IMG/VR virus record: IMGVR_UViG_3300037418_001469
Length of the DNA: 64,000 nucleotides
Origin: a virus
Strand: one strand, 5' to 3'
Shown here: piece by piece, positions 1 through 64,000 of the stretch
How positions within the stretch are numbered: position 1 is the first letter of the stretch
Layout of the letters: each line of letters starts with the position of its first letter
Notes under the pieces: model-generated
What the model was told of the DNA's origin: nothing
The model's database searches: none
The model's input: the letters and a program-made list of their open reading frames with translations, nothing else
Made by a program: the position numbers and the translations under genes

Positions 1-108
1 TGCTATTTCAACTACAGTTGCTTCTAGTCTTTTACTTCCTGTTGAGATGATTGACTCAACAAAATAATTTTCAACTTTTCTTAGGTTTTCTTTAGATACG
101 TTTGCCAT
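1..108 (-). CDS. 5' part of a gene running off the window; probable HTH DNA-binding protein (MANVSKENLRKVENYFVESIISTGSKRLEATVVEIA...)
   Basis: ATG at 108 preceded by AAGGAG; frame is open to the window edge; T-x-x-E-I-A resembles an HTH helix; promoters upstream. Confidence 0.6.
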   Translation of the reverse strand, partial: MANVSKENLRKVENYFVESIISTGSKRLEATVVEIA

Positions 109-160
109 TGTTGACCAACTCCTTAGTTTTTGTATTCCTCCTCCTTAGCCTGATAGTTAC

Positions 161-189
161 ATTGTAACATAATTATAATACAACGTCAA
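161..189 (-). promoter_or_regulatory. sigmaA-type promoter
   Basis: TTGACG-N17-TACAAT with extended TG. Confidence 0.7.
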
Positions 190-229
190 GGCACGCAGAA
201 GTGAAAATGATTGTTTTTGCTCTTAATCA

Positions 230-259
230 TAATATACCCACTTCATGCGTGTCCTATTC
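230..259 (-). promoter_or_regulatory. putative sigmaF-like (forespore-type) promoter
   Basis: GAATA-N15-GGGTATATTA compared with the B. subtilis sigmaF consensus GYWTA-N15-GGnnAnAnTW. Confidence 0.4.
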
Positions 260-288
260 ATATTTTATGCATATTTTTTTAAATTTTT

Positions 289-1014
289 TTATAATCGGAA
301 AAAACCATATCTAACATCTTTATTTGCAGTGTTGTATCGGTCATGAGTCCCAATGTCTAACCAATACATATTCTCTTCTATATAACCATACAATTTGGAC
401 TTACCTACATATAAAGGGAAAGTGTTTGTCTCTACCATATAGAATGTATCTTTTGGAATCAAATCTAATACCTTTTTGTCCATTATGTATATTCCTGCAT
501 TAATTACTCTTGGTAAATTTATGTGACTAACTAAAAACTCAATACTTGGCTTTTCGATAAAGCCTATAATTTTGTTTTCTTCTAATACCGCCATTCCAAA
601 TTGAGTAGCATTTTTTACTGTTGCTAATGCAATTGTAATACCTTCTGTGTGGCTTTGGATTAATTTGTCTAGATTTATATTAGTAAGTATATCTCCATTG
701 AATACTAAAAATGGCTCATCATCAAGCAAGTCCTCGCAGTTCTTAATTGCTCCTGCTGTTCCTAATGGTATTTCTCCATCTTCTCTATATGTAATGTTTA
801 CACCAAAATTACTTCCATCACCAAAGTAGCTAACGATTTTATCATGTAGATAGCCAGTACTAAAGATAATGTCTGTAATGCTATGTTTCTTTAACAGTCT
901 AATAATATATTCTAAGTGTGGCGTACCGTATATAGGCAACATTGGCTTAGGAGTATGGTCAGTGAGGGGCTTCAGCCTTGTACCTTTGCCCCCACTCAAA
1001 ATAATAGCTTTCAT
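289..1014 (-). CDS. Sugar-1-phosphate nucleotidyltransferase (NTP_transferase family, mannose-1-P/heptose-1-P guanylyltransferase-like; no hexapeptide C-terminal domain)
   Basis: MKAIILSGGKGTRLKPLT..PKPM, LGTAGAI, VFNGDI, FIEKP, INAGIY and YWLDIGT motifs. Confidence 0.9.
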   Translation of the reverse strand: MKAIILSGGKGTRLKPLTDHTPKPMLPIYGTPHLEYIIRLLKKHSITDIIFSTGYLHDKIVSYFGDGSNFGVNITYREDGEIPLGTAGAIKNCEDLLDDEPFLVFNGDILTNINLDKLIQSHTEGITIALATVKNATQFGMAVLEENKIIGFIEKPSIEFLVSHINLPRVINAGIYIMDKKVLDLIPKDTFYMVETNTFPLYVGKSKLYGYIEENMYWLDIGTHDRYNTANKDVRYGFFRL

Positions 1015-1016
1015 TA

Positions 1017-1799
1017 CTACACCTTCTTCATTACAATATTATCAATAAAATCATGTTTGAAAATTTCATCTATGTGTACTGCTACAGTTTCTCCATTTGG
1101 ATTAAGCAGATAATAGACATATCTTCCTTGAAGTGCTTTTAGAAAATGATAAAAGTTCTCTGTGTCATCTTGCAACATGCTTTTATTGAGTTCGAACACA
1201 ACTGTTCCAACTTGTTTATTCTTTAACATTTCTTTCATTCCTAAGAATACATGATACTCTCCACCTTCTGTATCAATCTTTAGGAAGTCAATATATCCAA
1301 GGTCTTCATTGTCTAAAGCAACAGTATTGATAGTTAAAAATGATTGAGTATCAGAAATGAAGTCACTCTTGTATTGGTCACTATGTTGTTTGATAGAGCT
1401 ATTTCCTTGGAATCTATCTGAAATATGAAATCTTAATTTGGCTTCTTTAGAGTATACACCTTTCCTACTAACTGTAGAAAATTTAGTGTGTCCATTTATC
1501 GCTAGGTTATCTAATAGTAATTGACGAACTGCACTATTAGGCTCATAAGCAGTAATCTTTCCTTGCGGTCCTACTTTAAATCCTAACAAGACGCTGAAAT
1601 ATCCAATATTCGCTCCAACATCTACTACATTCATTCCTGCTTGAATATTTTGCATTACATAGTTTGTTAATCCTGCCTCATAGAATCCAAGTTGTACTAA
1701 GTCAGGAGTTAAACTTAAATCATCTGCTAATGTATAAATTCGTCCTCCTACTTGAAGTGTAACGAACATTCTATTGTTTCCTATATATGTACCGTACAT
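1017..1799 (-). CDS. FkbM-family SAM-dependent methyltransferase
   Basis: VVDVGANIGYFS, AYEP and IDFLKIDTEGGE motifs. Confidence 0.9.
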   Translation of the reverse strand: MYGTYIGNNRMFVTLQVGGRIYTLADDLSLTPDLVQLGFYEAGLTNYVMQNIQAGMNVVDVGANIGYFSVLLGFKVGPQGKITAYEPNSAVRQLLLDNLAINGHTKFSTVSRKGVYSKEAKLRFHISDRFQGNSSIKQHSDQYKSDFISDTQSFLTINTVALDNEDLGYIDFLKIDTEGGEYHVFLGMKEMLKNKQVGTVVFELNKSMLQDDTENFYHFLKALQGRYVYYLLNPNGETVAVHIDEIFKHDFIDNIVMKKV

Positions 1800-2956
1800 T
1801 ACAACACAACCTTTTCTATGGACTGTTTTAAAGTAATACCTACATCAGACCATGTTAATAATTCCATTTCCTCTCTAGCCTTCTTGCCTTTTTCTTTTAC
1901 TTCATCTTGATTTTCATATGTATACCTCATTAATTGTCGTAAATGGTCAAGACTAGGTTCTGCCCACTTCATTTCATCAGTAAAACCTGGGAAGAAATTC
2001 TCAGAGATTGCTTGCTCAAGTCTTGATGTTGTACTCTCTAGCTTATAATCAATCAGATAGCCATTGTTATTGCTTATGAAGTCTGTCTGCCCACCCCATC
2101 CTGTCGCAATACAAGAGATACCACTAGACATAGCCTCCATATAAGGTAATCCTACACCTTCACCTCTACTTGGCAGTACAAAGACATCTGATGCTGTATA
2201 TAAACCTCTTAGGTCTTCTTCGTTGAAATCACTTCCACTATACAAGATAGGTGCTCTGTCATCACCATAACCTAGCATATACCTATAGCTCAAGATATGG
2301 CTATGCACTGCTCTTTGAGCCTCTTTTTGACTAGGATTCCAATATGATTTAAGTATCAACGACACATTATCTTTGTTTGTAAATTCCTGCCAAAATGCTT
2401 TAAGTAGAACATCAGGTGCTTTTCTATGTTGCCAATGAAAAACAGATAAAAAATTAAATGTTTTAGTTGTTTCTTCATCTATTACGAAAGGCTTATTGCT
2501 AGGATTAAACTGGTCTAATTCTGCACCATGAGGAACCATAAAAATCGGAACTGTTACTCCACTGTCTCGTAATGCTTGCACATTTTGTCTTGACGGTACT
2601 AATACTGCATCTGCTTGATTAATAGTTGGGAACCAATCATTAGGTATTTTTGTTGTCTCCCAAACAGTATTAATAATTACTTTATCAAATCCGTTTGCTC
2701 GTTCTTTTGCAGGGTTAATACCATGTGGTTGTGCGTGATAAACTAATACCTTTTTCTTATCCTTAGCTAGTGGCTTAGCTATTAACTCTTTTAATCTCTT
2801 AGCTTGCTCAGGAATTAGTCTAGTTGGTGGAGTTCCAAAGTTTAATGGCTCAACTTTCACATCAACACCTGCTCTATCTAGTGCAAGTATATATTCACGA
2901 CTAGCACGAGCGTATCCTTGTTTACAATGTATAATTCCTCTCCATACTACTTGCAT
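1799..2956 (-). CDS. Glycosyltransferase family 4 (GT-B fold)
   Basis: GYARASREY N-terminus, RKAPDVLLKAF, DVFVLPSRGEGVGLPYMEAM (E-x7-E). Confidence 0.9.
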   Translation of the reverse strand: MQVVWRGIIHCKQGYARASREYILALDRAGVDVKVEPLNFGTPPTRLIPEQAKRLKELIAKPLAKDKKKVLVYHAQPHGINPAKERANGFDKVIINTVWETTKIPNDWFPTINQADAVLVPSRQNVQALRDSGVTVPIFMVPHGAELDQFNPSNKPFVIDEETTKTFNFLSVFHWQHRKAPDVLLKAFWQEFTNKDNVSLILKSYWNPSQKEAQRAVHSHILSYRYMLGYGDDRAPILYSGSDFNEEDLRGLYTASDVFVLPSRGEGVGLPYMEAMSSGISCIATGWGGQTDFISNNNGYLIDYKLESTTSRLEQAISENFFPGFTDEMKWAEPSLDHLRQLMRYTYENQDEVKEKGKKAREEMELLTWSDVGITLKQSIEKVVL

Positions 2957-2970
2957 AAAATATCCTCTCC

Positions 2971-4161
2971 TTAAATGCGATAGAAATTAGGTTTAATTGT
3001 CTTGTCTAACTTCTTAGCTTGTGGCTCTACTTGTGCAATCAGCTTTACAAATTGATTGTTAATAGCCATCCAATCCATACCAATAGCTTTATTTCTTCCT
3101 TTTGCACCTAACTCTTTTAGTTTTCTAGAGTCTTTTCTTTTCCAATCGTCGTAAAACAAGTTGAGTTTACGAGCCAAATCATCAGTATCAGCAATAGCCT
3201 GCTCGATGTTTCTGCCCATAATCAATGTGTCTCTTACTTTAATTAACTCTTGTCGGTCAACTACTAACTCTGTACAAGCTGAAAAGTCAGTTACTAGAAC
3301 AGGCGTTCCTGCTGACTGTGACTCTAAAATTGGCAATCCGAATCCTTCTGCCATTGTTGGTAATGCCATCACATCAAACATATTATACAACATATTTAGT
3401 TCGCTGTCAGGTACACCATTCATAGCATTAAATCCATTTGTGTGATATGCCTTATCTCCGATATTAAACCTAGTTACGAGTTCATCTATACTCCAACCTA
3501 CATCACGAATTTGTGAGTGCAAGTATAGTGCTACATCTTTTTTGTTTTCTGAAAACTTTGAGAATGCTTTTATTAGCGCAGGAAGATTTTTTCTTGGTTG
3601 ATTTCTAGCCACACAACCTACGACAAAAACATCATCTCTTCCTAATACAGTTCTTTTAATTTCATCAGTTTTTTCAAGTGGTAGAAAAACACTTGTATTA
3701 ACTCCATGTGGTATATATATCGGATTTCTTCCTAGAATATCAGCTACTAGTTTAAATGCAAACTTGCTAAACACAACAGGGATATCAATATCCTTAATCC
3801 AACTATGCCAATTAGGAGGAATAGGATATCCGTCAATAGGGAAATAACTAATCCAACATACTGACTTCCGTTCTTCCATGCTTGGAATAAACTCAGTCAT
3901 CCAAGGGTCGCCAAGTGTAAACACAATATCAGGCTTCTCACTTCTGATAAAATTTGCTAATACATCTTCTCCAAAATTTTCTCTATGTGTGTTGCAAGGG
4001 AGTATGACAAAAGGAAAATCATGTGGCTCTCCTTGATGCCCCCAACCAATTACTGTTACATCGTGTCCTGCATTATGTAGTGCTGTCGCTACCTCTTTAC
4101 TAACACGACCATATCCTGTACTGATAGTAGGACTATCACTCATGTAAACAATTTTAGCCAT
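2971..4161 (-). CDS. Glycosyltransferase family 4 (GT-B fold)
   Basis: SDSP..TGYGRV, IPHGV, RNQPRKN, LPTMAEGFGLPILES; start moved to MAKIVY, which follows a GAGAGGTG RBS. Confidence 0.9.
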   Translation of the reverse strand: MAKIVYMSDSPTISTGYGRVSKEVATALHNAGHDVTVIGWGHQGEPHDFPFVILPCNTHRENFGEDVLANFIRSEKPDIVFTLGDPWMTEFIPSMEERKSVCWISYFPIDGYPIPPNWHSWIKDIDIPVVFSKFAFKLVADILGRNPIYIPHGVNTSVFLPLEKTDEIKRTVLGRDDVFVVGCVARNQPRKNLPALIKAFSKFSENKKDVALYLHSQIRDVGWSIDELVTRFNIGDKAYHTNGFNAMNGVPDSELNMLYNMFDVMALPTMAEGFGLPILESQSAGTPVLVTDFSACTELVVDRQELIKVRDTLIMGRNIEQAIADTDDLARKLNLFYDDWKRKDSRKLKELGAKGRNKAIGMDWMAINNQFVKLIAQVEPQAKKLDKTIKPNFYRI

Positions 4162-4174
4162 TAAGCACCTCTCC

Positions 4175-4675
4175 TTATATCTCAGGTAAAAACAATTCTT
4201 TGTAATAATCTTCTTCAATTCCATACTGCTTTTTAACAGTATCAACCAAGTGGAACAATCCTTTATATTCTTCTATAATAAGCTCAACTTTTTCTTCTTC
4301 CTTTGATTCTACATGAATCCTCTCGCCAACTATAAGTTGAAACAATCGGTCATTAGCAATACCTGTTTGACATACTTGAATTTCATTCTTTCCTCGCTTG
4401 ATAGTCTTTGTAACATCTAAACTATCTTGCACAGCTTTAAACACATTATCCACATCTATCCAACGTTTGCCATGTTGGTAGACTCTCATATACATTGAGG
4501 CATAGGTGGTAATGGTTTCTTTAATAACGTCATTTGCTATTTGTCCAACCATCATCTCATAATCTTCTAAATCACGAGTTGTGTAAATTATTCCACGCTT
4601 ACCAATAACTCGGACACCATACATATTACTTTTAGCAATTGGTCTTTGTGGTATTTCTATAAAATAGTGTTCCAT
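4175..4675 (-). CDS. RusA-like Holliday junction resolvase
   Basis: P..P..K N-terminus, DVDNVFKAVQDSL, GIAND motifs. Confidence 0.8.
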   Translation of the reverse strand: MEHYFIEIPQRPIAKSNMYGVRVIGKRGIIYTTRDLEDYEMMVGQIANDVIKETITTYASMYMRVYQHGKRWIDVDNVFKAVQDSLDVTKTIKRGKNEIQVCQTGIANDRLFQLIVGERIHVESKEEEKVELIIEEYKGLFHLVDTVKKQYGIEEDYYKELFLPEI

Positions 4676-4693
4676 TTAATCACTCCTAGGTTT

Positions 4694-4720
4694 AAAAAAG
4701 GAGGGACGCAATGCCCTCCT
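4694..4720 (-). terminator. Rho-independent terminator after ERF
   Basis: AGGAGGGC-ATTGC-GTCCCTCC followed by a T run. Confidence 0.8.
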
Positions 4721-4728
4721 ATGTTAAA

Positions 4729-5544
4729 TTACTTACCTGCTCGGTCAGCGTTGATTGTTCCAATGATTTCTCGTGCATTATCAGCAGATACATCTTCTAG
4801 TTTTGCGACACCATATTTAGATACTAAGCCATTTAGGTACTCATCTTTATCAAATCCATCACCTTTTTTACGAGCAAGGATATTCAACATATTACCAATA
4901 GCTTTTTCTTGTTGTGGACTAATCTTCTCTAATGACTTAGTTTCGTTAGACTCTTCATTTGCTAATTCATCTTTACCTTCTTGCTCTGCCTCTTGCTTGC
5001 TAGCATTTTGTCTAGCTTGTGCTTTAGCAATAGCCTCTTGTTTACGCTTTTCTTTTTCTGCATCACTTAAACCGCCACCACTGTTATTGTTTTTTGGTGC
5101 GTTACTAGATGCATCTTTGTATCCGCTACTTGCGTGATTGCCATCGTCATCATCCTCTGATGATAATCCTAAAATAGCTGATAAACTATATCGACGACCA
5201 TATGTAATAGCTGAACCTGCTCCTTGTGCATTGAAGTCTTTAACTCCTCCACCTTTAATCTGATAAGCAGGAAGGACTAACTCAGATGATTGAATGTATT
5301 CTCCTGACTCATGCAATAACAAGGACGTAATTACTACGCTCTCTCCTTCTGAACCTGTTGATTGAAGCACAGACAAACCATACTTAGCTAACACAGGCTT
5401 AGCTGTATTGATAACTTCGTCTAGTGGAGCATAAGTACTTTTGAATTGTGGATTTTTTGCTGTATTATTTGGATTCTTTACCTCTGCTTGGAATTGAGCA
5501 TATGCCTTAGCTAGGTTTGCAATTGATTCGGACATTTTAATCAT
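4729..5544 (-). CDS. ERF-family single-strand annealing protein
   Basis: NP.FKSTYAPLDEV, LLHESGEYI, AQGAGSAITYGRRYSLSAILG..EDDDDG. Confidence 0.92.
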   Translation of the reverse strand: MIKMSESIANLAKAYAQFQAEVKNPNNTAKNPQFKSTYAPLDEVINTAKPVLAKYGLSVLQSTGSEGESVVITSLLLHESGEYIQSSELVLPAYQIKGGGVKDFNAQGAGSAITYGRRYSLSAILGLSSEDDDDGNHASSGYKDASSNAPKNNNSGGGLSDAEKEKRKQEAIAKAQARQNASKQEAEQEGKDELANEESNETKSLEKISPQQEKAIGNMLNILARKKGDGFDKDEYLNGLVSKYGVAKLEDVSADNAREIIGTINADRAGK

Positions 5545-5580
5545 ATATGTATCACCTTTCCTTTGTTAAATTATATTTAT

Positions 5581-5609
5581 ATTATATCATGCTTGTATAG
5601 ATTAGTCAA
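5581..5609 (-). promoter_or_regulatory. sigmaA-type promoter
   Basis: cccTTGACT-N17-TATAAT with TGn. Confidence 0.8.
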
Positions 5610-5934
5610 GGGTTTCATAGAAATCTTCATCTTCGTCATCATCATCAAAAAGATTCTCAATTTCAAATAACGAAACTGCCTCTGTAAACTCAGCAATATA
5701 TTCTACATAGTTTCTTGTGGCTAAATCTGCATGGAAATTGTCCAATAGAACCCACTTAAAATCTCTTTTCGGGTCTTTATAGACGATTAATCCTTGCACC
5801 ATGTCTTCTCCTTCATATACTCCTACGGACATTGATAGCTCACTTGTAAGCCAACAAGCCATAGTCTTTCCTCTGCTTTTTGGATATTCTACCGCCAAAT
5901 AATCTCTTAAATCTTCCATCTTATCGAACAGCAT
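5602..5934 (-). CDS. Hypothetical acidic protein (110 aa)
   Basis: Start reassigned to MLFDKMEDL after GAGGAGTGGAG; acidic tail. Confidence 0.65.
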   Translation of the reverse strand: MLFDKMEDLRDYLAVEYPKSRGKTMACWLTSELSMSVGVYEGEDMVQGLIVYKDPKRDFKWVLLDNFHADLATRNYVEYIAEFTEAVSLFEIENLFDDDDEDEDFYETLD

Positions 5935-6148
5935 TTTTACTCCACTCCTCATACTCTCTAGCGTTTCTAATTTCGCTTTCATGGTACTTAACCCAACTGT
6001 CAGCCTTAAACTTCTTATGGGTCTTCTTTGCATGCTTAGCTACTGCACTCCAAAAAGCTAGTTGTTCTGATTGCTCTGCAACATATTCATCTACAGTAAA
6101 TGGCACAAAGTCATTAGTTTCAGGATTCCAAATATGCCCATATTCCAT
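5921..6148 (-). CDS. Hypothetical protein (75 aa)
   Basis: MEYGHIW start after GAGGAGGTG RBS. Confidence 0.65.
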   Translation of the reverse strand: MEYGHIWNPETNDFVPFTVDEYVAEQSEQLAFWSAVAKHAKKTHKKFKADSWVKYHESEIRNAREYEEWSKNAVR

Positions 6149-6152
6149 TGTA

Positions 6153-7028
6153 TTACACCTCCTCAAGATATTTAACGATATTATTAATTTGAGATAATCC
6201 GTACTCATAGCCTCTCTGATAACATTCAGTCATTCTAGTTGTGTCTAATGCTGTCACATCATAAATTCTAGGATTCAGATATAAACCAAAATCTTTTCTG
6301 TTTCCATCAGTTACTCTCTCCATCAATATATTTACAGACATATGGGCAATGTCAATAATTCCATTCGTTTCTACTTCTCCTGAATATCCTAGGTCTAATG
6401 ACAATACTTTATCTGCACCTAGGGCAACTGCTACATCTGATGGCAAATTATTTGTTATTCCACCATCAACTAATTTCACATTATTTATTACTTTGGGAAC
6501 AAAGATAGGTGGCATACTGCTTGAGGCTCTTATAATTTCACTAAGCTTGTAGTCAAAAATTTCATTGAACCAATTAATTGAAAAGTTATCATCATTAATT
6601 GCGCCTAATTTAAAATTAGAAAATTTATTAGTAAAAATAACTTGCTTTCCTTTATCAATATCTGTAGCAACAATTCCTAATGGAACTTTAATGTCTCCTA
6701 GGTTAGCGCCATTAAACATACTATGTAGTAATTCTTCTAAAGTATCTCCTTTGACGAATCCTTCTATTTTACTAGTAGTAAGTATTCCTTTGGCGATATG
6801 TCCATAAGCAATATCTATCATTTCCTTGCTTACTTCTACAAACTTTGCTAATGCCTCTTTCGGCTCATATCCATATGCTAGTAAGCTAGCAACTACTGAA
6901 CCTGCTGAAGTTCCTGCATAGATTGTAGGATAAATTCTGTTTTCATATAACGCTTGCACGATTCCTAAGTGACCTGCTCCTCTAACTCCTCCTCCTGCAA
7001 ACGCTATTCCTAATTTTAATTCAGCCAT
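6153..7028 (-). CDS. Patatin-like phospholipase
   Basis: GGGVRG oxyanion loop, GTSAG nucleophile, RASSSMP and DGG motifs all intact. Confidence 0.92.
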   Translation of the reverse strand: MAELKLGIAFAGGGVRGAGHLGIVQALYENRIYPTIYAGTSAGSVVASLLAYGYEPKEALAKFVEVSKEMIDIAYGHIAKGILTTSKIEGFVKGDTLEELLHSMFNGANLGDIKVPLGIVATDIDKGKQVIFTNKFSNFKLGAINDDNFSINWFNEIFDYKLSEIIRASSSMPPIFVPKVINNVKLVDGGITNNLPSDVAVALGADKVLSLDLGYSGEVETNGIIDIAHMSVNILMERVTDGNRKDFGLYLNPRIYDVTALDTTRMTECYQRGYEYGLSQINNIVKYLEEV

Positions 7029-7029
7029 A

Positions 7030-7218
7030 TTATTTTTTCCTCACTAAAATAGTTATTAATACAAAATACACAACTAACAAACCAAGATACTTTAGAAAGT
7101 CAAATATTCCGCTTGCATGTGTGAAGATATGCCATGCCTTACTTCCAACAAATAGACTTGCAAGAACTAATGCGCCATTTATAAAAATCTTTAACAAATA
7201 TAATAGTATTGCTTTCAT
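7030..7218 (-). CDS. Small membrane protein (2 predicted TM segments)
   Basis: Two hydrophobic stretches, basic C-terminus, AAGGAG RBS. Confidence 0.7.
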   Translation of the reverse strand: MKAILLYLLKIFINGALVLASLFVGSKAWHIFTHASGIFDFLKYLGLLVVYFVLITILVRKK

Positions 7219-7249
7219 TCACAACAACTCCTTTATGTATTATAGTTAT

Positions 7250-7278
7250 ATTATAAATGAGAAAGAGAGAAAAGTCAA
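7250..7278 (-). promoter_or_regulatory. sigmaA-type promoter
   Basis: ccTTGACT-N17-TATAAT. Confidence 0.8.
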
Positions 7279-7302
7279 GGACTAGTCTCTCTCAATCTCT
7301 TA

Positions 7303-7794
7303 TTATTTAATTTCTACTAAAGCATTAATTAGTTCTTCTTTGGTGATTACACCTTTACAGTAATTCAACAGATACATAAGTGTAATAGCTTGAGTAGCTT
7401 CTGCTGTAATAAGTGGCTCTTCAACCGTTACACCTTTGTCTCGGTTGTCAAGCAAAAATTTAAAATCTTTGGTGTTAGCAGAAATAAGTTCAATAAGCAA
7501 TTCGACTGTAATGACTTTCTTTGTAGTCTCTACTTTTAATGGTTCATCAAATAGCTTATCGTATTCTTTGTTTGGCACAAGACCATCTAACCTCTTAACT
7601 ACATTTTTTTTCTCGTCTAATAAAATAGCTGTAGGTGTATTATGTATTTCGTACTTAGTTGCAATATCCTTATTTTTGTCAACATTATACTCTTCGACTC
7701 GGACATCACGCCTTCCTCTTTTTTTCATAAAATACTTTTTAGCGTCATCACTTGGCGGACAATTTTCACGATAAAATACAATTAATGTTTTCAT
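7303..7794 (-). CDS. Thioredoxin-fold protein (CPPS motif) with C-terminal extension
   Basis: FYRENCPPS, NVD...IATKYEI..TPT thioredoxin pattern. Confidence 0.7.
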   Translation of the reverse strand: MKTLIVFYRENCPPSDDAKKYFMKKRGRRDVRVEEYNVDKNKDIATKYEIHNTPTAILLDEKKNVVKRLDGLVPNKEYDKLFDEPLKVETTKKVITVELLIELISANTKDFKFLLDNRDKGVTVEEPLITAEATQAITLMYLLNYCKGVITKEELINALVEIK

Positions 7795-7826
7795 TTTTAA
7801 CTCCTCCTTTTTTATATTACACTTAT

Positions 7827-7855
7827 ATTATAGCAGAATATGGAAAAAGAGTCAA
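7827..7855 (-). promoter_or_regulatory. sigmaA-type promoter
   Basis: cccTTGACT-N17-TATAAT with TGn. Confidence 0.8.
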
Positions 7856-7863
7856 GGGTACAA

Positions 7864-8142
7864 CTATAAACCTAGTTTTTCTGCTACTGCTCTTTGAATA
7901 TCAGGGGTAAAACCAAAGAATACTTCGCCATCAACAACGAGTACAGGAGCACCCATAGCATCTAGCTTATCGAAATCAGCTTTAAAATCAGTGTCTTCAT
8001 ATGTTTCTACTTCTCCACAACAATGTTTCTCAACTACATTTGTGTCGATATTCTTGTATTCAAAATCTACTTTATTTGCCTGCAAGAATAGTTTAGCTAA
8101 CTTACAATACTTACAATTTTCTGCGCTATATACTGTTACCAT
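7864..8142 (-). CDS. Glutaredoxin/NrdH-like redoxin
   Basis: VTVYS..NCKYC, GAPVLVVDG..GF; directly downstream of the RNR gene. Confidence 0.85.
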   Translation of the reverse strand: MVTVYSAENCKYCKLAKLFLQANKVDFEYKNIDTNVVEKHCCGEVETYEDTDFKADFDKLDAMGAPVLVVDGEVFFGFTPDIQRAVAEKLGL

Positions 8143-8183
8143 TATACATCAATCCTCTCAAATTTAATTCCTTGTTTAGAGAA

Positions 8184-8217
8184 CTCTAAGAGTGGCTTTT
8201 TAAGACCACACTTAGAG
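8184..8217. other. Intergenic hairpin between RNR and redoxin genes
   Basis: CTCTAAG-AGTGG...CCAC-ACTTAGAG inverted repeat. Confidence 0.6.
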
Positions 8218-8249
8218 CATTGTTTAGTAGTTATTTCACTTGACACATA

Positions 8250-10715
8250 TTACCTCACAGGACACAGACCTGAGTCGCATCCATCCATTCCATCAAGAGA
8301 TGTTTCATCATCACCTGTTGTTTCAAACAATTCCAACACACTCATATCAAATGCCTGCATCTCTTCAAGTAGCTTTTCATATTGCTCTTTAGTACAGCTT
8401 TCATATGGGGCTAATTGATAGGTTCCTCCGTCGTGTGATAGGAATGATACTCCAACAAAGTTTGACCAATTATCAAAGATAATATCACGAGCAGTATTCC
8501 ACTCGTCAGGCTTAACTGTAATTGTATTAGATGAATTGTGTTCAGTGTATACATCTTGGAAAGCGAAATAAGTTGCAAACTGTTGTGCTACAGAAATTTC
8601 ATCTTTAGTAATCTTCTGACCTGAGTAAACAGGGAAGTCAACTACATAGGTGCGAGCGTTCTTCATTTTCTCCTCATATGTAGCTCCTTGTGTGCCATTC
8701 TCAGGGTTTACATTCCAACCTTTATGATATAGAATAGCTTTGGCTAATGGGTCATCAGCGTTGATTCTAACTCGTCTGATGAAGTATTCACTATGAGAAA
8801 AATGGAGTCCACTAGACACCCCTCCTGCGACCTGTGATAAGGTCCCTTCGGGTTTTACAGTTGTTACCAATAGTGGGGCAGGTATACGAAGGTACTTAGC
8901 ATATACATTAGCTTCTTCTCTAGCTACCTTACCTAATACTTCTAATAGTTCGTCTTCTTGCTCTTTCGTGTATCCAACTTGAGCCATAGCATCTTTAAGA
9001 CCTGTAATTGATGTACCAAGCAATCTATCAGTCTCTTGAGTGTGTGACCAGTGTGGAAGTTCAAGTTGAACAGTTGTCATACGAAGACCTGCTCTCGCAC
9101 TTCTACGCTGTGCCTCAATCAATCCATCTACATCAAGGAACTTATTGCCTTTGCTATCTGTCTTGACAAATCGTACAAAGTTTACAGTAGTTAAATTACA
9201 AACTCCATATGTATGCAACAAAATTTCGGCACATGGGTTTAGACCAATCAACTCTGCGTATTCACGAATTAATTTAGGGTCAGTAATACCCATTTGAACT
9301 AATCTTCTACGACTAGCTTCATACAGGTTGATAAATCCAGGCTCTCCTTCTGCCTCCATAATCTTAAATACCATATCAAGGAAATCAAATACAGGCTTAT
9401 CAATGAAAGCAATAGAGTTATTAGACATTGCTCTGTGGTAGAATCCAGTACCAAAGTTGAAAGGAGATAAACTACCATCCTCTTCTCTGCGTGGTTCTTT
9501 CGTAACGAAGTCAATGTTGATATTTTCATCATAATTACGAACACCAATCTTCTCAAACCACTCAGGATATACAATACCTTTCTCGTCTAGATATGCTTTT
9601 AATTTCTCATGCTTTTGGAAGTCTTTCTCTTTCCAGTAACCATTAACACCATACTTAGCCCATAGGCTTTCAAAATCATCAGCGTCAAATAAGAAAATTT
9701 CTGCTGTCCTGCGTACTCCTCCAACAACTACATTATTACCTATCAGATTGCCCATATCCAAAATATGAACAGGTCTTACATGACCATAACCATCTTCATC
9801 AACCTCAATAGGTGCTAGTGTTACATCTACTTGATTTTTTAGTACTCTGTCAAATCCTGAGAACATTTCCTGTAGAGGACTTGGACCTGAAGCTGTACCT
9901 CCAAAAGTTTTAAGCCTTGCTCCTTTATCACGAACTGCATCATAGCAGAAAACAATCTTATGTACATCTGAATACCGTCTATTTGTTAGTAATTTAATAT
10001 ATAAGTTTAGAGCCTCAACCCATCCTTCTTTACTATCACCAACATCAATACCGTACACACCATTAAACTCAATTACTTCTTTTTCTTCTTCATCGTCCGA
10101 CCAAAAAGCATCTGCATATGGCTCATATTGTCCATCTTCTGTTTCTACTAACTTAGCCATACGAGAATGTTCTAAATGATATTTCTTTCCTTCGTATGGT
10201 ACATGTTCAACAACTACATCTGTTTTAATCTTTGCTAAGTTCTTAGCCATATTAAGTGTAGACTTAAATCCTACTCCTGTTCCTACTAATAAGAGGTAGA
10301 ATAAATCTCCTAAGTCCTCCCACTTGCTAATGTTAACAAATGAGCAGTTAAAGTTTGCTAATGGGTACTTATCTGCTACTCCGTTATCACTTCCTCCTAC
10401 CCAAAGCGTTCTTCCTGATAGGAATTGGTCTAGGTTGAACATTGAGTCAAACCAAGTTTCTGCCTCTTGTTTTAATTCAGAAAATACGAATGGGATACCA
10501 ATTTTCTTAGCATGTTTAATATGTAGTTGGACATTGTACTCTACGGAACGTCTAACTGTCTCTTTCCATGTTTCTCTCCGACCCAACTCAGGTAGATAAC
10601 GAGAGTATGTTCTTAGATAAACGAAACTACCTAGTGTGTTCATGTGAGATGGAAAATCAGGATATTTGTTGATATACTTGTCTGTTAATAATTTCGGTGT
10701 TAATGTTTGTTGCAT
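8250..10715 (-). CDS. nrdJ: Class II (adenosylcobalamin-dependent) ribonucleotide reductase, monomeric RTPR type
   Basis: VYLRTYSR, SGRTLW, NCSF, VVVGGVRRTAEI, NPCAEI, TVKPEGT, C-terminal CDSGLCPVR. Confidence 0.93.
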   Translation of the reverse strand: MQQTLTPKLLTDKYINKYPDFPSHMNTLGSFVYLRTYSRYLPELGRRETWKETVRRSVEYNVQLHIKHAKKIGIPFVFSELKQEAETWFDSMFNLDQFLSGRTLWVGGSDNGVADKYPLANFNCSFVNISKWEDLGDLFYLLLVGTGVGFKSTLNMAKNLAKIKTDVVVEHVPYEGKKYHLEHSRMAKLVETEDGQYEPYADAFWSDDEEEKEVIEFNGVYGIDVGDSKEGWVEALNLYIKLLTNRRYSDVHKIVFCYDAVRDKGARLKTFGGTASGPSPLQEMFSGFDRVLKNQVDVTLAPIEVDEDGYGHVRPVHILDMGNLIGNNVVVGGVRRTAEIFLFDADDFESLWAKYGVNGYWKEKDFQKHEKLKAYLDEKGIVYPEWFEKIGVRNYDENINIDFVTKEPRREEDGSLSPFNFGTGFYHRAMSNNSIAFIDKPVFDFLDMVFKIMEAEGEPGFINLYEASRRRLVQMGITDPKLIREYAELIGLNPCAEILLHTYGVCNLTTVNFVRFVKTDSKGNKFLDVDGLIEAQRRSARAGLRMTTVQLELPHWSHTQETDRLLGTSITGLKDAMAQVGYTKEQEDELLEVLGKVAREEANVYAKYLRIPAPLLVTTVKPEGTLSQVAGGVSSGLHFSHSEYFIRRVRINADDPLAKAILYHKGWNVNPENGTQGATYEEKMKNARTYVVDFPVYSGQKITKDEISVAQQFATYFAFQDVYTEHNSSNTITVKPDEWNTARDIIFDNWSNFVGVSFLSHDGGTYQLAPYESCTKEQYEKLLEEMQAFDMSVLELFETTGDDETSLDGMDGCDSGLCPVR

Positions 10716-10737
10716 ATTGTTGTCTCCTTCCAATTTA

Positions 10738-11298
10738 TCACTTGATGTAACTTCTTGTTAATAGCTTGTTGAAACGGTAATCTCTATTAAAAGGTAGCCA
10801 TGCCATCATTTCAGTCGGCACTTTAATAGTTGATTTGCCATATACATATACTGGCTCGATACCTAATGATAGAATGTCTTCGGGTTTAACTAATACAAAT
10901 TTTGGATTTGATGTAGCATACCCCATAACAAATAGAATGACAACTTTCTCTAAATCTTTGTACTGTTCTAATTGCTTCACTTTAAAATAACACTCTTTAG
11001 AATGAGGGTTACAAACTTTCACTTCGATAAAGTTTGCTCTTATTCTTCTACTCTCCTTATATTTAAGTAAATAATCAGGAAATAAGTCTACATTAGCAAC
11101 ATCTTGATTCCTATCGTATGTAATCTTTCCTTCTTCATCTGAACCTACATAAAGCACTTCGGGATTTTCGATGTCACTGTTGTTAAGTATGTCTCTAAAG
11201 ATGTTAATAGACGTTACTTCGGCACTTAAGCCTTTTTCCATATCTGCAATAAATTCTTCTTTTGTCCTACTGTCGAATTTATAATTATTTACAGACAT
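10738..11298 (-). CDS. Putative PD-(D/E)xK nuclease-fold protein
   Basis: Upstream G..AE helix, then FPDYLL...FIEVK. Confidence 0.55.
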   Translation of the reverse strand: MSVNNYKFDSRTKEEFIADMEKGLSAEVTSINIFRDILNNSDIENPEVLYVGSDEEGKITYDRNQDVANVDLFPDYLLKYKESRRIRANFIEVKVCNPHSKECYFKVKQLEQYKDLEKVVILFVMGYATSNPKFVLVKPEDILSLGIEPVYVYGKSTIKVPTEMMAWLPFNRDYRFNKLLTRSYIK

Positions 11299-11316
11299 AT
11301 CCTCTCCTCCTTTTAT

Positions 11317-11345
11317 ATTATATTTGAATTATAAGAGGAAGTCAA
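11317..11345 (-). promoter_or_regulatory. sigmaA-type promoter overlapped by a hairpin
   Basis: TTGACT-N17-TATAAT; AAGAGGAAGT/ACTTCCTCTT inverted repeat spans the -35. Confidence 0.7.
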
Positions 11346-11360
11346 TAAAAACTTCCTCTT

Positions 11361-11771
11361 TTATAGCATCATTAATGTTCCTTTTGGTCTGTTCTCTTTT
11401 GGTGGTTTTTCGTCGAATATATACTTCTCTAATTGTAACCAATCAATTCCACCATTCATTTGAGCGTATATACCTTTGTCATCTATGTAACAATGGGCAA
11501 ATATCTTTCTTCCTCCTTCGCCCCAATGCTCTTTTTCGGACGGAAGAATCTCATTAAATGAATCGTAGGGTATATTATGCAAGGCTAAAAAATTCTTAAC
11601 TGCTATTTCGTGTACTCCTGTTCGACAGGTCCAAATAGCAATCTCTCCACCGTTTTCTTTGATTCTACGAATCACTCTATCAGCATGTGGATTTAACTCT
11701 CCAATTTCAGGAAATTTTGTATTGATTGTTATTGTATCGTCAAAATCGACTGCATATGTTTTAAATCTCAT
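11361..11771 (-). CDS. Capless HAD-superfamily phosphatase
   Basis: AVDFDDTI (motif I), WTCR (II), K (III), YIDDK (IV). Confidence 0.85.
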   Translation of the reverse strand: MRFKTYAVDFDDTITINTKFPEIGELNPHADRVIRRIKENGGEIAIWTCRTGVHEIAVKNFLALHNIPYDSFNEILPSEKEHWGEGGRKIFAHCYIDDKGIYAQMNGGIDWLQLEKYIFDEKPPKENRPKGTLMML

Positions 11772-11815
11772 GTTATCACCTCATGGTCTTCTTATACTTA
11801 CTTTTGTATATTTTA

Positions 11816-12313
11816 TTATGCTCTAGCAAGACTGTTAACAAAAGGTAGTACCCATACATATACAGGGTCATTTACAGTAGGCATAACCTGTGGTATAGGT
11901 GAATTAACTCCGTGGCTAGACTCAATCGTTCTTAATATGTCATCAAACTTTTCTGCTCCAACTATACCTAGCAGTGGTAGTAGTTTCTGTCTAGCTGATA
12001 GTGGGTGTAATGGGTCTTCATTTAATATTTGAGTAGGTGTTTTTCCAAACCCTTCATCTATCTCTTCTAGGCTATACCTAGTTATGTCTTGCAATAAGAT
12101 AGCACTTTTTACTACATCAGACGCATAATCATCTGCATCTAATACCTCTAATAATGTCTTGGAATACTCAACTGCCTTTTTCGTTTCCTCTGTAAAGTTA
12201 GTCAAGTCTTCGTAAAATTCAGGTAATTTATCAAGTGCCTCTACTACAAAATCTCTAATCTTATCATCTTGTATTTGTTCAATTTCATTTAGAAATAAAT
12301 GCACTAGGCTCAT
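11816..12313 (-). CDS. HD-fold-like protein with degenerate metal site
   Basis: SAILLQDI where HD proteins have AALLHDI; HPL and ESSHG segments follow. Confidence 0.5.
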   Translation of the reverse strand: MSLVHLFLNEIEQIQDDKIRDFVVEALDKLPEFYEDLTNFTEETKKAVEYSKTLLEVLDADDYASDVVKSAILLQDITRYSLEEIDEGFGKTPTQILNEDPLHPLSARQKLLPLLGIVGAEKFDDILRTIESSHGVNSPIPQVMPTVNDPVYVWVLPFVNSLARA

Positions 12314-12882
12314 TTAGTCACCTCATTTGCAAACTTACAAATTTCAGCGTAAATAATTTCCTCTAATATGTTTTCTGTTAGCTTGGCAAATCCTCTAATG
12401 TTTTTAACAACATAATCATACTGTCCACTGTTAGCCATCTCATTTTCATATGTAGCTAATCTGCTCTCTATATTTCCTAGCGTATCTCCTCTCCCAACCA
12501 TATTGTTTATGCAATCATCTTCTTCTGCGTATAGAAAGATAGAAACTACATTTTTGTATTTTTCTTTAATCTGATTAAATCCATTATTGTCACAAATAAA
12601 GAAAGCATGACCTGTTTCTAATTTAGTCATCAACTCTTCCATAGTTAGACCATAGAAGTTACCACTTTGAGGAGGATACTCGGTATATTCTGCTAGCTTA
12701 TCGTGGTATAATAATGAATCAAAATCTATGTTATTAATAAACTTGTAAGCTAGACCATCTTTTTCTCCTTCTCGCATTGGTCGAGTGGTAAAGCTAAGCA
12801 ATTCATTGTCCATTATGTTTTTCATTAGGGTCGTTTTTCCCGAACCACTTGGTCCAGTGATGCAGAATAGAATATTGTTCAT
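12310..12882 (-). CDS. gmk: Guanylate kinase-like nucleotide monophosphate kinase
   Basis: GPSGSGKT, SFTTRPMREGE.DG..Y.F, NFYG motifs. Confidence 0.85.
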   Translation of the reverse strand: MNNILFCITGPSGSGKTTLMKNIMDNELLSFTTRPMREGEKDGLAYKFINNIDFDSLLYHDKLAEYTEYPPQSGNFYGLTMEELMTKLETGHAFFICDNNGFNQIKEKYKNVVSIFLYAEEDDCINNMVGRGDTLGNIESRLATYENEMANSGQYDYVVKNIRGFAKLTENILEEIIYAEICKFANEVTK

Positions 12883-13451
12883 TTGGATTCCTCCTCGTAT
12901 TCTTTAAGCAGAAACTCTAAGATTTGTAAAAATCTATTTTTACAGTGTACATTGCCGAATCGTGGAATACTGATTCCATTATATATAGGTTTAATTTCAA
13001 ACTCTTCTGGATTAATCATTAGCTGTCCAATTTCATTGGCAAGTAGGAAGTTATCATAGTGCTTAACCGTTCTCCATTCTTCCTCTGTTGGCTCAGGAAG
13101 CCCAAAGTGCTCCCATACTACTGATGATACTTTATCCTCTAGGTCTGTATAAATCTTTCCTAATACAGACTTTAATGGTCTATTTACATCTGTAAGCCAT
13201 GTTTCGCTAGAATCATGTAGCAAACAATACAGTTGAATTTTAGCTGACATGTTATCCTTTCTAGCCTGCTCTGCACATAAGATAGAGTGTGTTGCCACAC
13301 TATAAAAGTCTTTTGTGTGTCCTGTGAAGCGACAGTTATTTGATAATGCATGAGCAATATCTACCCTATCTACTTCATCAGGTGTAGGGTCTAACAAGTG
13401 AAAATGTTTTCCTGTGTATGTCATTATCCATGCGCCTCTGTTACGTTCCAT
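12879..13451 (-). CDS. HD-domain 5'-deoxynucleotidase (YfbR/YfdR-like)
   Basis: DIAHALS..CRFTGH, YSVATHS, LLHDSSE.W.TD..P.K; start reassigned to MERNR. Confidence 0.85.
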   Translation of the reverse strand: MERNRGAWIMTYTGKHFHLLDPTPDEVDRVDIAHALSNNCRFTGHTKDFYSVATHSILCAEQARKDNMSAKIQLYCLLHDSSETWLTDVNRPLKSVLGKIYTDLEDKVSSVVWEHFGLPEPTEEEWRTVKHYDNFLLANEIGQLMINPEEFEIKPIYNGISIPRFGNVHCKNRFLQILEFLLKEYEEESK

Positions 13452-13485
13452 ATGTATCTCTCCTTTTGTTAAAATAAGGGGGATG

Positions 13486-13743
13486 CTATTCCCCCTTAAA
13501 AAGCTCCTGTTGTCGTGCAAATCCTAATAGTTCATCTAGCTTATTTAAAGCATCAACCAACGCATAGTGGATTCCTATTCCTTCATTAAAATCAGCAGGA
13601 TTTACACATGCAGATGTTCCGACAATTTCAAAGCCATTCTTTGTAGTTATCAAAACCACTGTAGTTTTTGCTCCTAGCTTTACTTGTGCTACACTTCTTA
13701 CCTGTTTATCTAATAAAGCAGATTGATATTCGGTTAGTTTCAT
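13486..13743 (-). CDS. Phage Gp49/gp66-family protein (possible Acb4-like cyclic-nucleotide sponge)
   Basis: TTVVLITTKNGFEIVGTSACVNPADFNEGIG..A...A.NKL..LLGF signature; start MKLTEY after AAAGGTG. Confidence 0.8.
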   Translation of the reverse strand: MKLTEYQSALLDKQVRSVAQVKLGAKTTVVLITTKNGFEIVGTSACVNPADFNEGIGIHYALVDALNKLDELLGFARQQELFKGE

Positions 13744-13744
13744 A

Positions 13745-14926
13745 TTATTCACCTTTCTTTTTCTTTCTCCGCAATGTTGGAGAAATAAAATATGTTTCTG
13801 CTGTTTCATCAAGCATTTGTTGAATCTCAGGGTCATCTTTAGCTAGTTTATCAACATCTGTTTTATTAACTGATAATAACTTGTCAAACTGTGTAGGGAA
13901 AGCAGTAATTACAGTTGAAACATCATAGCTTTTTCTAGCGTTGTTTGTCACATACCGTTCTCCACCACTAACACTAATTGGTGTATTATCGGTTGCCTTA
14001 AGTTCTTCTTTGAATCTAGTCTCGATTTCTTTTTTTCGACCAGTAAGAATCTTAATGTGTGCATTAATTTTTTCGAGTTGTTCGTCTAATTCTTCAAATT
14101 CTAACAACTTCATATCTTCATCTTGTGGCTCACTATTGACTAATTCTTGATATGCATTACAACCATGCCTTGAGTCGCACCACCCACAATATTTGTTGAG
14201 TGTAGCTACTGGTGATACATCATATTTAATTTGATAGTACATATGAATTAACCAATTCTTAAATGTTTCTAATTCCTCATTAGTCCTTGTAGTAGAAACG
14301 AAATCTCCTAATCTAACATACTGTAATTGAAGTACCACATTCTCATATTCAGGATAGATATAACTAGCAACTAAGGCATACATACTTAGCTGTTCATCTA
14401 CATCAGCCTCACTTTTTGTCAATGCAATTCGTGATGTTTTATAGTCAACTATGTATAATGTGTCATTATCAGGATTATAATCAATTCTATCAATAAATCC
14501 AAAGATATATGGTTTATCATCATTTTCTAGCTTACTCAGGAACTCTTTCGCTTGGTCTCTATCGCTAAAATCAACACCAGTAGTGTCTACAACAATATCG
14601 TCCTCAATGTTAATTGCGAATGCTTGTTCAAGACCTAATGTTAATAAGCTGTCTTTGTTTGTGTATGTAGTAAAGTTTTGCACCATTTCAATTCCGTCTT
14701 TATAGAATTGAAGGTCAACAACGTCTGACTTTCTCCATTCTTCTTCATAGATTTCAAGAATATCTTTATCTTCCTGAAACCATCTTTCAAATACCGTATG
14801 AACCATAGTTCCAAATCGTAAATGTATTGCATCTGACCTTACCTTATTTTCGTAAGCCTGATAGTAAGCCTCTGTGCATTGCAAATACTTTTTTAATCTA
14901 CTTGCTGATAGATAGTGTATAATCAA
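13745..14926 (-). CDS. PD-(D/E)xK RecB/Cas4/AddB-like exonuclease with probable Fe-S staple
   Basis: LSASRL..YLQC, FGTMVH..FE, GFIDRID, IVDYKT, QLSMY, CGWC-x5-C. Confidence 0.88.
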   Translation of the reverse strand: MIIHYLSASRLKKYLQCTEAYYQAYENKVRSDAIHLRFGTMVHTVFERWFQEDKDILEIYEEEWRKSDVVDLQFYKDGIEMVQNFTTYTNKDSLLTLGLEQAFAINIEDDIVVDTTGVDFSDRDQAKEFLSKLENDDKPYIFGFIDRIDYNPDNDTLYIVDYKTSRIALTKSEADVDEQLSMYALVASYIYPEYENVVLQLQYVRLGDFVSTTRTNEELETFKNWLIHMYYQIKYDVSPVATLNKYCGWCDSRHGCNAYQELVNSEPQDEDMKLLEFEELDEQLEKINAHIKILTGRKKEIETRFKEELKATDNTPISVSGGERYVTNNARKSYDVSTVITAFPTQFDKLLSVNKTDVDKLAKDDPEIQQMLDETAETYFISPTLRRKKKKGE

Positions 14927-15159
14927 TCTGTTTCCTCCTCTAGCAATTCTTTCTTTAAGGACTCCATTTGAATCAATAAGTTATCTTTAATCCTCTTGGC
15001 ATCTTCTTCTGTTACATTATCAAAATCGACAGAATACTCTTTTGCTGTTAGAATGGCTAACTTATTCCCTTCTTTTTGACTGAGGGCATACACACCGTAT
15101 GTATCTGATAGTATGTAAGCTAGTCCAGTTGCATAAAGTAGTTTCTCTAATCTTGTCAT
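14923..15159 (-). CDS. Hypothetical protein
   Basis: GAGGTG RBS; overlaps the downstream gene start. Confidence 0.65.
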   Translation of the reverse strand: MTRLEKLLYATGLAYILSDTYGVYALSQKEGNKLAILTAKEYSVDFDNVTEEDAKRIKDNLLIQMESLKKELLEEETD

Positions 15160-15180
15160 TCTATCACCTCTTAAGATAGT

Positions 15181-15198
15181 GGGGAGATTTCTCTCCCC
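15181..15198. terminator. GC-rich intergenic hairpin
   Basis: GGGGAGA-tttc-TCTCCCC. Confidence 0.55.
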
Positions 15199-15204
15199 TA
15201 TGTA

Positions 15205-15444
15205 TTATTTACGATGTTTTGCGATTTCTGCTAGAACCTCTTCACGAGCATAATCTACTAATCCAAGAATCATGATTAAGTCATTAATTCCTACTGTACG
15301 AAAAATTGTCTCTCCATCTTTTGTGCGACCAACGACAACCATGTAGCCGATATCTTCTAGATTCAAGTTTTCGTCTGTAGATGTGCTTACCTCTGTAAAT
15401 GGAACATCAATAATATCTTCTTCTGTTTTTTTATTTTGTGTCAT
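15205..15444 (-). CDS. Hypothetical protein
   Basis: AAGGAGG RBS and its own promoter. Confidence 0.7.
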   Translation of the reverse strand: MTQNKKTEEDIIDVPFTEVSTSTDENLNLEDIGYMVVVGRTKDGETIFRTVGINDLIMILGLVDYAREEVLAEIAKHRK

Positions 15445-15473
15445 ATGTATTTTCCTCCTTAATTTATATTATA

Positions 15474-15502
15474 ATTATACTATAAATTATTAACAATGTC
15501 AA
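15474..15502 (-). promoter_or_regulatory. sigmaA-type promoter in the 3' end of the sigma gene
   Basis: cccTTGACA-N17-TATAAT. Confidence 0.8.
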
Positions 15503-16115
15503 GGGAATATCGTTTCTTGTATTCTTCTGAAATCTTCTTCATTCCTCTTGTTATAATAGAATATGTATTTTGATATGCTAGTCCTTTTATCATGGCGATA
15601 TCTCTTGGTCTCATATCTTTATTTATATATAGCCTGAGAATATCAGCTTTTGTTTCATCAAATATTGAGGATATAATGCTCTCTATGTTTTGCCTAAACT
15701 CATTCTTAAGCACCTCATCTTCTATTGTTATAAAACATAGCAACCTACTTTTACCGTCACTTGAAATATCTCTATCTAAACCTACTTGAATTTCTTTTTT
15801 TAAGAATGGGTTTCTCATTTCAGCGTTCCAATATTCTAATTCTCTTTTACATTGATTCACCATAAATGTTTTCGAATAACTTAGAAAACTAGGATTTTTG
15901 GGGTCATATTCCAAACATGCCTCATATAATGCATTCAAGCATATAGAATAAAAGTCATCATATTCAAACTTATAATGTAGACTAGAATAGTAATCTGCCA
16001 AATGAACCATAAGGGGCTTTGCTAACCCCTCTAGTTCACCAAACGCATAACAGTCTCCTTCTACAACTCTTCTAACTATTAACTTTGCTTTATCTTGCTC
16101 TTGCTGAATACTCAT
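15480..16115 (-). CDS. RNA polymerase sigma-70-family alternative sigma factor (SigH/ComX-like size)
   Basis: GD..AFGEL; region-2-like DDFYS.....LYEA..EYD....SFLSY; region-4 HTH (PRDIAMIKG...QNTY....RGMKKI). Confidence 0.85.
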   Translation of the reverse strand: MSIQQEQDKAKLIVRRVVEGDCYAFGELEGLAKPLMVHLADYYSSLHYKFEYDDFYSICLNALYEACLEYDPKNPSFLSYSKTFMVNQCKRELEYWNAEMRNPFLKKEIQVGLDRDISSDGKSRLLCFITIEDEVLKNEFRQNIESIISSIFDETKADILRLYINKDMRPRDIAMIKGLAYQNTYSIITRGMKKISEEYKKRYSLDIVNNL

Positions 16116-19100
16116 GTTCCGAACTCCAACCTTTCCAACTCTTCATAGAGTTTATCGTGTTTTTCATACAGGCTTACTAGCTCATCTGTAACATCAACGA
16201 TAAGGTTGGCATCATCACCAAGTAGGTCAATTGTCTCTTCGATTTCTTCAATTATTTTTCGTACTTCATTTAGACTATTCAACACTTCACTTCTTGATAA
16301 TGATTTTGCCGAATCACGATTTACTTCCGAGATTTCAACAACATTGACTTGGGCAGTTTCATTAAAGTAATCTATGTTACCTTTAATGAATATTACCTTT
16401 CCTTCTTGCACTACATGTTGAAGTTTCTCATATTCTCGATTGAAGACTGTACATTTAATGTCTCCTTGATATGCATCTTCAACTACAATGCTAGCCATTT
16501 TCTTGCCTTCGTTACGACCACGCTTAATTGTAATCTCTTTTGCTTGCTTTATTACACCACCAGTAATAACAAACTGTCCTTGAGGTAGTTTTTGATATTC
16601 TTCTTCTAAATCACCTGAATCAGAAATCAATAGACTATCTTCATCAAATACCTGATGAACCTCAATGGGGATACCATTATTAATCACATCAGAAGTATGA
16701 GTTGTCTTACTTTGAATGAAATCAATTAGTCCTTCTAATGGGTGATGGGTCATGTAGAATCCAGTTAAGGTTCTTTCCATCTTACATAGTTCATCATGAG
16801 AAAATTCTTCTATTACCGTTGGTTCATATTCATAAAACGGATTATAAAAAGAACTAATATCTTGTACAGGATTCTTTCTCTTTTTGTTTCCTGCGATTTT
16901 TTTCTTAACATTTGAACTTATTAAGATTAAGTCTTCAACGATTTTAACCATCGTTCTACGATTATATCCTAAGAAGTCAAACGCTCCTGCCTCTGCTAAT
17001 GCTACTGTAACCGTCTTGTTTACTGCTGAGCCAGTTAGCATGATGAAGTCTGTTAGTGTTTTAAATCCGTGATTCTTTCTTACTTGCAGAATGTTTTCTA
17101 CTGCCTTTGTTCCTACACCTTTGATACCATTCAAGCCAAAGTGAATACCTTTACGGTCAGCAGATACTTCGAATTTCAATGTAGAACGGTTTACATCAGG
17201 TGCTAGTAGCTTCAAGCCTAACACTCGACATTCGTTTAAGTATGGTACAATCTTTTCGATTTTCTCACCTATGTATGATGTTAGTACGCTTGCCATAAAG
17301 AACTCAGGGTAATGTACTTTAAGCCACATAGATTGATAAGCTAAAATCGCATAAGCAGTAGCATGGCTTAAGTTAAATCCGTATCTACCAAATGTCTCAA
17401 TCTGACTCCAAATAAACTCCGCTAAATACTTAGGGTTCTTATCAAGTGGGCAGTTATCCATGTATTGAGGATTCTCTAAGCAACCACTCACGAACTTCTC
17501 TCTTTGCTCAGGCATCTTATCGAGTAGTTTCTTACCTACTACCTTACGCAGTTCATCTGCTTGTGCCAATGTAAATCCTGCCATAACTACTGATGCTCTC
17601 ATTACTTGTTCCTGTGTTACAAAAATACCTAGCGTAACATCTTGTACTTGCTCAAGTAGTGGGTGGTCATATTTAACTTCTTGCTCACCACTGGCACGAG
17701 CGAGATATATGTCAACCATAGTCATTCCGTAGTTAGGGTCATTCTCGTCTTCTATCTTCATATCTAGTGGACCTGGGCGATACAAAGCATTAGCAGTTGC
17801 TAGGTCTTCTATTGACTTAGGTGATTGTTTTTTAAGTAGTGATTTCATTCCGTCAGATTCAAACTGGAATATTCCTAGTGATTGACCTTCTGAAAACTTT
17901 TCAAACACCTTGCTATCTTCAAAGTTAATCTTATCAATGTTGATGTACTCACCTAGATGTTCATAGATTGAATTAACTGCATTTTTAATTACAGTAAGCG
18001 TTCTTAAGCGTAGATAGTCCATCTTAACAAAGCCTAACATTTCTAACTCAATCATATCTAACTGTGCTGTTGAATCTCCACCTCTACCTTTCAACGGAAC
18101 TAGGTCTGTCAATGGAAATGGCGAGATAATAACACCTGCCGCATGCTGTGATGTGTGTCTTTGCAATCCTTCTAGCCTTAGTGAAGTATCAATGATACGC
18201 TTAAAACCTAAGTCTTCATCATACAATGTTTTAAATTCAGGATACTTGATAAGTATATCTTTAATCTTGATACCTATTTCTGTGACCTTGGTAGTTAACG
18301 AGTTAATTGTTTGATAATCATATTTAAGTACTCGTGCTACATCTTTAATAACAGCTTTAGCTGAAAGTGTTCCAAATGTACCAATCTTACACACTCTATC
18401 ATGACCATACTTATCTTTTGTATAGTCGATAACTTCTTGAATCCTATCATAACAGAAATCCAAGTCGATATCAGGCATGCTGATACGGTCAGGGTTTAAG
18501 AATCGTTCAAATAAAAGATTATACTTTAATGGGTCTACATCAGTGATTCGTAAGCTATAGGCAACTAATGAGCCTGCACCTGAGCCACGACCTTTACCTA
18601 CTGGAATATCTTGTTCTCTACAGAAACGCAATACGTCCCATAGGATAGTAAAGTATGTAGGGAAACCCATATCAATGATTACACCTTCTTCATACTCTAA
18701 TCGTTTCCAATAGTCATGCTCTGTATATCCTTCTAAATCTACTTCACTATTAGCAATACGCTCTTTTAGACCTTCTGATACTAAATGTTTAAAGTAAGAT
18801 TCCTTATCCGCAAAAGGCATTGGGATTGCAAAATCAGGGAACAAATATTCTTTTGTTTTCCACTTGCCTTCTAGCTTACCTTTCTTTTCGTATGTACCTT
18901 TTAATTCAATCTGTTCAAAAGTAACATTACAACGCTCAGCTACTTTGTTCGTATTAATTAGGGCTTGTACAGCTATTTCACCATACTGCATAGCCATAGT
19001 CAGCATTTCTTCATCATCTTTAACATAAAACTCGTCACATGTAGAGAAACCTTCATCGAATTTATCATCATTCATAAATTCTTCATAGTCCTTACCTAGT

Positions 19101-19885
19101 CCATTAGCAAAGTGAATACGGTGTGTATCTGCATCTGACCGCCAAGTGTAATGTGAGTCGTTTGTCATTACTAATGGCACATTAGATTCTTGCGACAATC
19201 TAATCATAGCAGGATTTAATAGTTTCTCAATATTTAACTCATGGTTTTGAAGTTCAAGATAATACCTATCTCCGAATACTTCCTTATACCACTCATTGAG
19301 TCTTAGTGCTCTTTCAATCTCTTTCCTCATGTAATCATATAGTTCTTCTTCTGTCTCTCCTACAGGCTTGCTAGCCCTCTCAAAAGCCACAGCAATATCA
19401 GTTCCAACATGACCGTTGATAGCAATAACACCTTCGCTGTACTTCTTTAATAACTCATAGTCAATTCTAGGTTTACCATAAAAACCTTCGGAGTTTGATA
19501 ACGTTGTCAACTTACATAGGTTTTGGTATCCTTTGAAGTTTTCAGCCAACAAAACTAAGTGACAAATCTCATGTACAAAATCATCACCTGTCCATTCTTC
19601 AACAATCATAAAGTCTGATTTCTTCTGTAACTGTCTAGCATCTGTAATATAAGCCTCAAATCCAAGAATAGGTTTAATGTCATTTACTAAACAAGTTTGA
19701 TAGAATCTGAATACATTGTGCATATTTCCGTGGTCACTGATTGCGCAAGTCTTATGGTTAATCTCTTTTAATCTCTTAATGAGGCTAGGCAAGTCATTCA
19801 TACCATCTAGGTGAGATGCGTCCGTATGTAGATGTAGATTTACATAACCTGTCTTATTATATTCTTCTATTACACTTGGATTCAT
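16112..19885 (-). CDS. dnaE: DNA polymerase III alpha subunit (family C)
   Basis: PHP domain HLHT..S.LDG; GRGSGAGSLVAY, MPDIDLDF, HAAGVII, YGFNLSHA; C-terminal OB fold. Confidence 0.97.
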   Translation of the reverse strand: MNPSVIEEYNKTGYVNLHLHTDASHLDGMNDLPSLIKRLKEINHKTCAISDHGNMHNVFRFYQTCLVNDIKPILGFEAYITDARQLQKKSDFMIVEEWTGDDFVHEICHLVLLAENFKGYQNLCKLTTLSNSEGFYGKPRIDYELLKKYSEGVIAINGHVGTDIAVAFERASKPVGETEEELYDYMRKEIERALRLNEWYKEVFGDRYYLELQNHELNIEKLLNPAMIRLSQESNVPLVMTNDSHYTWRSDADTHRIHFANGLGKDYEEFMNDDKFDEGFSTCDEFYVKDDEEMLTMAMQYGEIAVQALINTNKVAERCNVTFEQIELKGTYEKKGKLEGKWKTKEYLFPDFAIPMPFADKESYFKHLVSEGLKERIANSEVDLEGYTEHDYWKRLEYEEGVIIDMGFPTYFTILWDVLRFCREQDIPVGKGRGSGAGSLVAYSLRITDVDPLKYNLLFERFLNPDRISMPDIDLDFCYDRIQEVIDYTKDKYGHDRVCKIGTFGTLSAKAVIKDVARVLKYDYQTINSLTTKVTEIGIKIKDILIKYPEFKTLYDEDLGFKRIIDTSLRLEGLQRHTSQHAAGVIISPFPLTDLVPLKGRGGDSTAQLDMIELEMLGFVKMDYLRLRTLTVIKNAVNSIYEHLGEYINIDKINFEDSKVFEKFSEGQSLGIFQFESDGMKSLLKKQSPKSIEDLATANALYRPGPLDMKIEDENDPNYGMTMVDIYLARASGEQEVKYDHPLLEQVQDVTLGIFVTQEQVMRASVVMAGFTLAQADELRKVVGKKLLDKMPEQREKFVSGCLENPQYMDNCPLDKNPKYLAEFIWSQIETFGRYGFNLSHATAYAILAYQSMWLKVHYPEFFMASVLTSYIGEKIEKIVPYLNECRVLGLKLLAPDVNRSTLKFEVSADRKGIHFGLNGIKGVGTKAVENILQVRKNHGFKTLTDFIMLTGSAVNKTVTVALAEAGAFDFLGYNRRTMVKIVEDLILISSNVKKKIAGNKKRKNPVQDISSFYNPFYEYEPTVIEEFSHDELCKMERTLTGFYMTHHPLEGLIDFIQSKTTHTSDVINNGIPIEVHQVFDEDSLLISDSGDLEEEYQKLPQGQFVITGGVIKQAKEITIKRGRNEGKKMASIVVEDAYQGDIKCTVFNREYEKLQHVVQEGKVIFIKGNIDYFNETAQVNVVEISEVNRDSAKSLSRSEVLNSLNEVRKIIEEIEETIDLLGDDANLIVDVTDELVSLYEKHDKLYEELERLEFGT

Positions 19886-19889
19886 CTAA

Positions 19890-20402
19890 TCACCTTCTCT
19901 TTATTCTATGCTTTTCAATCGTAAACTTTGTCATGTATGGAACTTCATTTAATTTAGCGAACTCTCCGAACATTTCATATGCACTGTGATTATATGCATT
20001 AGCTGATGCTATTTCATCATCAAAGACTCCTAGATGATAGCTTTTTCTATCCTTACTAATCCTAGCAAGAAAAGTTCCATTGTCTCTACGAAACACACCT
20101 TTATATGGAGAAGTTCCACCTCTAGGCTTTTGATTGTATTGATTCTGTGCAATAGTAGCGTGTCTAAGGTTTAACCTCTGATTGTTTAATCCTTTGTTGT
20201 CGATATGGTCAACTATACAACCTTCCTTTGTTCCTAGTATAAGGTTGTGCATATATGTTCCATCTGTTCTTCTTGCATATATATCAGTTTCTTTTTTTAT
20301 CGCTTGCCATTTCCACTGATTGAGCCAATCATAGTCTTCATCATCTACTTTAGCTACCATGCCTAATGTTAATTCAATCTCTTTCACGACCATCACCTCC
20401 AT
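19890..20402 (-). CDS. HNH-AP2 homing endonuclease (free-standing); true start may be 20393 or 20387
   Basis: AKVDDEDY, YMHNLIL, VDHIDNKGLNNQRLNLR, YKGV, HLGVF..E..A..AY..AY..FGEFA. Confidence 0.9.
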   Translation of the reverse strand: MEVMVVKEIELTLGMVAKVDDEDYDWLNQWKWQAIKKETDIYARRTDGTYMHNLILGTKEGCIVDHIDNKGLNNQRLNLRHATIAQNQYNQKPRGGTSPYKGVFRRDNGTFLARISKDRKSYHLGVFDDEIASANAYNHSAYEMFGEFAKLNEVPYMTKFTIEKHRIKRR

Positions 20403-20408
20403 ATTTAT

Positions 20409-20437
20409 ATTATACTTGAATTATAAGGAAAAGTCAA
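20409..20437 (-). promoter_or_regulatory. sigmaA-type promoter
   Basis: ccTTGACT-N17-TATAAT. Confidence 0.8.
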
Positions 20438-20445
20438 GGAAACCC

Positions 20446-20469
20446 AAAAAAAGAGGCGTTAAGCCCCTT
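20446..20469 (-). terminator. Rho-independent terminator
   Basis: AAGGGGC-TTAAC-GCCTC followed by TTTTTTT. Confidence 0.7.
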
Positions 20470-21025
20470 GTGGTGGTTCGTTAGAAGTTAGTAGTTGTTC
20501 TGTTGGAATTTCTTGTGTCAATCCTAACTTGTAATCAACAACGACCTTACAACCTTCTATCGCTTTCGCATACATAGTATATTCAGATAGGAACTTAGGT
20601 TGATTAAAAGTAAACATTCCTATGTAATCATGTATTGGAGACATTGAATCTACAGCTTTGTTGCTTTTTATCATTTCTGTCATGTCTCCGTATCTCTTAA
20701 TAAGCCAATCTAAAAGTCTTTGCATTAATTGAACATTCACATTGTCTAGTGCTTCTTCGTACATAGAACGGATATAGTCTGGATTATTTTTCTTATATTC
20801 AGTTATAACAACTAAACTAGACTCGATTCCTCTTAACATATTTAATCGTTGCGTTAACTTTGAAAAATCCATTATCATATACGGACTATAGTTAACATGC
20901 TCAGACGGGTTGTTAATGAATCCTTCTAAGTTGTTTCCTTCGTTCTTTGTCCAACTATATAGCACTTCTGTTATCCTATAATCAATTAAATCCGATGCCT
21001 CAAGCATTTCTGTTCTTGTAGTCAT
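20459..21025 (-). CDS. Hypothetical protein
   Basis: 188-aa ORF with AAGGAG RBS. Confidence 0.7.
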   Translation of the reverse strand: MTTRTEMLEASDLIDYRITEVLYSWTKNEGNNLEGFINNPSEHVNYSPYMIMDFSKLTQRLNMLRGIESSLVVITEYKKNNPDYIRSMYEEALDNVNVQLMQRLLDWLIKRYGDMTEMIKSNKAVDSMSPIHDYIGMFTFNQPKFLSEYTMYAKAIEGCKVVVDYKLGLTQEIPTEQLLTSNEPPQGA

Positions 21026-21038
21026 TAGTGTTCACTCC

Positions 21039-21653
21039 TTACTTTGATAACATGTCAACTACAATTTTAGACCAATTCTCTAGCCTATCATAGATATGAG
21101 GTTCTGATAATTCTCTAATAGGTAAAAAATCTCCTTTTAATGTGTCTTTCTCACGAACTTCCACACTACCATTTTTATCTATGTCAATAATAACTAGAAC
21201 ACCTATATGTACACGACCAACAGAATTTTCATCATCATTGATAAATCCTACAATGTCGAGCTTTACTGTGTCAGAATCAATATCTAGTTCTTCATTTAAT
21301 TCACGCTCTAAATTCGTCCTAAGCGATGCCATAAAATCACTATCTTCAAAATTCATATGACCACCTGCACCAATAGATAACTTACCATGTAGCTTAGCTT
21401 CTCCACCGCCTGATAGTCGTTCGTATACAAAAATCTTATTTCCTCTACGGATTACTGCATATGGGATAGGTTGCTTAAAGTTTTCATTTTCTTCTGCATC
21501 TCCTCTACGCATTACTCCAAAATTAGATTGAATATTATCTTTTAACTTATTTAAAACCTCTACCTCTGTTTCTGTTCCTTGAAATGTCAGAGACTCATTT
21601 GCAAATAATGCTCTACGTGGTACAACAATAATAACTTCATCCATTTTACTCAT
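21039..21653 (-). CDS. NUDIX-fold phosphoesterase (YmaB-like)
   Basis: RRGDAE....KQPIPY, GE.KLHGKLSIGAGGH, LERELNEE, VGRVHIG. Confidence 0.85.
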   Translation of the reverse strand: MSKMDEVIIVVPRRALFANESLTFQGTETEVEVLNKLKDNIQSNFGVMRRGDAEENENFKQPIPYAVIRRGNKIFVYERLSGGGEAKLHGKLSIGAGGHMNFEDSDFMASLRTNLERELNEELDIDSDTVKLDIVGFINDDENSVGRVHIGVLVIIDIDKNGSVEVREKDTLKGDFLPIRELSEPHIYDRLENWSKIVVDMLSK

Positions 21654-21699
21654 ACTATCTTCCTCCTTTATTTTATTCGTATTTTCCTCGTAAGATGTA

Positions 21700-21915
21700 C
21701 TAATCATTGTTCTTTATTTTCATGTATTCCATAATACCTAAACTAATTATTTCATCTGCAACGGTCTTGTCGATAAACAGAATCTCTATCCGTTCGCCTA
21801 ACTTTTTTGACTGTTCTTGTGCATATTTAACAATTACATCTTTCAAATATTTGTCTTGTTCATCTACTACTTGTGCAATTATTTTTTGAGTGAATGAGTA
21901 AACTTTATCGTCCAT
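21700..21915 (-). CDS. Hypothetical protein
   Basis: AAGGTG RBS. Confidence 0.6.
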   Translation of the reverse strand: MDDKVYSFTQKIIAQVVDEQDKYLKDVIVKYAQEQSKKLGERIEILFIDKTVADEIISLGIMEYMKIKNND

Positions 21916-21972
21916 TTTCTCACCTTCCTTTACGACACAATTTGAGTCAAAAGCGAAAGTAGCCCATAAGGA

Positions 21973-22194
21973 CTACTTCAACGCTCGTACTACATCAACC
22001 GTTAAACCATGTGACTTAGCCCAAGACTTAGCATCTTGTCTAGCCTCTACTAGTGTTACATTGTCAACTCTAGTACGGAATGACTTTCCTTTGCTGTCAG
22101 TTCCGACAACAATATAGTTATTACGAAACACAGGCTTAGTTTCTGCAAGGTTATTTTCAATACGCTTTCCAGTTTTAAAATTAAAATATACCAT
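21973..22194 (-). CDS. Hypothetical protein
   Basis: AGGAGG RBS. Confidence 0.65.
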   Translation of the reverse strand: MVYFNFKTGKRIENNLAETKPVFRNNYIVVGTDSKGKSFRTRVDNVTLVEARQDAKSWAKSHGLTVDVVRALK

Positions 22195-22281
22195 ATGTAT
22201 CTTCCTCCTACTTTTTTCTATTTACTTCTACATCAATACACGCAAGTATTAACAAGACTAGAATACCTAACGCTAGAACCA

Positions 22282-22599
22282 TTAGGCGCTAATTACTTCT
22301 AATACTGTTCCGATAGGGTAATACTTTCCATCTCTCTCGGATTTTTGCATATCGTAGCTACATAAAACTTCGAGTTCACTACCTTCTGTGATATGAGCCA
22401 ATTCGTCAGCTTGGTCTCCAAAAGCACGAATATTCATTCGCTTAGTAAAAGTACTTCCTTTGCTAGTTGTAATTTTAGCCTCAATAGTGCAACCGATAAA
22501 GTATGGATTTCCAGTTTCCGATACGTCATAGCGAATTGGGAATTTCTCGTGTGTGTCCTTTGCAATACCTGCGATAACCATATTAATTTTGTGTTCCAT
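22282..22599 (-). CDS. ssb: Short OB-fold single-stranded DNA-binding protein (no acidic tail)
   Basis: INMVIAG..KD, RY...G, NIRAFGDQADEL..I.EGS.LEV follow the SSB pattern; adjacent to primase. Confidence 0.6.
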   Translation of the reverse strand: MEHKINMVIAGIAKDTHEKFPIRYDVSETGNPYFIGCTIEAKITTSKGSTFTKRMNIRAFGDQADELAHITEGSELEVLCSYDMQKSERDGKYYPIGTVLEVISA

Positions 22600-22631
22600 T
22601 TAGCATTCCTCCTAATTTGTATTACATTTAT

Positions 22632-22660
22632 ATTATAACTTGACTCTATTAAAAAGTCAA
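22632..22660 (-). promoter_or_regulatory. sigmaA-type promoter
   Basis: cccTTGACT-N17-TATAAT. Confidence 0.8.
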
Positions 22661-22664
22661 GGGT

Positions 22665-23837
22665 TTAAATCACTTTCTTACCAACATATCTTTTTGGATT
22701 GGAAACTACTTCCCAAGCCTCACCAAATGTAAGATTATCAGGGTCTTTTCCTGAAGGTAGATTATATGTGTAAACATCTACATACGGTTTTAATTGCTCA
22801 CAGATTCTATTAGAGCCTGTTAATCCTGCTCCATCTGAATCTAGCATTACACCTATCTTTAATGAATTAGATACTGCTAATGATAATTGTTCAGGAGTTA
22901 ATGCTGAACCCATAACAGCTACGACATTATATATTCCATATGACCATAGACGGATTACGTCCCAAGGTCCTTCTACTAGAATAAGTTCTTTACTTTCTCT
23001 GATGTATTCCTTAGCTTTATCAAAATTAAATAATACAAAGCCTTTATCAAAGTCCATCTTATGCATCCATTTATTGTATCGCTTAATTGCTTTTTTATCG
23101 TCCGTAGCAAGTCTTCCACTCCATCCTACTAGTCCTCCATCTTCGTCACGAACAGGAATGATAATCCTGCCCATAAAATTTCTTTTTTTTGCGTTCCAAG
23201 GCTCATCAACACCTTCGGGAGAATAACCTATTTGAAATTCTTCAAGAATATAATCTTCAAAGTTACGAGTAGAGATATAATCATCAGCAATAGGAAGTTG
23301 TGCTTGGTATACTTCTATGTCTTCTTCGCTAAACACTTCTAATTCAATCTCTACGTTTACCTTTGCCATCTCTCTAATCCATCTTTGATTATCTAATTTG
23401 TCAGATACATTCTTGTCATAAGTCAATCCTTTTTCTAGCTCTATTCCTGCTATTTCAGATGCTACCTTTAAGGCACGATTGAAGGAGCATTTAAAGCCCC
23501 TCCTGCCCTCCTCAAAAGCTTTCTTTTCTTCCATCATCTTTATAAACAGAAACATATCTCTAGGCGGTGTACGACCATTCTTAGCTACCCAAAAGCCATC
23601 TTCGGCTTGCTCTCCGCAATGTTGGGTAAAACAAGTAAATTGCTTACTGTTTAGGTCAAGAGAAAATCCTACTGGATTGTCACCTCCGTGTATCGGACAA
23701 GCACACCTCACTTTGTCATACTTAATATTTCTTTGTGGAATGTCACAACCGTAATGCTCAAGAAGTAAGATAGGGTCAATAGCTTCACGAATCACTTCTT
23801 TGATTACGGTATAATCACGCATTTCAACCTTTGACAT
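22665..23837 (-). CDS. dnaG: DNA primase (CHC2 zinc finger + TOPRIM)
   Basis: CPIHGGDNP...CFTQHC, RIIIPV.D..G.LVGWSGR, LVEGPWDV, MLDSDGAG, KDPD. Confidence 0.92.
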   Translation of the reverse strand: MSKVEMRDYTVIKEVIREAIDPILLLEHYGCDIPQRNIKYDKVRCACPIHGGDNPVGFSLDLNSKQFTCFTQHCGEQAEDGFWVAKNGRTPPRDMFLFIKMMEEKKAFEEGRRGFKCSFNRALKVASEIAGIELEKGLTYDKNVSDKLDNQRWIREMAKVNVEIELEVFSEEDIEVYQAQLPIADDYISTRNFEDYILEEFQIGYSPEGVDEPWNAKKRNFMGRIIIPVRDEDGGLVGWSGRLATDDKKAIKRYNKWMHKMDFDKGFVLFNFDKAKEYIRESKELILVEGPWDVIRLWSYGIYNVVAVMGSALTPEQLSLAVSNSLKIGVMLDSDGAGLTGSNRICEQLKPYVDVYTYNLPSGKDPDNLTFGEAWEVVSNPKRYVGKKVI

Positions 23838-23846
23838 ACCTATCAC

Positions 23847-25277
23847 CTACTCTAGATTTATATTTCTAAGCTCTCTCATTTTGGCGACTCCTTTTTCTAC
23901 GGTGTAGTCTATCCAACCTTCATAACTACCTCCATTTCGAGTCTCGCCTAGTTTCCAAACACGATTACCATTTTCACGAGTGTGTTCAGCAATCTCATTA
24001 TCAGTCTTCTTGCGAAGGATTGATAATTCATTAACAAACATTACAATACGGTTAGAACCTGAGATATGCGAAGAGTTTAAATCCTCTTGACCATATCCTG
24101 TTCTTGGGTTAATCTGTGCATATGCAAGTACAGGAATACCTAGCCCGCTTGCAATCTTATTTTTTAGCATGTTTGTAGTTTGACCTAAGATAATATATTC
24201 CTGTTGGTTTCCTTTGAAAGAACTTTCGTCCATCTTAATATAATCAAAGATTAGTACGAATTGATTTTCAAAGCCATTCCAAGTAACACCATGCTGTCTC
24301 TGAAACTTCCTTGCAAGATTATGTACCTTCTCAGGTGTAAAATCAGGCATATAGATATGGTAGAATGGAGCACCTTTAATCATTGGTTTTGCATAATCAT
24401 CTACTGCTTGTTTCATCTTAGCATTTCTAGAATACATACCTGTTGTTACTAATCTCTCAGGTACTACTGTTCCACTATCTGTTGCTAAGATGGAAACCAT
24501 ACGGTCAATTTGTTCTTCTGTAGGCATCTCAGTATCTATGTATAACACAGGGATTCCTTGTTCCACAGCTACATTAATTGCTATGTTTAGTGCGTGTGCA
24601 GATTTACCTGTTTTTGGAGGAGAGGCAACTACCTTTAGTCGACTAGGTACTAATCCACCTGTTGCTCTGTCATATTCGGGAAATCCTGTAGGAATACCAA
24701 GAACCTCTCTAGGTTGTGTCTCACGATTCTCTAGCACTATATCAATCTTATCACCAATTCTTATTACTTCATTAGTGTTGGCATCCATCTTCATAACAAT
24801 GTCCAAGAACTTCTCTTCTTGTCTTGCTACGAAAGAATCTGCATCTTCTTCCTCACTTGTTACTGCCTCTTCAATAACTGAGATAGCTTTAAGGAAAGAC
24901 TCTCTACGAACACTAGCTTGTTTTATCTTTTCAACGAAGAACTTTAAGTTTTCAACTCCTGCATTAGTTTTTTCAATCATACTAAGGTATGTCTGTCCAC
25001 CAATCTCTTCTTCGATTCCACTGTTTTGTGCTAATGCATAAATAATAGTTGGATTAACCTTTCCAATATTAGAATATTTGTTATCTAATATAGCAAGCAT
25101 AATCTGATAGATTCTCTTGTTCGCTGTATTGGTAAAGTCTTCGGGTGTTAACTCTACCGTAATATCAAAAAGCGATTCAGGGTCAGCCATTGCGATACTT
25201 AAAATTGCTCTCTCGGAACCCACATGCGCTATCGAGTCTAGTTGTCTTTGAATGTTCTCATCTAATAATAAACTCAT
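23847..25277 (-). CDS. dnaB: Replicative DNA helicase
   Basis: ERAIL, EDF; GIPTGF..YD..TGG; PKTGKS; DTEM; FDYI; YAQIN. Confidence 0.9.
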   Translation of the reverse strand: MSLLLDENIQRQLDSIAHVGSERAILSIAMADPESLFDITVELTPEDFTNTANKRIYQIMLAILDNKYSNIGKVNPTIIYALAQNSGIEEEIGGQTYLSMIEKTNAGVENLKFFVEKIKQASVRRESFLKAISVIEEAVTSEEEDADSFVARQEEKFLDIVMKMDANTNEVIRIGDKIDIVLENRETQPREVLGIPTGFPEYDRATGGLVPSRLKVVASPPKTGKSAHALNIAINVAVEQGIPVLYIDTEMPTEEQIDRMVSILATDSGTVVPERLVTTGMYSRNAKMKQAVDDYAKPMIKGAPFYHIYMPDFTPEKVHNLARKFQRQHGVTWNGFENQFVLIFDYIKMDESSFKGNQQEYIILGQTTNMLKNKIASGLGIPVLAYAQINPRTGYGQEDLNSSHISGSNRIVMFVNELSILRKKTDNEIAEHTRENGNRVWKLGETRNGGSYEGWIDYTVEKGVAKMRELRNINLE

Positions 25278-25315
25278 TTATACCACTCCTTTTTTATACG
25301 TATGAAGAAGGGAAA

Positions 25316-25804
25316 TTACTTCCCTTCAACATGTTTGTGTACATATCTGTTCTTTCCTTCTGACCGTCTATCGTCATATATCTTTTTGAGTACATTTAGT
25401 TTTTCTACTATAGGGTCTGATAGCTTCTTCTTCAATGTAGCATCAATGATAGATTGTTGCCATAAGTCAAACTTAAGTTTTAATCCATCTGTTAATGTAG
25501 ATGCAAATAACCATCGTTCCTCGACTGACCTAATTTTGCTATCAATGACCAATGGAAGTGCCTCGAACTTAAATAGATTTCCTAGTTCGATTTCTCTAGC
25601 CTCAGCTATGTTTACTTCTTGTTGTACATACATGGCTTGCTGAGCGAGTAATCCTAAATAGGATTCTAAAGTCATTATGTCAATTGCATAATATTCTAAT
25701 TCGTCCATATTCATAACATAGCTTATTGTTTTTTTGTCTACTTTGTCAGCACAGAATATTCCATTCTCTCTTAGTTCTGCTACTTTTCTATCTACATAAG
25801 CCAT
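25316..25804 (-). CDS. Hypothetical helical protein, possibly a UvsY-like recombination mediator
   Basis: Coiled-coil character; position between recA and dnaB. Confidence 0.45.
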   Translation of the reverse strand: MAYVDRKVAELRENGIFCADKVDKKTISYVMNMDELEYYAIDIMTLESYLGLLAQQAMYVQQEVNIAEAREIELGNLFKFEALPLVIDSKIRSVEERWLFASTLTDGLKLKFDLWQQSIIDATLKKKLSDPIVEKLNVLKKIYDDRRSEGKNRYVHKHVEGK

Positions 25805-25814
25805 TATGTATCAC

Positions 25815-26894
25815 CTACTCCTCTATCACTTCATCAGCTAGATGTTCTTCTAGGACTTCTTCGGGGACAGGTGTGTATTCGACTTCTTCATCAATAACAG
25901 GATTTAAATATGACCGAATTAATTGGTCTAATTCATACTTTAATTCAGGGTTGTTATTTAATTCTATCTTAGTATTTGCACGACCATTACCGATTCGTAA
26001 CTCTTTATACCAAAACCAACTTCCTTTTTTCTGTAAGATTCCTAATTCAGTTCCATAGTCAAGAATCTCTCCTGCTTTTGAAATTCCTTCGCCAAATTCA
26101 ATATCAACAAATGCCTCTCTAAATGGAGGAGCAACCTTGTTCTTCACTACCTTGATTTTTGTCTTCCTTGAGGTAGCGACACCTTCTGTTTTATTTATTT
26201 CGCTAGGTCTAACTTCCAAACGAATAGTAGAGTAGAATTTTAATGCTCTACCACCAGGAGTAGTCTCTGGATTTCCAAACATAATACCAACCTTTTCACG
26301 AATTTGATTAATGAATAGCAAGTTTGTTCCCGACCTATTACATGCGTATGCTAGTTTTTTTAATGAAGATGACATTAACCTTGCTATTTCACCAACAAAA
26401 TTATCTCCAATATCTCCATCTAGTTCTCGTTTTGTAATCATAGCAGGCACAGAGTCAACGACTACCATATCACAAATACCTGAATTAATCCAACGCTCTG
26501 CAATTTGTAAAATTTCTTCACCTGTATCAGGTTGTGCTACTATTAAGTCTTTAATATTAACTCCTAATGCCTCAGCATAATTAATATCAAGCGCATTCTC
26601 TGCATCTATAAAGACACACACACCGCCTTCACTTTGTGCCTCAGCAATTGCATGCAAAGCTACAGTTGTTTTGCCTGACGATTCAGGACCGTATATTTCT
26701 ATGATTCTACCTTTTGGATTTCCACCGCCAGTGATTTCATCAATCGTATAACTTCCAAAACTCATTCTAGGAATCTTTACTGCTTTCGCATCACCTAATA
26801 CTTGTGAACCATGAACACCAAAATCTTTTGCAATAGATTGTAGTGTTGCCTCAAAAATCTTTTGCCTTTTTTCATCGCTAAATACTTTTCTCAA
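25815..26894 (-). CDS. recA: RecA recombinase
   Basis: GRIIEIYGPESSGKTT, FIDAE, VVVDSV, FINQIREKVG.MFGNPETTPGGRALKFY, KNKVAPP. Confidence 0.97.
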   Translation of the reverse strand: MRKVFSDEKRQKIFEATLQSIAKDFGVHGSQVLGDAKAVKIPRMSFGSYTIDEITGGGNPKGRIIEIYGPESSGKTTVALHAIAEAQSEGGVCVFIDAENALDINYAEALGVNIKDLIVAQPDTGEEILQIAERWINSGICDMVVVDSVPAMITKRELDGDIGDNFVGEIARLMSSSLKKLAYACNRSGTNLLFINQIREKVGIMFGNPETTPGGRALKFYSTIRLEVRPSEINKTEGVATSRKTKIKVVKNKVAPPFREAFVDIEFGEGISKAGEILDYGTELGILQKKGSWFWYKELRIGNGRANTKIELNNNPELKYELDQLIRSYLNPVIDEEVEYTPVPEEVLEEHLADEVIEE

Positions 26895-26930
26895 TTCAGT
26901 GAACCTCCTTATGTAGTGGGTACATTTTGA

Positions 26931-26959
26931 ATTATAATTATCTTATAATAAAATGTCAA
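26931..26959 (-). promoter_or_regulatory. sigmaA-type promoter for recA
   Basis: cccTTGACA-N17-TATAAT. Confidence 0.8.
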
Positions 26960-26969
26960 GGGTAAACTT

Positions 26970-27251
26970 TTAATCTTGTATAATAACTCCTGCTAGCCTA
27001 TAAACAAACTTCTCTCTACCTACCGAATCTACAACAATTATCCTGTCATATTTTTTGTCAGTTATTTCATTTTCACCTAAGAAAAGTATTTCTTCTCTGT
27101 CGGCAGACCATCTTGTTTCGCTAGGTGGCAACATGTGTGTTCTGTGTACTCCACGGATGTTAAATTCGCTATCTTTGTTGACTTCAAAAAAATCCTCTAG
27201 CATTTCAATGTATTCTCTAGGCACAGTTACCAAATGTTGTGACTTATCCAT
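26970..27251 (-). CDS. Hypothetical protein
   Basis: TAATG-coupled to the upstream gene. Confidence 0.65.
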   Translation of the reverse strand: MDKSQHLVTVPREYIEMLEDFFEVNKDSEFNIRGVHRTHMLPPSETRWSADREEILFLGENEITDKKYDRIIVVDSVGREKFVYRLAGVIIQD

Positions 27252-27943
27252 TAGATAATCTCCTCCAATTTCGCTTTAATTAGATTGATAGAAATTTTTT
27301 CATCATGATATACAACGAAAAGTGAAATATGTTGTGATTCTAACATTTCTGATTTCTGCCAATCATTCTCTTGTCCTTTTACAAAATCCGCTTTACTAGA
27401 ATGGAAGAAATTTGAAAATTCGCTGTGTTGTGTTCCATGTACTTCGCAAGCTATGTTTAAATGTGGGAGCAACCAATCAATCCACAGTTTTCCAATAGGC
27501 ACTTCTTCTTCTATCTTCTGATGTGGAAATATGTATTTTAGTACTCTGCCTACTAAATAGTGACCTTTAGAACAATGAAAATTTCCATCTTCATATTCCT
27601 TTGTCCATTGCTCTACTAAGTCATTATCGTCAGGCTCAACTTTATAATAACCTTTTTTCTTGCGAAGTTCCATTCTGTAAGCAATGTGTTCTATTTGCCA
27701 TTTTTGCGCATTCAACGCCTCAGATATAATCTGATTAGGCAGGTGTGGATAAACAGTGTTAATGTATTTTACTTCTTCTGCTGTCCAATCACGCTTTGCA
27801 GGGTCTTGTTTCTCCAATCCTAATTCCTCTGCTTTCTTTTGTACAAATGAATATGGCAATTTCATAATTTTTGCTACATCTTCATCGGAATTATAAGGAT
27901 AAAGTTTTTTAAATTTATTTTCCATATTTTTAGAGAAGTACAT
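27251..27943 (-). CDS. Protein with tandem HTH-like repeats and a C-terminal DUF559/Vsr-like endonuclease domain
   Basis: Two WT..E..Y....YP....I...L-type repeats; IDWLLP..NIACEVHG.QH....FF...D..K. Confidence 0.65.
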   Translation of the reverse strand: MYFSKNMENKFKKLYPYNSDEDVAKIMKLPYSFVQKKAEELGLEKQDPAKRDWTAEEVKYINTVYPHLPNQIISEALNAQKWQIEHIAYRMELRKKKGYYKVEPDDNDLVEQWTKEYEDGNFHCSKGHYLVGRVLKYIFPHQKIEEEVPIGKLWIDWLLPHLNIACEVHGTQHSEFSNFFHSSKADFVKGQENDWQKSEMLESQHISLFVVYHDEKISINLIKAKLEEII

Positions 27944-28104
27944 TATTCCACTTCCTTTTTTGTTTCAGTCCAACATCTTTTACATACACCAATTGAATAT
28001 TTTTTATTGTCTCTCATATCAACTATTGTATATCTGTAAGAGTTGTCATGACCTAGTACTTTACAAAGAGTAATCTTTTTAATCCATTCCAATTTATTAG
28101 GCAT
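27943..28104 (-). CDS. 53-aa putative zinc-binding protein (DUF1660-like), not in the ORF track
   Basis: MPNKLEWIKKITLCKVLGHD...GVCKRCWTETKKEVE; AGGAGG RBS; TAATG overlap with the next gene. Confidence 0.75.
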   Translation of the reverse strand: MPNKLEWIKKITLCKVLGHDNSYRYTIVDMRDNKKYSIGVCKRCWTETKKEVE

Positions 28105-28106
28105 TG

Positions 28107-29042
28107 TTAATCGCCTCCTAGGTCTAATTTAACACCACTTAGTAAATCACTTAAGAAATCATTAGCAGACATTTCATCCACCTTAGCTTTTTTTGCCATC
28201 TTTTCTTTAGCAATTTCTATAGCCTTAATTTTCATCTCTTCTACCTTTTCTAATCTTAGTTCTTCACCAACTTCATCTTGTTTCTTGATGAATTGTTGTT
28301 TGTAGTAGTCGAGTCCAATCATCATGTGACTAACTTTCTTTTTTTCAAACTTCAACCACATTAGCGACCTCATTCCATCTTTAGGTGGGTTAACCTTAGT
28401 CCAATAGTAAATACTTGCTAGTACTTGGTCAGTTCTCCACTCTACAAGTAAATCTTTTAACATTTTCATTTGTTGTGGAAAGAATGCTTTTGATTGTTTT
28501 GTTTTAAGTTGTGCTAATGGTAAAAACCATTCAACTAAAACTCTTCTAGCTAATTTACCTAGTTGTTCATCATTTAGTTTATGATTTTCATTTGGTAATG
28601 ATATAGAATTAATATCATTATAAAATAAATTATAATCTTTAAAATCTTTATAAATAATATTATTTATAATATTACTTGTTTCTGTGTGGTCAACTTTGGG
28701 ACTAGAATCGTCTTCAAACCTTGTTCCAACAGCCTTTTGATAACCGTTCATGACGACTTCCTTGTTTTCTATAGGGTCAACTTTGGGACTATCAACTTTG
28801 GACACCTTATATGTGTTTGGGTGATTGCCCTTACCTGTGGCAATTTGCTCAATTATAGAGTTGTCCAATAATTCTTGCAATCCTCTTTTAACTGAATTTC
28901 TAGGAATACCTGAATCGTCAACAATGTTGTTCATGGATATTCTTATTACTCCATCTGATTTGGATTTCTCATGCAAATACAATAGTACTTTCAATGCCGA
29001 AATAGTGTCAATTTTTTGTAACGTTGTAATAGGAATCGACAT
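28107..29042 (-). CDS. Probable replication initiator (N-terminal winged HTH)
   Basis: LKVLLYL...ISMNNIVDDSGIPRNSVKRGLQEL....I...G...N.Y; internal direct repeats and AT-rich tract as in lambda O-type initiators. Confidence 0.75.
   Translation of the reverse strand: MSIPITTLQKIDTISALKVLLYLHEKSKSDGVIRISMNNIVDDSGIPRNSVKRGLQELLDNSIIEQIATGKGNHPNTYKVSKVDSPKVDPIENKEVVMNGYQKAVGTRFEDDSSPKVDHTETSNIINNIIYKDFKDYNLFYNDINSISLPNENHKLNDEQLGKLARRVLVEWFLPLAQLKTKQSKAFFPQQMKMLKDLLVEWRTDQVLASIYYWTKVNPPKDGMRSLMWLKFEKKKVSHMMIGLDYYKQQFIKKQDEVGEELRLEKVEEMKIKAIEIAKEKMAKKAKVDEMSANDFLSDLLSGVKLDLGGD
28600..28803. other. Putative replication origin inside the initiator gene
   Basis: GGTCAACTTTGGGACTA at 28688-28704 and 28775-28791, partial TCAACTTTGGAC at 28792-28803; adjacent AT-rich tract with a 22-bp palindrome at 28648-28669. 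Confidence 0.65.
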
Positions 29043-29079
29043 TAGTCACACTCCTTCCTGCTTTTTATAATACAGTTGA

Positions 29080-29108
29080 ATTATAACATGTTATGGGAAT
29101 TAAGTCAA
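29080..29108 (-). promoter_or_regulatory. sigmaA-type promoter for the initiator
   Basis: cccTTGACT-N17-TATAAT with TGn. Confidence 0.8.
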
Positions 29109-29112
29109 GGGT

Positions 29113-29143
29113 AAAAGAAAACACCCCCACGAAACCGTGGGAG
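29113..29143 (-). terminator. Rho-independent terminator after phoH
   Basis: CTCCCACG-GTTT-CGTGGGGG followed by TGTTTTCTTTT. Confidence 0.75.
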
Positions 29144-29152
29144 CGATATGTA

Positions 29153-30508
29153 TTATTCGTAGAAACTTGATGCCCAAGCACTCAACTCGGAACGGAAATT
29201 TGAATCCAATAGAATATAGGTAGACTTGTCAAAAGCTGACTCTAGTGAGCGTGCTCTCTCTGCCCATACTCGTAATCCATTATTCTCTGAATCTAATCGT
29301 GGATTATCAATCTGAGATAAATCTCCACTAAGGATAATTTTAGTATTTTTTCCTGCACGAGTCAAGATAGTCTTAATAGCTTCGGCAGTATAGTTCTGTG
29401 CTTCATCAATATGTATAATTGTATTAGGAATACTTCTACCACGCATATGAGTTACTACATCTAGTTCAATTCGTCCTTCAATACCTTCGGGCATATCCAT
29501 TCCACTGGCTGTTAATTCTGTCATAGTATCTTTAAAACTTTCAAACCAAGGGCTCATTTTTTCTTCCTTAGTTCCAGGTAACAGACCTAGTTCATCACCA
29601 ATCTCCACCATAGGTTTAATCAGAATGTATCTATCAAACAAACCTTGTTTTAATAGATTAAGTACACATGCAGTTGTTACATAGTTTTTACCTGCTCCTG
29701 CAACTCGTGACAAGATAAAATGCACATATTTATCTTCTGACATAATATCATTCATAAGGAAGTTTTGTCGTGCGTCTTGTGGTATTACAGCCTCACCACC
29801 TGCTACCCAAATAGGTACACCTTTCTTCCAATCATGAATAGTCTCTAATCTCTTATGTATAGCGTTATATGTAGTTAATACTTGATGGTCGTAATTCATT
29901 TCATCAACCATGAATACATGTTCACCATTAACATATGGTAGCTCAATATTAAAATACTGGTTGGCTCTAGTTATAAGCAATGTTTTAGTAGGCATTACCA
30001 AGTTAACAACACCAGTGTTAATTTCGTTTAATCCTGTGTCAATAATCTTGTATTGCTTTGATTTTAAGTTTTTTAATTCTAGTTGTTTCTTTACACTCCT
30101 AGCCTCCACACGAACATTCACATCATTACTATGTAGAACTACTTTTGCATTAGGATTGTTCTTAGCGTATCCTACTGCTACTGATATAATTTTATTATCA
30201 GCTTTCTCAGGTTCATCACAAGGAAATTCATACTGATAGTTTCCTTCAATAACTAAGTAGCTACCCTTTGTTTCTAGGGGCATAAATTCTTCATCTTCAA
30301 ATTCCTCTGTAATTTCGTCTAAAAGCCAAGAGGCTTTACGAACTACAGACCTAACATTACCTTCTCTTTTATTCTTAAGTCCATCTAGTTCACCAATAAC
30401 TACTCGTGGCAATACTACTAGTGTATTTGGAAATTTTAAAATAGCCTTATAATCGTCAGCCAAGACATTAGTATCAAGAACAACGATTTTTTCAAATTCC
30501 ATTTCCAT
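29153..30508 (-). CDS. phoH: PIN-domain + PhoH ATPase protein (PhoH2/YlaK type)
   Basis: VLDTNVL, ELDGLK, DNKII, SNDVNVR (PIN); G.LPG..EEKM.PW, MRGRS, IDEAQN, TRAG, GDLSQID (PhoH). Confidence 0.92.
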   Translation of the reverse strand: MEMEFEKIVVLDTNVLADDYKAILKFPNTLVVLPRVVIGELDGLKNKREGNVRSVVRKASWLLDEITEEFEDEEFMPLETKGSYLVIEGNYQYEFPCDEPEKADNKIISVAVGYAKNNPNAKVVLHSNDVNVRVEARSVKKQLELKNLKSKQYKIIDTGLNEINTGVVNLVMPTKTLLITRANQYFNIELPYVNGEHVFMVDEMNYDHQVLTTYNAIHKRLETIHDWKKGVPIWVAGGEAVIPQDARQNFLMNDIMSEDKYVHFILSRVAGAGKNYVTTACVLNLLKQGLFDRYILIKPMVEIGDELGLLPGTKEEKMSPWFESFKDTMTELTASGMDMPEGIEGRIELDVVTHMRGRSIPNTIIHIDEAQNYTAEAIKTILTRAGKNTKIILSGDLSQIDNPRLDSENNGLRVWAERARSLESAFDKSTYILLDSNFRSELSAWASSFYE

Positions 30509-30536
30509 TGACTTCAACTCCTAAGTTGTATTATAT

Positions 30537-30562
30537 AAAAGAGGAGGGCTTGTTTGCCCTCG
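30537..30562 (-). terminator. Hairpin/terminator between the phoH promoter and phoH start
   Basis: GAGGGC-AAACAA-GCCCTC-CTCTTTT. Confidence 0.55.
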
Positions 30563-30579
30563 TTTTATATTATATCTAT

Positions 30580-30608
30580 ATTATACATAGAAATATCAAA
30601 AATGTCAA
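30580..30608 (-). promoter_or_regulatory. sigmaA-type promoter
   Basis: ccTTGACA-N17-TATAAT. Confidence 0.8.
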
Positions 30609-30613
30609 GGACA

Positions 30614-30862
30614 CTATTTCTTTCTAATATTTTGAACTGAGTAGAACCCACCTGCTGACATTCCTGCTAGGAGACCTGCCCATATTAGTTCTGTTATTGT
30701 TGCTGATACAAAAGGTAGCCCACTTGCAAGAGGAGAAACGATAACTCCAATAGCCACAGGGATTAGTGCATGGTATTTACTAGGAATATATTTTTTTCCA
30801 AGACTTGTTAATCCTGTTATCACTGGAATCAGAAATGTCATCAATAGAAATATATTTTCCAA
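30614..30862 (-). CDS. Holin
   Basis: 82 aa, three hydrophobic segments, IP..Y..LIP..IG and GLLAG.SA.G.Y pattern, basic C-terminus, next to endolysin. Confidence 0.8.
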   Translation of the reverse strand: MENIFLLMTFLIPVITGLTSLGKKYIPSKYHALIPVAIGVIVSPLASGLPFVSATITELIWAGLLAGMSAGGFYSVQNIRKK

Positions 30863-30868
30863 GTTAAA

Positions 30869-31876
30869 CTACTCCTTTACTATTTTAATTTCTTTTACCT
30901 TGTTCATGTTTTGTTCAATAAACAACAGAACATTATTGTCTTCTGCTAAAGTGTGGACTTTCTTTCCATCTATATAGATTGCATGATTTCCAGTTGGCTT
31001 AGGCTTGCTTGCTTGGGCTTTCTCTTTTGCTTTCTTTTCTGCCTCGGCTTTTTCTTTTAATAGTTTTACCATCTTAGCTTTTGTGCTAGGACCGTAGATA
31101 CCATCAGCCTCTAGTTTTTCTTTCTTTTGGAAATCTTTTAGTGCGTCTACTGTTTCTCCGCCAAAATCTCCATCTGCACCAAACTTAGGTAGCTTATAAC
31201 CTAATTCTAACAGTGCCTTTTGAATCAATTTTACTTCTGACTCATTTTTGTGACCTGACTTAATAACACCATTTGGTAAATTCATATTATCTTCTCCTTC
31301 TTTTGGTTTTTCTTCTTTCTTTTCTCCGTCATTTACTATGACTTGCTTTTCTTCTACTAACTTAATCCACCAATCATAGTCAATACCTGACCCAGGGCAT
31401 GTTTTAGGAACTTTTCCGTTTAACAGTTGTTGTCTATGAAACTCAGTTTTTACACCTTTTCCGAACCAATATTGACAAACTTTTAGAGCTGAGTCTAATT
31501 GTGCTCCTTCAAATTTGTCTCCACCTTTATCGAAATTTCCAATCATTTCAAACATAAATGGGTGGGCATTTTCGTTTCCATTATGAGTCTTTGCTGATGC
31601 AGGCATTTTGTTTATATCTCTACCTGTTACAATCTTTCCATCCATACCAATTGTGATGTGTTGTGCAATATCTCCCCACCCTAAACCAATATGATAACTT
31701 CTCATGTTAGCGTGTAGTTTTTCTGTTGTATACCCTTTCGCATAATGAGAATGATTCGGTGAGTATGTGTGGTGCATATGAACTTCTGTTATAATGTCAT
31801 ATACATCTACTTTTTCTAGCCATTTAACAAATTCATCACCATTATTAAAGACTAGATTGGATTGCCATTTTGTCAT
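30869..31876 (-). CDS. Endolysin: N-acetylmuramoyl-L-alanine amidase (Amidase_2) + peptidoglycan-binding domain
   Basis: HMHHT, GWGDIAQH, EMIGNFD, H...KTCPG; LQ/IQKAL..LGY...GADGDFG.ET..A.K.FQ...L.ADGIYGP.T. Confidence 0.92.
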   Translation of the reverse strand: MTKWQSNLVFNNGDEFVKWLEKVDVYDIITEVHMHHTYSPNHSHYAKGYTTEKLHANMRSYHIGLGWGDIAQHITIGMDGKIVTGRDINKMPASAKTHNGNENAHPFMFEMIGNFDKGGDKFEGAQLDSALKVCQYWFGKGVKTEFHRQQLLNGKVPKTCPGSGIDYDWWIKLVEEKQVIVNDGEKKEEKPKEGEDNMNLPNGVIKSGHKNESEVKLIQKALLELGYKLPKFGADGDFGGETVDALKDFQKKEKLEADGIYGPSTKAKMVKLLKEKAEAEKKAKEKAQASKPKPTGNHAIYIDGKKVHTLAEDNNVLLFIEQNMNKVKEIKIVKE

Positions 31877-31879
31877 TTT

Positions 31880-32209
31880 TTATTCCTCCTTCTTATTCTT
31901 TGTTTCTATTTTAAGGTCAAAAAGCAATAGTACACCACTTAGCGCTATTAAAACTTTCACTAAAAACCAATTCTGACTCTCTAACATTATCTTAAAAGCC
32001 ATATCATTTCCTGTTATAGACATAAGTGCTGTTATACCAAAATACACACTTTCTATAAATAAAGCTAATGATGCTATTGTTAGTGGAAATAGTAACGAAG
32101 GTCTATGTGTATTTGTCTTAGATGTTGCTATAATTACTCTTAATAATTGAAAGAAAACTGAACCCCATGATAACACAGATATAATATATATAAATAGAAC
32201 CCACAGCAA
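31880..32209 (-). CDS. Membrane protein (3 predicted TM segments)
   Basis: Hydrophobic stretches; probable TTG start after AAAGAGGTG. Confidence 0.65.
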   Translation of the reverse strand: MLWVLFIYIISVLSWGSVFFQLLRVIIATSKTNTHRPSLLFPLTIASLALFIESVYFGITALMSITGNDMAFKIMLESQNWFLVKVLIALSGVLLLFDLKIETKNKKEE

Positions 32210-32210
32210 A

Positions 32211-32447
32211 TCAATGCACCTCTTTCTTATGATGTTTATTGTTGTTAATAGAAGATAAACTTTCATTGATAGTTCTAATAGAAGTTAGAATCTCGTCATA
32301 TTGTTGCATTTTAGGCTCACTAGCTTTAGCTTTCATATATACTACACGCTGTTGTGCTTTTTTCTTTCTAGCCCTTATGTCATATTCGTATCTCAGTATT
32401 ACTCCTACTGTTATTCCCATTACCAAATACATTAAATGTAATATCAT
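32211..32447 (-). CDS. Small membrane-anchored protein
   Basis: N-terminal TM segment, basic soluble tail; ATGA overlap with the upstream gene. Confidence 0.65.
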   Translation of the reverse strand: MILHLMYLVMGITVGVILRYEYDIRARKKKAQQRVVYMKAKASEPKMQQYDEILTSIRTINESLSSINNNKHHKKEVH

Positions 32448-32716
32448 CTGTTACCACCGCCATTAATATTGTTGGCTGTCATTACAGTATGTAATATTTT
32501 AATAGTGAGCAACATCTCTTGCGAAATTTCTGCTTGCTTATTACTAGCCAACTCAATCCTATCTAATCCTTCTTCAATCTGGTCTAGTCTAGACTGTATA
32601 TTTTCCCCTTTTCCCCAATTCTTATCTAGTCTCCACAGTGCCCACCCTGCTACAACTATAGGGAATCCAAACTGCTTAACTGCATCCATAATAAGTTTAA
32701 AAACCTCTTCAACCAT
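32444..32716 (-). CDS. YvrJ/BhlA-like holin-type protein (1 TM + coiled coil)
   Basis: QFGFPIVVAGWALWRLDK followed by a coiled coil; sits in the lysis cluster. Confidence 0.6.
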   Translation of the reverse strand: MVEEVFKLIMDAVKQFGFPIVVAGWALWRLDKNWGKGENIQSRLDQIEEGLDRIELASNKQAEISQEMLLTIKILHTVMTANNINGGGNR

Positions 32717-32740
32717 AGATACCAACCTCTTTCCTATTGA

Positions 32741-33280
32741 TTATGTAGTGTCGTCCTTCTTCCACACACCTGCTACTTTTACCCATACAGTTTTAGACTT
32801 CTTCCATACACCTGCTACTTTTACCCACGCAACACCTTTGTCCCAATCACCCGAATGTTTGACCCACATCTTTCCACTTACTTCTATTGTATTTAGTGTA
32901 AAAGTCGTTTGAGCTAAATCAACTCTACCATAATATGTGCCACTCAAAGTAACCTCAACATCAAAATACCCATCAAGTGAGAATGAACCTTCACCAGTAG
33001 TGGTATTATGTTGTATTGTAAAGGTTATCCTATGTATTTCTTTTTTTTCACCATCATTGATTGAAGCTAGATATGCTCCTGACGCTGTATTCCATGTTCC
33101 ACCATTATACTGTATAGCACAGGTCTTAGTGGCTGTTGAACGAACTGCATATGTTCCACCCCAATATAGAATAGCAGTTACAGTAGAGGTTTTTGCAGTA
33201 GTGTTTTGTGTAGCTGACCAATCTAATTGTAAATACCAATCTGTATTAACAATGGTTTTAATCTTTCCACTCAATGCCAT
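32741..33280 (-). CDS. Minor tail/fibre-associated protein
   Basis: L.L.WSATQN...N/TS.VT siphophage structural pattern; C-terminal WVKV.G.WK repeats. Confidence 0.65.
   Translation of the reverse strand: MALSGKIKTIVNTDWYLQLDWSATQNTTAKTSTVTAILYWGGTYAVRSTATKTCAIQYNGGTWNTASGAYLASINDGEKKEIHRITFTIQHNTTTGEGSFSLDGYFDVEVTLSGTYYGRVDLAQTTFTLNTIEVSGKMWVKHSGDWDKGVAWVKVAGVWKKSKTVWVKVAGVWKKDDTT
32756..32827. repeat. 30-bp direct repeat with 42-bp period (encodes WVKVAGVWKK twice)
   Basis: cttcttcca(c/t)acacctgctacttttaccca occurs twice. Confidence 0.85.
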
Positions 33281-33309
33281 CTATTGAACTCCTTTCCTGT
33301 TTATATGCA

Positions 33310-33335
33310 GGGTAGCATTGTAATTAATACTACCC
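33310..33335. terminator. Intergenic hairpin
   Basis: GGGTAG...CTACCC. Confidence 0.45.
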
Positions 33336-33347
33336 ATTAACAACATA

Positions 33348-36300
33348 CTAATATTGTATGTATATATCTCCGTCTGACCCACCTGTAGGTGTAGCAGTTC
33401 CCCACTTTATAGTATCATTCACTGTAGCTACAGTATATCCATTTACGGTTACAGTACCTCCAAACGGATTTAACGAAAGATTAGCACTTGCACCATTATT
33501 TGCAACCTGTATTTCATTATTATCAAATCTCATGCTAATTCCTGAATCAACACCTATTTGGAATCCATGACTGGTACTAGTAAGTGAGGATATATCTCCT
33601 GCGTTCATTATATACCATCTTCCACCTTGGTCAGTGTTCATTCTTACATCACCGTTAGTGGAAAATAAGAGCTTCTCTACTCCGCCTACATTGATTGAGC
33701 CTGCTGAGTCAAATTCAAATGTTTTACCTGTGGTTGCATATGTAGAGTTTGTTGCGGAGTTCATACCAGTTCTAATAAACACACTATTATCAGATGTTAG
33801 ATATAGTTGTTCTGTTCCTGCTGTATTTCCAGTGCTTGCGGCTAAGAACCCGTCTACAAAAACATCAGCAGATTCACCTGCTCCTACTACAGTAAGTCCT
33901 CCTGCTCCAACCTTGACACCATATCCATTAACAGTTGGACCAAGAAGTTTTATTGCATTAACACCCTCAACATCAATACCTGTATTATAAGTAAAATTTA
34001 AATCGCCTGTCATTTTATTTACACCAGTAGTCTTGACTAGAGTACTATCGTTTCCTGCATGCCAAACATTATTTCCAACTACTTGTAAATTTCCTGCATT
34101 TAAAGTTTTGTTAACAGCAAAAGTAGAACCATCTCTTAGATTAAAAACACCACTTGAATCCAAAGCAAGTTGTCCTTGAACCCTGCCTCCCCAATGAAAG
34201 GCAAGAGCAGGTGCATAAGCATTTGAGCTTTGAGTAGTTGTGACATTATTGACTTCTCTTATCTCTATAGCTGATGTGTTATATGCACCAGAAGTGTCAG
34301 TTGCATAAAACTCATGATTTCCTGCAATTATAGCATCTATATCGCTTCTAATAAATTGAGATGAATCTAAGTTGTCAAGTTTATCTGAATCAACTGCCTT
34401 AGCACCTGCTTTTAGATAGCGAACATCAGTATCTTGACCTGAGTAATATAAATTTGTTGCATTTATTATTCCATTAGCATCTATCTTGTATGTTGAGTTT
34501 GGTGTTGTTGTTGCTATTCCAAGTGAACCACCACTACCATATAGAGTTGGACCTGTACTGCCTAGCTTAAGTGCTCCTACAGCAGTATTAGCTACACCAT
34601 ACAATCCCATAGTATTAGCAACATTTATATCCCACAGAGAAGATTCGTCACCTACTTGTATACTCTTAGTGTTGTTTCCAGGGGAGTATATTACACCAGT
34701 AACATTAACATCACCAGAGACATCTAGCTTGTAAGCAGGAGCCGAATTACCTATTCCTATTCTTCCGCCAGTTGTTAATGTCATTAAATCTAAGGCAGTA
34801 CTGTTCCAAAATCTTAAGTTCGAATTATCCCATCTGATTGTTTTAACACCATTTCCAGTTCCGATGGCTTGAAACACATCTCCATTAGACCTGCTTATAA
34901 TTGTACTATCTGCACCAATTACTCCTGCAACATCAAGACGATATGCAGGTGTCATTCCTAATCCTACATTTCCTTCTACATATAATCCGTTAGATGGGGC
35001 GCTGTTTGAATATGAAGATGAAACTACTAACGAGCCAACTTTCATGGATTGAGCAGTTCCAGTGTCAGTGTAAACATTTAAAAGGCTAGGAGAGTATATG
35101 TTATCTTGAACTCTGATATCCCCAACAACATCTAGTTTTTTAGTGGGTGTTGTAGTCCCAACTCCTGCACTTCCTTGCACATAAAGTCCATAGCTAGGTG
35201 CGCTATTAGAATAAGAGCTTGTTACTGCAAGCGAAGCCATTTTTACTGGCAATGCCCCTCCTGCATCATTTAAAAATCCAAGAGAAGATATGCCACTATA
35301 TATATTTCCACTTATTCTAGCGTCACCTTTTACATCTAAAAGTTTAAGTGGGCTTGTAGTCCCAATTCCCACATTTCCACCTGATAATAAAGTTAAAACA
35401 TCATTAGGTGTTGTGTTTCTTATGTGTAAATTTCCTGAGCCAAAATCTATATAAGCCTCTGAGTTATTGTGGTGTAATCTTAATCTATCTCCTGAGTCAG
35501 CATTGTTACCAATATAGATACTATCTCCATTGCGAAGTTTAATATTTCCTGCTACATCCAACATCTCAACAGGTGTGTCTGTGCCAACACCTACATGACC
35601 AACACCAGTAAATGAAATGTCAATATTGGCAGGATTAGCATTAGAACTAAATTGAGTGGAAGCAGGACCTCCTATGTACATTTTTAAGGTTGTGCTATTG
35701 TACTTTATACCTCCCCAAGTATTATAGTCCCAAGAATTTGAATCACCAAATCTAAGTTGGTTCAAACTTCTTATAGCTAGGTTTCCAGTGCTTCCAACAT
35801 TATCTATCGAAACACCATCTATCTTAATACCTGAGTCCGCACTCATAGAAGTGGTCATATTAAGTGGACCAGTAGTACCTATAGCTCCACCTGTTGCAAT
35901 AGTGAATTTACCGTTCATATAATTAAATTGACCATTAGTAGGTACATTGAGGGTAGCACCATTATTACCAACTTGAAAAGTTCCATCTGTTCTCATAGTA
36001 CCTGCGTTTTGATAAAATGACTTACTGCCAGTTGTACGAATCCAAGTTGTGTCAGTCATATTAAAACCGCCACCATATGTATCAAATGAAAGTGTATTAG
36101 AACTATATATGCCTATTCCACCACTTGCAGTTATCTTACCGCTAGCTGTCAAAGTGCCTTTCGTCCATGTATTCCCCGTAGAATCAACTGTAAGCCTATC
36201 AACATCACTTGTTCCCTGTATTCTAAAAGTACCTGCACTACCTGAGCCTGTTCCACCGATTCTAATTCTAGGGTCATTATTATACCAACCTAGATATGCA

Positions 36301-36725
36301 ACAGCGCTTGTATTAGTGGGATTTTGTGTTTGCAGGACACCGTTTGTGCGAACATCTCCACCGAACAATGTGTATTTACTACTGTTAGTATTGATTTCTA
36401 AATGGTCTACTGAGCTAGATACATCAATAAGACTGTATGAAGGTGTTCCGTTTATGGTTGTTATATATGCAGATTCGCTCCCACTAGAACTAAATACATC
36501 TAGTCTTTGGTTGTTTACTCCGTCATATATAATTACATTATTTCCCTGTGGGTCTATTCTTAAGTAACCAGTGTTTGCATTATCAGTAAGTACCGAATTT
36601 TTTAATGTTAGTGCTCCACCACTTATAGTTAAATTACTATTAATAGATTGTGAATTTGTGTCTGACTTTGATATAAAAGCGTTATTTAGATTGCTAGCTG
36701 TTAATAAGGTCTTCTTGCTTAACAT
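33348..36725 (-). CDS. Tail fibre protein (1125 aa)
   Basis: Repeated GNVGIGT..P...LDV.G modules, DSDKLDNLDSSQF, VWHAGN, C-terminal PTGGSDGDIYIQY. Confidence 0.85.
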   Translation of the reverse strand: MLSKKTLLTASNLNNAFISKSDTNSQSINSNLTISGGALTLKNSVLTDNANTGYLRIDPQGNNVIIYDGVNNQRLDVFSSSGSESAYITTINGTPSYSLIDVSSSVDHLEINTNSSKYTLFGGDVRTNGVLQTQNPTNTSAVAYLGWYNNDPRIRIGGTGSGSAGTFRIQGTSDVDRLTVDSTGNTWTKGTLTASGKITASGGIGIYSSNTLSFDTYGGGFNMTDTTWIRTTGSKSFYQNAGTMRTDGTFQVGNNGATLNVPTNGQFNYMNGKFTIATGGAIGTTGPLNMTTSMSADSGIKIDGVSIDNVGSTGNLAIRSLNQLRFGDSNSWDYNTWGGIKYNSTTLKMYIGGPASTQFSSNANPANIDISFTGVGHVGVGTDTPVEMLDVAGNIKLRNGDSIYIGNNADSGDRLRLHHNNSEAYIDFGSGNLHIRNTTPNDVLTLLSGGNVGIGTTSPLKLLDVKGDARISGNIYSGISSLGFLNDAGGALPVKMASLAVTSSYSNSAPSYGLYVQGSAGVGTTTPTKKLDVVGDIRVQDNIYSPSLLNVYTDTGTAQSMKVGSLVVSSSYSNSAPSNGLYVEGNVGLGMTPAYRLDVAGVIGADSTIISRSNGDVFQAIGTGNGVKTIRWDNSNLRFWNSTALDLMTLTTGGRIGIGNSAPAYKLDVSGDVNVTGVIYSPGNNTKSIQVGDESSLWDINVANTMGLYGVANTAVGALKLGSTGPTLYGSGGSLGIATTTPNSTYKIDANGIINATNLYYSGQDTDVRYLKAGAKAVDSDKLDNLDSSQFIRSDIDAIIAGNHEFYATDTSGAYNTSAIEIREVNNVTTTQSSNAYAPALAFHWGGRVQGQLALDSSGVFNLRDGSTFAVNKTLNAGNLQVVGNNVWHAGNDSTLVKTTGVNKMTGDLNFTYNTGIDVEGVNAIKLLGPTVNGYGVKVGAGGLTVVGAGESADVFVDGFLAASTGNTAGTEQLYLTSDNSVFIRTGMNSATNSTYATTGKTFEFDSAGSINVGGVEKLLFSTNGDVRMNTDQGGRWYIMNAGDISSLTSTSHGFQIGVDSGISMRFDNNEIQVANNGASANLSLNPFGGTVTVNGYTVATVNDTIKWGTATPTGGSDGDIYIQY

Positions 36726-36820
36726 ATATCACATGACCTCCTTCTTCTCATTCTTAAACTTACTTTCCTAGCTTTTATTATGCTCTTTCTGAAACTTGTC
36801 ATTATATGTATATATTTAAG

Positions 36821-36854
36821 AAAAAGACTCGCAAATTCGTCAGTAAGCGAGTCT
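36821..36854 (-). terminator. Rho-independent terminator
   Basis: AGACTCGC...GCGAGTCT followed by TTTT. Confidence 0.7.
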
Positions 36855-38084
36855 GTAAATACCTTTAGGGTAAAATGGTTGGTTGCTAATATACCAAGAT
36901 GCTATTTCTTCATCTGTTCTTGCTATCTTATCTATTCTAAGTTCGTCTATTGTTCCATTAGCAACTACGCCTTTGCTACTTCCACCATCCCCACCATCTC
37001 CGCCAACATACAAATTGTTTCCTGCTATTTGACCTAATGCCTGAGTGGAGGTAAAAGAACCTGCCAACACTCCATTTTTATAAATTTTCCAATCTGTATT
37101 TTTCCATGTAACAGTAATCATAATCCATTCATCTTGTGTGAATATTGAGCCTATACTCTTACTCGCTGACCATCCACTGTCAGAGTTCCCTTTTACATAC
37201 ACAGTAAAGCTATTAATAAAGTTCCATAGAGTAATCGAACTATTACCATAATAATCTCCTATTTGCAATAGTTTAGGTGAGTTAGATTGTGCTGTAACAT
37301 AAGAAGAGGGATAGTGTGGCTTATACCATAGTGAAACAGTTCCTTCGTAAGAATTAATATAGTCAGCAGGATATTTTAAAATCCCCAAACCTCTTGTTCC
37401 GTTCACATATGAAGTCGCAATTAATTTTTGTTCAATTTGAGGTGCTACCCAATCTACCATTATTGTTTCATTAGCTACTGCTGAAGGGTTTTTAAATGAC
37501 CAAAATTTATTATCTGTTCTATCTGCTATATCGTACCATTTGGAAACGCTTCTTCTCCAACCATCATTCTGTATATATGTTCCAACATCGGTCCATCCTG
37601 CTATATTTGATGCAGTTCCTCCAACTACAATATCACTTTTATTTACAGGTCTCCAATATATTGAAGCCATATATGTATTCCCTGAGTTGTAAGTTCTACT
37701 AGAACCAAACACTCCATGACTCCACATATCATTTTGCATAGATGTAACGGCATTAGCGGATATTGGTGTCATTGACAACCTATATACTGTTGCTCCCATA
37801 TATGTCTCATTTAAGGCAACAAGTGATGCTGTCATTTGACCATTAGATGCATAGTTGTTATATATATTATAAGCACCTGTCCATAAATTTGTTGTTCCTT
37901 CTTCTACTGCTATTCCACCACCAAATTTTCCATCTCTTAGTGTAGAAATATTAGAAGTTGGCTCTATTCCATATAAAACATCATTAGCAGTAATATCCAT
38001 ATGTCCAAGAAAAACAGTATTGTTATCAACTGGAATAATTCTATTTGATAATATTAAACTACTTCCACTGTGTGAATTAGACAC
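36840..38084 (-). CDS. LamG/concanavalin-A-like virion protein
   Basis: AVEEGTTNL, PQIEQK..ATSY, GTVSLW, W.MITVTW, IYKNGVL, GTIDELRI..ART.EEI. Confidence 0.8.
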   Translation of the reverse strand: MSNSHSGSSLILSNRIIPVDNNTVFLGHMDITANDVLYGIEPTSNISTLRDGKFGGGIAVEEGTTNLWTGAYNIYNNYASNGQMTASLVALNETYMGATVYRLSMTPISANAVTSMQNDMWSHGVFGSSRTYNSGNTYMASIYWRPVNKSDIVVGGTASNIAGWTDVGTYIQNDGWRRSVSKWYDIADRTDNKFWSFKNPSAVANETIMVDWVAPQIEQKLIATSYVNGTRGLGILKYPADYINSYEGTVSLWYKPHYPSSYVTAQSNSPKLLQIGDYYGNSSITLWNFINSFTVYVKGNSDSGWSASKSIGSIFTQDEWIMITVTWKNTDWKIYKNGVLAGSFTSTQALGQIAGNNLYVGGDGGDGGSSKGVVANGTIDELRIDKIARTDEEIASWYISNQPFYPKGIYRLAY

Positions 38085-38096
38085 TTCTCACACCTC

Positions 38097-39287
38097 CTAA
38101 TATGCATATGAGCGATAATCGTATGGATTGTAAAATGGTTTGCCTGAGATATACCAAGTACTTACTTCTTCTGCTGTTGGCATTTTTTTGTCTATCTTAA
38201 AGTCTGATAGTAATATATTTGGGTTTGCTCTTATTCCCGAGCCCAAATAGAATCCTGTTCCACTAGTATTATAGTAAGTTCCCCAATCAACAGGTGACGC
38301 TGTTGATGTTGATAGCACACCATTTATATAGACACCAAAAAATGTACTTTTATTCCAAGATACTACAACATGTGTCCACTTGTCATATAGATTAATAGCA
38401 GGTCTTAGCTGTGTTGAGCCTCCATCAGTTGCGTATGCTCTCACAAATGGGTCTAGAGTTGGAGTAATAAGAAAATCGAATCCGCCATCTATGCCTGATG
38501 AATAAACAGGGTTTGGATTATTGCCAGTGTCGCCTACACCATAAATCCAAAATGATACACAGCCTTCTAATGTGTTAATTACTTCTTTTGGATATTTTAG
38601 GAGCCCATTGTTTCTTGTTTTATTAGCGAAGGAGGTAGCGAATGGTAGTTTCTCTATTTGTGGGTCTGCTAGCTCAAATTTAGCTGTTTCATTAGCAGTA
38701 ATGTAGAAGTATGTGCCTCCTGATGTAATAGTAGGTGTCCATGTGTTTGTGATTCTTTTCCACTCCCCTATGTTCCCACTTACAACTTTTGAACTTCCCT
38801 GTGGATTCAAACCATTAGTGTCTTGTAGTATAATCGTTACATTATCTTCTGTCAGTTTTCTGCAATATATTGACCATGTGTATTGATTAGTATTTCCTGT
38901 TGTCCAAGTCGTAACACCATGATTATATTGTGCTACTTGCCAACCACTTCCTGTTGGAACTGCTTTTGATTCAAAATCAAATTGGGCAGAAGTAGTAAAT
39001 GGATTATCTAGTACAGTTACAGTTCCCTGATAGTTGTTTTTATTGATAGACCAATAGTTATCACCAACATTTGCTAGATTGTTGCCACTCATTTCCACTG
39101 CCACACCTCCCCCAAATCTACCTTCAAATGGTCGAGATGTATAAATTGCTCCTGCACTAGGCTCTATTAGATTCCCATATTGTATTCCTATCGCATCGTT
39201 ATTAAAATCAAAATGCGTAGAAGAAAAATCTACTGGTATCAAAGCATCTTTTAATATTAACTTACTACCTTTATGAGCATTAGACAC
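38097..39287 (-). CDS. LamG/concanavalin-A-like virion protein (paralog of 36840-38084)
   Basis: FGGGVAVE, PQIEK.PFATSF, GCVSFW, WTHVVVSW, YINGVL, WYIS.KPFY. Confidence 0.8.
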   Translation of the reverse strand: MSNAHKGSKLILKDALIPVDFSSTHFDFNNDAIGIQYGNLIEPSAGAIYTSRPFEGRFGGGVAVEMSGNNLANVGDNYWSINKNNYQGTVTVLDNPFTTSAQFDFESKAVPTGSGWQVAQYNHGVTTWTTGNTNQYTWSIYCRKLTEDNVTIILQDTNGLNPQGSSKVVSGNIGEWKRITNTWTPTITSGGTYFYITANETAKFELADPQIEKLPFATSFANKTRNNGLLKYPKEVINTLEGCVSFWIYGVGDTGNNPNPVYSSGIDGGFDFLITPTLDPFVRAYATDGGSTQLRPAINLYDKWTHVVVSWNKSTFFGVYINGVLSTSTASPVDWGTYYNTSGTGFYLGSGIRANPNILLSDFKIDKKMPTAEEVSTWYISGKPFYNPYDYRSYAY

Positions 39288-39313
39288 TTAAACTCCTCCT
39301 TTTATTTTACGTC

Positions 39314-39329
39314 TGCCCCCGAAGGGGCA
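39314..39329 (-). other. C(UUCG)G tetraloop hairpin
   Basis: TGCCCC-TTCG-GGGGCA on the minus strand, with no U-tract on that strand. Confidence 0.6.
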
Positions 39330-39333
39330 TTTA

Positions 39334-41376
39334 TTAATAAGCCTCAATGCTTACATCTACAATTACATCAGATTCACAAACATCATCTAATTCTATAGTT
39401 ACAGCATTTACTGTTTTATTTGTCCATCTAACATGTGGTTCAAAACTATTACAAGATAGCCTCACTGTATAATTGGAGATATTTTGATTGTGAGTCCATA
39501 CTATTGATGTAGTTCCTGTTGTAAATGTTAAGGATGTGTTTGTTCCGCTATTCTTTATTGGCTTACTAAATGCAATCGTTGGATTTGTTGATGTTACGGA
39601 GTTGTTTATGCTTAGTATACCATTTGCATTTAGATTTCCATTTGCTTGCGTAAACGGTTTCCATTCTCTTGTGTCAGTTATATGGATATTTTGTATGCTT
39701 CCTATGTTTTGAGGGACTAGAACTACTGCCAATTTAACAGCGTCAGCAGGGATGCTTGGCTCAGTAGGAGTTGATGCAGGAGTTCCTGTCGCAACAGTTA
39801 CAACTCCTTCATTTGCACCTGCACTAGAACCTTGCATATACACAACATCTTTTCTGTCATATGTAGCACTTGATGTAGCTAAAGATACATTTGTATTAGG
39901 ATATACAACTCTCATTCCGCTATTTGTATAAGCTGTTCCTGCGTTGACAAGCACTGTCATATTTGGTACTGTTTGTGCTACTACATTCATTCCAGTATAT
40001 ACACCCTTACCTGAAATTTCATATATGCTTTCATTCTTAGTTATGTACTTTTCTTTTACACCATTAACCATCTCTGCATTCAAGTTTGTTACAAGTGTTG
40101 TAGATGTTACAGAAATATTATTAGCAGTTACAGTTCCACTAAATTTAGCATTGCCTGATGCGTTCATGTAGACGGTAGTTCCTGCTAACTGGGTTGCATT
40201 ATCTCCTGCCAACTGAATAGCATTAGCACCACTTGTGGTTCTTACTATTAATGCTCCTGCTGTAGAAGAAGTTCCAACATATGCATTTCCACTCATTGTA
40301 AATCCTGTTAGAACTGATTGGTTTGTAGTGTTATTTGTAACATACTGAGAATGTGTATGGCTAAGGTCTACTGTTAGGTTTCCACCAGTATTTCTAGTCA
40401 CAGTCAAAGTACCATTTCCTCCTGCTGTTGAAGACAATCCAGTTACAAAAGTGTTGGTGTCTGTAGGAGTAACCCAAGTGTTGTCACCACGAAGAAATGT
40501 TGTGGCTGAACCGCCAGTAGGTATATGACCTCCTGCTCCTGTGTTTCCTGTGTGAGTTGCAAAAACACTGCTATCCAACTTATTTGCAGGAGTAAAATTA
40601 TTTGAGTGCCACACAGTATATCCACTAGAATTTAAGTCTGCTACAGAGCCGAATTTTAATTGACCAGTATTATCAATACCTAGAAATGCATTTGCACTTG
40701 TATGTACAAATTGCAAATTCACATTTGTATTGCTATTCCTTTGTAAAACCAAAGGTGTAGAACTTGAGCCTGAAACATTCAAAATGCCACTTAGTGTGCC
40801 ACCTTGGTCCGACCTTAAAAACTGACTTGAATCCAAATTATCTAGCTTATCAGAATCCACTGCTTTAGCATTGATACCTAAATACAATAAATTATGATTA
40901 TGAGACAAATCTATTGTTAAAGCAGTTAACCCACTTCTGTTTAGTGTTAATGTACCGTTTCCGCCATCTGTACTAGTCACAGAACTTACATAGTTATTTG
41001 TGTCTGTATCAGTTGGAGTTACCCAAGTTCCATCACCTCTTAGGAATGTTGTAGCAGTTCCTCCTGTAGGAATGTGTCCTTGCGAACCTATTTTGTTTTC
41101 ATGGGTATATGCCCAACCATTTGAAATGGGTACTGTTCCTCCATTAGCAGTAGTTCCATTTACGGTTAGAGTTGCACCGTTACCTTTTATTGTCCCTCCC
41201 GAGATTGTTCCAGTAGAAGTTACATTTGTTATTATTGCTGAATTTCCACTTATGATGTTTCCTGTTATGTTTCCTCCTACTAATAAATTAAAGGAGGAGG
41301 GGATAGAAGTATCCCCATTGACAGTTAGCTTACCATTTATCCTCACATCATTATCTATGTCATAGTATTTTGCCAT
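39334..41376 (-). CDS. Tail fibre protein (680 aa)
   Basis: Internal repeat GHIPTGG.ATTFLRGD.TWVTPTDT; DSDKLDNLDSSQFLRSD; VWHSNN. Confidence 0.8.
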   Translation of the reverse strand: MAKYYDIDNDVRINGKLTVNGDTSIPSSFNLLVGGNITGNIISGNSAIITNVTSTGTISGGTIKGNGATLTVNGTTANGGTVPISNGWAYTHENKIGSQGHIPTGGTATTFLRGDGTWVTPTDTDTNNYVSSVTSTDGGNGTLTLNRSGLTALTIDLSHNHNLLYLGINAKAVDSDKLDNLDSSQFLRSDQGGTLSGILNVSGSSSTPLVLQRNSNTNVNLQFVHTSANAFLGIDNTGQLKFGSVADLNSSGYTVWHSNNFTPANKLDSSVFATHTGNTGAGGHIPTGGSATTFLRGDNTWVTPTDTNTFVTGLSSTAGGNGTLTVTRNTGGNLTVDLSHTHSQYVTNNTTNQSVLTGFTMSGNAYVGTSSTAGALIVRTTSGANAIQLAGDNATQLAGTTVYMNASGNAKFSGTVTANNISVTSTTLVTNLNAEMVNGVKEKYITKNESIYEISGKGVYTGMNVVAQTVPNMTVLVNAGTAYTNSGMRVVYPNTNVSLATSSATYDRKDVVYMQGSSAGANEGVVTVATGTPASTPTEPSIPADAVKLAVVLVPQNIGSIQNIHITDTREWKPFTQANGNLNANGILSINNSVTSTNPTIAFSKPIKNSGTNTSLTFTTGTTSIVWTHNQNISNYTVRLSCNSFEPHVRWTNKTVNAVTIELDDVCESDVIVDVSIEAY

Positions 41377-41388
41377 CTATCTCACTCC

Positions 41389-44300
41389 TTAAAATTTATC
41401 GTAGGCTACTAATTCAACCCATCTAATACCAAGATTATTTCCAGTTGTTGCAAGCTTAGCTTGTATCTTACCATTACCAGTTGGTAAATCAGTGAAATAA
41501 GAGCTAAACCAATCTCTTCTTCCGTTTACTGCTCCCCAAGTGAGAGGTAAATCTAAGTCTTTGTCAGTTCCACCAGAAATTCTGATTGTTGCCTTTTGAC
41601 CCGCACTTGATTGAGTGCTATTGATGTCGTCAGAGTAAATTACATATAAGCGATAGTATCTAGTCGCACCTGATTTAACAGAAGGTAGAGCAAATGCACT
41701 TAAATCGTAGTAATCAACTATATCTTCAAATGTTATACTGTCAGTTTGGAATTGTAAATCGCCTGCTATGCCATAGATAGGTCTTCGGTGAACTTCTACA
41801 TATTTTCCAATTTCTTGTATTGAACCATTCTGAACTTTCAATGTGCCATTTACAGTTGTTATATCAGTACTAGCGTCACCTAATGTGCTATTTCCTCCAA
41901 CAATCAACTGACCATTTACTGTGTAATCACCGTTTACAGTTGTTGTACCACTATATGTTTGAACACCAGTTACAGTAAAGTCTCCTGCTATTGCAACTCC
42001 ACCTGAATAGTTTATTGAAAATAATTCATTTCCACTAGTGTTATTAACTTGGAATAGCTTAGTAGAGTTAGTAACATTGGCACTAGGTTGAATCTTAATG
42101 CCTAGTCCTGCAATATTAAATGTGTTGGTGTTCTTGAATATATTAGCTTGGCTTGCTTTTATATCTCCTGCATTTGTAACTGCTGTGTCTACTTCTGATT
42201 TTGTATAAATATTGCTATATAAGTCAGTAATTTGATTAGCAGAGTGAGTATGAGCCGAAGGTGTAAATGTAGAAGGTTTTCCTCCTAATTCCGACCAATC
42301 AACAATTCCCCATTGAGTAACCCCTGCTGTTGCAGTTGCTTTAAGCACATACTGATTATACCCTGTTCCATTAGCAGGAACATGCATATTTCCATCACCA
42401 GTTGGATGAATATAATTATTGGCACTTGTAGCTACAGTTCCTAGCTTATTAAAATCATTAAATGACATGAAGCCATGAGTGGTAGCATTAGCTAATGCGT
42501 GAGCAGAACCACCTGAGCCTGCGTGACCATTAAGAGTAGTTGTATTGAAGTTACCTGAGTGAATAACTAGATTTGAGCCAATATAGAATGTGTTTGGTGC
42601 TTTATAAAGTTCCAACCATTCAATTAGAGTCTCAGCAGTACCTGATGTATCGCCATAGTTGCCAATCATAACTAAGTCAAAATATTTAGCTTCGGGGTCA
42701 AACTTATTAGCAGAAGAACCAGAAGTAGCATTATATCCTGATATTGTAGCCTCAAAATACTGGGTATTACCCGATGCAATAGTTACACCAGTAGCGCCAA
42801 AGTAGTTATAAGACATTGCTTGGTCAGTCGATATAGACAAATAGTTGTTATCTAGTGAGTCAGCACCGATATAGAATGTGCCTGCACCACTCTTCTTTGT
42901 AACCTTTGCCCTAACAAAGTAGGTACTATCAGGGTCAATAGGCAATCTAGTCTTAACTTTAATCCAAGTGCTATTACCTGATAAAACAACTCCTCTGTAA
43001 GTTGAATTATAATATGCACTTCCACCACTCTTATAATAAATCAATGGTGTCCAATCGTTATTACCAAGAATTAAAGAATTACTTCCATGCTCCATTGATT
43101 TTCCGATTGTTGTACCATTCAGGTTGTTTCCTGACAACTTAGCATATATTCCATCAGCAGTAGTTTGGTTAATTGCATTGTCTTGGATTCTTAGTAGCTT
43201 ACCGTAGTTTGAACCATCAATAAATCCATTTGCTCCCCCACTTACCGCTACTGCGTGTGCGCTTCCTCCTGAACCTATGTGATTAGTAGTATTGGCACTT
43301 ACAGTTACGAAGCTAGCATTCAAATTAGATACATCGACACCATCTACAGTTCCCGTTACTGTGATATTTCCAGTTACAGATACATTTCCACTTGTGTTAA
43401 TAGCTTTAGCGTTTAATGTTCCAGTTAACTGTCCTCCATTAAGTGTTAAATACAAGTCATCATGCTTATGGTCTCCACGAGACAAGGTATTCGCAGTTCC
43501 ATAGTTGCCACTTGCACCTGCCCAATTTTCAATACTATTTAATAGCTCTAAGTTGTCTTCCCATATATGCAAGTCAGTTCCTAGTGGACCTGCACCAACA
43601 ATTATATTATGTCTTCCATGTTCATGAGTAGGGTGGTTTAGGTCTAGCTTGTGTTCTGAAATTCTAGCATAATTGCTAATATGCCAATCCATGATAGTAT
43701 TAGGCAAGATTTTCTCTGCCCTAACTGCTCCGTTTGCCAAGTGGTCATGTTGGATACCAGTTTTATGTGGCTGACTTCCGTTCCACTTTTCAATCTTATG
43801 AGCAGGGAATACATCAGCAGATTCAGACCTTCTCCAGTGTGTACTTAGTTTACCAGTTTCAAAGATTGAAGAAGTTACATATGCTGTACCTCTTTCCTCT
43901 TTAGAACCATCAGCATTGAGTTCAGTTCTTAATCTTACACGATATTTGATTGGCACTGATTTATCAGGAATACCAGTGTCAGGGTTTGTCCTTGGAGTGT
44001 CATATGCACCTTCTGTAGATTGTAATCCTTGACCTTGATACCATTTTGTTTGCTCAGAAACTACCTTGTATCTCTTAAACAATGTCGCAGAAGTGCTAGT
44101 GGGAATCAATAGAGATGAACGACTATTATATTGGAAGTCTTCAAAACGAAGCCTATCTAGTGTCACCTTGCCACTTTCTTGTCTGATAATTACCCTGTGT
44201 TTTCCTGCAACTACACCTTTCATAACATCTTCTTTAATGTTTTCAGATGGTGGGAACGACATAACATGTCTGTGTGCTACATTGTTTACGAATGGTGCTT

Positions 44301-47300
44301 CTTGACTTAGATAATGACCTGAGTTCATCAATGTAGGCATCTCAATTTCAATCTTACCGAACTGAGGACCAACAATGTATGTCATATACCACCAAGATGT
44401 AAATTCGATTTGTATATTCATTGCTACATATGCTTTCGAAATATCTGTAGAAACAAAACCCTTTCCATTTGTTGCAATTTGCTGACCTGCTTTAGGAGAG
44501 TTTGTAGGATACACATATCCTTTTTCTAACTGCCAATCTCCATATACTTTGATTTCAGTCCAATCGCTAGTGTTTCCTGATGTTTGACCGTCTCCACTAG
44601 TCCAACCATTAGCCCAATCCCGTACATATCTTACGGGTTTTGCATCAAATGTGATAAATTTAGCATAGTGTGTATGGTCATGCAGAGAATGATAAGTAGG
44701 CTTTTCATTGTATGTACCTGACACCGCACTGTCATAAACGGTATACCAAGTATTGCCATCTTCTGAAACCTCAGTTTTAGTTCCTTTGTATACTCTGTCT
44801 ACACCGTATTTGTGAGATACGCTGATTTTACCAATCATATATGTAGAGCCTAAGTCAACTTTTATCCATTGATTTCCCGATGGAAGGACAATTCCACCGC
44901 TTGAAGGTGGTAAAGGATTTGCTGTGGTATCTCCCTCTAGAGCGTCAACTTCATAATCGTTAACGATTAATCCGACTGTTCCAGAAGTAGGAGCAACAGA
45001 AGTGGTTACTGTCATTCCTTTTGCCCTATTAGTGATTGTGCTATATTCCAATCCAGTATATTGCTCATTAATTCCATTAGCAGAAGGAGTGAACGGTGCT
45101 GTCTGTTGGTTGTCTGCGACAACAAACTTAGGAACAAATTCATCAACTTCATAGGTCACATTGAAGTTTGGTGATGAACCGTTATCAATAGCAACTAGCG
45201 TAGACGCATTATGAGTCTTGAAATATATATTATTTCTAGCTGTATAATCTGCCTCTACCCAACCGCCTGACGGAATAGCGTTAGCAGAAAACTCAATTCT
45301 AGAATCAGGAGAATAGTAGATTGTGTATGTATTTGCACTTGCACTTGTACGAACAGTGCTTCCTGATACTAGTTGACCAATTTTAATATTACTTGGAGCA
45401 GGACTATTTAACCATTCTCCTGCTTTTGGTCTAAATATCGTATTTCCTGTTCCTACTGTATAAAGCCTTTCGCCAACAGTACTTATCAAGTTATTACCGT
45501 TTGAATAGTTAGTTATATTCGTAATATCTTGCTCAATCTGTGCATACTGATAGTCGTATCCATATGTGGTTAATTTTGAGTATCCGCCTTCGTTTAGAAG
45601 TGGTTCGTTAACATGAAACTCCACAGCCGATTTTGACCTTATGTTTCCACTTGCATCATATATCCAATCACTTCTATCAGGTGTCCAACCGTCAGCACCT
45701 TGATATAGGATTCCACCCTCAAGTCCCATGAATGGGTCTCCAATATAAGAACCAGTTGGATAAATAAATGATAGGTCACCTGAACCACCGTAGTTAGCTA
45801 CATACATATATCTTCCATCAGGAGTGAAATCGAATCCTTTAGGGTTAGTACCAACATTGATAGTCATTGTAACTGTCTCTGTTGTAGGATTTATTTTCAC
45901 TATTTGATTTTGTCCGCCAAGTGTTACATATAGGTTTCCACCTACTACATTCATAAATGATGGCTTAGAACCAACATTTTTTATCGTTCTTACTGTAAAT
46001 GTATTCGTTGTTCTCATTGGTTCGAATGGATTCCAGTTTTCGTATACCGACTCACCTAGGAAAGCACCATAGTAATCTCTGTCAGCTTGAATTTCATCTA
46101 AAATCTGTTGTTCGTCAATTACAGAAATACTATTTGAACCGCCTAGAGAAATGAATAGTTTACCATTTATCAATCTAACGAAGTCAGGAGAATCTCCTAC
46201 TGGAATACGATACCTTACATATGTTGTTCTTGGACCCCCACCGTCAGTTTCCATACCATCCCCAATAGGACTTTCAGCAGATGTGTCACGACCAGTTAGT
46301 GCGTTGTATGGTGCAGTGCCAGTTTTATCAATAACAACCAATTCGCCATTTTCATTATCAATCACATACAATGTGTCGGCATCTGTGCTTTTTTCAATAC
46401 CATGTGGTCTGTACTTTTTAAGCGAACCGTCGGAATCTCCGTATCCACCATGACTATGACTCATAGACATACTCATTTGACCTGATTCACTTGCATTATA
46501 CTGACTACTCGCATCTCCACCTGTTACTTCGTTTAATCCGAACATAGCGTCTAGACCGCCATGAGCATTATCTGTTCCGTAGGCTGAGATAGGTATTCTT
46601 CCTTTTACCTTCCATAAATGAGAGTCGTGTGCTGATGTATCAATTACTAATACATCTCCGTCACCTGCCATAGTTATATATGTAAACAAGTTGCTATCTA
46701 AAACAAGGTCATATGGTTCGTTACCTAGAGGAATTTTATGATGAATGTATAAATCTCCATTTACTGAACTTGGAGGTGAATCTACAACGATAAATGAGTC
46801 AGGAACATTCATATCCATTGGGTCACTATTCAATACGAATAAGTGCTTGTGGTCCGCTAATTCCTCCCCAACAAATTTAATTCTAGCAGGACCCATACCC
46901 ATTTTCTTAGTATTAGTTGTTAAAACATCTTGTACTAAGTCCAACTGAACCATAGTATCATCACCTTGAACAGTGATATACGCAAAGTTACCAGTAGGGT
47001 GAATAGCAATATCAACAGGTTTTTTAGCAGGAATATCAATTGCTTTTACTTTAACACCAGTTGTTAAATCAATCTTCCATACTTGGTGTGCTCCTATTCC
47101 AGTTGCAGTATTACCTAGTAAAGCCTCTCCACTTGGATTCTCTCTCTTAAATCCATAATCAGAAGATGATGCTAAAAATAGACCGTTCTTCAATAGATTA
47201 TCTGATTGAATAACACCTGCATCCAATCCATCTACTCTTAAGTATCCGCCACCAATCAAAGTCTCACCTGTTTGGCTATTATACACTTGCATAACTTGAG

Positions 47301-49827
47301 CATCTAACCCAATGGTTGAGATGTGGTCTGCTGTAATTGAACCTGCACGAATGGAATCTGATGTAATAGCACCTGATTGAATCTTGTCTGCTGTGATACT
47401 TTGACCTGCTAACTCAGTTGTAGTTATAGCACCTGACTTAATTTGCAAAGAATCAATGCTGTTAGCTACAATTTTATCACCAGTAATTGAGTTACCTGAA
47501 ATCTTATCGCCAGTAATTGTTCCACCTGAGATAAGCTGTCCATTTAGTCTACCAACCGTTATAGTGTCCGCATTTACACTTGCAATCTTGGCATATTGAA
47601 TTGTGGCATCAGCTATCAGAGCATTAGTAATATTACCGCTAGCAATATTAGCTGTTTTAATTTCACCTGTTCCAATCTTTGCTGATGTAATAATACCATC
47701 TTTAATTGTAGCAGTTGTGATTGATGCATCAGCAAGAATACCTGACTGAGCAGTAATTGTTCCTACTTGCATACTAGACGCAGTTATGCTTGCTGTGGTA
47801 ATCGTTGCACCGTCGATAACTGTGTTACCCTGTGTATAATACTTAGAAGGAACGACTTCCTTAACCAATGATGGCTTTGTCCATTTTACTATTGCTGTTG
47901 CTCCACCTGTTCCCTCTACCGCTTCAATAAGTATTGGATACCATTGACCCTGTGTTAATGAGATAGTTCCTGTTGTTTCAACGCCAGTGTAACTAGGAAT
48001 ATTTACAACTACAGTGTTATTTACAACTATTTTTCCTAAGTCATCAGCAGTTAAATGGAATGAATAGGTTCCACTTTCAGGCGCATATATAAAACCTTGC
48101 CATCTAACAGCAAAATTGTCATTTTGACCTACAATTGTAGGAGAGCCAGTTCCCCAACTAAAGTTAACTGTTGGGTCAATTTGATGCCCTTTATAAGTTT
48201 GAAACTTATTAGTACTACTACCTGTATATGTGTAGTATTGACCTAACAAACCTTCTTTTCTAGTTCCAACTGTTAAATGGTCTGTATCAATTGCTCCTCC
48301 TGAAATTTTATCACCAGTAATTGTTCCGCCCGAAATCTTATCTCCAGTAATACTATTTGAAGAAATGTGCTGTGTCTGAATACTATTAGCCGATATATGT
48401 TGTGCTTGAATAGCATTTGCAGTGATATGGTTAGCATTAATCGCATTTGCGGTAATGTGATTAGCAGAAATCTGATTAGCAGAAATCTTATCTCCGTATA
48501 TACTATTAGCAGACAAATGTTGAGTTCGAATTGCATTTGCTGTTATATGTTGTGCATTGATAGCGTTCGCAGTAATATGTGTAGCATTGATAGCGTTAGC
48601 TGTAATATGTCCTGCATTTATACTATTAGATGATATATGACTGCTTTGAATTGTACCTGCAACAATATGATTTCCAGTTATACTATTTGAACTAATATGT
48701 TGACCTTGAATAGTATTAGATGAAATATGTTGAGAAGTTATAGCGTTCGCAGTAATATGCGTAGCATTAATGACACCTGCCTGTATATGACCTGAGTTGA
48801 TAGTATTAGCAGAAATATGACCAGTTTGAATGCTATTAGAAGAGATATGACCTGCCTGAACTGAGTTAGCTGATATATGTTCAGTTCTGATTGCGTTTGC
48901 GGTGATATGGTTAGCTGAAATACTGTTTGCTGTAATATGTTGAGCATTAATAGCATTTGCGGTAATATGCGTAGCGTTAATAGCATTTGCAGTGATATGG
49001 TTAGCCGAGACTTGATTAGCCTGTATCTTTTCACCAGTTATACTATTAGCAGAAAGGTGCTGAGTTGTAATAGCGTTAGCAGTAATATGAGTTGCAGTAA
49101 TAGCGTTTGCTGAAATCTCACTAGAGGTAATACTGTTTGCAGAAATATGTGTAGCATTTATAGCGTCTGCTTTAATTTTAGTAGCATCAATACTATTAGC
49201 AGAAATCTGATTTGTCTGTACAGAATTTGCAGATAGATGTTGTACTTGAATTGCATTTGCATTAATATGTACAGAATTGATAGCATTTGCTGTAATATGT
49301 GTAGCATTTATAGCATTTGCAGTTATTGACACTGCATTAATTGCACCTGCCTGAATTTGTGTTGCTGTAATAGTATTCGAACTAATATGCTGTGTTTGAA
49401 TAGCATTCGCACTTATTTTATCAGAAGTAATGGAGTTTGCAGAAATATGCTCAGCCTGAATAGAATACGCTGAAATATGCCTAGCCTCTATTGTATTCGT
49501 CCTGATATGGTCAGAGTTAATCGTCCCATCTGCTAAATCATCAGTAGAAATAATAATAGGGGCATTTGGCTCTTTTAAGCCACCATTTATATTACTACCA
49601 CCTCTAGCTATTGGACTTCCATTGCTCCACTCAACAGTAACCCAATCACCGACTCTAGGAATGTAGTTTCCTTCTATTCCAACCGCCTCTAGTATAAATC
49701 CGCTACCGCCCATATTTACATTGATTAGTCTGTCAGTAATTACTTGAACTACTTCACCATAATCAAGATAATTATTGTCACTTGCATTTGTTTCATATTT
49801 TAAAAATCTCTTGTTAAAGTAACCCAT
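41389..49827 (-). CDS. Giant multi-domain tail fibre/spike (2812 aa): 10-aa repeat shaft, PA14-like domain, YVTN-type beta-propeller, F5/8-like domain, distal fibre
   Basis: Dozens of HITANAINA.-like repeats; GLLGQYY...NFSWG.GSP...DNFAVRWQG...SGTYSF...DD; VGTNPKGFDFTPDGRYMYVAN; QWIKVDLG...VSEDG.TW. Confidence 0.85.
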   Translation of the reverse strand: MGYFNKRFLKYETNASDNNYLDYGEVVQVITDRLINVNMGGSGFILEAVGIEGNYIPRVGDWVTVEWSNGSPIARGGSNINGGLKEPNAPIIISTDDLADGTINSDHIRTNTIEARHISAYSIQAEHISANSITSDKISANAIQTQHISSNTITATQIQAGAINAVSITANAINATHITANAINSVHINANAIQVQHLSANSVQTNQISANSIDATKIKADAINATHISANSITSSEISANAITATHITANAITTQHLSANSITGEKIQANQVSANHITANAINATHITANAINAQHITANSISANHITANAIRTEHISANSVQAGHISSNSIQTGHISANTINSGHIQAGVINATHITANAITSQHISSNTIQGQHISSNSITGNHIVAGTIQSSHISSNSINAGHITANAINATHITANAINAQHITANAIRTQHLSANSIYGDKISANQISANHITANAINANHITANAIQAQHISANSIQTQHISSNSITGDKISGGTITGDKISGGAIDTDHLTVGTRKEGLLGQYYTYTGSSTNKFQTYKGHQIDPTVNFSWGTGSPTIVGQNDNFAVRWQGFIYAPESGTYSFHLTADDLGKIVVNNTVVVNIPSYTGVETTGTISLTQGQWYPILIEAVEGTGGATAIVKWTKPSLVKEVVPSKYYTQGNTVIDGATITTASITASSMQVGTITAQSGILADASITTATIKDGIITSAKIGTGEIKTANIASGNITNALIADATIQYAKIASVNADTITVGRLNGQLISGGTITGDKISGNSITGDKIVANSIDSLQIKSGAITTTELAGQSITADKIQSGAITSDSIRAGSITADHISTIGLDAQVMQVYNSQTGETLIGGGYLRVDGLDAGVIQSDNLLKNGLFLASSSDYGFKRENPSGEALLGNTATGIGAHQVWKIDLTTGVKVKAIDIPAKKPVDIAIHPTGNFAYITVQGDDTMVQLDLVQDVLTTNTKKMGMGPARIKFVGEELADHKHLFVLNSDPMDMNVPDSFIVVDSPPSSVNGDLYIHHKIPLGNEPYDLVLDSNLFTYITMAGDGDVLVIDTSAHDSHLWKVKGRIPISAYGTDNAHGGLDAMFGLNEVTGGDASSQYNASESGQMSMSMSHSHGGYGDSDGSLKKYRPHGIEKSTDADTLYVIDNENGELVVIDKTGTAPYNALTGRDTSAESPIGDGMETDGGGPRTTYVRYRIPVGDSPDFVRLINGKLFISLGGSNSISVIDEQQILDEIQADRDYYGAFLGESVYENWNPFEPMRTTNTFTVRTIKNVGSKPSFMNVVGGNLYVTLGGQNQIVKINPTTETVTMTINVGTNPKGFDFTPDGRYMYVANYGGSGDLSFIYPTGSYIGDPFMGLEGGILYQGADGWTPDRSDWIYDASGNIRSKSAVEFHVNEPLLNEGGYSKLTTYGYDYQYAQIEQDITNITNYSNGNNLISTVGERLYTVGTGNTIFRPKAGEWLNSPAPSNIKIGQLVSGSTVRTSASANTYTIYYSPDSRIEFSANAIPSGGWVEADYTARNNIYFKTHNASTLVAIDNGSSPNFNVTYEVDEFVPKFVVADNQQTAPFTPSANGINEQYTGLEYSTITNRAKGMTVTTSVAPTSGTVGLIVNDYEVDALEGDTTANPLPPSSGGIVLPSGNQWIKVDLGSTYMIGKISVSHKYGVDRVYKGTKTEVSEDGNTWYTVYDSAVSGTYNEKPTYHSLHDHTHYAKFITFDAKPVRYVRDWANGWTSGDGQTSGNTSDWTEIKVYGDWQLEKGYVYPTNSPKAGQQIATNGKGFVSTDISKAYVAMNIQIEFTSWWYMTYIVGPQFGKIEIEMPTLMNSGHYLSQEAPFVNNVAHRHVMSFPPSENIKEDVMKGVVAGKHRVIIRQESGKVTLDRLRFEDFQYNSRSSLLIPTSTSATLFKRYKVVSEQTKWYQGQGLQSTEGAYDTPRTNPDTGIPDKSVPIKYRVRLRTELNADGSKEERGTAYVTSSIFETGKLSTHWRRSESADVFPAHKIEKWNGSQPHKTGIQHDHLANGAVRAEKILPNTIMDWHISNYARISEHKLDLNHPTHEHGRHNIIVGAGPLGTDLHIWEDNLELLNSIENWAGASGNYGTANTLSRGDHKHDDLYLTLNGGQLTGTLNAKAINTSGNVSVTGNITVTGTVDGVDVSNLNASFVTVSANTTNHIGSGGSAHAVAVSGGANGFIDGSNYGKLLRIQDNAINQTTADGIYAKLSGNNLNGTTIGKSMEHGSNSLILGNNDWTPLIYYKSGGSAYYNSTYRGVVLSGNSTWIKVKTRLPIDPDSTYFVRAKVTKKSGAGTFYIGADSLDNNYLSISTDQAMSYNYFGATGVTIASGNTQYFEATISGYNATSGSSANKFDPEAKYFDLVMIGNYGDTSGTAETLIEWLELYKAPNTFYIGSNLVIHSGNFNTTTLNGHAGSGGSAHALANATTHGFMSFNDFNKLGTVATSANNYIHPTGDGNMHVPANGTGYNQYVLKATATAGVTQWGIVDWSELGGKPSTFTPSAHTHSANQITDLYSNIYTKSEVDTAVTNAGDIKASQANIFKNTNTFNIAGLGIKIQPSANVTNSTKLFQVNNTSGNELFSINYSGGVAIAGDFTVTGVQTYSGTTTVNGDYTVNGQLIVGGNSTLGDASTDITTVNGTLKVQNGSIQEIGKYVEVHRRPIYGIAGDLQFQTDSITFEDIVDYYDLSAFALPSVKSGATRYYRLYVIYSDDINSTQSSAGQKATIRISGGTDKDLDLPLTWGAVNGRRDWFSSYFTDLPTGNGKIQAKLATTGNNLGIRWVELVAYDKF
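48270..49530 (-). repeat. Degenerate 30-bp coding tandem repeat ([HKQ]I[ST]AN[AS]Ixxx)
   Basis: About 40 consecutive decapeptide units; a second, more degenerate block near 47330-47830. Confidence 0.9.
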
Positions 49828-49846
49828 TTGCTAACTCCTTTCTCTG

Positions 49847-51487
49847 CTATGGCAAGACATTACCGCTTGCATCTTTCCTGATTGGCACTGGTATCGCAAC
49901 CGACATTTCTGAGGATACTGGTGATTTTGAACCTTTCTTTCCTATCGCTTTAAGCCTATATTTTAATGTTACTGTATTACCACTATACCCTGCTTTTTTA
50001 TAATTATCTATCACCGAACTAGCTGAATAGTCATAAAAATAATCTACTTTCTTATTAAGTGAACTTATGTACGATGGAATAGAAGCAATTGTTCCCCAAC
50101 TCCAAGTAGCCACTATATTTCCTGATTTATTTAATTGATGTGCTCTCTCTATTACATAGCCTCCAAAGTTATTATCTAATACATTGCCACTAGCATTTTG
50201 TGATGGTGGTGTCCATTTTGCCATAGGAAAACTTATAGTTTTCTCGTATCCTACCCACCCTGAATTAACATAGTTTTGTATAGTCCTAGATTGTATTAAT
50301 GAGGATAATCCTGTCGGAGCATTTGGTGCAATATCAGGTGTTGATAAAAATATGTCATAACCTTGCAACTGCAATGTTGTTCTTTTTCTGTCTTTACTAT
50401 AATCATTATTTACTGATAATACTTTAAAAATATCATTAGTCGGATTTGTACCTAATCTAGGATTCGTAATCTCAACAATGTCTCCTACCTGAACTAATGG
50501 ATGGAATGGTATCTCGGCAGTTTCAGTTGGATATGCAAACCTCAAATCCCTCAGTATTCCTTCGGCTAATTCATGTGCTTGTGAAACATCTGTAATTAAA
50601 TCAGACATTGACCTTTGTACTTCCATGTATCTCGGTCCATACTTAGCTATTGATTCGTCATCAGTTTTTGTTATTGGGTCGAATCCTTGAACTTTTACAA
50701 CAATATAGTTTCGTACATCTGAATCACTTAATTCCATAGAGTCCGATATTAAATTAGACATTCCTAACACTAAATCAGTAGGTTCTTGACTAAAATCCCT
50801 AACTATTTTTCTCATAACAAGAGAACCGTCTTCCATAAATCTGAGTTCTTGCATAGCAGTGTCAGCTAGCAACTGGATAGCGTCCCATAGATTAGTATCT
50901 TTCGGAGTATATCCACTATCAGGTGTCCCTACCATATATAATGTCGGGTCTAATACTTGTAGAGTTATCTTGTGAGTTGGCGCAAATTCGTCCAGTAAAT
51001 CCTGTATTATATCTTCAACTATCATTTGACTATATTTTGGACCTTGAAAAATATATTTATCTTGTAATAGCTTTGATTTGTCTCTACAAGAAATTGATAT
51101 TGTTGGCTCTGAACTTGCACTTATTTCATCACCCATGTATCCTACAAATTTCTTAACATATGTAAAAGCTCCATTTATAAGAACACCTTCATATAATTCA
51201 ATTCTATGGTTTGAGTCAAAAAGAGGGTTATACACACCTGAAACTAGGTTGTAAGAACTGGCTCTATTTAGTGGAGAAAGCTGATAGTCATAGTTGTCAA
51301 TTTCCAGATTCAACCTTCCACTTCTGCTATCAAAATCATAATTACAAGAGTACGAAATAATCCTATCAGAAATATCTATTGGAGTATTTTCAAGACCACT
51401 TGTGTTCCTGTAAAACTTAACCATTATATCGTATTTTCTATTTGTACCATTTATCGCATTAACAAAGTCAGTAGATGCTGTTATCAT
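49847..51487 (-). CDS. Baseplate hub/Tal-like tail protein with C-terminal FN3-like region
   Basis: Position after the Dit-like genes; DDESIAKYG, P.VQVGDIVEI, PNAPTGL. Confidence 0.7.
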   Translation of the reverse strand: MITASTDFVNAINGTNRKYDIMVKFYRNTSGLENTPIDISDRIISYSCNYDFDSRSGRLNLEIDNYDYQLSPLNRASSYNLVSGVYNPLFDSNHRIELYEGVLINGAFTYVKKFVGYMGDEISASSEPTISISCRDKSKLLQDKYIFQGPKYSQMIVEDIIQDLLDEFAPTHKITLQVLDPTLYMVGTPDSGYTPKDTNLWDAIQLLADTAMQELRFMEDGSLVMRKIVRDFSQEPTDLVLGMSNLISDSMELSDSDVRNYIVVKVQGFDPITKTDDESIAKYGPRYMEVQRSMSDLITDVSQAHELAEGILRDLRFAYPTETAEIPFHPLVQVGDIVEITNPRLGTNPTNDIFKVLSVNNDYSKDRKRTTLQLQGYDIFLSTPDIAPNAPTGLSSLIQSRTIQNYVNSGWVGYEKTISFPMAKWTPPSQNASGNVLDNNFGGYVIERAHQLNKSGNIVATWSWGTIASIPSYISSLNKKVDYFYDYSASSVIDNYKKAGYSGNTVTLKYRLKAIGKKGSKSPVSSEMSVAIPVPIRKDASGNVLP

Positions 51488-51500
51488 TATTTTTCACCAC

Positions 51501-52565
51501 CTATAAATTTCCCCATGTATCACTAAATCCTATATTGGTATACGCAATGTCAGCATTTATAGACACTTCGTACATAGCCTCGTTTGTATTTCTCTTTCTT
51601 AATACAGACATGTCTTTCACAGATAATACAGAAGGTATGTTCATTTCGTCATATATTGTTATCTGACCATTTGCAATTATACTTTTAAGATATTCGACAT
51701 CTATTCTAGCTGTGTTAGGATAGAATTGCAGAACCTTTTGACCTAATAGCATAAAGAAGTTATCACTATAATCACTGTAGCATAGATTCACTATATTTGA
51801 TTTTCTTGTTTCTGTCTTACAAACTATTTCTAGCGTAATCTTATCTAAGAATACAATGTCTGACTTATCTTGAAGCACGCCTATGTAATATTTTCCTGCT
51901 TTTTTGATATGTATAATTCCTGTGTATTTTTTCTTTGTGAGTGATGAATTGTAACTATAGTCATCAAATTGATATAAAAATGTATATGTTCCTGTTGTTT
52001 TATCAACAGTATATATTTTACCGTATGGATTAAGCATATATAAACTACTGCCATTGTCCCATGATATATGCTCTGCTGATGCTATATCATCTGTGCTATA
52101 TATATATTTACGATTTGCTACACCATTTTCGTCAGTTATCACTATCGTAGATTTTGTAGACTCCTTATAAATAAATGCTACTTCGGTATCAATATGAATC
52201 ATAGAGGTTGGATTTGTAGGTGGAAGAACTACTGATGCTGTTCCTGTAATTGTGTATGTTCCATATGTTGTTACGCCATCTTTACTTTTTACATCAAAAG
52301 CATTAGTGCTTTTCAAAAGGAACATTCTTTCAGTGGTCCTTTTTTCAGATATTGCGATATATGCTCCGTTGATATTCGCTGTATTATTTGCATATGTTGG
52401 CTTGTCGTAAATATCTATGGTAAATTTTTGAGTTCCATTGTAGTTTAAATTTGGATTGGATACTTCACCATTCATATTGATTGTTATTTGATTTTGAGCA
52501 TTCCACGATTTTCCATTCTCTTTAGGGTTATATTTAACATCATAACCACCTAAGTTCCATTTCAT
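51501..52565 (-). CDS. Distal-tail-like protein (paralog 2)
   Basis: W.LGGY...NP N-terminus shared with the neighbour; position after the tape measure. Confidence 0.6.
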   Translation of the reverse strand: MKWNLGGYDVKYNPKENGKSWNAQNQITINMNGEVSNPNLNYNGTQKFTIDIYDKPTYANNTANINGAYIAISEKRTTERMFLLKSTNAFDVKSKDGVTTYGTYTITGTASVVLPPTNPTSMIHIDTEVAFIYKESTKSTIVITDENGVANRKYIYSTDDIASAEHISWDNGSSLYMLNPYGKIYTVDKTTGTYTFLYQFDDYSYNSSLTKKKYTGIIHIKKAGKYYIGVLQDKSDIVFLDKITLEIVCKTETRKSNIVNLCYSDYSDNFFMLLGQKVLQFYPNTARIDVEYLKSIIANGQITIYDEMNIPSVLSVKDMSVLRKRNTNEAMYEVSINADIAYTNIGFSDTWGNL

Positions 52566-53569
52566 TACACAACACCCCTATTAACTTTGGTCGCTTGTAT
52601 GTCAACACTGTATTTAGCTAGACTTCCTTCTAATCTCTCGATATTATAATCAGAAATAGCAATTCTTCTTTTTATTCCCATATCATCTATCATATCAATA
52701 AATCCTTTTGTTTTGATTTCTTTTTCTAGAGAGTACAAGTCAAGCATCAATGTATTTCCATTTGTATATATAAGTTGATTTGTGTTGAATGTCGCAAATA
52801 TGAAGCTATTCCCATCATATGTAACATCTACTATCTGACTGTAATCAGGAAGCGCAAATGAATTACATATGAATCCACTATTCATGTCAATATGATAAAC
52901 ACCGCTTTCCGTATTGCCAACGAATGAAACCACTAAGTATCCATTAACTATTTCCATTCCCCTATATGCTAGATTAGCAGGGGATATATAAGGCAATGTA
53001 AGTGTTTTTAATATACTAAGACTAGTATTAGTGTTGTATATTGTAGTACCAGATACAATCCACATAGAGCCATTATTATATTTTATTCCTGTTATATCCA
53101 AGCCTCTACCTGGGTTGAATGTTGCTTTTGTAACAGTTCCAGTACCTCCTGCAACCTTCCAAACAATATCATCTGTAGATGATTGCACAACCCAAAGAGT
53201 TTCGTCTAACTCTACGTCAAATGCTACAAAATTCTCACCGTTTGGAGTTGCTGTTATTGTTATTGATTTAGATAATGATAGATTTGAATTATAGACATCA
53301 ACTTTTTTAGTAGTATTATTCAAAACATAATATTTTCCACTTACAAATTTTATCCCACTAAGATTAGGCATAGATACTTGAGATACAACTCTTGGTCTGT
53401 TTTGATAAAAAATTGACGATAAATTATATTCTTCTGTGGTAGTTGTTGGTTGTATGATTACTGTACCGTCTAATGTGACAACAGTATCTCCAACTAAGGA
53501 CACTTGCTCTCCATATGTGTTTGGATTAATTGTAAAAGTATAATTGCCAAGTTTCCATCTATCTGCCAT
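52565..53569 (-). CDS. Distal-tail-like protein with beta-propeller-like insertion (paralog 1)
   Basis: Start reassigned to MADRWKLGNYTFTINP after GAAAGGGTG; GI.Y..G.MWI and DVTYDG propeller-like repeats. Confidence 0.6.
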   Translation of the reverse strand: MADRWKLGNYTFTINPNTYGEQVSLVGDTVVTLDGTVIIQPTTTTEEYNLSSIFYQNRPRVVSQVSMPNLSGIKFVSGKYYVLNNTTKKVDVYNSNLSLSKSITITATPNGENFVAFDVELDETLWVVQSSTDDIVWKVAGGTGTVTKATFNPGRGLDITGIKYNNGSMWIVSGTTIYNTNTSLSILKTLTLPYISPANLAYRGMEIVNGYLVVSFVGNTESGVYHIDMNSGFICNSFALPDYSQIVDVTYDGNSFIFATFNTNQLIYTNGNTLMLDLYSLEKEIKTKGFIDMIDDMGIKRRIAISDYNIERLEGSLAKYSVDIQATKVNRGVV

Positions 53570-53618
53570 CTTTGTCACCCTTTCTAATTTTTCAACGTAT
53601 GGAGGAAACCCCCTACTA

Positions 53619-56600
53619 TTAGTAGGAAGTTCCTTTCCATGTGAGATTAGTAAACCTTTGGTCTCTTTTAACCCCTTCAATTGCTTTTTTAACTGCTGTC
53701 TCAACACTAGCTTGCAATGCCCCTGAATTTTGACCACCTTCAACATGAACAGTGATATTAAAATTAATATCTCCACCACTGCTATTGTTTGTTTGGCTAT
53801 TTCCACCAACTAGTGATGTTACCTGTTTATCTGTGAAAACTTTTTCACCTTGTCTAAGTACTGCATTTATTTCGTCAGGCTTAAGTCTGTTAGGACTAGA
53901 GAAGTTCATCATTCCTGCGATACCACCGTTATGATAAATATAACTCTTACCTACATAACCAGTTTTGCCTTTGTACTTGACATGTGCCCAACCGTCTTTA
54001 ACTCCTAAGTATTCTACTTTTGTACCTTTAGGTAGAACGCTTATTACATTGTTTCCTGTTTTGGCACTTGAACGGAAATTCAATGCTGTCTTAGTTGTTT
54101 TATAGGTTGTCTTCTTATCGTCCTTATTGTCATCTTTCTTGCCTTTATCATTAGAACTTGATTGAGTCTTGTGTATTTCTGCCCATGTCTTAGGACCAAC
54201 TATCCCATCTGCTGTCAATCCATGTTTCTTTTGGAACGCTTTTACAGCCGACTCTGTTTTAGGACCGAATATGCCATCTTGAGGAACTCCTACAGCTTTT
54301 TGGATTTCCTTAACATCTGCACCTGTGTCTCCTTTATTCACTGTTCCGTGTTTATGACCCGATGAACCACCTTTTGATGGAGCCTTTGGAGTATTAACCT
54401 TAGTGGAATCAGGTTTAGGTGTTGTGGTAGTACTACCTGTGCTAGGTGCTCCTGTGCCACCTGGAGCTGTACTACCTGGTGGTGAACCTGTTGCTCCTTT
54501 TCCTGATGTTCCACTAGGAGGACCACTAGGCTTATCTTTTTGAGGTGGGGTTGTAACTGTACCACCACCACTAGTAGGTGCGTCAGGTGAGCCTGCTCCA
54601 TTTTTACCAGTTGGGTCCCAATCTTTAACACCTTTACCCTTAGATACCTTGTATAACTCTTGGTCAATCTTGTATCCTTCAGGAGCATTAAATGTTTGGT
54701 CCTTCATGATATTGAACATGCCTTCAGTAGACGCTACTATTTCCTCGATTAATGGTAGGAATGGTGCTAGCATATTTTGTAGCTCTGTTCCAAAATCCTC
54801 GTTGTTGAACATATTAGCAATGTCGTCTGGATTTCCAGTAGTAGCCGCTTTTGTAACCTTAGAAATAAAACCATTAACTAAATCTAGAAGACCAGTATTG
54901 TTAAGTAGTGAACTAGCTAATGAAGAAGAAATTGCGCTAGCTATTGATTGTTTTACGCTATCAATAAATGCTTGTGCAGAATCCATATTACCTTGCATAC
55001 CACCTGATAATGCATTAGCAAACGCCTCTTGTATTCCTGATGATAGTGTATCGACCAATTGTATGGCGTTTTCTCTAGCCTCATTCTGAACATCACGAAG
55101 GTCATTCATCTTTTCCAAGTATTCATCTAGAGTCAAGGCTCCTGCTTTGAATGCTCCAACTACAGCAGAACGATACTCTTCTATTCCTGACATAAGTTGG
55201 TCTTGCAATCCTGCGATGATTTGAAGAGTGGCTAGTTCTTCATTAGCATCCATCTTACCACCATCTGCGACTTTCTTGGAAGATGCAGATTTAACACCAA
55301 CCTTATCTTTAACTATGCCTTTTTGAATCTCTTCTGACTTTTCCTTAGACAGATTACTTTCAGTAGTAACGGTATACTTTTTAGTTTTTTTATCATAAAT
55401 CAATGATGCTTCGACACCGTACTTATCATGTAATTTATCTTTAATCTTTTCAGCGTCTTTCTGTGAATAGCTACCACCTATTTGAGTCCTATAAGTATCG
55501 CCCATTTCACCGCTGTTGAGCTTAGATTTTGCAATACTAAGATTGTCTTTTGCTCGTTTTCTGTCTGAACTTGTTGTGTAAGCCTTTTGTTGGATATATC
55601 CATCAAGACCTTTTCCTGTCAATTCAAACATAGACTGAGCGTTTGCTAATCTTTTCTCCTCTAAGGCTCTTAGTTCCTCTTGAACTGCTACTGCCTCTTC
55701 AAGAACTGTATACCAAGCCTTAGTTCCCTCTGCAAAATCATTTAACACACCATTAATTTGAGACATTTTTTGGAACAAGATATTAATATCTTCTTGGTCT
55801 GCTGAACGCTTAGCAGATATATATCCACCTGTTCCTACTCCTGAATTTTGCCATACTTGACCAAGAATATTAGCCTTATTACGCTTAGTCATATAAGTGC
55901 TATTCATCTCGTTGAGTTCATTAGCAACACGCATATATTCAGGTGAGCCTGCTTCGCCTGATAAGCTTCTTAACTTGTCATATCCGCCTCTGATGTAGTT
56001 AATACCATTAACACTGTTTATTCTAGGGTCTGCGAGTTGCTTTGTATTTAGTTCTTTATCCCACTCACCCAATTTCTTGTTAGTCTCAGTGAGTGTCTCA
56101 ACCAACTTGTCGATAGCTTTTACAGCATTACTATACTCTTTGTATTCATCTTTGTTACCTGCCTTCAAAGCCTTGTTAGCTAATTCTACATTACTTTTAC
56201 GAGCAGTTCCTAGTTGCTTTAATTGTTCTACAGTTTCATATCTTTTTTGGTAGACAGTCTCTCTCTCCTGTATAACCCTATCTGCAACTGCTGTTCTACC
56301 TGATGTACCTAGTGGGTCTCTGATATTTCCTGCACCATAAGTCATGTTGGCATCTTTGTAGTATGCATCTTTTAGAAATTGTGGATTTTTTAAATCTGCC
56401 TCCGCTTGCATAGATTCAATGAAACTTCCTATCATAGCTTTCACTATGTCAAGATGGCTAGCTTCACCCTTAGTTATGCTAGTAGTTCCGTTAGCAGTTA
56501 TATTTTCATATACACCATCATATCTTTTTGCTCCAACATAATCTTTATGAGCATTTACACTAGTCAACTTAAGTGGCTGTCCACTTGAAGTCATGTTGTA

Positions 56601-59600
56601 CATCTTGCCATCTCCTGCATACATACCAACATGAGTTACTTTTCCGCCACTACCGAAATATATTAAATCTCCTTCTTTTAGTTCGGATTTGCTAACCTTC
56701 TTACCTTTATTGTCATTCCACATCATGTTTGATGAGCCTGTTCCTAGTTCGTATTTTCCAAATTCTCTAAAGAAATGTTGTACGAAACCTGAACAATCAG
56801 CCTTAGCTTTCTTTATAAAACTATCCCAGTCACCTGAGTCGTGACCACCACCCCACACATAAGTCAAACCTCCTTGAGATGGAGATTTTCCAACCATTCC
56901 TGCTAACATAGATAGAGGATTTCCAGAACTTGATTTAGATGATGTTGATGATGTGCTTGATAGTCCTAGTGAACTCCAAGTTTTATTTCCAACTATTCCA
57001 TCGGCATCTAAACCATGACTCTTTTGATATTTCTTTACAGCTTTCTCTGTTCCTGAGCCGAATATTCCATCAGCAGAAATACCAAGTGCTTTTTGCAATG
57101 CTTTAACATCGTCGCCTTTTGAACCTCTTCTGACAGTGCCACGACTACTGCTTACTGCTGTACTACCTCCTTTACCTGAGCCTGCATTAATTGATTGACC
57201 ACCAAGTAAGGCATCTTGAGAAATACCTGTCATACCTGAATAATATTTAGATACTCCACTTTGCCAGTAGTTGTTTAGACCATTAGGGTCATTATCTGCA
57301 CCAGATGGTGCATACTTCCTTTGAATTTCAGGAATAGTATTCAATCCTTGGTCAAAGTATAGTCTTTTCAATAAACTAGCTAATGCCTCTATCCCTTCAT
57401 CTAGAGATGCGAAGTTTTTAAGACCATTACTACCCATGATTCCGCCAACATTATTTCTATCTCTTACTGCCTTAGAGGTACCATTTCCAGTTTCATGCAT
57501 AGCAATTGCGGCTAGCAATCTAGGGTCAATGCCATATTGTGCTCCATATTTAGTAAAGGTATTTCCGTATCCTGCTAGCTTACCTCCTAGTTTACCATCA
57601 ATAGTCTTAGAATATTCAGAAACAGATGCATTGTTAGATGTTTCAGTAAGACCATTATTTACAGTAGTCTCTAATTCTTTACTAGACATTGACATTACTA
57701 GTTGCTTTCTAGCATTCACATATCCTGCTGTTCCTTTTTTGTAACCCATCTGTTCTAGATATGCATCTATCTTTTTATCCATTGGAGAGTCTTTAGTAAC
57801 ACCACTGCCATTATATGAAGGTATTTTCATAGCGTTGTTAAATGCCTCAGTTTGACCTGAGATAGAATCAGGATTTGATGCGGATTCCATAGCGAATTGT
57901 GCCCAATTTCCTAATACAGTATTTAGAGAGTCTGCACCTTTTAGAATCTTATCTCCTGCCTCAGTGAAATCATTCTTGATTAAGTCTTTAAGTGGACTAA
58001 TAAAGGCTTTGTCAAACTCAGTTCCCATTGTCTTATTGATTTCGTTATAAGCCTCATTTAACTTATCTGCATCATCACCATATGTATTTAATGCTGACAT
58101 TAATTGCTCGTAGTTATCTAAACCTCTATCACGAATTGACTCTAGTTTGCTTTGTCTGATTTCGTTTACACCTTGACCAGTAACAGCACTTCTCACTTGA
58201 GATAGTGAATCAACCATTGCCATGTCATTCTTCATATTGAATATTTCTTTATTAGCATCCTTAACTAGCTGAGTTCTATTTTGAACTCTTTCCCATACAT
58301 CAGCATACTTATCAGAATTTAACACCATTTCTTTTAGTTGTTGTGCTTGCTCGTATACATCTACTGTAGTTGATGATACGCTATCTTGAATTGATGTTTG
58401 TTTTTCCAAAAGTTCTTTATATGCAGATTGTTGTGCAGTTAATCCTTCTTCACCTGGATTATACAGATAGTTTAACGAGAAGTCTTGACCTGGGTTTTGT
58501 GATGCTATGCTATTCATTTTACTAGTAACAGAGCTAAGCTCTGCTCTATATCCCTTTAGCAATTCGGATGATACTTTAATCATGCTACTTTGAGCACCGA
58601 TTTGTTCTTTTGAATTAGGTTCAGCCATTTGTACCATAGCTCTACCTGTACCAACAGCACTATTTATCTTAGATATCTGAGCCTCCATAATTCCAATGCC
58701 ACTAGATGCCACTAATAGTTGTGCAGTATATTGTTTAATTGCATATTCTTGCTGTCTGTATGCCTGCTCTTGTTGTAAGCTAATATCAGTAAGACTATCC
58801 AACGCATCAGTACCACCTGCTAGCTTCATAACAAATTCAGCTATGCCCTTTAATATATATGCCTCATTCATCTTTGTTTGAACTTGTTCGTCAGTTAATC
58901 CTAAACCGTCACCTTTTTCTCCTTTTTTAGGTTTTGGTTTCTTCCATCTTTCGATATCTGCATCAGAAGGTGCTTGATAATTATCTAAAAATTCATCTGT
59001 CTTGCCTGATTCTTTAGCTTTCAAGTATTCTAGGTTAACTTCATCAATTTGCTTTTGAGTAATGCCATTTTTCATTGCTGTGTCTATGTATTTCGACATG
59101 TCATTCTTAATTGAACCAACATTAGCCTCAACTGCATTTTTTCTATCTAGCATTTTTGCTCTTTCGTCAGAAATTCCACCTAGACTTTGTTGAGTTGCAT
59201 TAATTTTTTCTTTTAGAGAGGCAATTGAATCAACACCGAAGAATTTAGCATCAATATTTTCAATATTAAATCCTAGGAGTTTCATAGCTCTACCAATCTC
59301 TTTTGTAATTTCTTGTGTCTTAAGTAGTTCGTCGTTATACTCTAAGACATAGTTAAGATTGGTCTCCCATTGGTTTTTAATTTCTAATGATTCATCCCTA
59401 AAACCATTTTCTCTATATGCATTAAATTTATCCATTTGCTCTTTGTCGCCTAGCTTTGCTGTGTATTCCTTCTTGGACATTTTTCCATCTTTACCAAGAA
59501 GATGATACTTTACAAAGTCTTCTTTGTCTTCGCCACTGCCTTTTGAATAAAATTTTAATCCATACTCGTCTTGGAATTTTTTTCTACCTTCGGAAATTCT

Positions 59601-62600
59601 TTTGTTCCTTTCAATAGCCTTAGTGCTCATATCAGTTCCCATAATTGACGCATTTTTGCTTTCTTTCATGAACTGAATGTTGTCTAGTATAAAATGGTCA
59701 ATCTCAGTGTTCTTCTTTTTAGATATTTCTTTATCGCCTAACATAGCCTTGGAATTTTCTTGAAGATTTTTGTTTTGTGTTTTGTAATCTGAGTCAGCTT
59801 TCTTTTTTGCATTATCAATTACTTTATTAACAACCCACCAAGCAGTTGCTAATGCACTACCTATAACAAATAATCTTGACAGTATCAACCCAAAACGATA
59901 AAAAGAAGGACCCATTTTCTTGAACCATTCACCAAACGCTTTTAAAGCACCGCCACTTCTTTCAGCTACTCCTGCTCCTGCTCTCCTCATGCCACCATTT
60001 CTAAATGATGCTATCATTAAAGCATCACCAATAAAATTACCTACACTACCAATAGCCTTTCTTCCGCCACTAGCTACACTTCTACTAGCATTTGATATAT
60101 TTCCACGAATAATGGTTCCTCTGCTAGGCATAGGACCGTCTTCGAGTTCTCTGAGACCTTGTTGCATAGCTATACGATTGCTTCTAAATATTCCTTGAGC
60201 ACCATATCTTCCATAGAAAGTACTTACATCTCTAGAACCAACTGGCATAACTCTTGGGTGAGGTGTTCCGCCTAATATAGGCATGCTACCTAAAATATTT
60301 GTAGCCATGATAGCATTGTTAGGGTTCATAACTCTTGGGTGAGGTGTTCCTCCTAATACAGGAATACTATTTACTTTTCTACTATTAGTAGTTCCTACAG
60401 GAATCATTGGTAGCATATTACTAGCAATAATAGCACCATTTTGAGCAACCGTAGTTGCAACTTTAGGAGCAACTCTAGATGTAGATATTGGAATTGGAGC
60501 ACCTGATATTACTGTGCCTCCAACTGTGCCTGCAATCTGTTTGAATCCTGCTCTACGACCAGTTTTGCTTTGCAACCAATCTCCTATTGCTGAGCCTACT
60601 CCTGGAGTTAGTTTGTTGACTACAGTAGTTAAACCTTTAAATGCAAGCATTAATCCTGCTAGTTCCATAGCCATTTTAGGTAGGTTTGCAAAGATAGGCA
60701 AATTATCACTGAACACATCACTTAGTTTTTGCACAACACCTAGGACTCCGTTGATAGAACTAACGAATAGAGTTAATCCTTTCACAACTAAACCTATAGC
60801 ATCCATAAGTCCAAGTCTTGCTAATTGCTGAACCAATTCTTTAACTTGTTCACCAAGTTCCATAAAGTTTCTCTTTAGTGTATTTGAAAAAGTATCCCAA
60901 GATTTTTCTAATGCATTTGGGGTATCTTTATTTGCTTTATCAAACTGATTAACATAATCTGACGATATAGCTTCTAAAAACTTTGTCATTTTTGGTGTCA
61001 TAGCAGAAGACTTACCAGTAAGACCTGCCAATCCTTCTGCAACTTCGGCTTGGTCTTTTTGTAGAAGAGTTGGAAACTTAGCCATCACAGCATCAGCTAA
61101 TTTCTTAGGTGTGTTATATTCTTCTTTGCTTGGGTCAATATCCATTTTATCAAGTGCATTTTTAACTGTTGGATTGTTTGGTTTTGCTAAAGAACCAAAA
61201 AACAATTTACCAATCTGAGTCATATTAGCACCAGTAGCATCAACATCACTAAGATTATATGAACCTAACATACCTGCTACTAGTTTAGGGTCAATACCTT
61301 TCTTAATAGTATCAGGCGCTAGCTCTGACATGGCATCAGCAACAGCATTTGTGTTTACACCCTTACCCTTCATTATAGCCATATAATCTAATAATCTATC
61401 AATTTTACCCATATGGCTTGTTTCGCCTTGTGTATACATGGCTTGATATAGGGACATAACATCTTGAGAAATAGCACTTACTTCTTCTGCTGATGCATTG
61501 CCACCTGTTGAAACTGCCGAATATTGTATGATTTTATCGACCATTTGTTTTTGCATCTTAGGGTCAATTTTACCGTCTTTACCTTTAATTAGGTTAGTTC
61601 TCGCCAAAACTTGAGATTCAACAGGTAATACTGTTGACATAGTGCTAACTCCATATTTCTGACCAACATCAAATGCATTCTCTTGGATGGCTGTTCTTAT
61701 CTCATTTGAGCCTCTACCAAAAGACTTATAGGTGTTACTTACCGCACCAGTATTGAGATTTTGAGTAATCATCCCTACCTGAGCAAGTTGAGCATCAAAG
61801 TTAATCATATCTTGAATAGATTGAGCGATAGCTTGTGACATCATACGGAAACCACTAGTAAACAATGTGTAAACTCCAATATTTCGTAGCATGTTTCCTG
61901 CTAATGCTTTAAAACTTCTATCTCCACGCTCTACTTTATCTCCAAGGCTAGTATATTCATATGTCAATGTTCTAACAGAGCGAATATGTCCTTCGTCATC
62001 ACGATAATTAATTGCGTATGCTCTTTGGAAATTCTGTTTGTTTGCCTTAGCTTCAGCTTGATTTCTTGGATGAATCTGTTTATTTAGGATTTCTAGACTA
62101 TCAGATAGGCTAACATTTGGATTCCTTAATTGCGCTTCTAAGTCAATACCTCTGTATTCCTTACTGCCTCCGTAACGAATAATACCCTGATTATAGTCTG
62201 ATGACCTTTGTTGTCTTGCTGTTAGTCCATTATTTCCTGAATTAACATTAGCACTGAGTGATTGTCGTGCTTGCTGTTCTGCATTTTGTCTAGCTAATTC
62301 TCTTGCAGGGTGAAATTTAGGAAGACTACTAGCTTTACCCATAGGCATATTATTTAATTTTTCTTGTAACTTTATCGCCTGTTCAATCTGCCTAGTAAGT
62401 TGAGAGACAGGATGATTTCTAGACAAGTTACTAGCTTTACCAGTAGGAATACTGCTTAGTTTTTCTCCAAGATTTTTAGCCTGTTCCATTTGCTTGACAA
62501 GCTGAGAAACTGGATGGTTAGGATTCAGCTTTGTAGCTTTGCCTACAGGAGTACTATCTAATTTCTCCTGCATTTTTCTAGCCTGTTCCATTTGAGATAA

Positions 62601-63998
62601 TAGTTGAGATACATGGTGATTTTTAGGTAAGTTGCTTACTTTACCAGTAGGAACAGAACTTAGTTTTTCTTGTAGTTTTATAGCTTGTTGCATTTGGTTT
62701 ATAAGTTGTGTAACAGGGTGATTTGCATTCAGCTTAGTTGCTTTACCCATAGCTGTATTACTCATCTGTTCATTTAATTTTTGAACTTGCTTAGCTTGAG
62801 CAACTCTTTCATCCATAGCCCTTTTTGCGCTAGCTTTAGAGATTCCTTGTTTAGCATCGAAATTAGGGTCATAGTATGATGAGGTTCTCTTTCCCATATC
62901 AGCTAGATGAGAATGCAATCTCTCCATATCTCTTTTTTGCTGTTCAGCTTCACGCATTTGTTTTTCATAATTAGCTTTAGTAATTTGCTGTGAAACCTTT
63001 TGTTGACCAGTGGGATTATTTGCAATTCTAGTTAATGACCTTTGGATTTGAGGAGTCATGAAGCTTTCTTGACTCATTTTTTGTCTAGCTATTTCTGTAG
63101 CTTGCATAGCTCTTTTTAATTGACGAGCAAGAGTTTCCTGTTCTTTAATCTCTTTCATTAATTGTTGCTTGTAATCATTAGCACCAACTTTGAACTTAGA
63201 ACCATCCTCTTTGTAGCCATACATATCGCCACTTTTTGTTTTACTCTTTTTTGCTCTCTCTAATTCAGACCTTAGTCTACTTAATTCTGTCTCACCTTTA
63301 ATTTGTTCTTTAAGATTCTTAGCCCTCTGTTGGTATTGTTGGAAAGAATCAAAGTAGTCCCTTTTAGCCTCTTGTATAGATGTTTGCCTGCTTCTGTTGT
63401 TTTGCTGTTGAGAACCGCCATTAGCAGTTTGTGAGTTTCTTTGCTCTCCAAACCTTCTCATTCCTCTTGTGTGGTCTTGTACTGCACTAACACTAGCTTT
63501 TACCTCAGCCTTAATAGACTCAATTTGAGTCTTAACTGCTTTAATATCAGCCTCATTGAGCTTTAAGCCTACTGTCATTGTTGCTTTAGTACCGCCAACC
63601 TCTTTTTGTACTTTTGCTTTTTCTCCTGCACCGACATTGAGGGAGGTATTAATACTAACTGTCTTCTTGTCATTAGATATACTATTTAGTTCATTTTTAA
63701 GCGCACTAATACGACTCTGTAGTTTTCTAATACTAGATTCGTCTACAGAAACAGGAATTTTAATATGTGGGGCTTGGCTTTTGTTGTACCCATCTATTGT
63801 TCTTTTTACTTCACCTTGTAGTTTAGTAATATCAGCATTTACTGATAATGGAACTCTAATTCCATTGTTCTTATTATTGTCAAAGTGTTGCTTAATTTGT
63901 TTGTCTACTTCTTTTACCTGTGTCAATAGTTTATTTATTGAACCTGTATTTAACTGCAATTCCGTTTTTATAATATACTTAAAATTATCTTGAGCCAT
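53619..63998 (-). CDS. Tail tape measure protein with lysozyme/glucosaminidase-like, peptidoglycan-binding (x2), NlpC/P60 and SH3b domains
   Basis: 3459 aa, largely helical; YGIDPRLLAAIAMHETGNG...NNVGG; DVKALQKALG..ADGIFG; DCSGFV...GDLIYF...HVGMY; LNFRS...LPKGTKV...GWAHV..GKTGYV; HNGG/LRQGE tail. Confidence 0.92.
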   Translation of the reverse strand: MAQDNFKYIIKTELQLNTGSINKLLTQVKEVDKQIKQHFDNNKNNGIRVPLSVNADITKLQGEVKRTIDGYNKSQAPHIKIPVSVDESSIRKLQSRISALKNELNSISNDKKTVSINTSLNVGAGEKAKVQKEVGGTKATMTVGLKLNEADIKAVKTQIESIKAEVKASVSAVQDHTRGMRRFGEQRNSQTANGGSQQQNNRSRQTSIQEAKRDYFDSFQQYQQRAKNLKEQIKGETELSRLRSELERAKKSKTKSGDMYGYKEDGSKFKVGANDYKQQLMKEIKEQETLARQLKRAMQATEIARQKMSQESFMTPQIQRSLTRIANNPTGQQKVSQQITKANYEKQMREAEQQKRDMERLHSHLADMGKRTSSYYDPNFDAKQGISKASAKRAMDERVAQAKQVQKLNEQMSNTAMGKATKLNANHPVTQLINQMQQAIKLQEKLSSVPTGKVSNLPKNHHVSQLLSQMEQARKMQEKLDSTPVGKATKLNPNHPVSQLVKQMEQAKNLGEKLSSIPTGKASNLSRNHPVSQLTRQIEQAIKLQEKLNNMPMGKASSLPKFHPARELARQNAEQQARQSLSANVNSGNNGLTARQQRSSDYNQGIIRYGGSKEYRGIDLEAQLRNPNVSLSDSLEILNKQIHPRNQAEAKANKQNFQRAYAINYRDDEGHIRSVRTLTYEYTSLGDKVERGDRSFKALAGNMLRNIGVYTLFTSGFRMMSQAIAQSIQDMINFDAQLAQVGMITQNLNTGAVSNTYKSFGRGSNEIRTAIQENAFDVGQKYGVSTMSTVLPVESQVLARTNLIKGKDGKIDPKMQKQMVDKIIQYSAVSTGGNASAEEVSAISQDVMSLYQAMYTQGETSHMGKIDRLLDYMAIMKGKGVNTNAVADAMSELAPDTIKKGIDPKLVAGMLGSYNLSDVDATGANMTQIGKLFFGSLAKPNNPTVKNALDKMDIDPSKEEYNTPKKLADAVMAKFPTLLQKDQAEVAEGLAGLTGKSSAMTPKMTKFLEAISSDYVNQFDKANKDTPNALEKSWDTFSNTLKRNFMELGEQVKELVQQLARLGLMDAIGLVVKGLTLFVSSINGVLGVVQKLSDVFSDNLPIFANLPKMAMELAGLMLAFKGLTTVVNKLTPGVGSAIGDWLQSKTGRRAGFKQIAGTVGGTVISGAPIPISTSRVAPKVATTVAQNGAIIASNMLPMIPVGTTNSRKVNSIPVLGGTPHPRVMNPNNAIMATNILGSMPILGGTPHPRVMPVGSRDVSTFYGRYGAQGIFRSNRIAMQQGLRELEDGPMPSRGTIIRGNISNASRSVASGGRKAIGSVGNFIGDALMIASFRNGGMRRAGAGVAERSGGALKAFGEWFKKMGPSFYRFGLILSRLFVIGSALATAWWVVNKVIDNAKKKADSDYKTQNKNLQENSKAMLGDKEISKKKNTEIDHFILDNIQFMKESKNASIMGTDMSTKAIERNKRISEGRKKFQDEYGLKFYSKGSGEDKEDFVKYHLLGKDGKMSKKEYTAKLGDKEQMDKFNAYRENGFRDESLEIKNQWETNLNYVLEYNDELLKTQEITKEIGRAMKLLGFNIENIDAKFFGVDSIASLKEKINATQQSLGGISDERAKMLDRKNAVEANVGSIKNDMSKYIDTAMKNGITQKQIDEVNLEYLKAKESGKTDEFLDNYQAPSDADIERWKKPKPKKGEKGDGLGLTDEQVQTKMNEAYILKGIAEFVMKLAGGTDALDSLTDISLQQEQAYRQQEYAIKQYTAQLLVASSGIGIMEAQISKINSAVGTGRAMVQMAEPNSKEQIGAQSSMIKVSSELLKGYRAELSSVTSKMNSIASQNPGQDFSLNYLYNPGEEGLTAQQSAYKELLEKQTSIQDSVSSTTVDVYEQAQQLKEMVLNSDKYADVWERVQNRTQLVKDANKEIFNMKNDMAMVDSLSQVRSAVTGQGVNEIRQSKLESIRDRGLDNYEQLMSALNTYGDDADKLNEAYNEINKTMGTEFDKAFISPLKDLIKNDFTEAGDKILKGADSLNTVLGNWAQFAMESASNPDSISGQTEAFNNAMKIPSYNGSGVTKDSPMDKKIDAYLEQMGYKKGTAGYVNARKQLVMSMSSKELETTVNNGLTETSNNASVSEYSKTIDGKLGGKLAGYGNTFTKYGAQYGIDPRLLAAIAMHETGNGTSKAVRDRNNVGGIMGSNGLKNFASLDEGIEALASLLKRLYFDQGLNTIPEIQRKYAPSGADNDPNGLNNYWQSGVSKYYSGMTGISQDALLGGQSINAGSGKGGSTAVSSSRGTVRRGSKGDDVKALQKALGISADGIFGSGTEKAVKKYQKSHGLDADGIVGNKTWSSLGLSSTSSTSSKSSSGNPLSMLAGMVGKSPSQGGLTYVWGGGHDSGDWDSFIKKAKADCSGFVQHFFREFGKYELGTGSSNMMWNDNKGKKVSKSELKEGDLIYFGSGGKVTHVGMYAGDGKMYNMTSSGQPLKLTSVNAHKDYVGAKRYDGVYENITANGTTSITKGEASHLDIVKAMIGSFIESMQAEADLKNPQFLKDAYYKDANMTYGAGNIRDPLGTSGRTAVADRVIQERETVYQKRYETVEQLKQLGTARKSNVELANKALKAGNKDEYKEYSNAVKAIDKLVETLTETNKKLGEWDKELNTKQLADPRINSVNGINYIRGGYDKLRSLSGEAGSPEYMRVANELNEMNSTYMTKRNKANILGQVWQNSGVGTGGYISAKRSADQEDINILFQKMSQINGVLNDFAEGTKAWYTVLEEAVAVQEELRALEEKRLANAQSMFELTGKGLDGYIQQKAYTTSSDRKRAKDNLSIAKSKLNSGEMGDTYRTQIGGSYSQKDAEKIKDKLHDKYGVEASLIYDKKTKKYTVTTESNLSKEKSEEIQKGIVKDKVGVKSASSKKVADGGKMDANEELATLQIIAGLQDQLMSGIEEYRSAVVGAFKAGALTLDEYLEKMNDLRDVQNEARENAIQLVDTLSSGIQEAFANALSGGMQGNMDSAQAFIDSVKQSIASAISSSLASSLLNNTGLLDLVNGFISKVTKAATTGNPDDIANMFNNEDFGTELQNMLAPFLPLIEEIVASTEGMFNIMKDQTFNAPEGYKIDQELYKVSKGKGVKDWDPTGKNGAGSPDAPTSGGGTVTTPPQKDKPSGPPSGTSGKGATGSPPGSTAPGGTGAPSTGSTTTTPKPDSTKVNTPKAPSKGGSSGHKHGTVNKGDTGADVKEIQKAVGVPQDGIFGPKTESAVKAFQKKHGLTADGIVGPKTWAEIHKTQSSSNDKGKKDDNKDDKKTTYKTTKTALNFRSSAKTGNNVISVLPKGTKVEYLGVKDGWAHVKYKGKTGYVGKSYIYHNGGIAGMMNFSSPNRLKPDEINAVLRQGEKVFTDKQVTSLVGGNSQTNNSSGGDINFNITVHVEGGQNSGALQASVETAVKKAIEGVKRDQRFTNLTWKGTSY
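60246..60350. repeat. 24-bp exact direct repeat, 81-bp period (GTPHPRVM twice)
   Basis: cataactcttgggtgaggtgttcc at 60246 and 60327. Confidence 0.85.
62290..62760 (-). repeat. About five 33-aa repeats in the tape-measure N-terminal region
   Basis: GK(A/V)(T/S)xL..NHPV(S/T)QL..QM.QA.KLQEKL units. Confidence 0.85.
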
Positions 63999-64000
63999 TA

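Follow-up and report, generated by a model that had tools for sequence, protein, structure and literature searches.

In the window (the whole 64,000-nucleotide stretch of viral DNA that was analysed), four sugar genes lie on the minus strand downstream of rusA. The first two, GT4-A (2971..4161, 396 aa, with an ATG start at 4161) and GT4-B (1799..2956, 385 aa), are assigned by Pfam as GT-B glycosyltransferases, predicted to be retaining. They are followed by genes for an FkbM-family SAM-dependent methyltransferase (1017..1799, 260 aa; Pfam and TIGR01444) and a sugar-1-phosphate nucleotidyltransferase (289..1014, 241 aa; Pfam NTP_transferase). The rusA gene itself (4175..4675, minus strand; Pfam RusA), for a RusA-like Holliday-junction resolvase, is the first past a terminator-like hairpin with a T-run that lies 3′ of ERF (4699..4720, minus strand), 24 nt upstream of the rusA start. 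Every Pfam match of the operon genes, as well as of RusA (23.0 bits against a cut-off of 22.8) and ERF (101 bits), is above the curated cut-off, and a RusA gene is at the equivalent place in the relative L008.

A sequence-only reading of this DNA had described a tightly packed four-gene set with intact motifs, directly after ERF and RusA and far from the structural genes, and ORFs, Pfam, junctions and motifs bear that description out. From the rusA stop to the GT4-A ATG there are 13 nt, containing a GGAGAGG ribosome-binding site; the gap between GT4-A and GT4-B is 14 nt, the GT4-B stop and FkbM start overlap as TAATG, and 2 nt separate the FkbM and nucleotidyltransferase genes. (An alternative GT4-A start, the TTG at 4245, would overlap rusA, and in GT4-A relatives the alignment starts only at residue 29 of that frame.) The structural genes share the strand but are separated from the operon by over 30 kb. 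No promoter had been seen between the ERF terminator and rusA, and a consensus scan of that interval agrees in having no promoter-like site. At the other end, just past the nucleotidyltransferase stop, a long imperfect hairpin (190..255, minus strand) precedes a promoter-like TTGACG-17-TACAAT at 189-161, ahead of the next gene, for a wHTH protein; RNA from 150-300(-) folds at -29.6 kcal/mol (z -2.7), and the hairpin is probably the operon end.

The carrier is a large phage of soil-dwelling spore-formers that had not been described before. Where the region is readable, in six relatives (G001/L007, L008, L013, L014, G305 and the window itself), the GT4-A/GT4-B pair stands at the same place in all six, and belongs to the fixed gene core of this phage lineage. 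The four genes are under purifying selection, with dN/dS of 0.11-0.22 against L013. A patatin-like lipase is conserved near the operon.

The enzymes and their sugar donor

Both glycosyltransferases can be assigned to CAZy family GT4 from their Pfam scores, a modelled GT-B fold (two Rossmann-like domains, the C-terminal helix crossing back) and the combination of E-x7-E with a basic R/K pair, the family's binding site for the donor phosphate. Glycos_transf_1 and Glyco_trans_1_4 (cut-offs 26.4 and 27 bits) give 60.9 and 51.2 bits with GT4-A, and 51.8 and 57.2 bits with GT4-B. Invariant residues are R190, K191 and E272-x7-E280 across 38 homologues of GT4-A, and R178, K179, E266 and E274 across 40 sequences for GT4-B, where H177-R178-K179 and E266-x7-E274 are conserved. 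The AF2 models have pLDDT values of 94.5 (GT4-A) and 94.6 (GT4-B), and all their leading Foldseek matches are GT4-type GT-B enzymes; 3oy2, B736L of PBCV NY-2A, is first for both (E 4.8e-21 and TM 0.78 for GT4-A, TM 0.69 for GT4-B), and ManT, PimA and PimB' are also among the top matches. The non-phage relatives of GT4-A are in Planctomycetota and Poribacteria.

Profile scores and a glycine-rich SAM motif (VDVGANIGY, residues 59-67) similarly place the methyltransferase, by prediction, in the FkbM family: Methyltransf_21 (PF05050) gives 73.2 bits against a cut-off of 22.7 and TIGR01444 81.1 bits against 37.7, and the protein falls in phrog_8156. The match to an RfbT profile is weak (18.6 bits, under the cut-off), and an RfbT match is also on record for the L014 orthologue. 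Family and motif fit the methyl cap proposed at the outset, but not as a constant feature. FkbM genes are present in four of the six relatives, with copy numbers of 0, 1 or 2, and since two relatives lack the gene and one has it twice, the cap would be accessory.

With 155 bits on NTP_transferase (PF00483; cut-off 21.2), a GGKGTRLKPLT loop and an EKP motif (FIEKPS), the last protein has the features expected of a sugar-1-phosphate nucleotidyltransferase. It is short, the C-terminal left-handed beta-helix domain being absent. Its best NCBIfam match, counted here as a further link to mannose, is mannose-1-P guanylyltransferase of the Rv3264c type (NF052502) at 185 bits where the cut-off is 440, covering positions 2-233 of 352 in the model; the match ends at position 233 because the C-terminal half is lacking. 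The best PDB match is a UTP-glucose-1-P uridylyltransferase (8x7s, 133 bits), GMPPs coming next, and identity to the ManC N-domain is only 23%, so that UDP-glucose is a possible donor. As the score falls short of NF052502 membership and the best solved relative is a UDP-glucose enzyme, donor specificity is read from context.

That context includes a stand-alone PMI-type cupin encoded elsewhere in the same phage, outside the window (C1:1451-1855; 72.8 bits on Pfam MannoseP_isomer), which shares 36-43% identity with the mannose-6-P isomerase (PMI) domain of Bacillales ManC, a likeness newly found here. Because of this cupin, a ManC-associated sister clade of GT4-B (below) and the B736L-like folds of the GT4s, the donor is probably GDP-mannose; this is the most likely candidate, at somewhat better than an even chance, and UDP-glucose would be the one otherwise. 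For chlorovirus B736L, GDP-Man was the best-bound donor (PMC9614988). A phosphomannomutase was not found in the 74% of the genome searched, though the relative G001 encodes a PGM/PMM-family mutase. Of the donor synthesis first proposed, the phage would supply only part: the nucleotidyltransferase and the distant cupin, but no mutase in the DNA searched.

Families, motifs, fold models and selection all support the enzymology first suggested (an NDP-sugar made by the phage, one or two sugar transfers and a methyl cap), and the module can be taken as functional and phage-borne, its four proteins being predicted to be soluble and mildly acidic (pI 5.8-6.3, no hydrophobic segment). The identity of the sugar and the order of the steps we infer to be as follows. 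The stand-alone cupin would convert fructose-6-P to mannose-6-P, and a host mutase, or in some relatives a phage one, would yield mannose-1-P, from which the 241-aa nucleotidyltransferase would form an NDP-hexose. Two alpha-linked sugars would then be attached successively by the two retaining GT4 enzymes, and the FkbM enzyme would O-methylate the glycan, probably on its terminal sugar. The product would be a short glycan on a cytoplasmic acceptor, and in some relatives it would carry a methyl cap.

Candidate acceptors

The acceptor had been left open by the sequence-only reading, correctly in our judgement. Because the enzymes are soluble and export or lipid-carrier machinery is absent, it is most likely protein, with virion proteins leading; fixation of the GT pair in the lineage and the location of the nearest viral GT relatives in head-gene modules also favour protein. 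Cytoplasmic protein glycosylation, most likely of a virion protein, is therefore tentatively preferred, at rather less than an even chance.

Phage DNA is another candidate, with glycosylation of the T-even kind, or of the kind in MT/5mYOX-dependent GT clusters, whose sugars would guard the genome against restriction. The sugar genes share a transcription unit with recombination genes of the DNA-metabolism arm, and the GT pair belongs to the conserved core of the lineage. T4 alpha-GT bears a remote resemblance to GT4 enzymes (HHpred table, PMC6024577), and there are documented cases of sugar-activation genes alongside a GT-B enzyme that acts on 5hmC (bioRxiv 10.1101/2023.12.21.572611). However, the initial remark that no hydroxymethylase, TET or JBP gene is visible in the window extends to the wider search, in which only canonical ThyA was found. 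The sole thymidylate-synthase homologue (449 bits on the ThyA equivalog model) is beside DHFR and TK; G001 likewise has a single ThyA match (423.9 bits), and in L008 ThyA directly adjoins DHFR. Neither Tet_JBP (PF12851; a search run without a positive control) nor C5-MTase (PF00145) has a match in G000 or G001, in the 74-76% of each genome covered, and no acceptor-creating enzyme of the T-even/5mYOX type (a dCMP or dUMP hydroxymethylase, or a C5-MTase with TET/JBP) emerged from that same portion. Further, the GTs are acidic and have no T4 AGT or BGT Pfam match, and the 50 best Foldseek matches of each model include no DNA GT. With only canonical ThyA by DHFR, and TET/JBP and C5-MTase not found, DNA becomes a less likely acceptor, and even allowing for the ~26% of the genome outside the sequence searched, such glycosylation is very improbable. 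More improbable still is a variant in which the DNA is hypermodified with a methyl-capped di-hexose, the acceptor step being independent of TS-like, TET-like or MTase enzymes or encoded in the remaining ~46 kb. O-methylation is not known for any DNA-linked sugar; if this reading is true, DNA would for the first time be seen to carry an O-methylated glycan, and the two enzymes would be the first DNA glycosyltransferase pair from family GT4.

A different type of acceptor is suggested by chromosomal kin. Over its full length, GT4-B shares 44-46% identity in blastp (45-48% in a six-frame search) with chromosomal GT4s of spore-forming Bacillales. The phage clade of GT4-B is sister to a clade of these, and the named bacterial relatives among the matches listed are all endospore-forming Bacillales. 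In three of five contexts the sister-clade GT4s share an operon with a bifunctional ManC (NTP_transferase plus PMI), and besides ManC the chromosomal clusters contain a GT2 and a CgeB-like (Glyco_trans_1_2) GT4. The B. cereus cluster is ~5 kb from two CotZ-family (ExsY/CotY-type) genes and that of P. spongiae adjoins a GerA operon. The element, which has ParM and further maintenance genes of plasmid type, resembles a phage-plasmid of spore-formers, and its module might glycosylate coat or exosporium proteins in the mother-cell cytoplasm, where soluble GTs normally build spore-surface glycans, and so remodel the spore surface. Against this, the chromosomal cluster is a rare accessory (four of 301 sampled Bacilli) whose spore role is itself only putative. 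Only GT4-B and the cupin are shared with it, the kin of GT4-A being elsewhere; the phage sigma factor is not of the sporulation type, and the genes are in a lytic-type replication operon behind rusA. A spore-surface acceptor is unlikely. The logic common to phage and spore-former loci would be that virions and spore surfaces are both assembled in the cytoplasm.

In Firmicutes, envelope acceptors are glycosylated by GT4 enzymes such as TagE, TarM, BgsA/IagA and MGS. An envelope polymer or glycolipid (wall teichoic acid, a lipoteichoic-acid anchor or another lipid-linked glycan) could similarly be modified here on the cytoplasmic face, the effect being to block superinfection or to keep progeny from sticking to cell debris. 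The mutase of G001 and the patatin-like lipase nearby would suit such a role, as would weak NCBIfam matches to IagA/BgsA, MGS and TuaC models, but all of those matches are far under their cut-offs and generic for GT4. Moreover, the proteins are mildly acidic without an amphipathic or transmembrane segment, neither a flippase nor GtrA/B nor a polyprenyl-phosphate GT is present, and the GT pair is a fixed core of the lineage rather than a variable moron under a promoter of its own; the chance of an envelope acceptor is small. The module also lacks the marks of lysogenic conversion of the Gtr or TarP/TarM type (membrane or carrier-lipid parts, or basic GTs at the membrane, and a variable moron site), with no hydrophobic segment, a pI of 5.8-6.3 and a location fixed in six of six relatives.

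There may, alternatively, be no macromolecular acceptor. The best sequence and fold matches include ManT, from the methylmannose polysaccharide pathway, as well as MshA, BshA and sucrose-phosphate synthase, and the logic of the MMP pathway is GT4 plus O-methyltransferase plus GDP-Man. A free cytoplasmic product, whether a methylated manno-oligosaccharide resembling mycobacterial MMP or a small molecule bearing a sugar (MshA/BshA/sucrose-phosphate-synthase type), is nevertheless highly doubtful: it has no apparent benefit for the phage, the partner enzymes BshB/C, MshB-D and MmpH are absent, and at 13-20% identity the matches show no more than membership of the GT4 family.

Speaking indirectly against the preferred virion-protein acceptor, the major head protein lacks a Ser/Thr-rich C-terminal tail, and collagen-like repeats are absent from all the DNA examined. 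The place of the cluster, within the replication/recombination arm and over 30 kb distant from the head and tail genes, also points away from virions; mycobacteriophage virion GTs reportedly lie near structural genes. As a relative is present in a cultured strain, Paenibacillus xylanexedens (GCA_003833245.1), the acceptor question is open to experiment. Should virion or spore be the acceptor, phage antigenicity and adsorption, or spore surface properties, would be pertinent.

Comparison with known systems

With T-even and MT/5mYOX-dependent DNA glycosylation, the module has in common phage NDP-sugar and GT-B enzymes among DNA-metabolism genes. It differs in that no hydroxymethyl-acceptor enzyme was found in the portion searched and that its GTs are GT4 and not T4 AGT/BGT. 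The ManC-GT2-GT4-GT4-GT4 clusters of Fictibacillus, B. cereus, Cytobacillus firmus and Paenibacillus are akin through GT4-B and the cupin, a kinship that points to phage-host gene exchange. However, the phage is without their GT2, CgeB-like GT4 and third GT4, while they are without GT4-A and FkbM, and the phage nucleotidyltransferase is of another lineage.

The best structural match of both GT4s is the chlorovirus GT4 NY-2A B736L / PBCV-1 A546L (PDB 3OY2/3OY7), also a viral, soluble, retaining GT-B enzyme, though identity to GT4-A and GT4-B is only 16-19%. The mycobacteriophages Che8, Corndog and Myrna are said to decorate virion proteins with soluble phage GTs, some with methyltransferases. 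Soluble phage GTs (with methyltransferases in some) and cytoplasmically assembled virion proteins are the likeness; sequence kinship is not demonstrable, gene location is different, and the mycobacteriophage glycans are on C-terminal tails of capsid or tail-tube proteins, a kind of tail that the major head protein here does not show.

Closest in composition are cassettes of cyanophages and uncultured Caudovirales (GT with FkbM or another MTase and NDP-sugar enzymes), in which a phrog_2170-type GT4, with 27-34% identity to GT4-A, is similarly paired with a methyltransferase and all proteins are soluble. An example is the gp014-gp016 cassette of Synechococcus phage S-CBS4, whose GT is located between portal and capsid genes and adjoins a methyltransferase, and GT4-FkbM fusions occur in uncultured Caudovirales. 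The present unit differs from the S-CBS4 type in being a compact four-gene set behind rusA in the replication arm rather than in the head module, and in having its own nucleotidyltransferase, plus a PMI-type cupin elsewhere in the genome. Phage-borne glycosylation is nearly unexplored beyond mycobacteriophages and giant viruses, though genomes reveal many cassettes. The module is a further case of the known, uncharacterised phage methylated-glycan cassettes, and a small one of four genes, with predicted soluble products and fixed in its lineage.

Layout and integrity of the operon

On the minus strand, GT4-A (2971-4245 in its longer TTG frame) is followed by GT4-B (1799-2956), the FkbM methyltransferase gene (1017-1799) and the nucleotidyltransferase gene (289-1014), with Pfam matches to Glycos_transf_1/Glyco_trans_1_4 for both glycosyltransferases (GTs), to Methyltransf_21 (73 bits) and to NTP_transferase (155 bits), respectively. 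Upstream, and likewise assigned with Pfam, are RusA (4175-4675, minus strand), ERF (4729-5544, minus strand) and a patatin-like lipase. The true start of GT4-A is the ATG at 4161, which lies 13 nt past the rusA stop behind the ribosome-binding site GGAGAGG; relatives can be aligned only from residue 29 of the TTG frame onward. GT4-A and GT4-B are 14 nt apart, GT4-B and FkbM overlap as TAATG, and 2 nt separate FkbM from the nucleotidyltransferase gene. The four tightly coupled genes after ERF and rusA, described in the sequence-only reading, are confirmed in every detail. Between ERF and rusA, 24 nt ahead of the rusA start, lies a terminator-like hairpin that has a T-run. A consensus scan of the interval from this terminator to rusA detected no promoter-like site, as that reading had claimed, and the nearest strong consensus promoter is upstream of ERF. 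After the nucleotidyltransferase stop there is a long imperfect hairpin. Matches of the GTs to GT4-conflict (PF20706) are under the cut-off and overlap Glycos_transf_1, and this label was therefore given no weight.

Intact catalytic motifs, also claimed earlier, are found in all four proteins: R190/K191 and E272-x7-E280 in GT4-A (invariant across 38 homologues), H177-R178-K179 and E266-x7-E274 in GT4-B, GGKGTRLKPLT and EKP in the nucleotidyltransferase, and the SAM motif VDVGANIGY in the FkbM protein, which also passes TIGR01444. Together with dN/dS values of 0.11-0.22 against the relative L013 (Nei-Gojobori; 0.12, 0.11, 0.22 and 0.21 across the four genes) and a GC content the same as that of the remaining phage, this rules out a decaying host fragment.

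An undescribed lineage of phage-plasmid-like elements

The window corresponds to bases 39604-103603, read on the reverse strand, of a 126,449-bp IMG/VR record (G000) classed as a provirus and estimated to be 74% complete. The record encodes portal, scaffold, major head protein and terminase, along with an amidase endolysin, PhoH-PIN, RecA, DnaB, primase, a DnaE-type polymerase, guanylate kinase, RNR, a PD-(D/E)XK nuclease and a sigma-70/ECF-type factor, whose generic type led to rejection of a sporulation sigma link. Located immediately 3′ of the sugar genes are a wHTH protein, a metallophosphoesterase, a ParM/Alp-like actin, T4SS-like proteins (pilin-like, TrbL, VirB4-like ATPase and coupling-protein-like ATPase) and a Replic_Relax relaxase. 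The stretch from actin to relaxase (G000:C1:106343-120247; L002:3044-16948), just past window position 1, is a plasmid or conjugation-type module within a tailed-phage genome; coupling protein and relaxase are common to G000 and its relative G001. A nucleotide search against GenBank phages gave no match to any, and terminase identity to the B. megaterium phages Staley and Slash is only 30%; the lineage is therefore undescribed. An SPbeta-like identity, prompted by DnaE, RNR and the giant ORFs, was rejected on the same two results. Since the phage's own GT4-B was found on a 173,589-bp contig, about 46 kb lie beyond the record.

GT4-A has dozens of homologues (54-88% identity) on contigs of 100-180 kb, one from Paenibacillus xylanexedens. 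The relative in P. xylanexedens lies on contig RPHH01000009.1 (GCA_003833245.1). Species-representative genomes and PLSDB plasmids yielded no member of the phage family. In every relative with a readable region (G001/L007, L008, L013, L014 and G305) the order SSAP, (RusA), GT4-A, GT4-B, nucleotidyltransferase, wHTH, metallophosphoesterase is kept, and a more distant contig has the GT pair only; the pair, in most cases together with the nucleotidyltransferase, therefore forms a fixed core of the lineage, whose elements are of about 173 kb. Two relatives have no FkbM gene; the window, L014 and G305 each have one, and in one relative there is a second, weak FkbM-like gene besides. The methyl cap is accessory.

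The single-strand annealing protein (SSAP), ERF in the window, L013 and L014, is Sak in the Paenibacillus element (L008:8430-9248), with the flanking patatin and GT genes unchanged. In G000 an HNH-AP2 homing-endonuclease-like gene (G000:C1:2782-3270, L003) splits thyA from the DHFR gene; the two are adjacent, with no such insertion, in L008. A match to the anti-Pycsar Apyc1 family (G000:C1:15618-16388, L003; 134 bits) and the NADAR and PRPP-synthase-like genes near the sugar cluster of L014 may represent anti-defence genes. A heptose pathway, suggested by the phrog_1238 "phosphoheptose isomerase" label of window 11361-11771 (minus strand, 136 aa), was rejected: there is no SIS match and a weak one to a BT0820-type HAD phosphatase, so that the label looks misleading.

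The donor sugar

Taken alone, the nucleotidyltransferase leaves the donor ambiguous. Its best NCBIfam match, Rv3264c-type mannose-1-phosphate guanylyltransferase, scores 185 bits, a value under the cut-off since the protein has no C-terminal domain; its best match among solved structures carries the name UTP-glucose-1-phosphate uridylyltransferase (133 bits), with eukaryotic GMPPs behind at about 96 bits. Outside the window, within the ThyA-DHFR-TK operon, a stand-alone cupin of 134 aa (G000:C1:1451-1855, L003) matches MannoseP_isomer with 72.8 bits, is 36-43% identical to the C-terminal mannose-6-phosphate isomerase (PMI) domain of Bacillales ManC, and probably belongs to the sugar pathway. 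On the map it is about 100 kb from the sugar genes. Chromosomal homologues of GT4-B are 42-48% identical, the named ones all being from endospore-forming Bacillales, and in three of the five contexts examined a bifunctional NTP_transferase+PMI gene and a small GT2 precede the homologue in one operon. GT4-B and the cupin share an evolutionary link with these ManC-linked clusters.

The AF2 models of GT4-A and GT4-B (pLDDT 94.5 and 94.6) are both closest to chlorovirus B736L, for which the best binding is of GDP-mannose (PMC9614988), and the top matches also include the GDP-Man enzymes ManT, PimA and PimB'. G001 is without the cupin but has a 553-aa PGM/PMM/GlmM-family mutase (L012:364-2025; G001:C1, about 119.8-121.5 kb) adjoining a Toprim gene; none was found in the 126,449-bp, 74% complete G000 record. 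Cupin, ManC neighbourhoods, fold matches and G001 mutase together favour mannose, with GDP-mannose a moderately probable donor and UDP-glucose a rather unlikely one.

Candidate acceptors and known cassettes

The four sugar proteins are soluble with mild acidity, and they are accompanied by no component for export, flipping or carrier-lipid attachment, so whatever accepts the sugars has to be accessible from the cytoplasm. A protein is the best-fitting candidate. Among phages, the closest GTs (phrog_2170) sit in head modules with adjoining methyltransferases, and GT4-FkbM fusions occur in uncultured phages. No feature of the structural proteins marks them as glycosylation targets, and a BclA-like or serine-rich acceptor was rejected, there being no collagen-like repeats in the whole record and no Ser/Thr-rich C-terminal tails. 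Two giant minus-strand ORFs in the tail region, at window 41389-49827 (2812 aa) and 53619-63998 (3459 aa), are Ser/Thr/Gly-rich, without such repeats. The core position is fixed, the genes have no promoter of their own, and the enzymes are acidic and soluble, all of which makes lysogenic conversion by modification of envelope polymers a poor fit.

Spore-surface glycosylation is an alternative to a protein acceptor of this kind, given that the sister clade of GT4-B is from spore-forming Bacillales, that CgeB-like GTs occur in the sister clusters, and that CotZ-family or GerA genes neighbour the cluster in two genomes (B. cereus and Paenibacillus spongiae); against it, the sister cluster is a rare accessory, present in 4 of 301 Bacilli sampled class-wide. 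The conserved form of this cluster, seen on chromosomes of Fictibacillus, B. cereus, Cytobacillus firmus and Paenibacillus spongiae (L045-L048), is ManC(GMP+PMI)-GT2-GT4 with two convergent GT4s, one CgeB-like; in B. cereus two CotZ-family genes are alongside. No published characterisation of it was found.

DNA as acceptor is disfavoured, even though the sugar genes are placed among DNA-metabolism genes, T4 alpha-GT is remotely GT4-like (PMC6024577) and about a quarter of the genome is outside the searched sequence. Known DNA sugar clusters rely on acceptor-creating enzymes (bioRxiv 10.1101/2023.12.21.572611). The TS-like or TET/JBP genes that the sequence-only reading had proposed to look for reduced, within the searched 74-76% of G000 and G001, to ThyA: the sole TS homologue of G000 is a ThyA equivalog (449 bits) grouped with DHFR and TK, G001 likewise has a single ThyA match, and in L008 ThyA is directly beside DHFR. 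C5-MTase and Tet_JBP gave no match in either genome, the Tet_JBP search being without a positive control. The GTs match neither T4 AGT nor BGT families in Pfam, and no DNA GT is among the top 50 fold matches of either model.

The earlier description and its hedged interpretation, that the phage makes its own donor, adds one or two sugars and caps them with methyl, both hold. What is new is the probable GDP-mannose donor, for which a further phage gene far from the operon also speaks, the finding that the cap is optional, the fixation of the GT pair in a new lineage, the evolutionary link of GT4-B and the cupin to the spore-former clusters with ManC, and the negative search for DNA-acceptor chemistry. 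To our knowledge, an acceptor has been proven for such phage cassettes in mycobacteriophage systems only. Phages repeatedly carry sugar cassettes of this sort, and the operon is a further member of an already known type.
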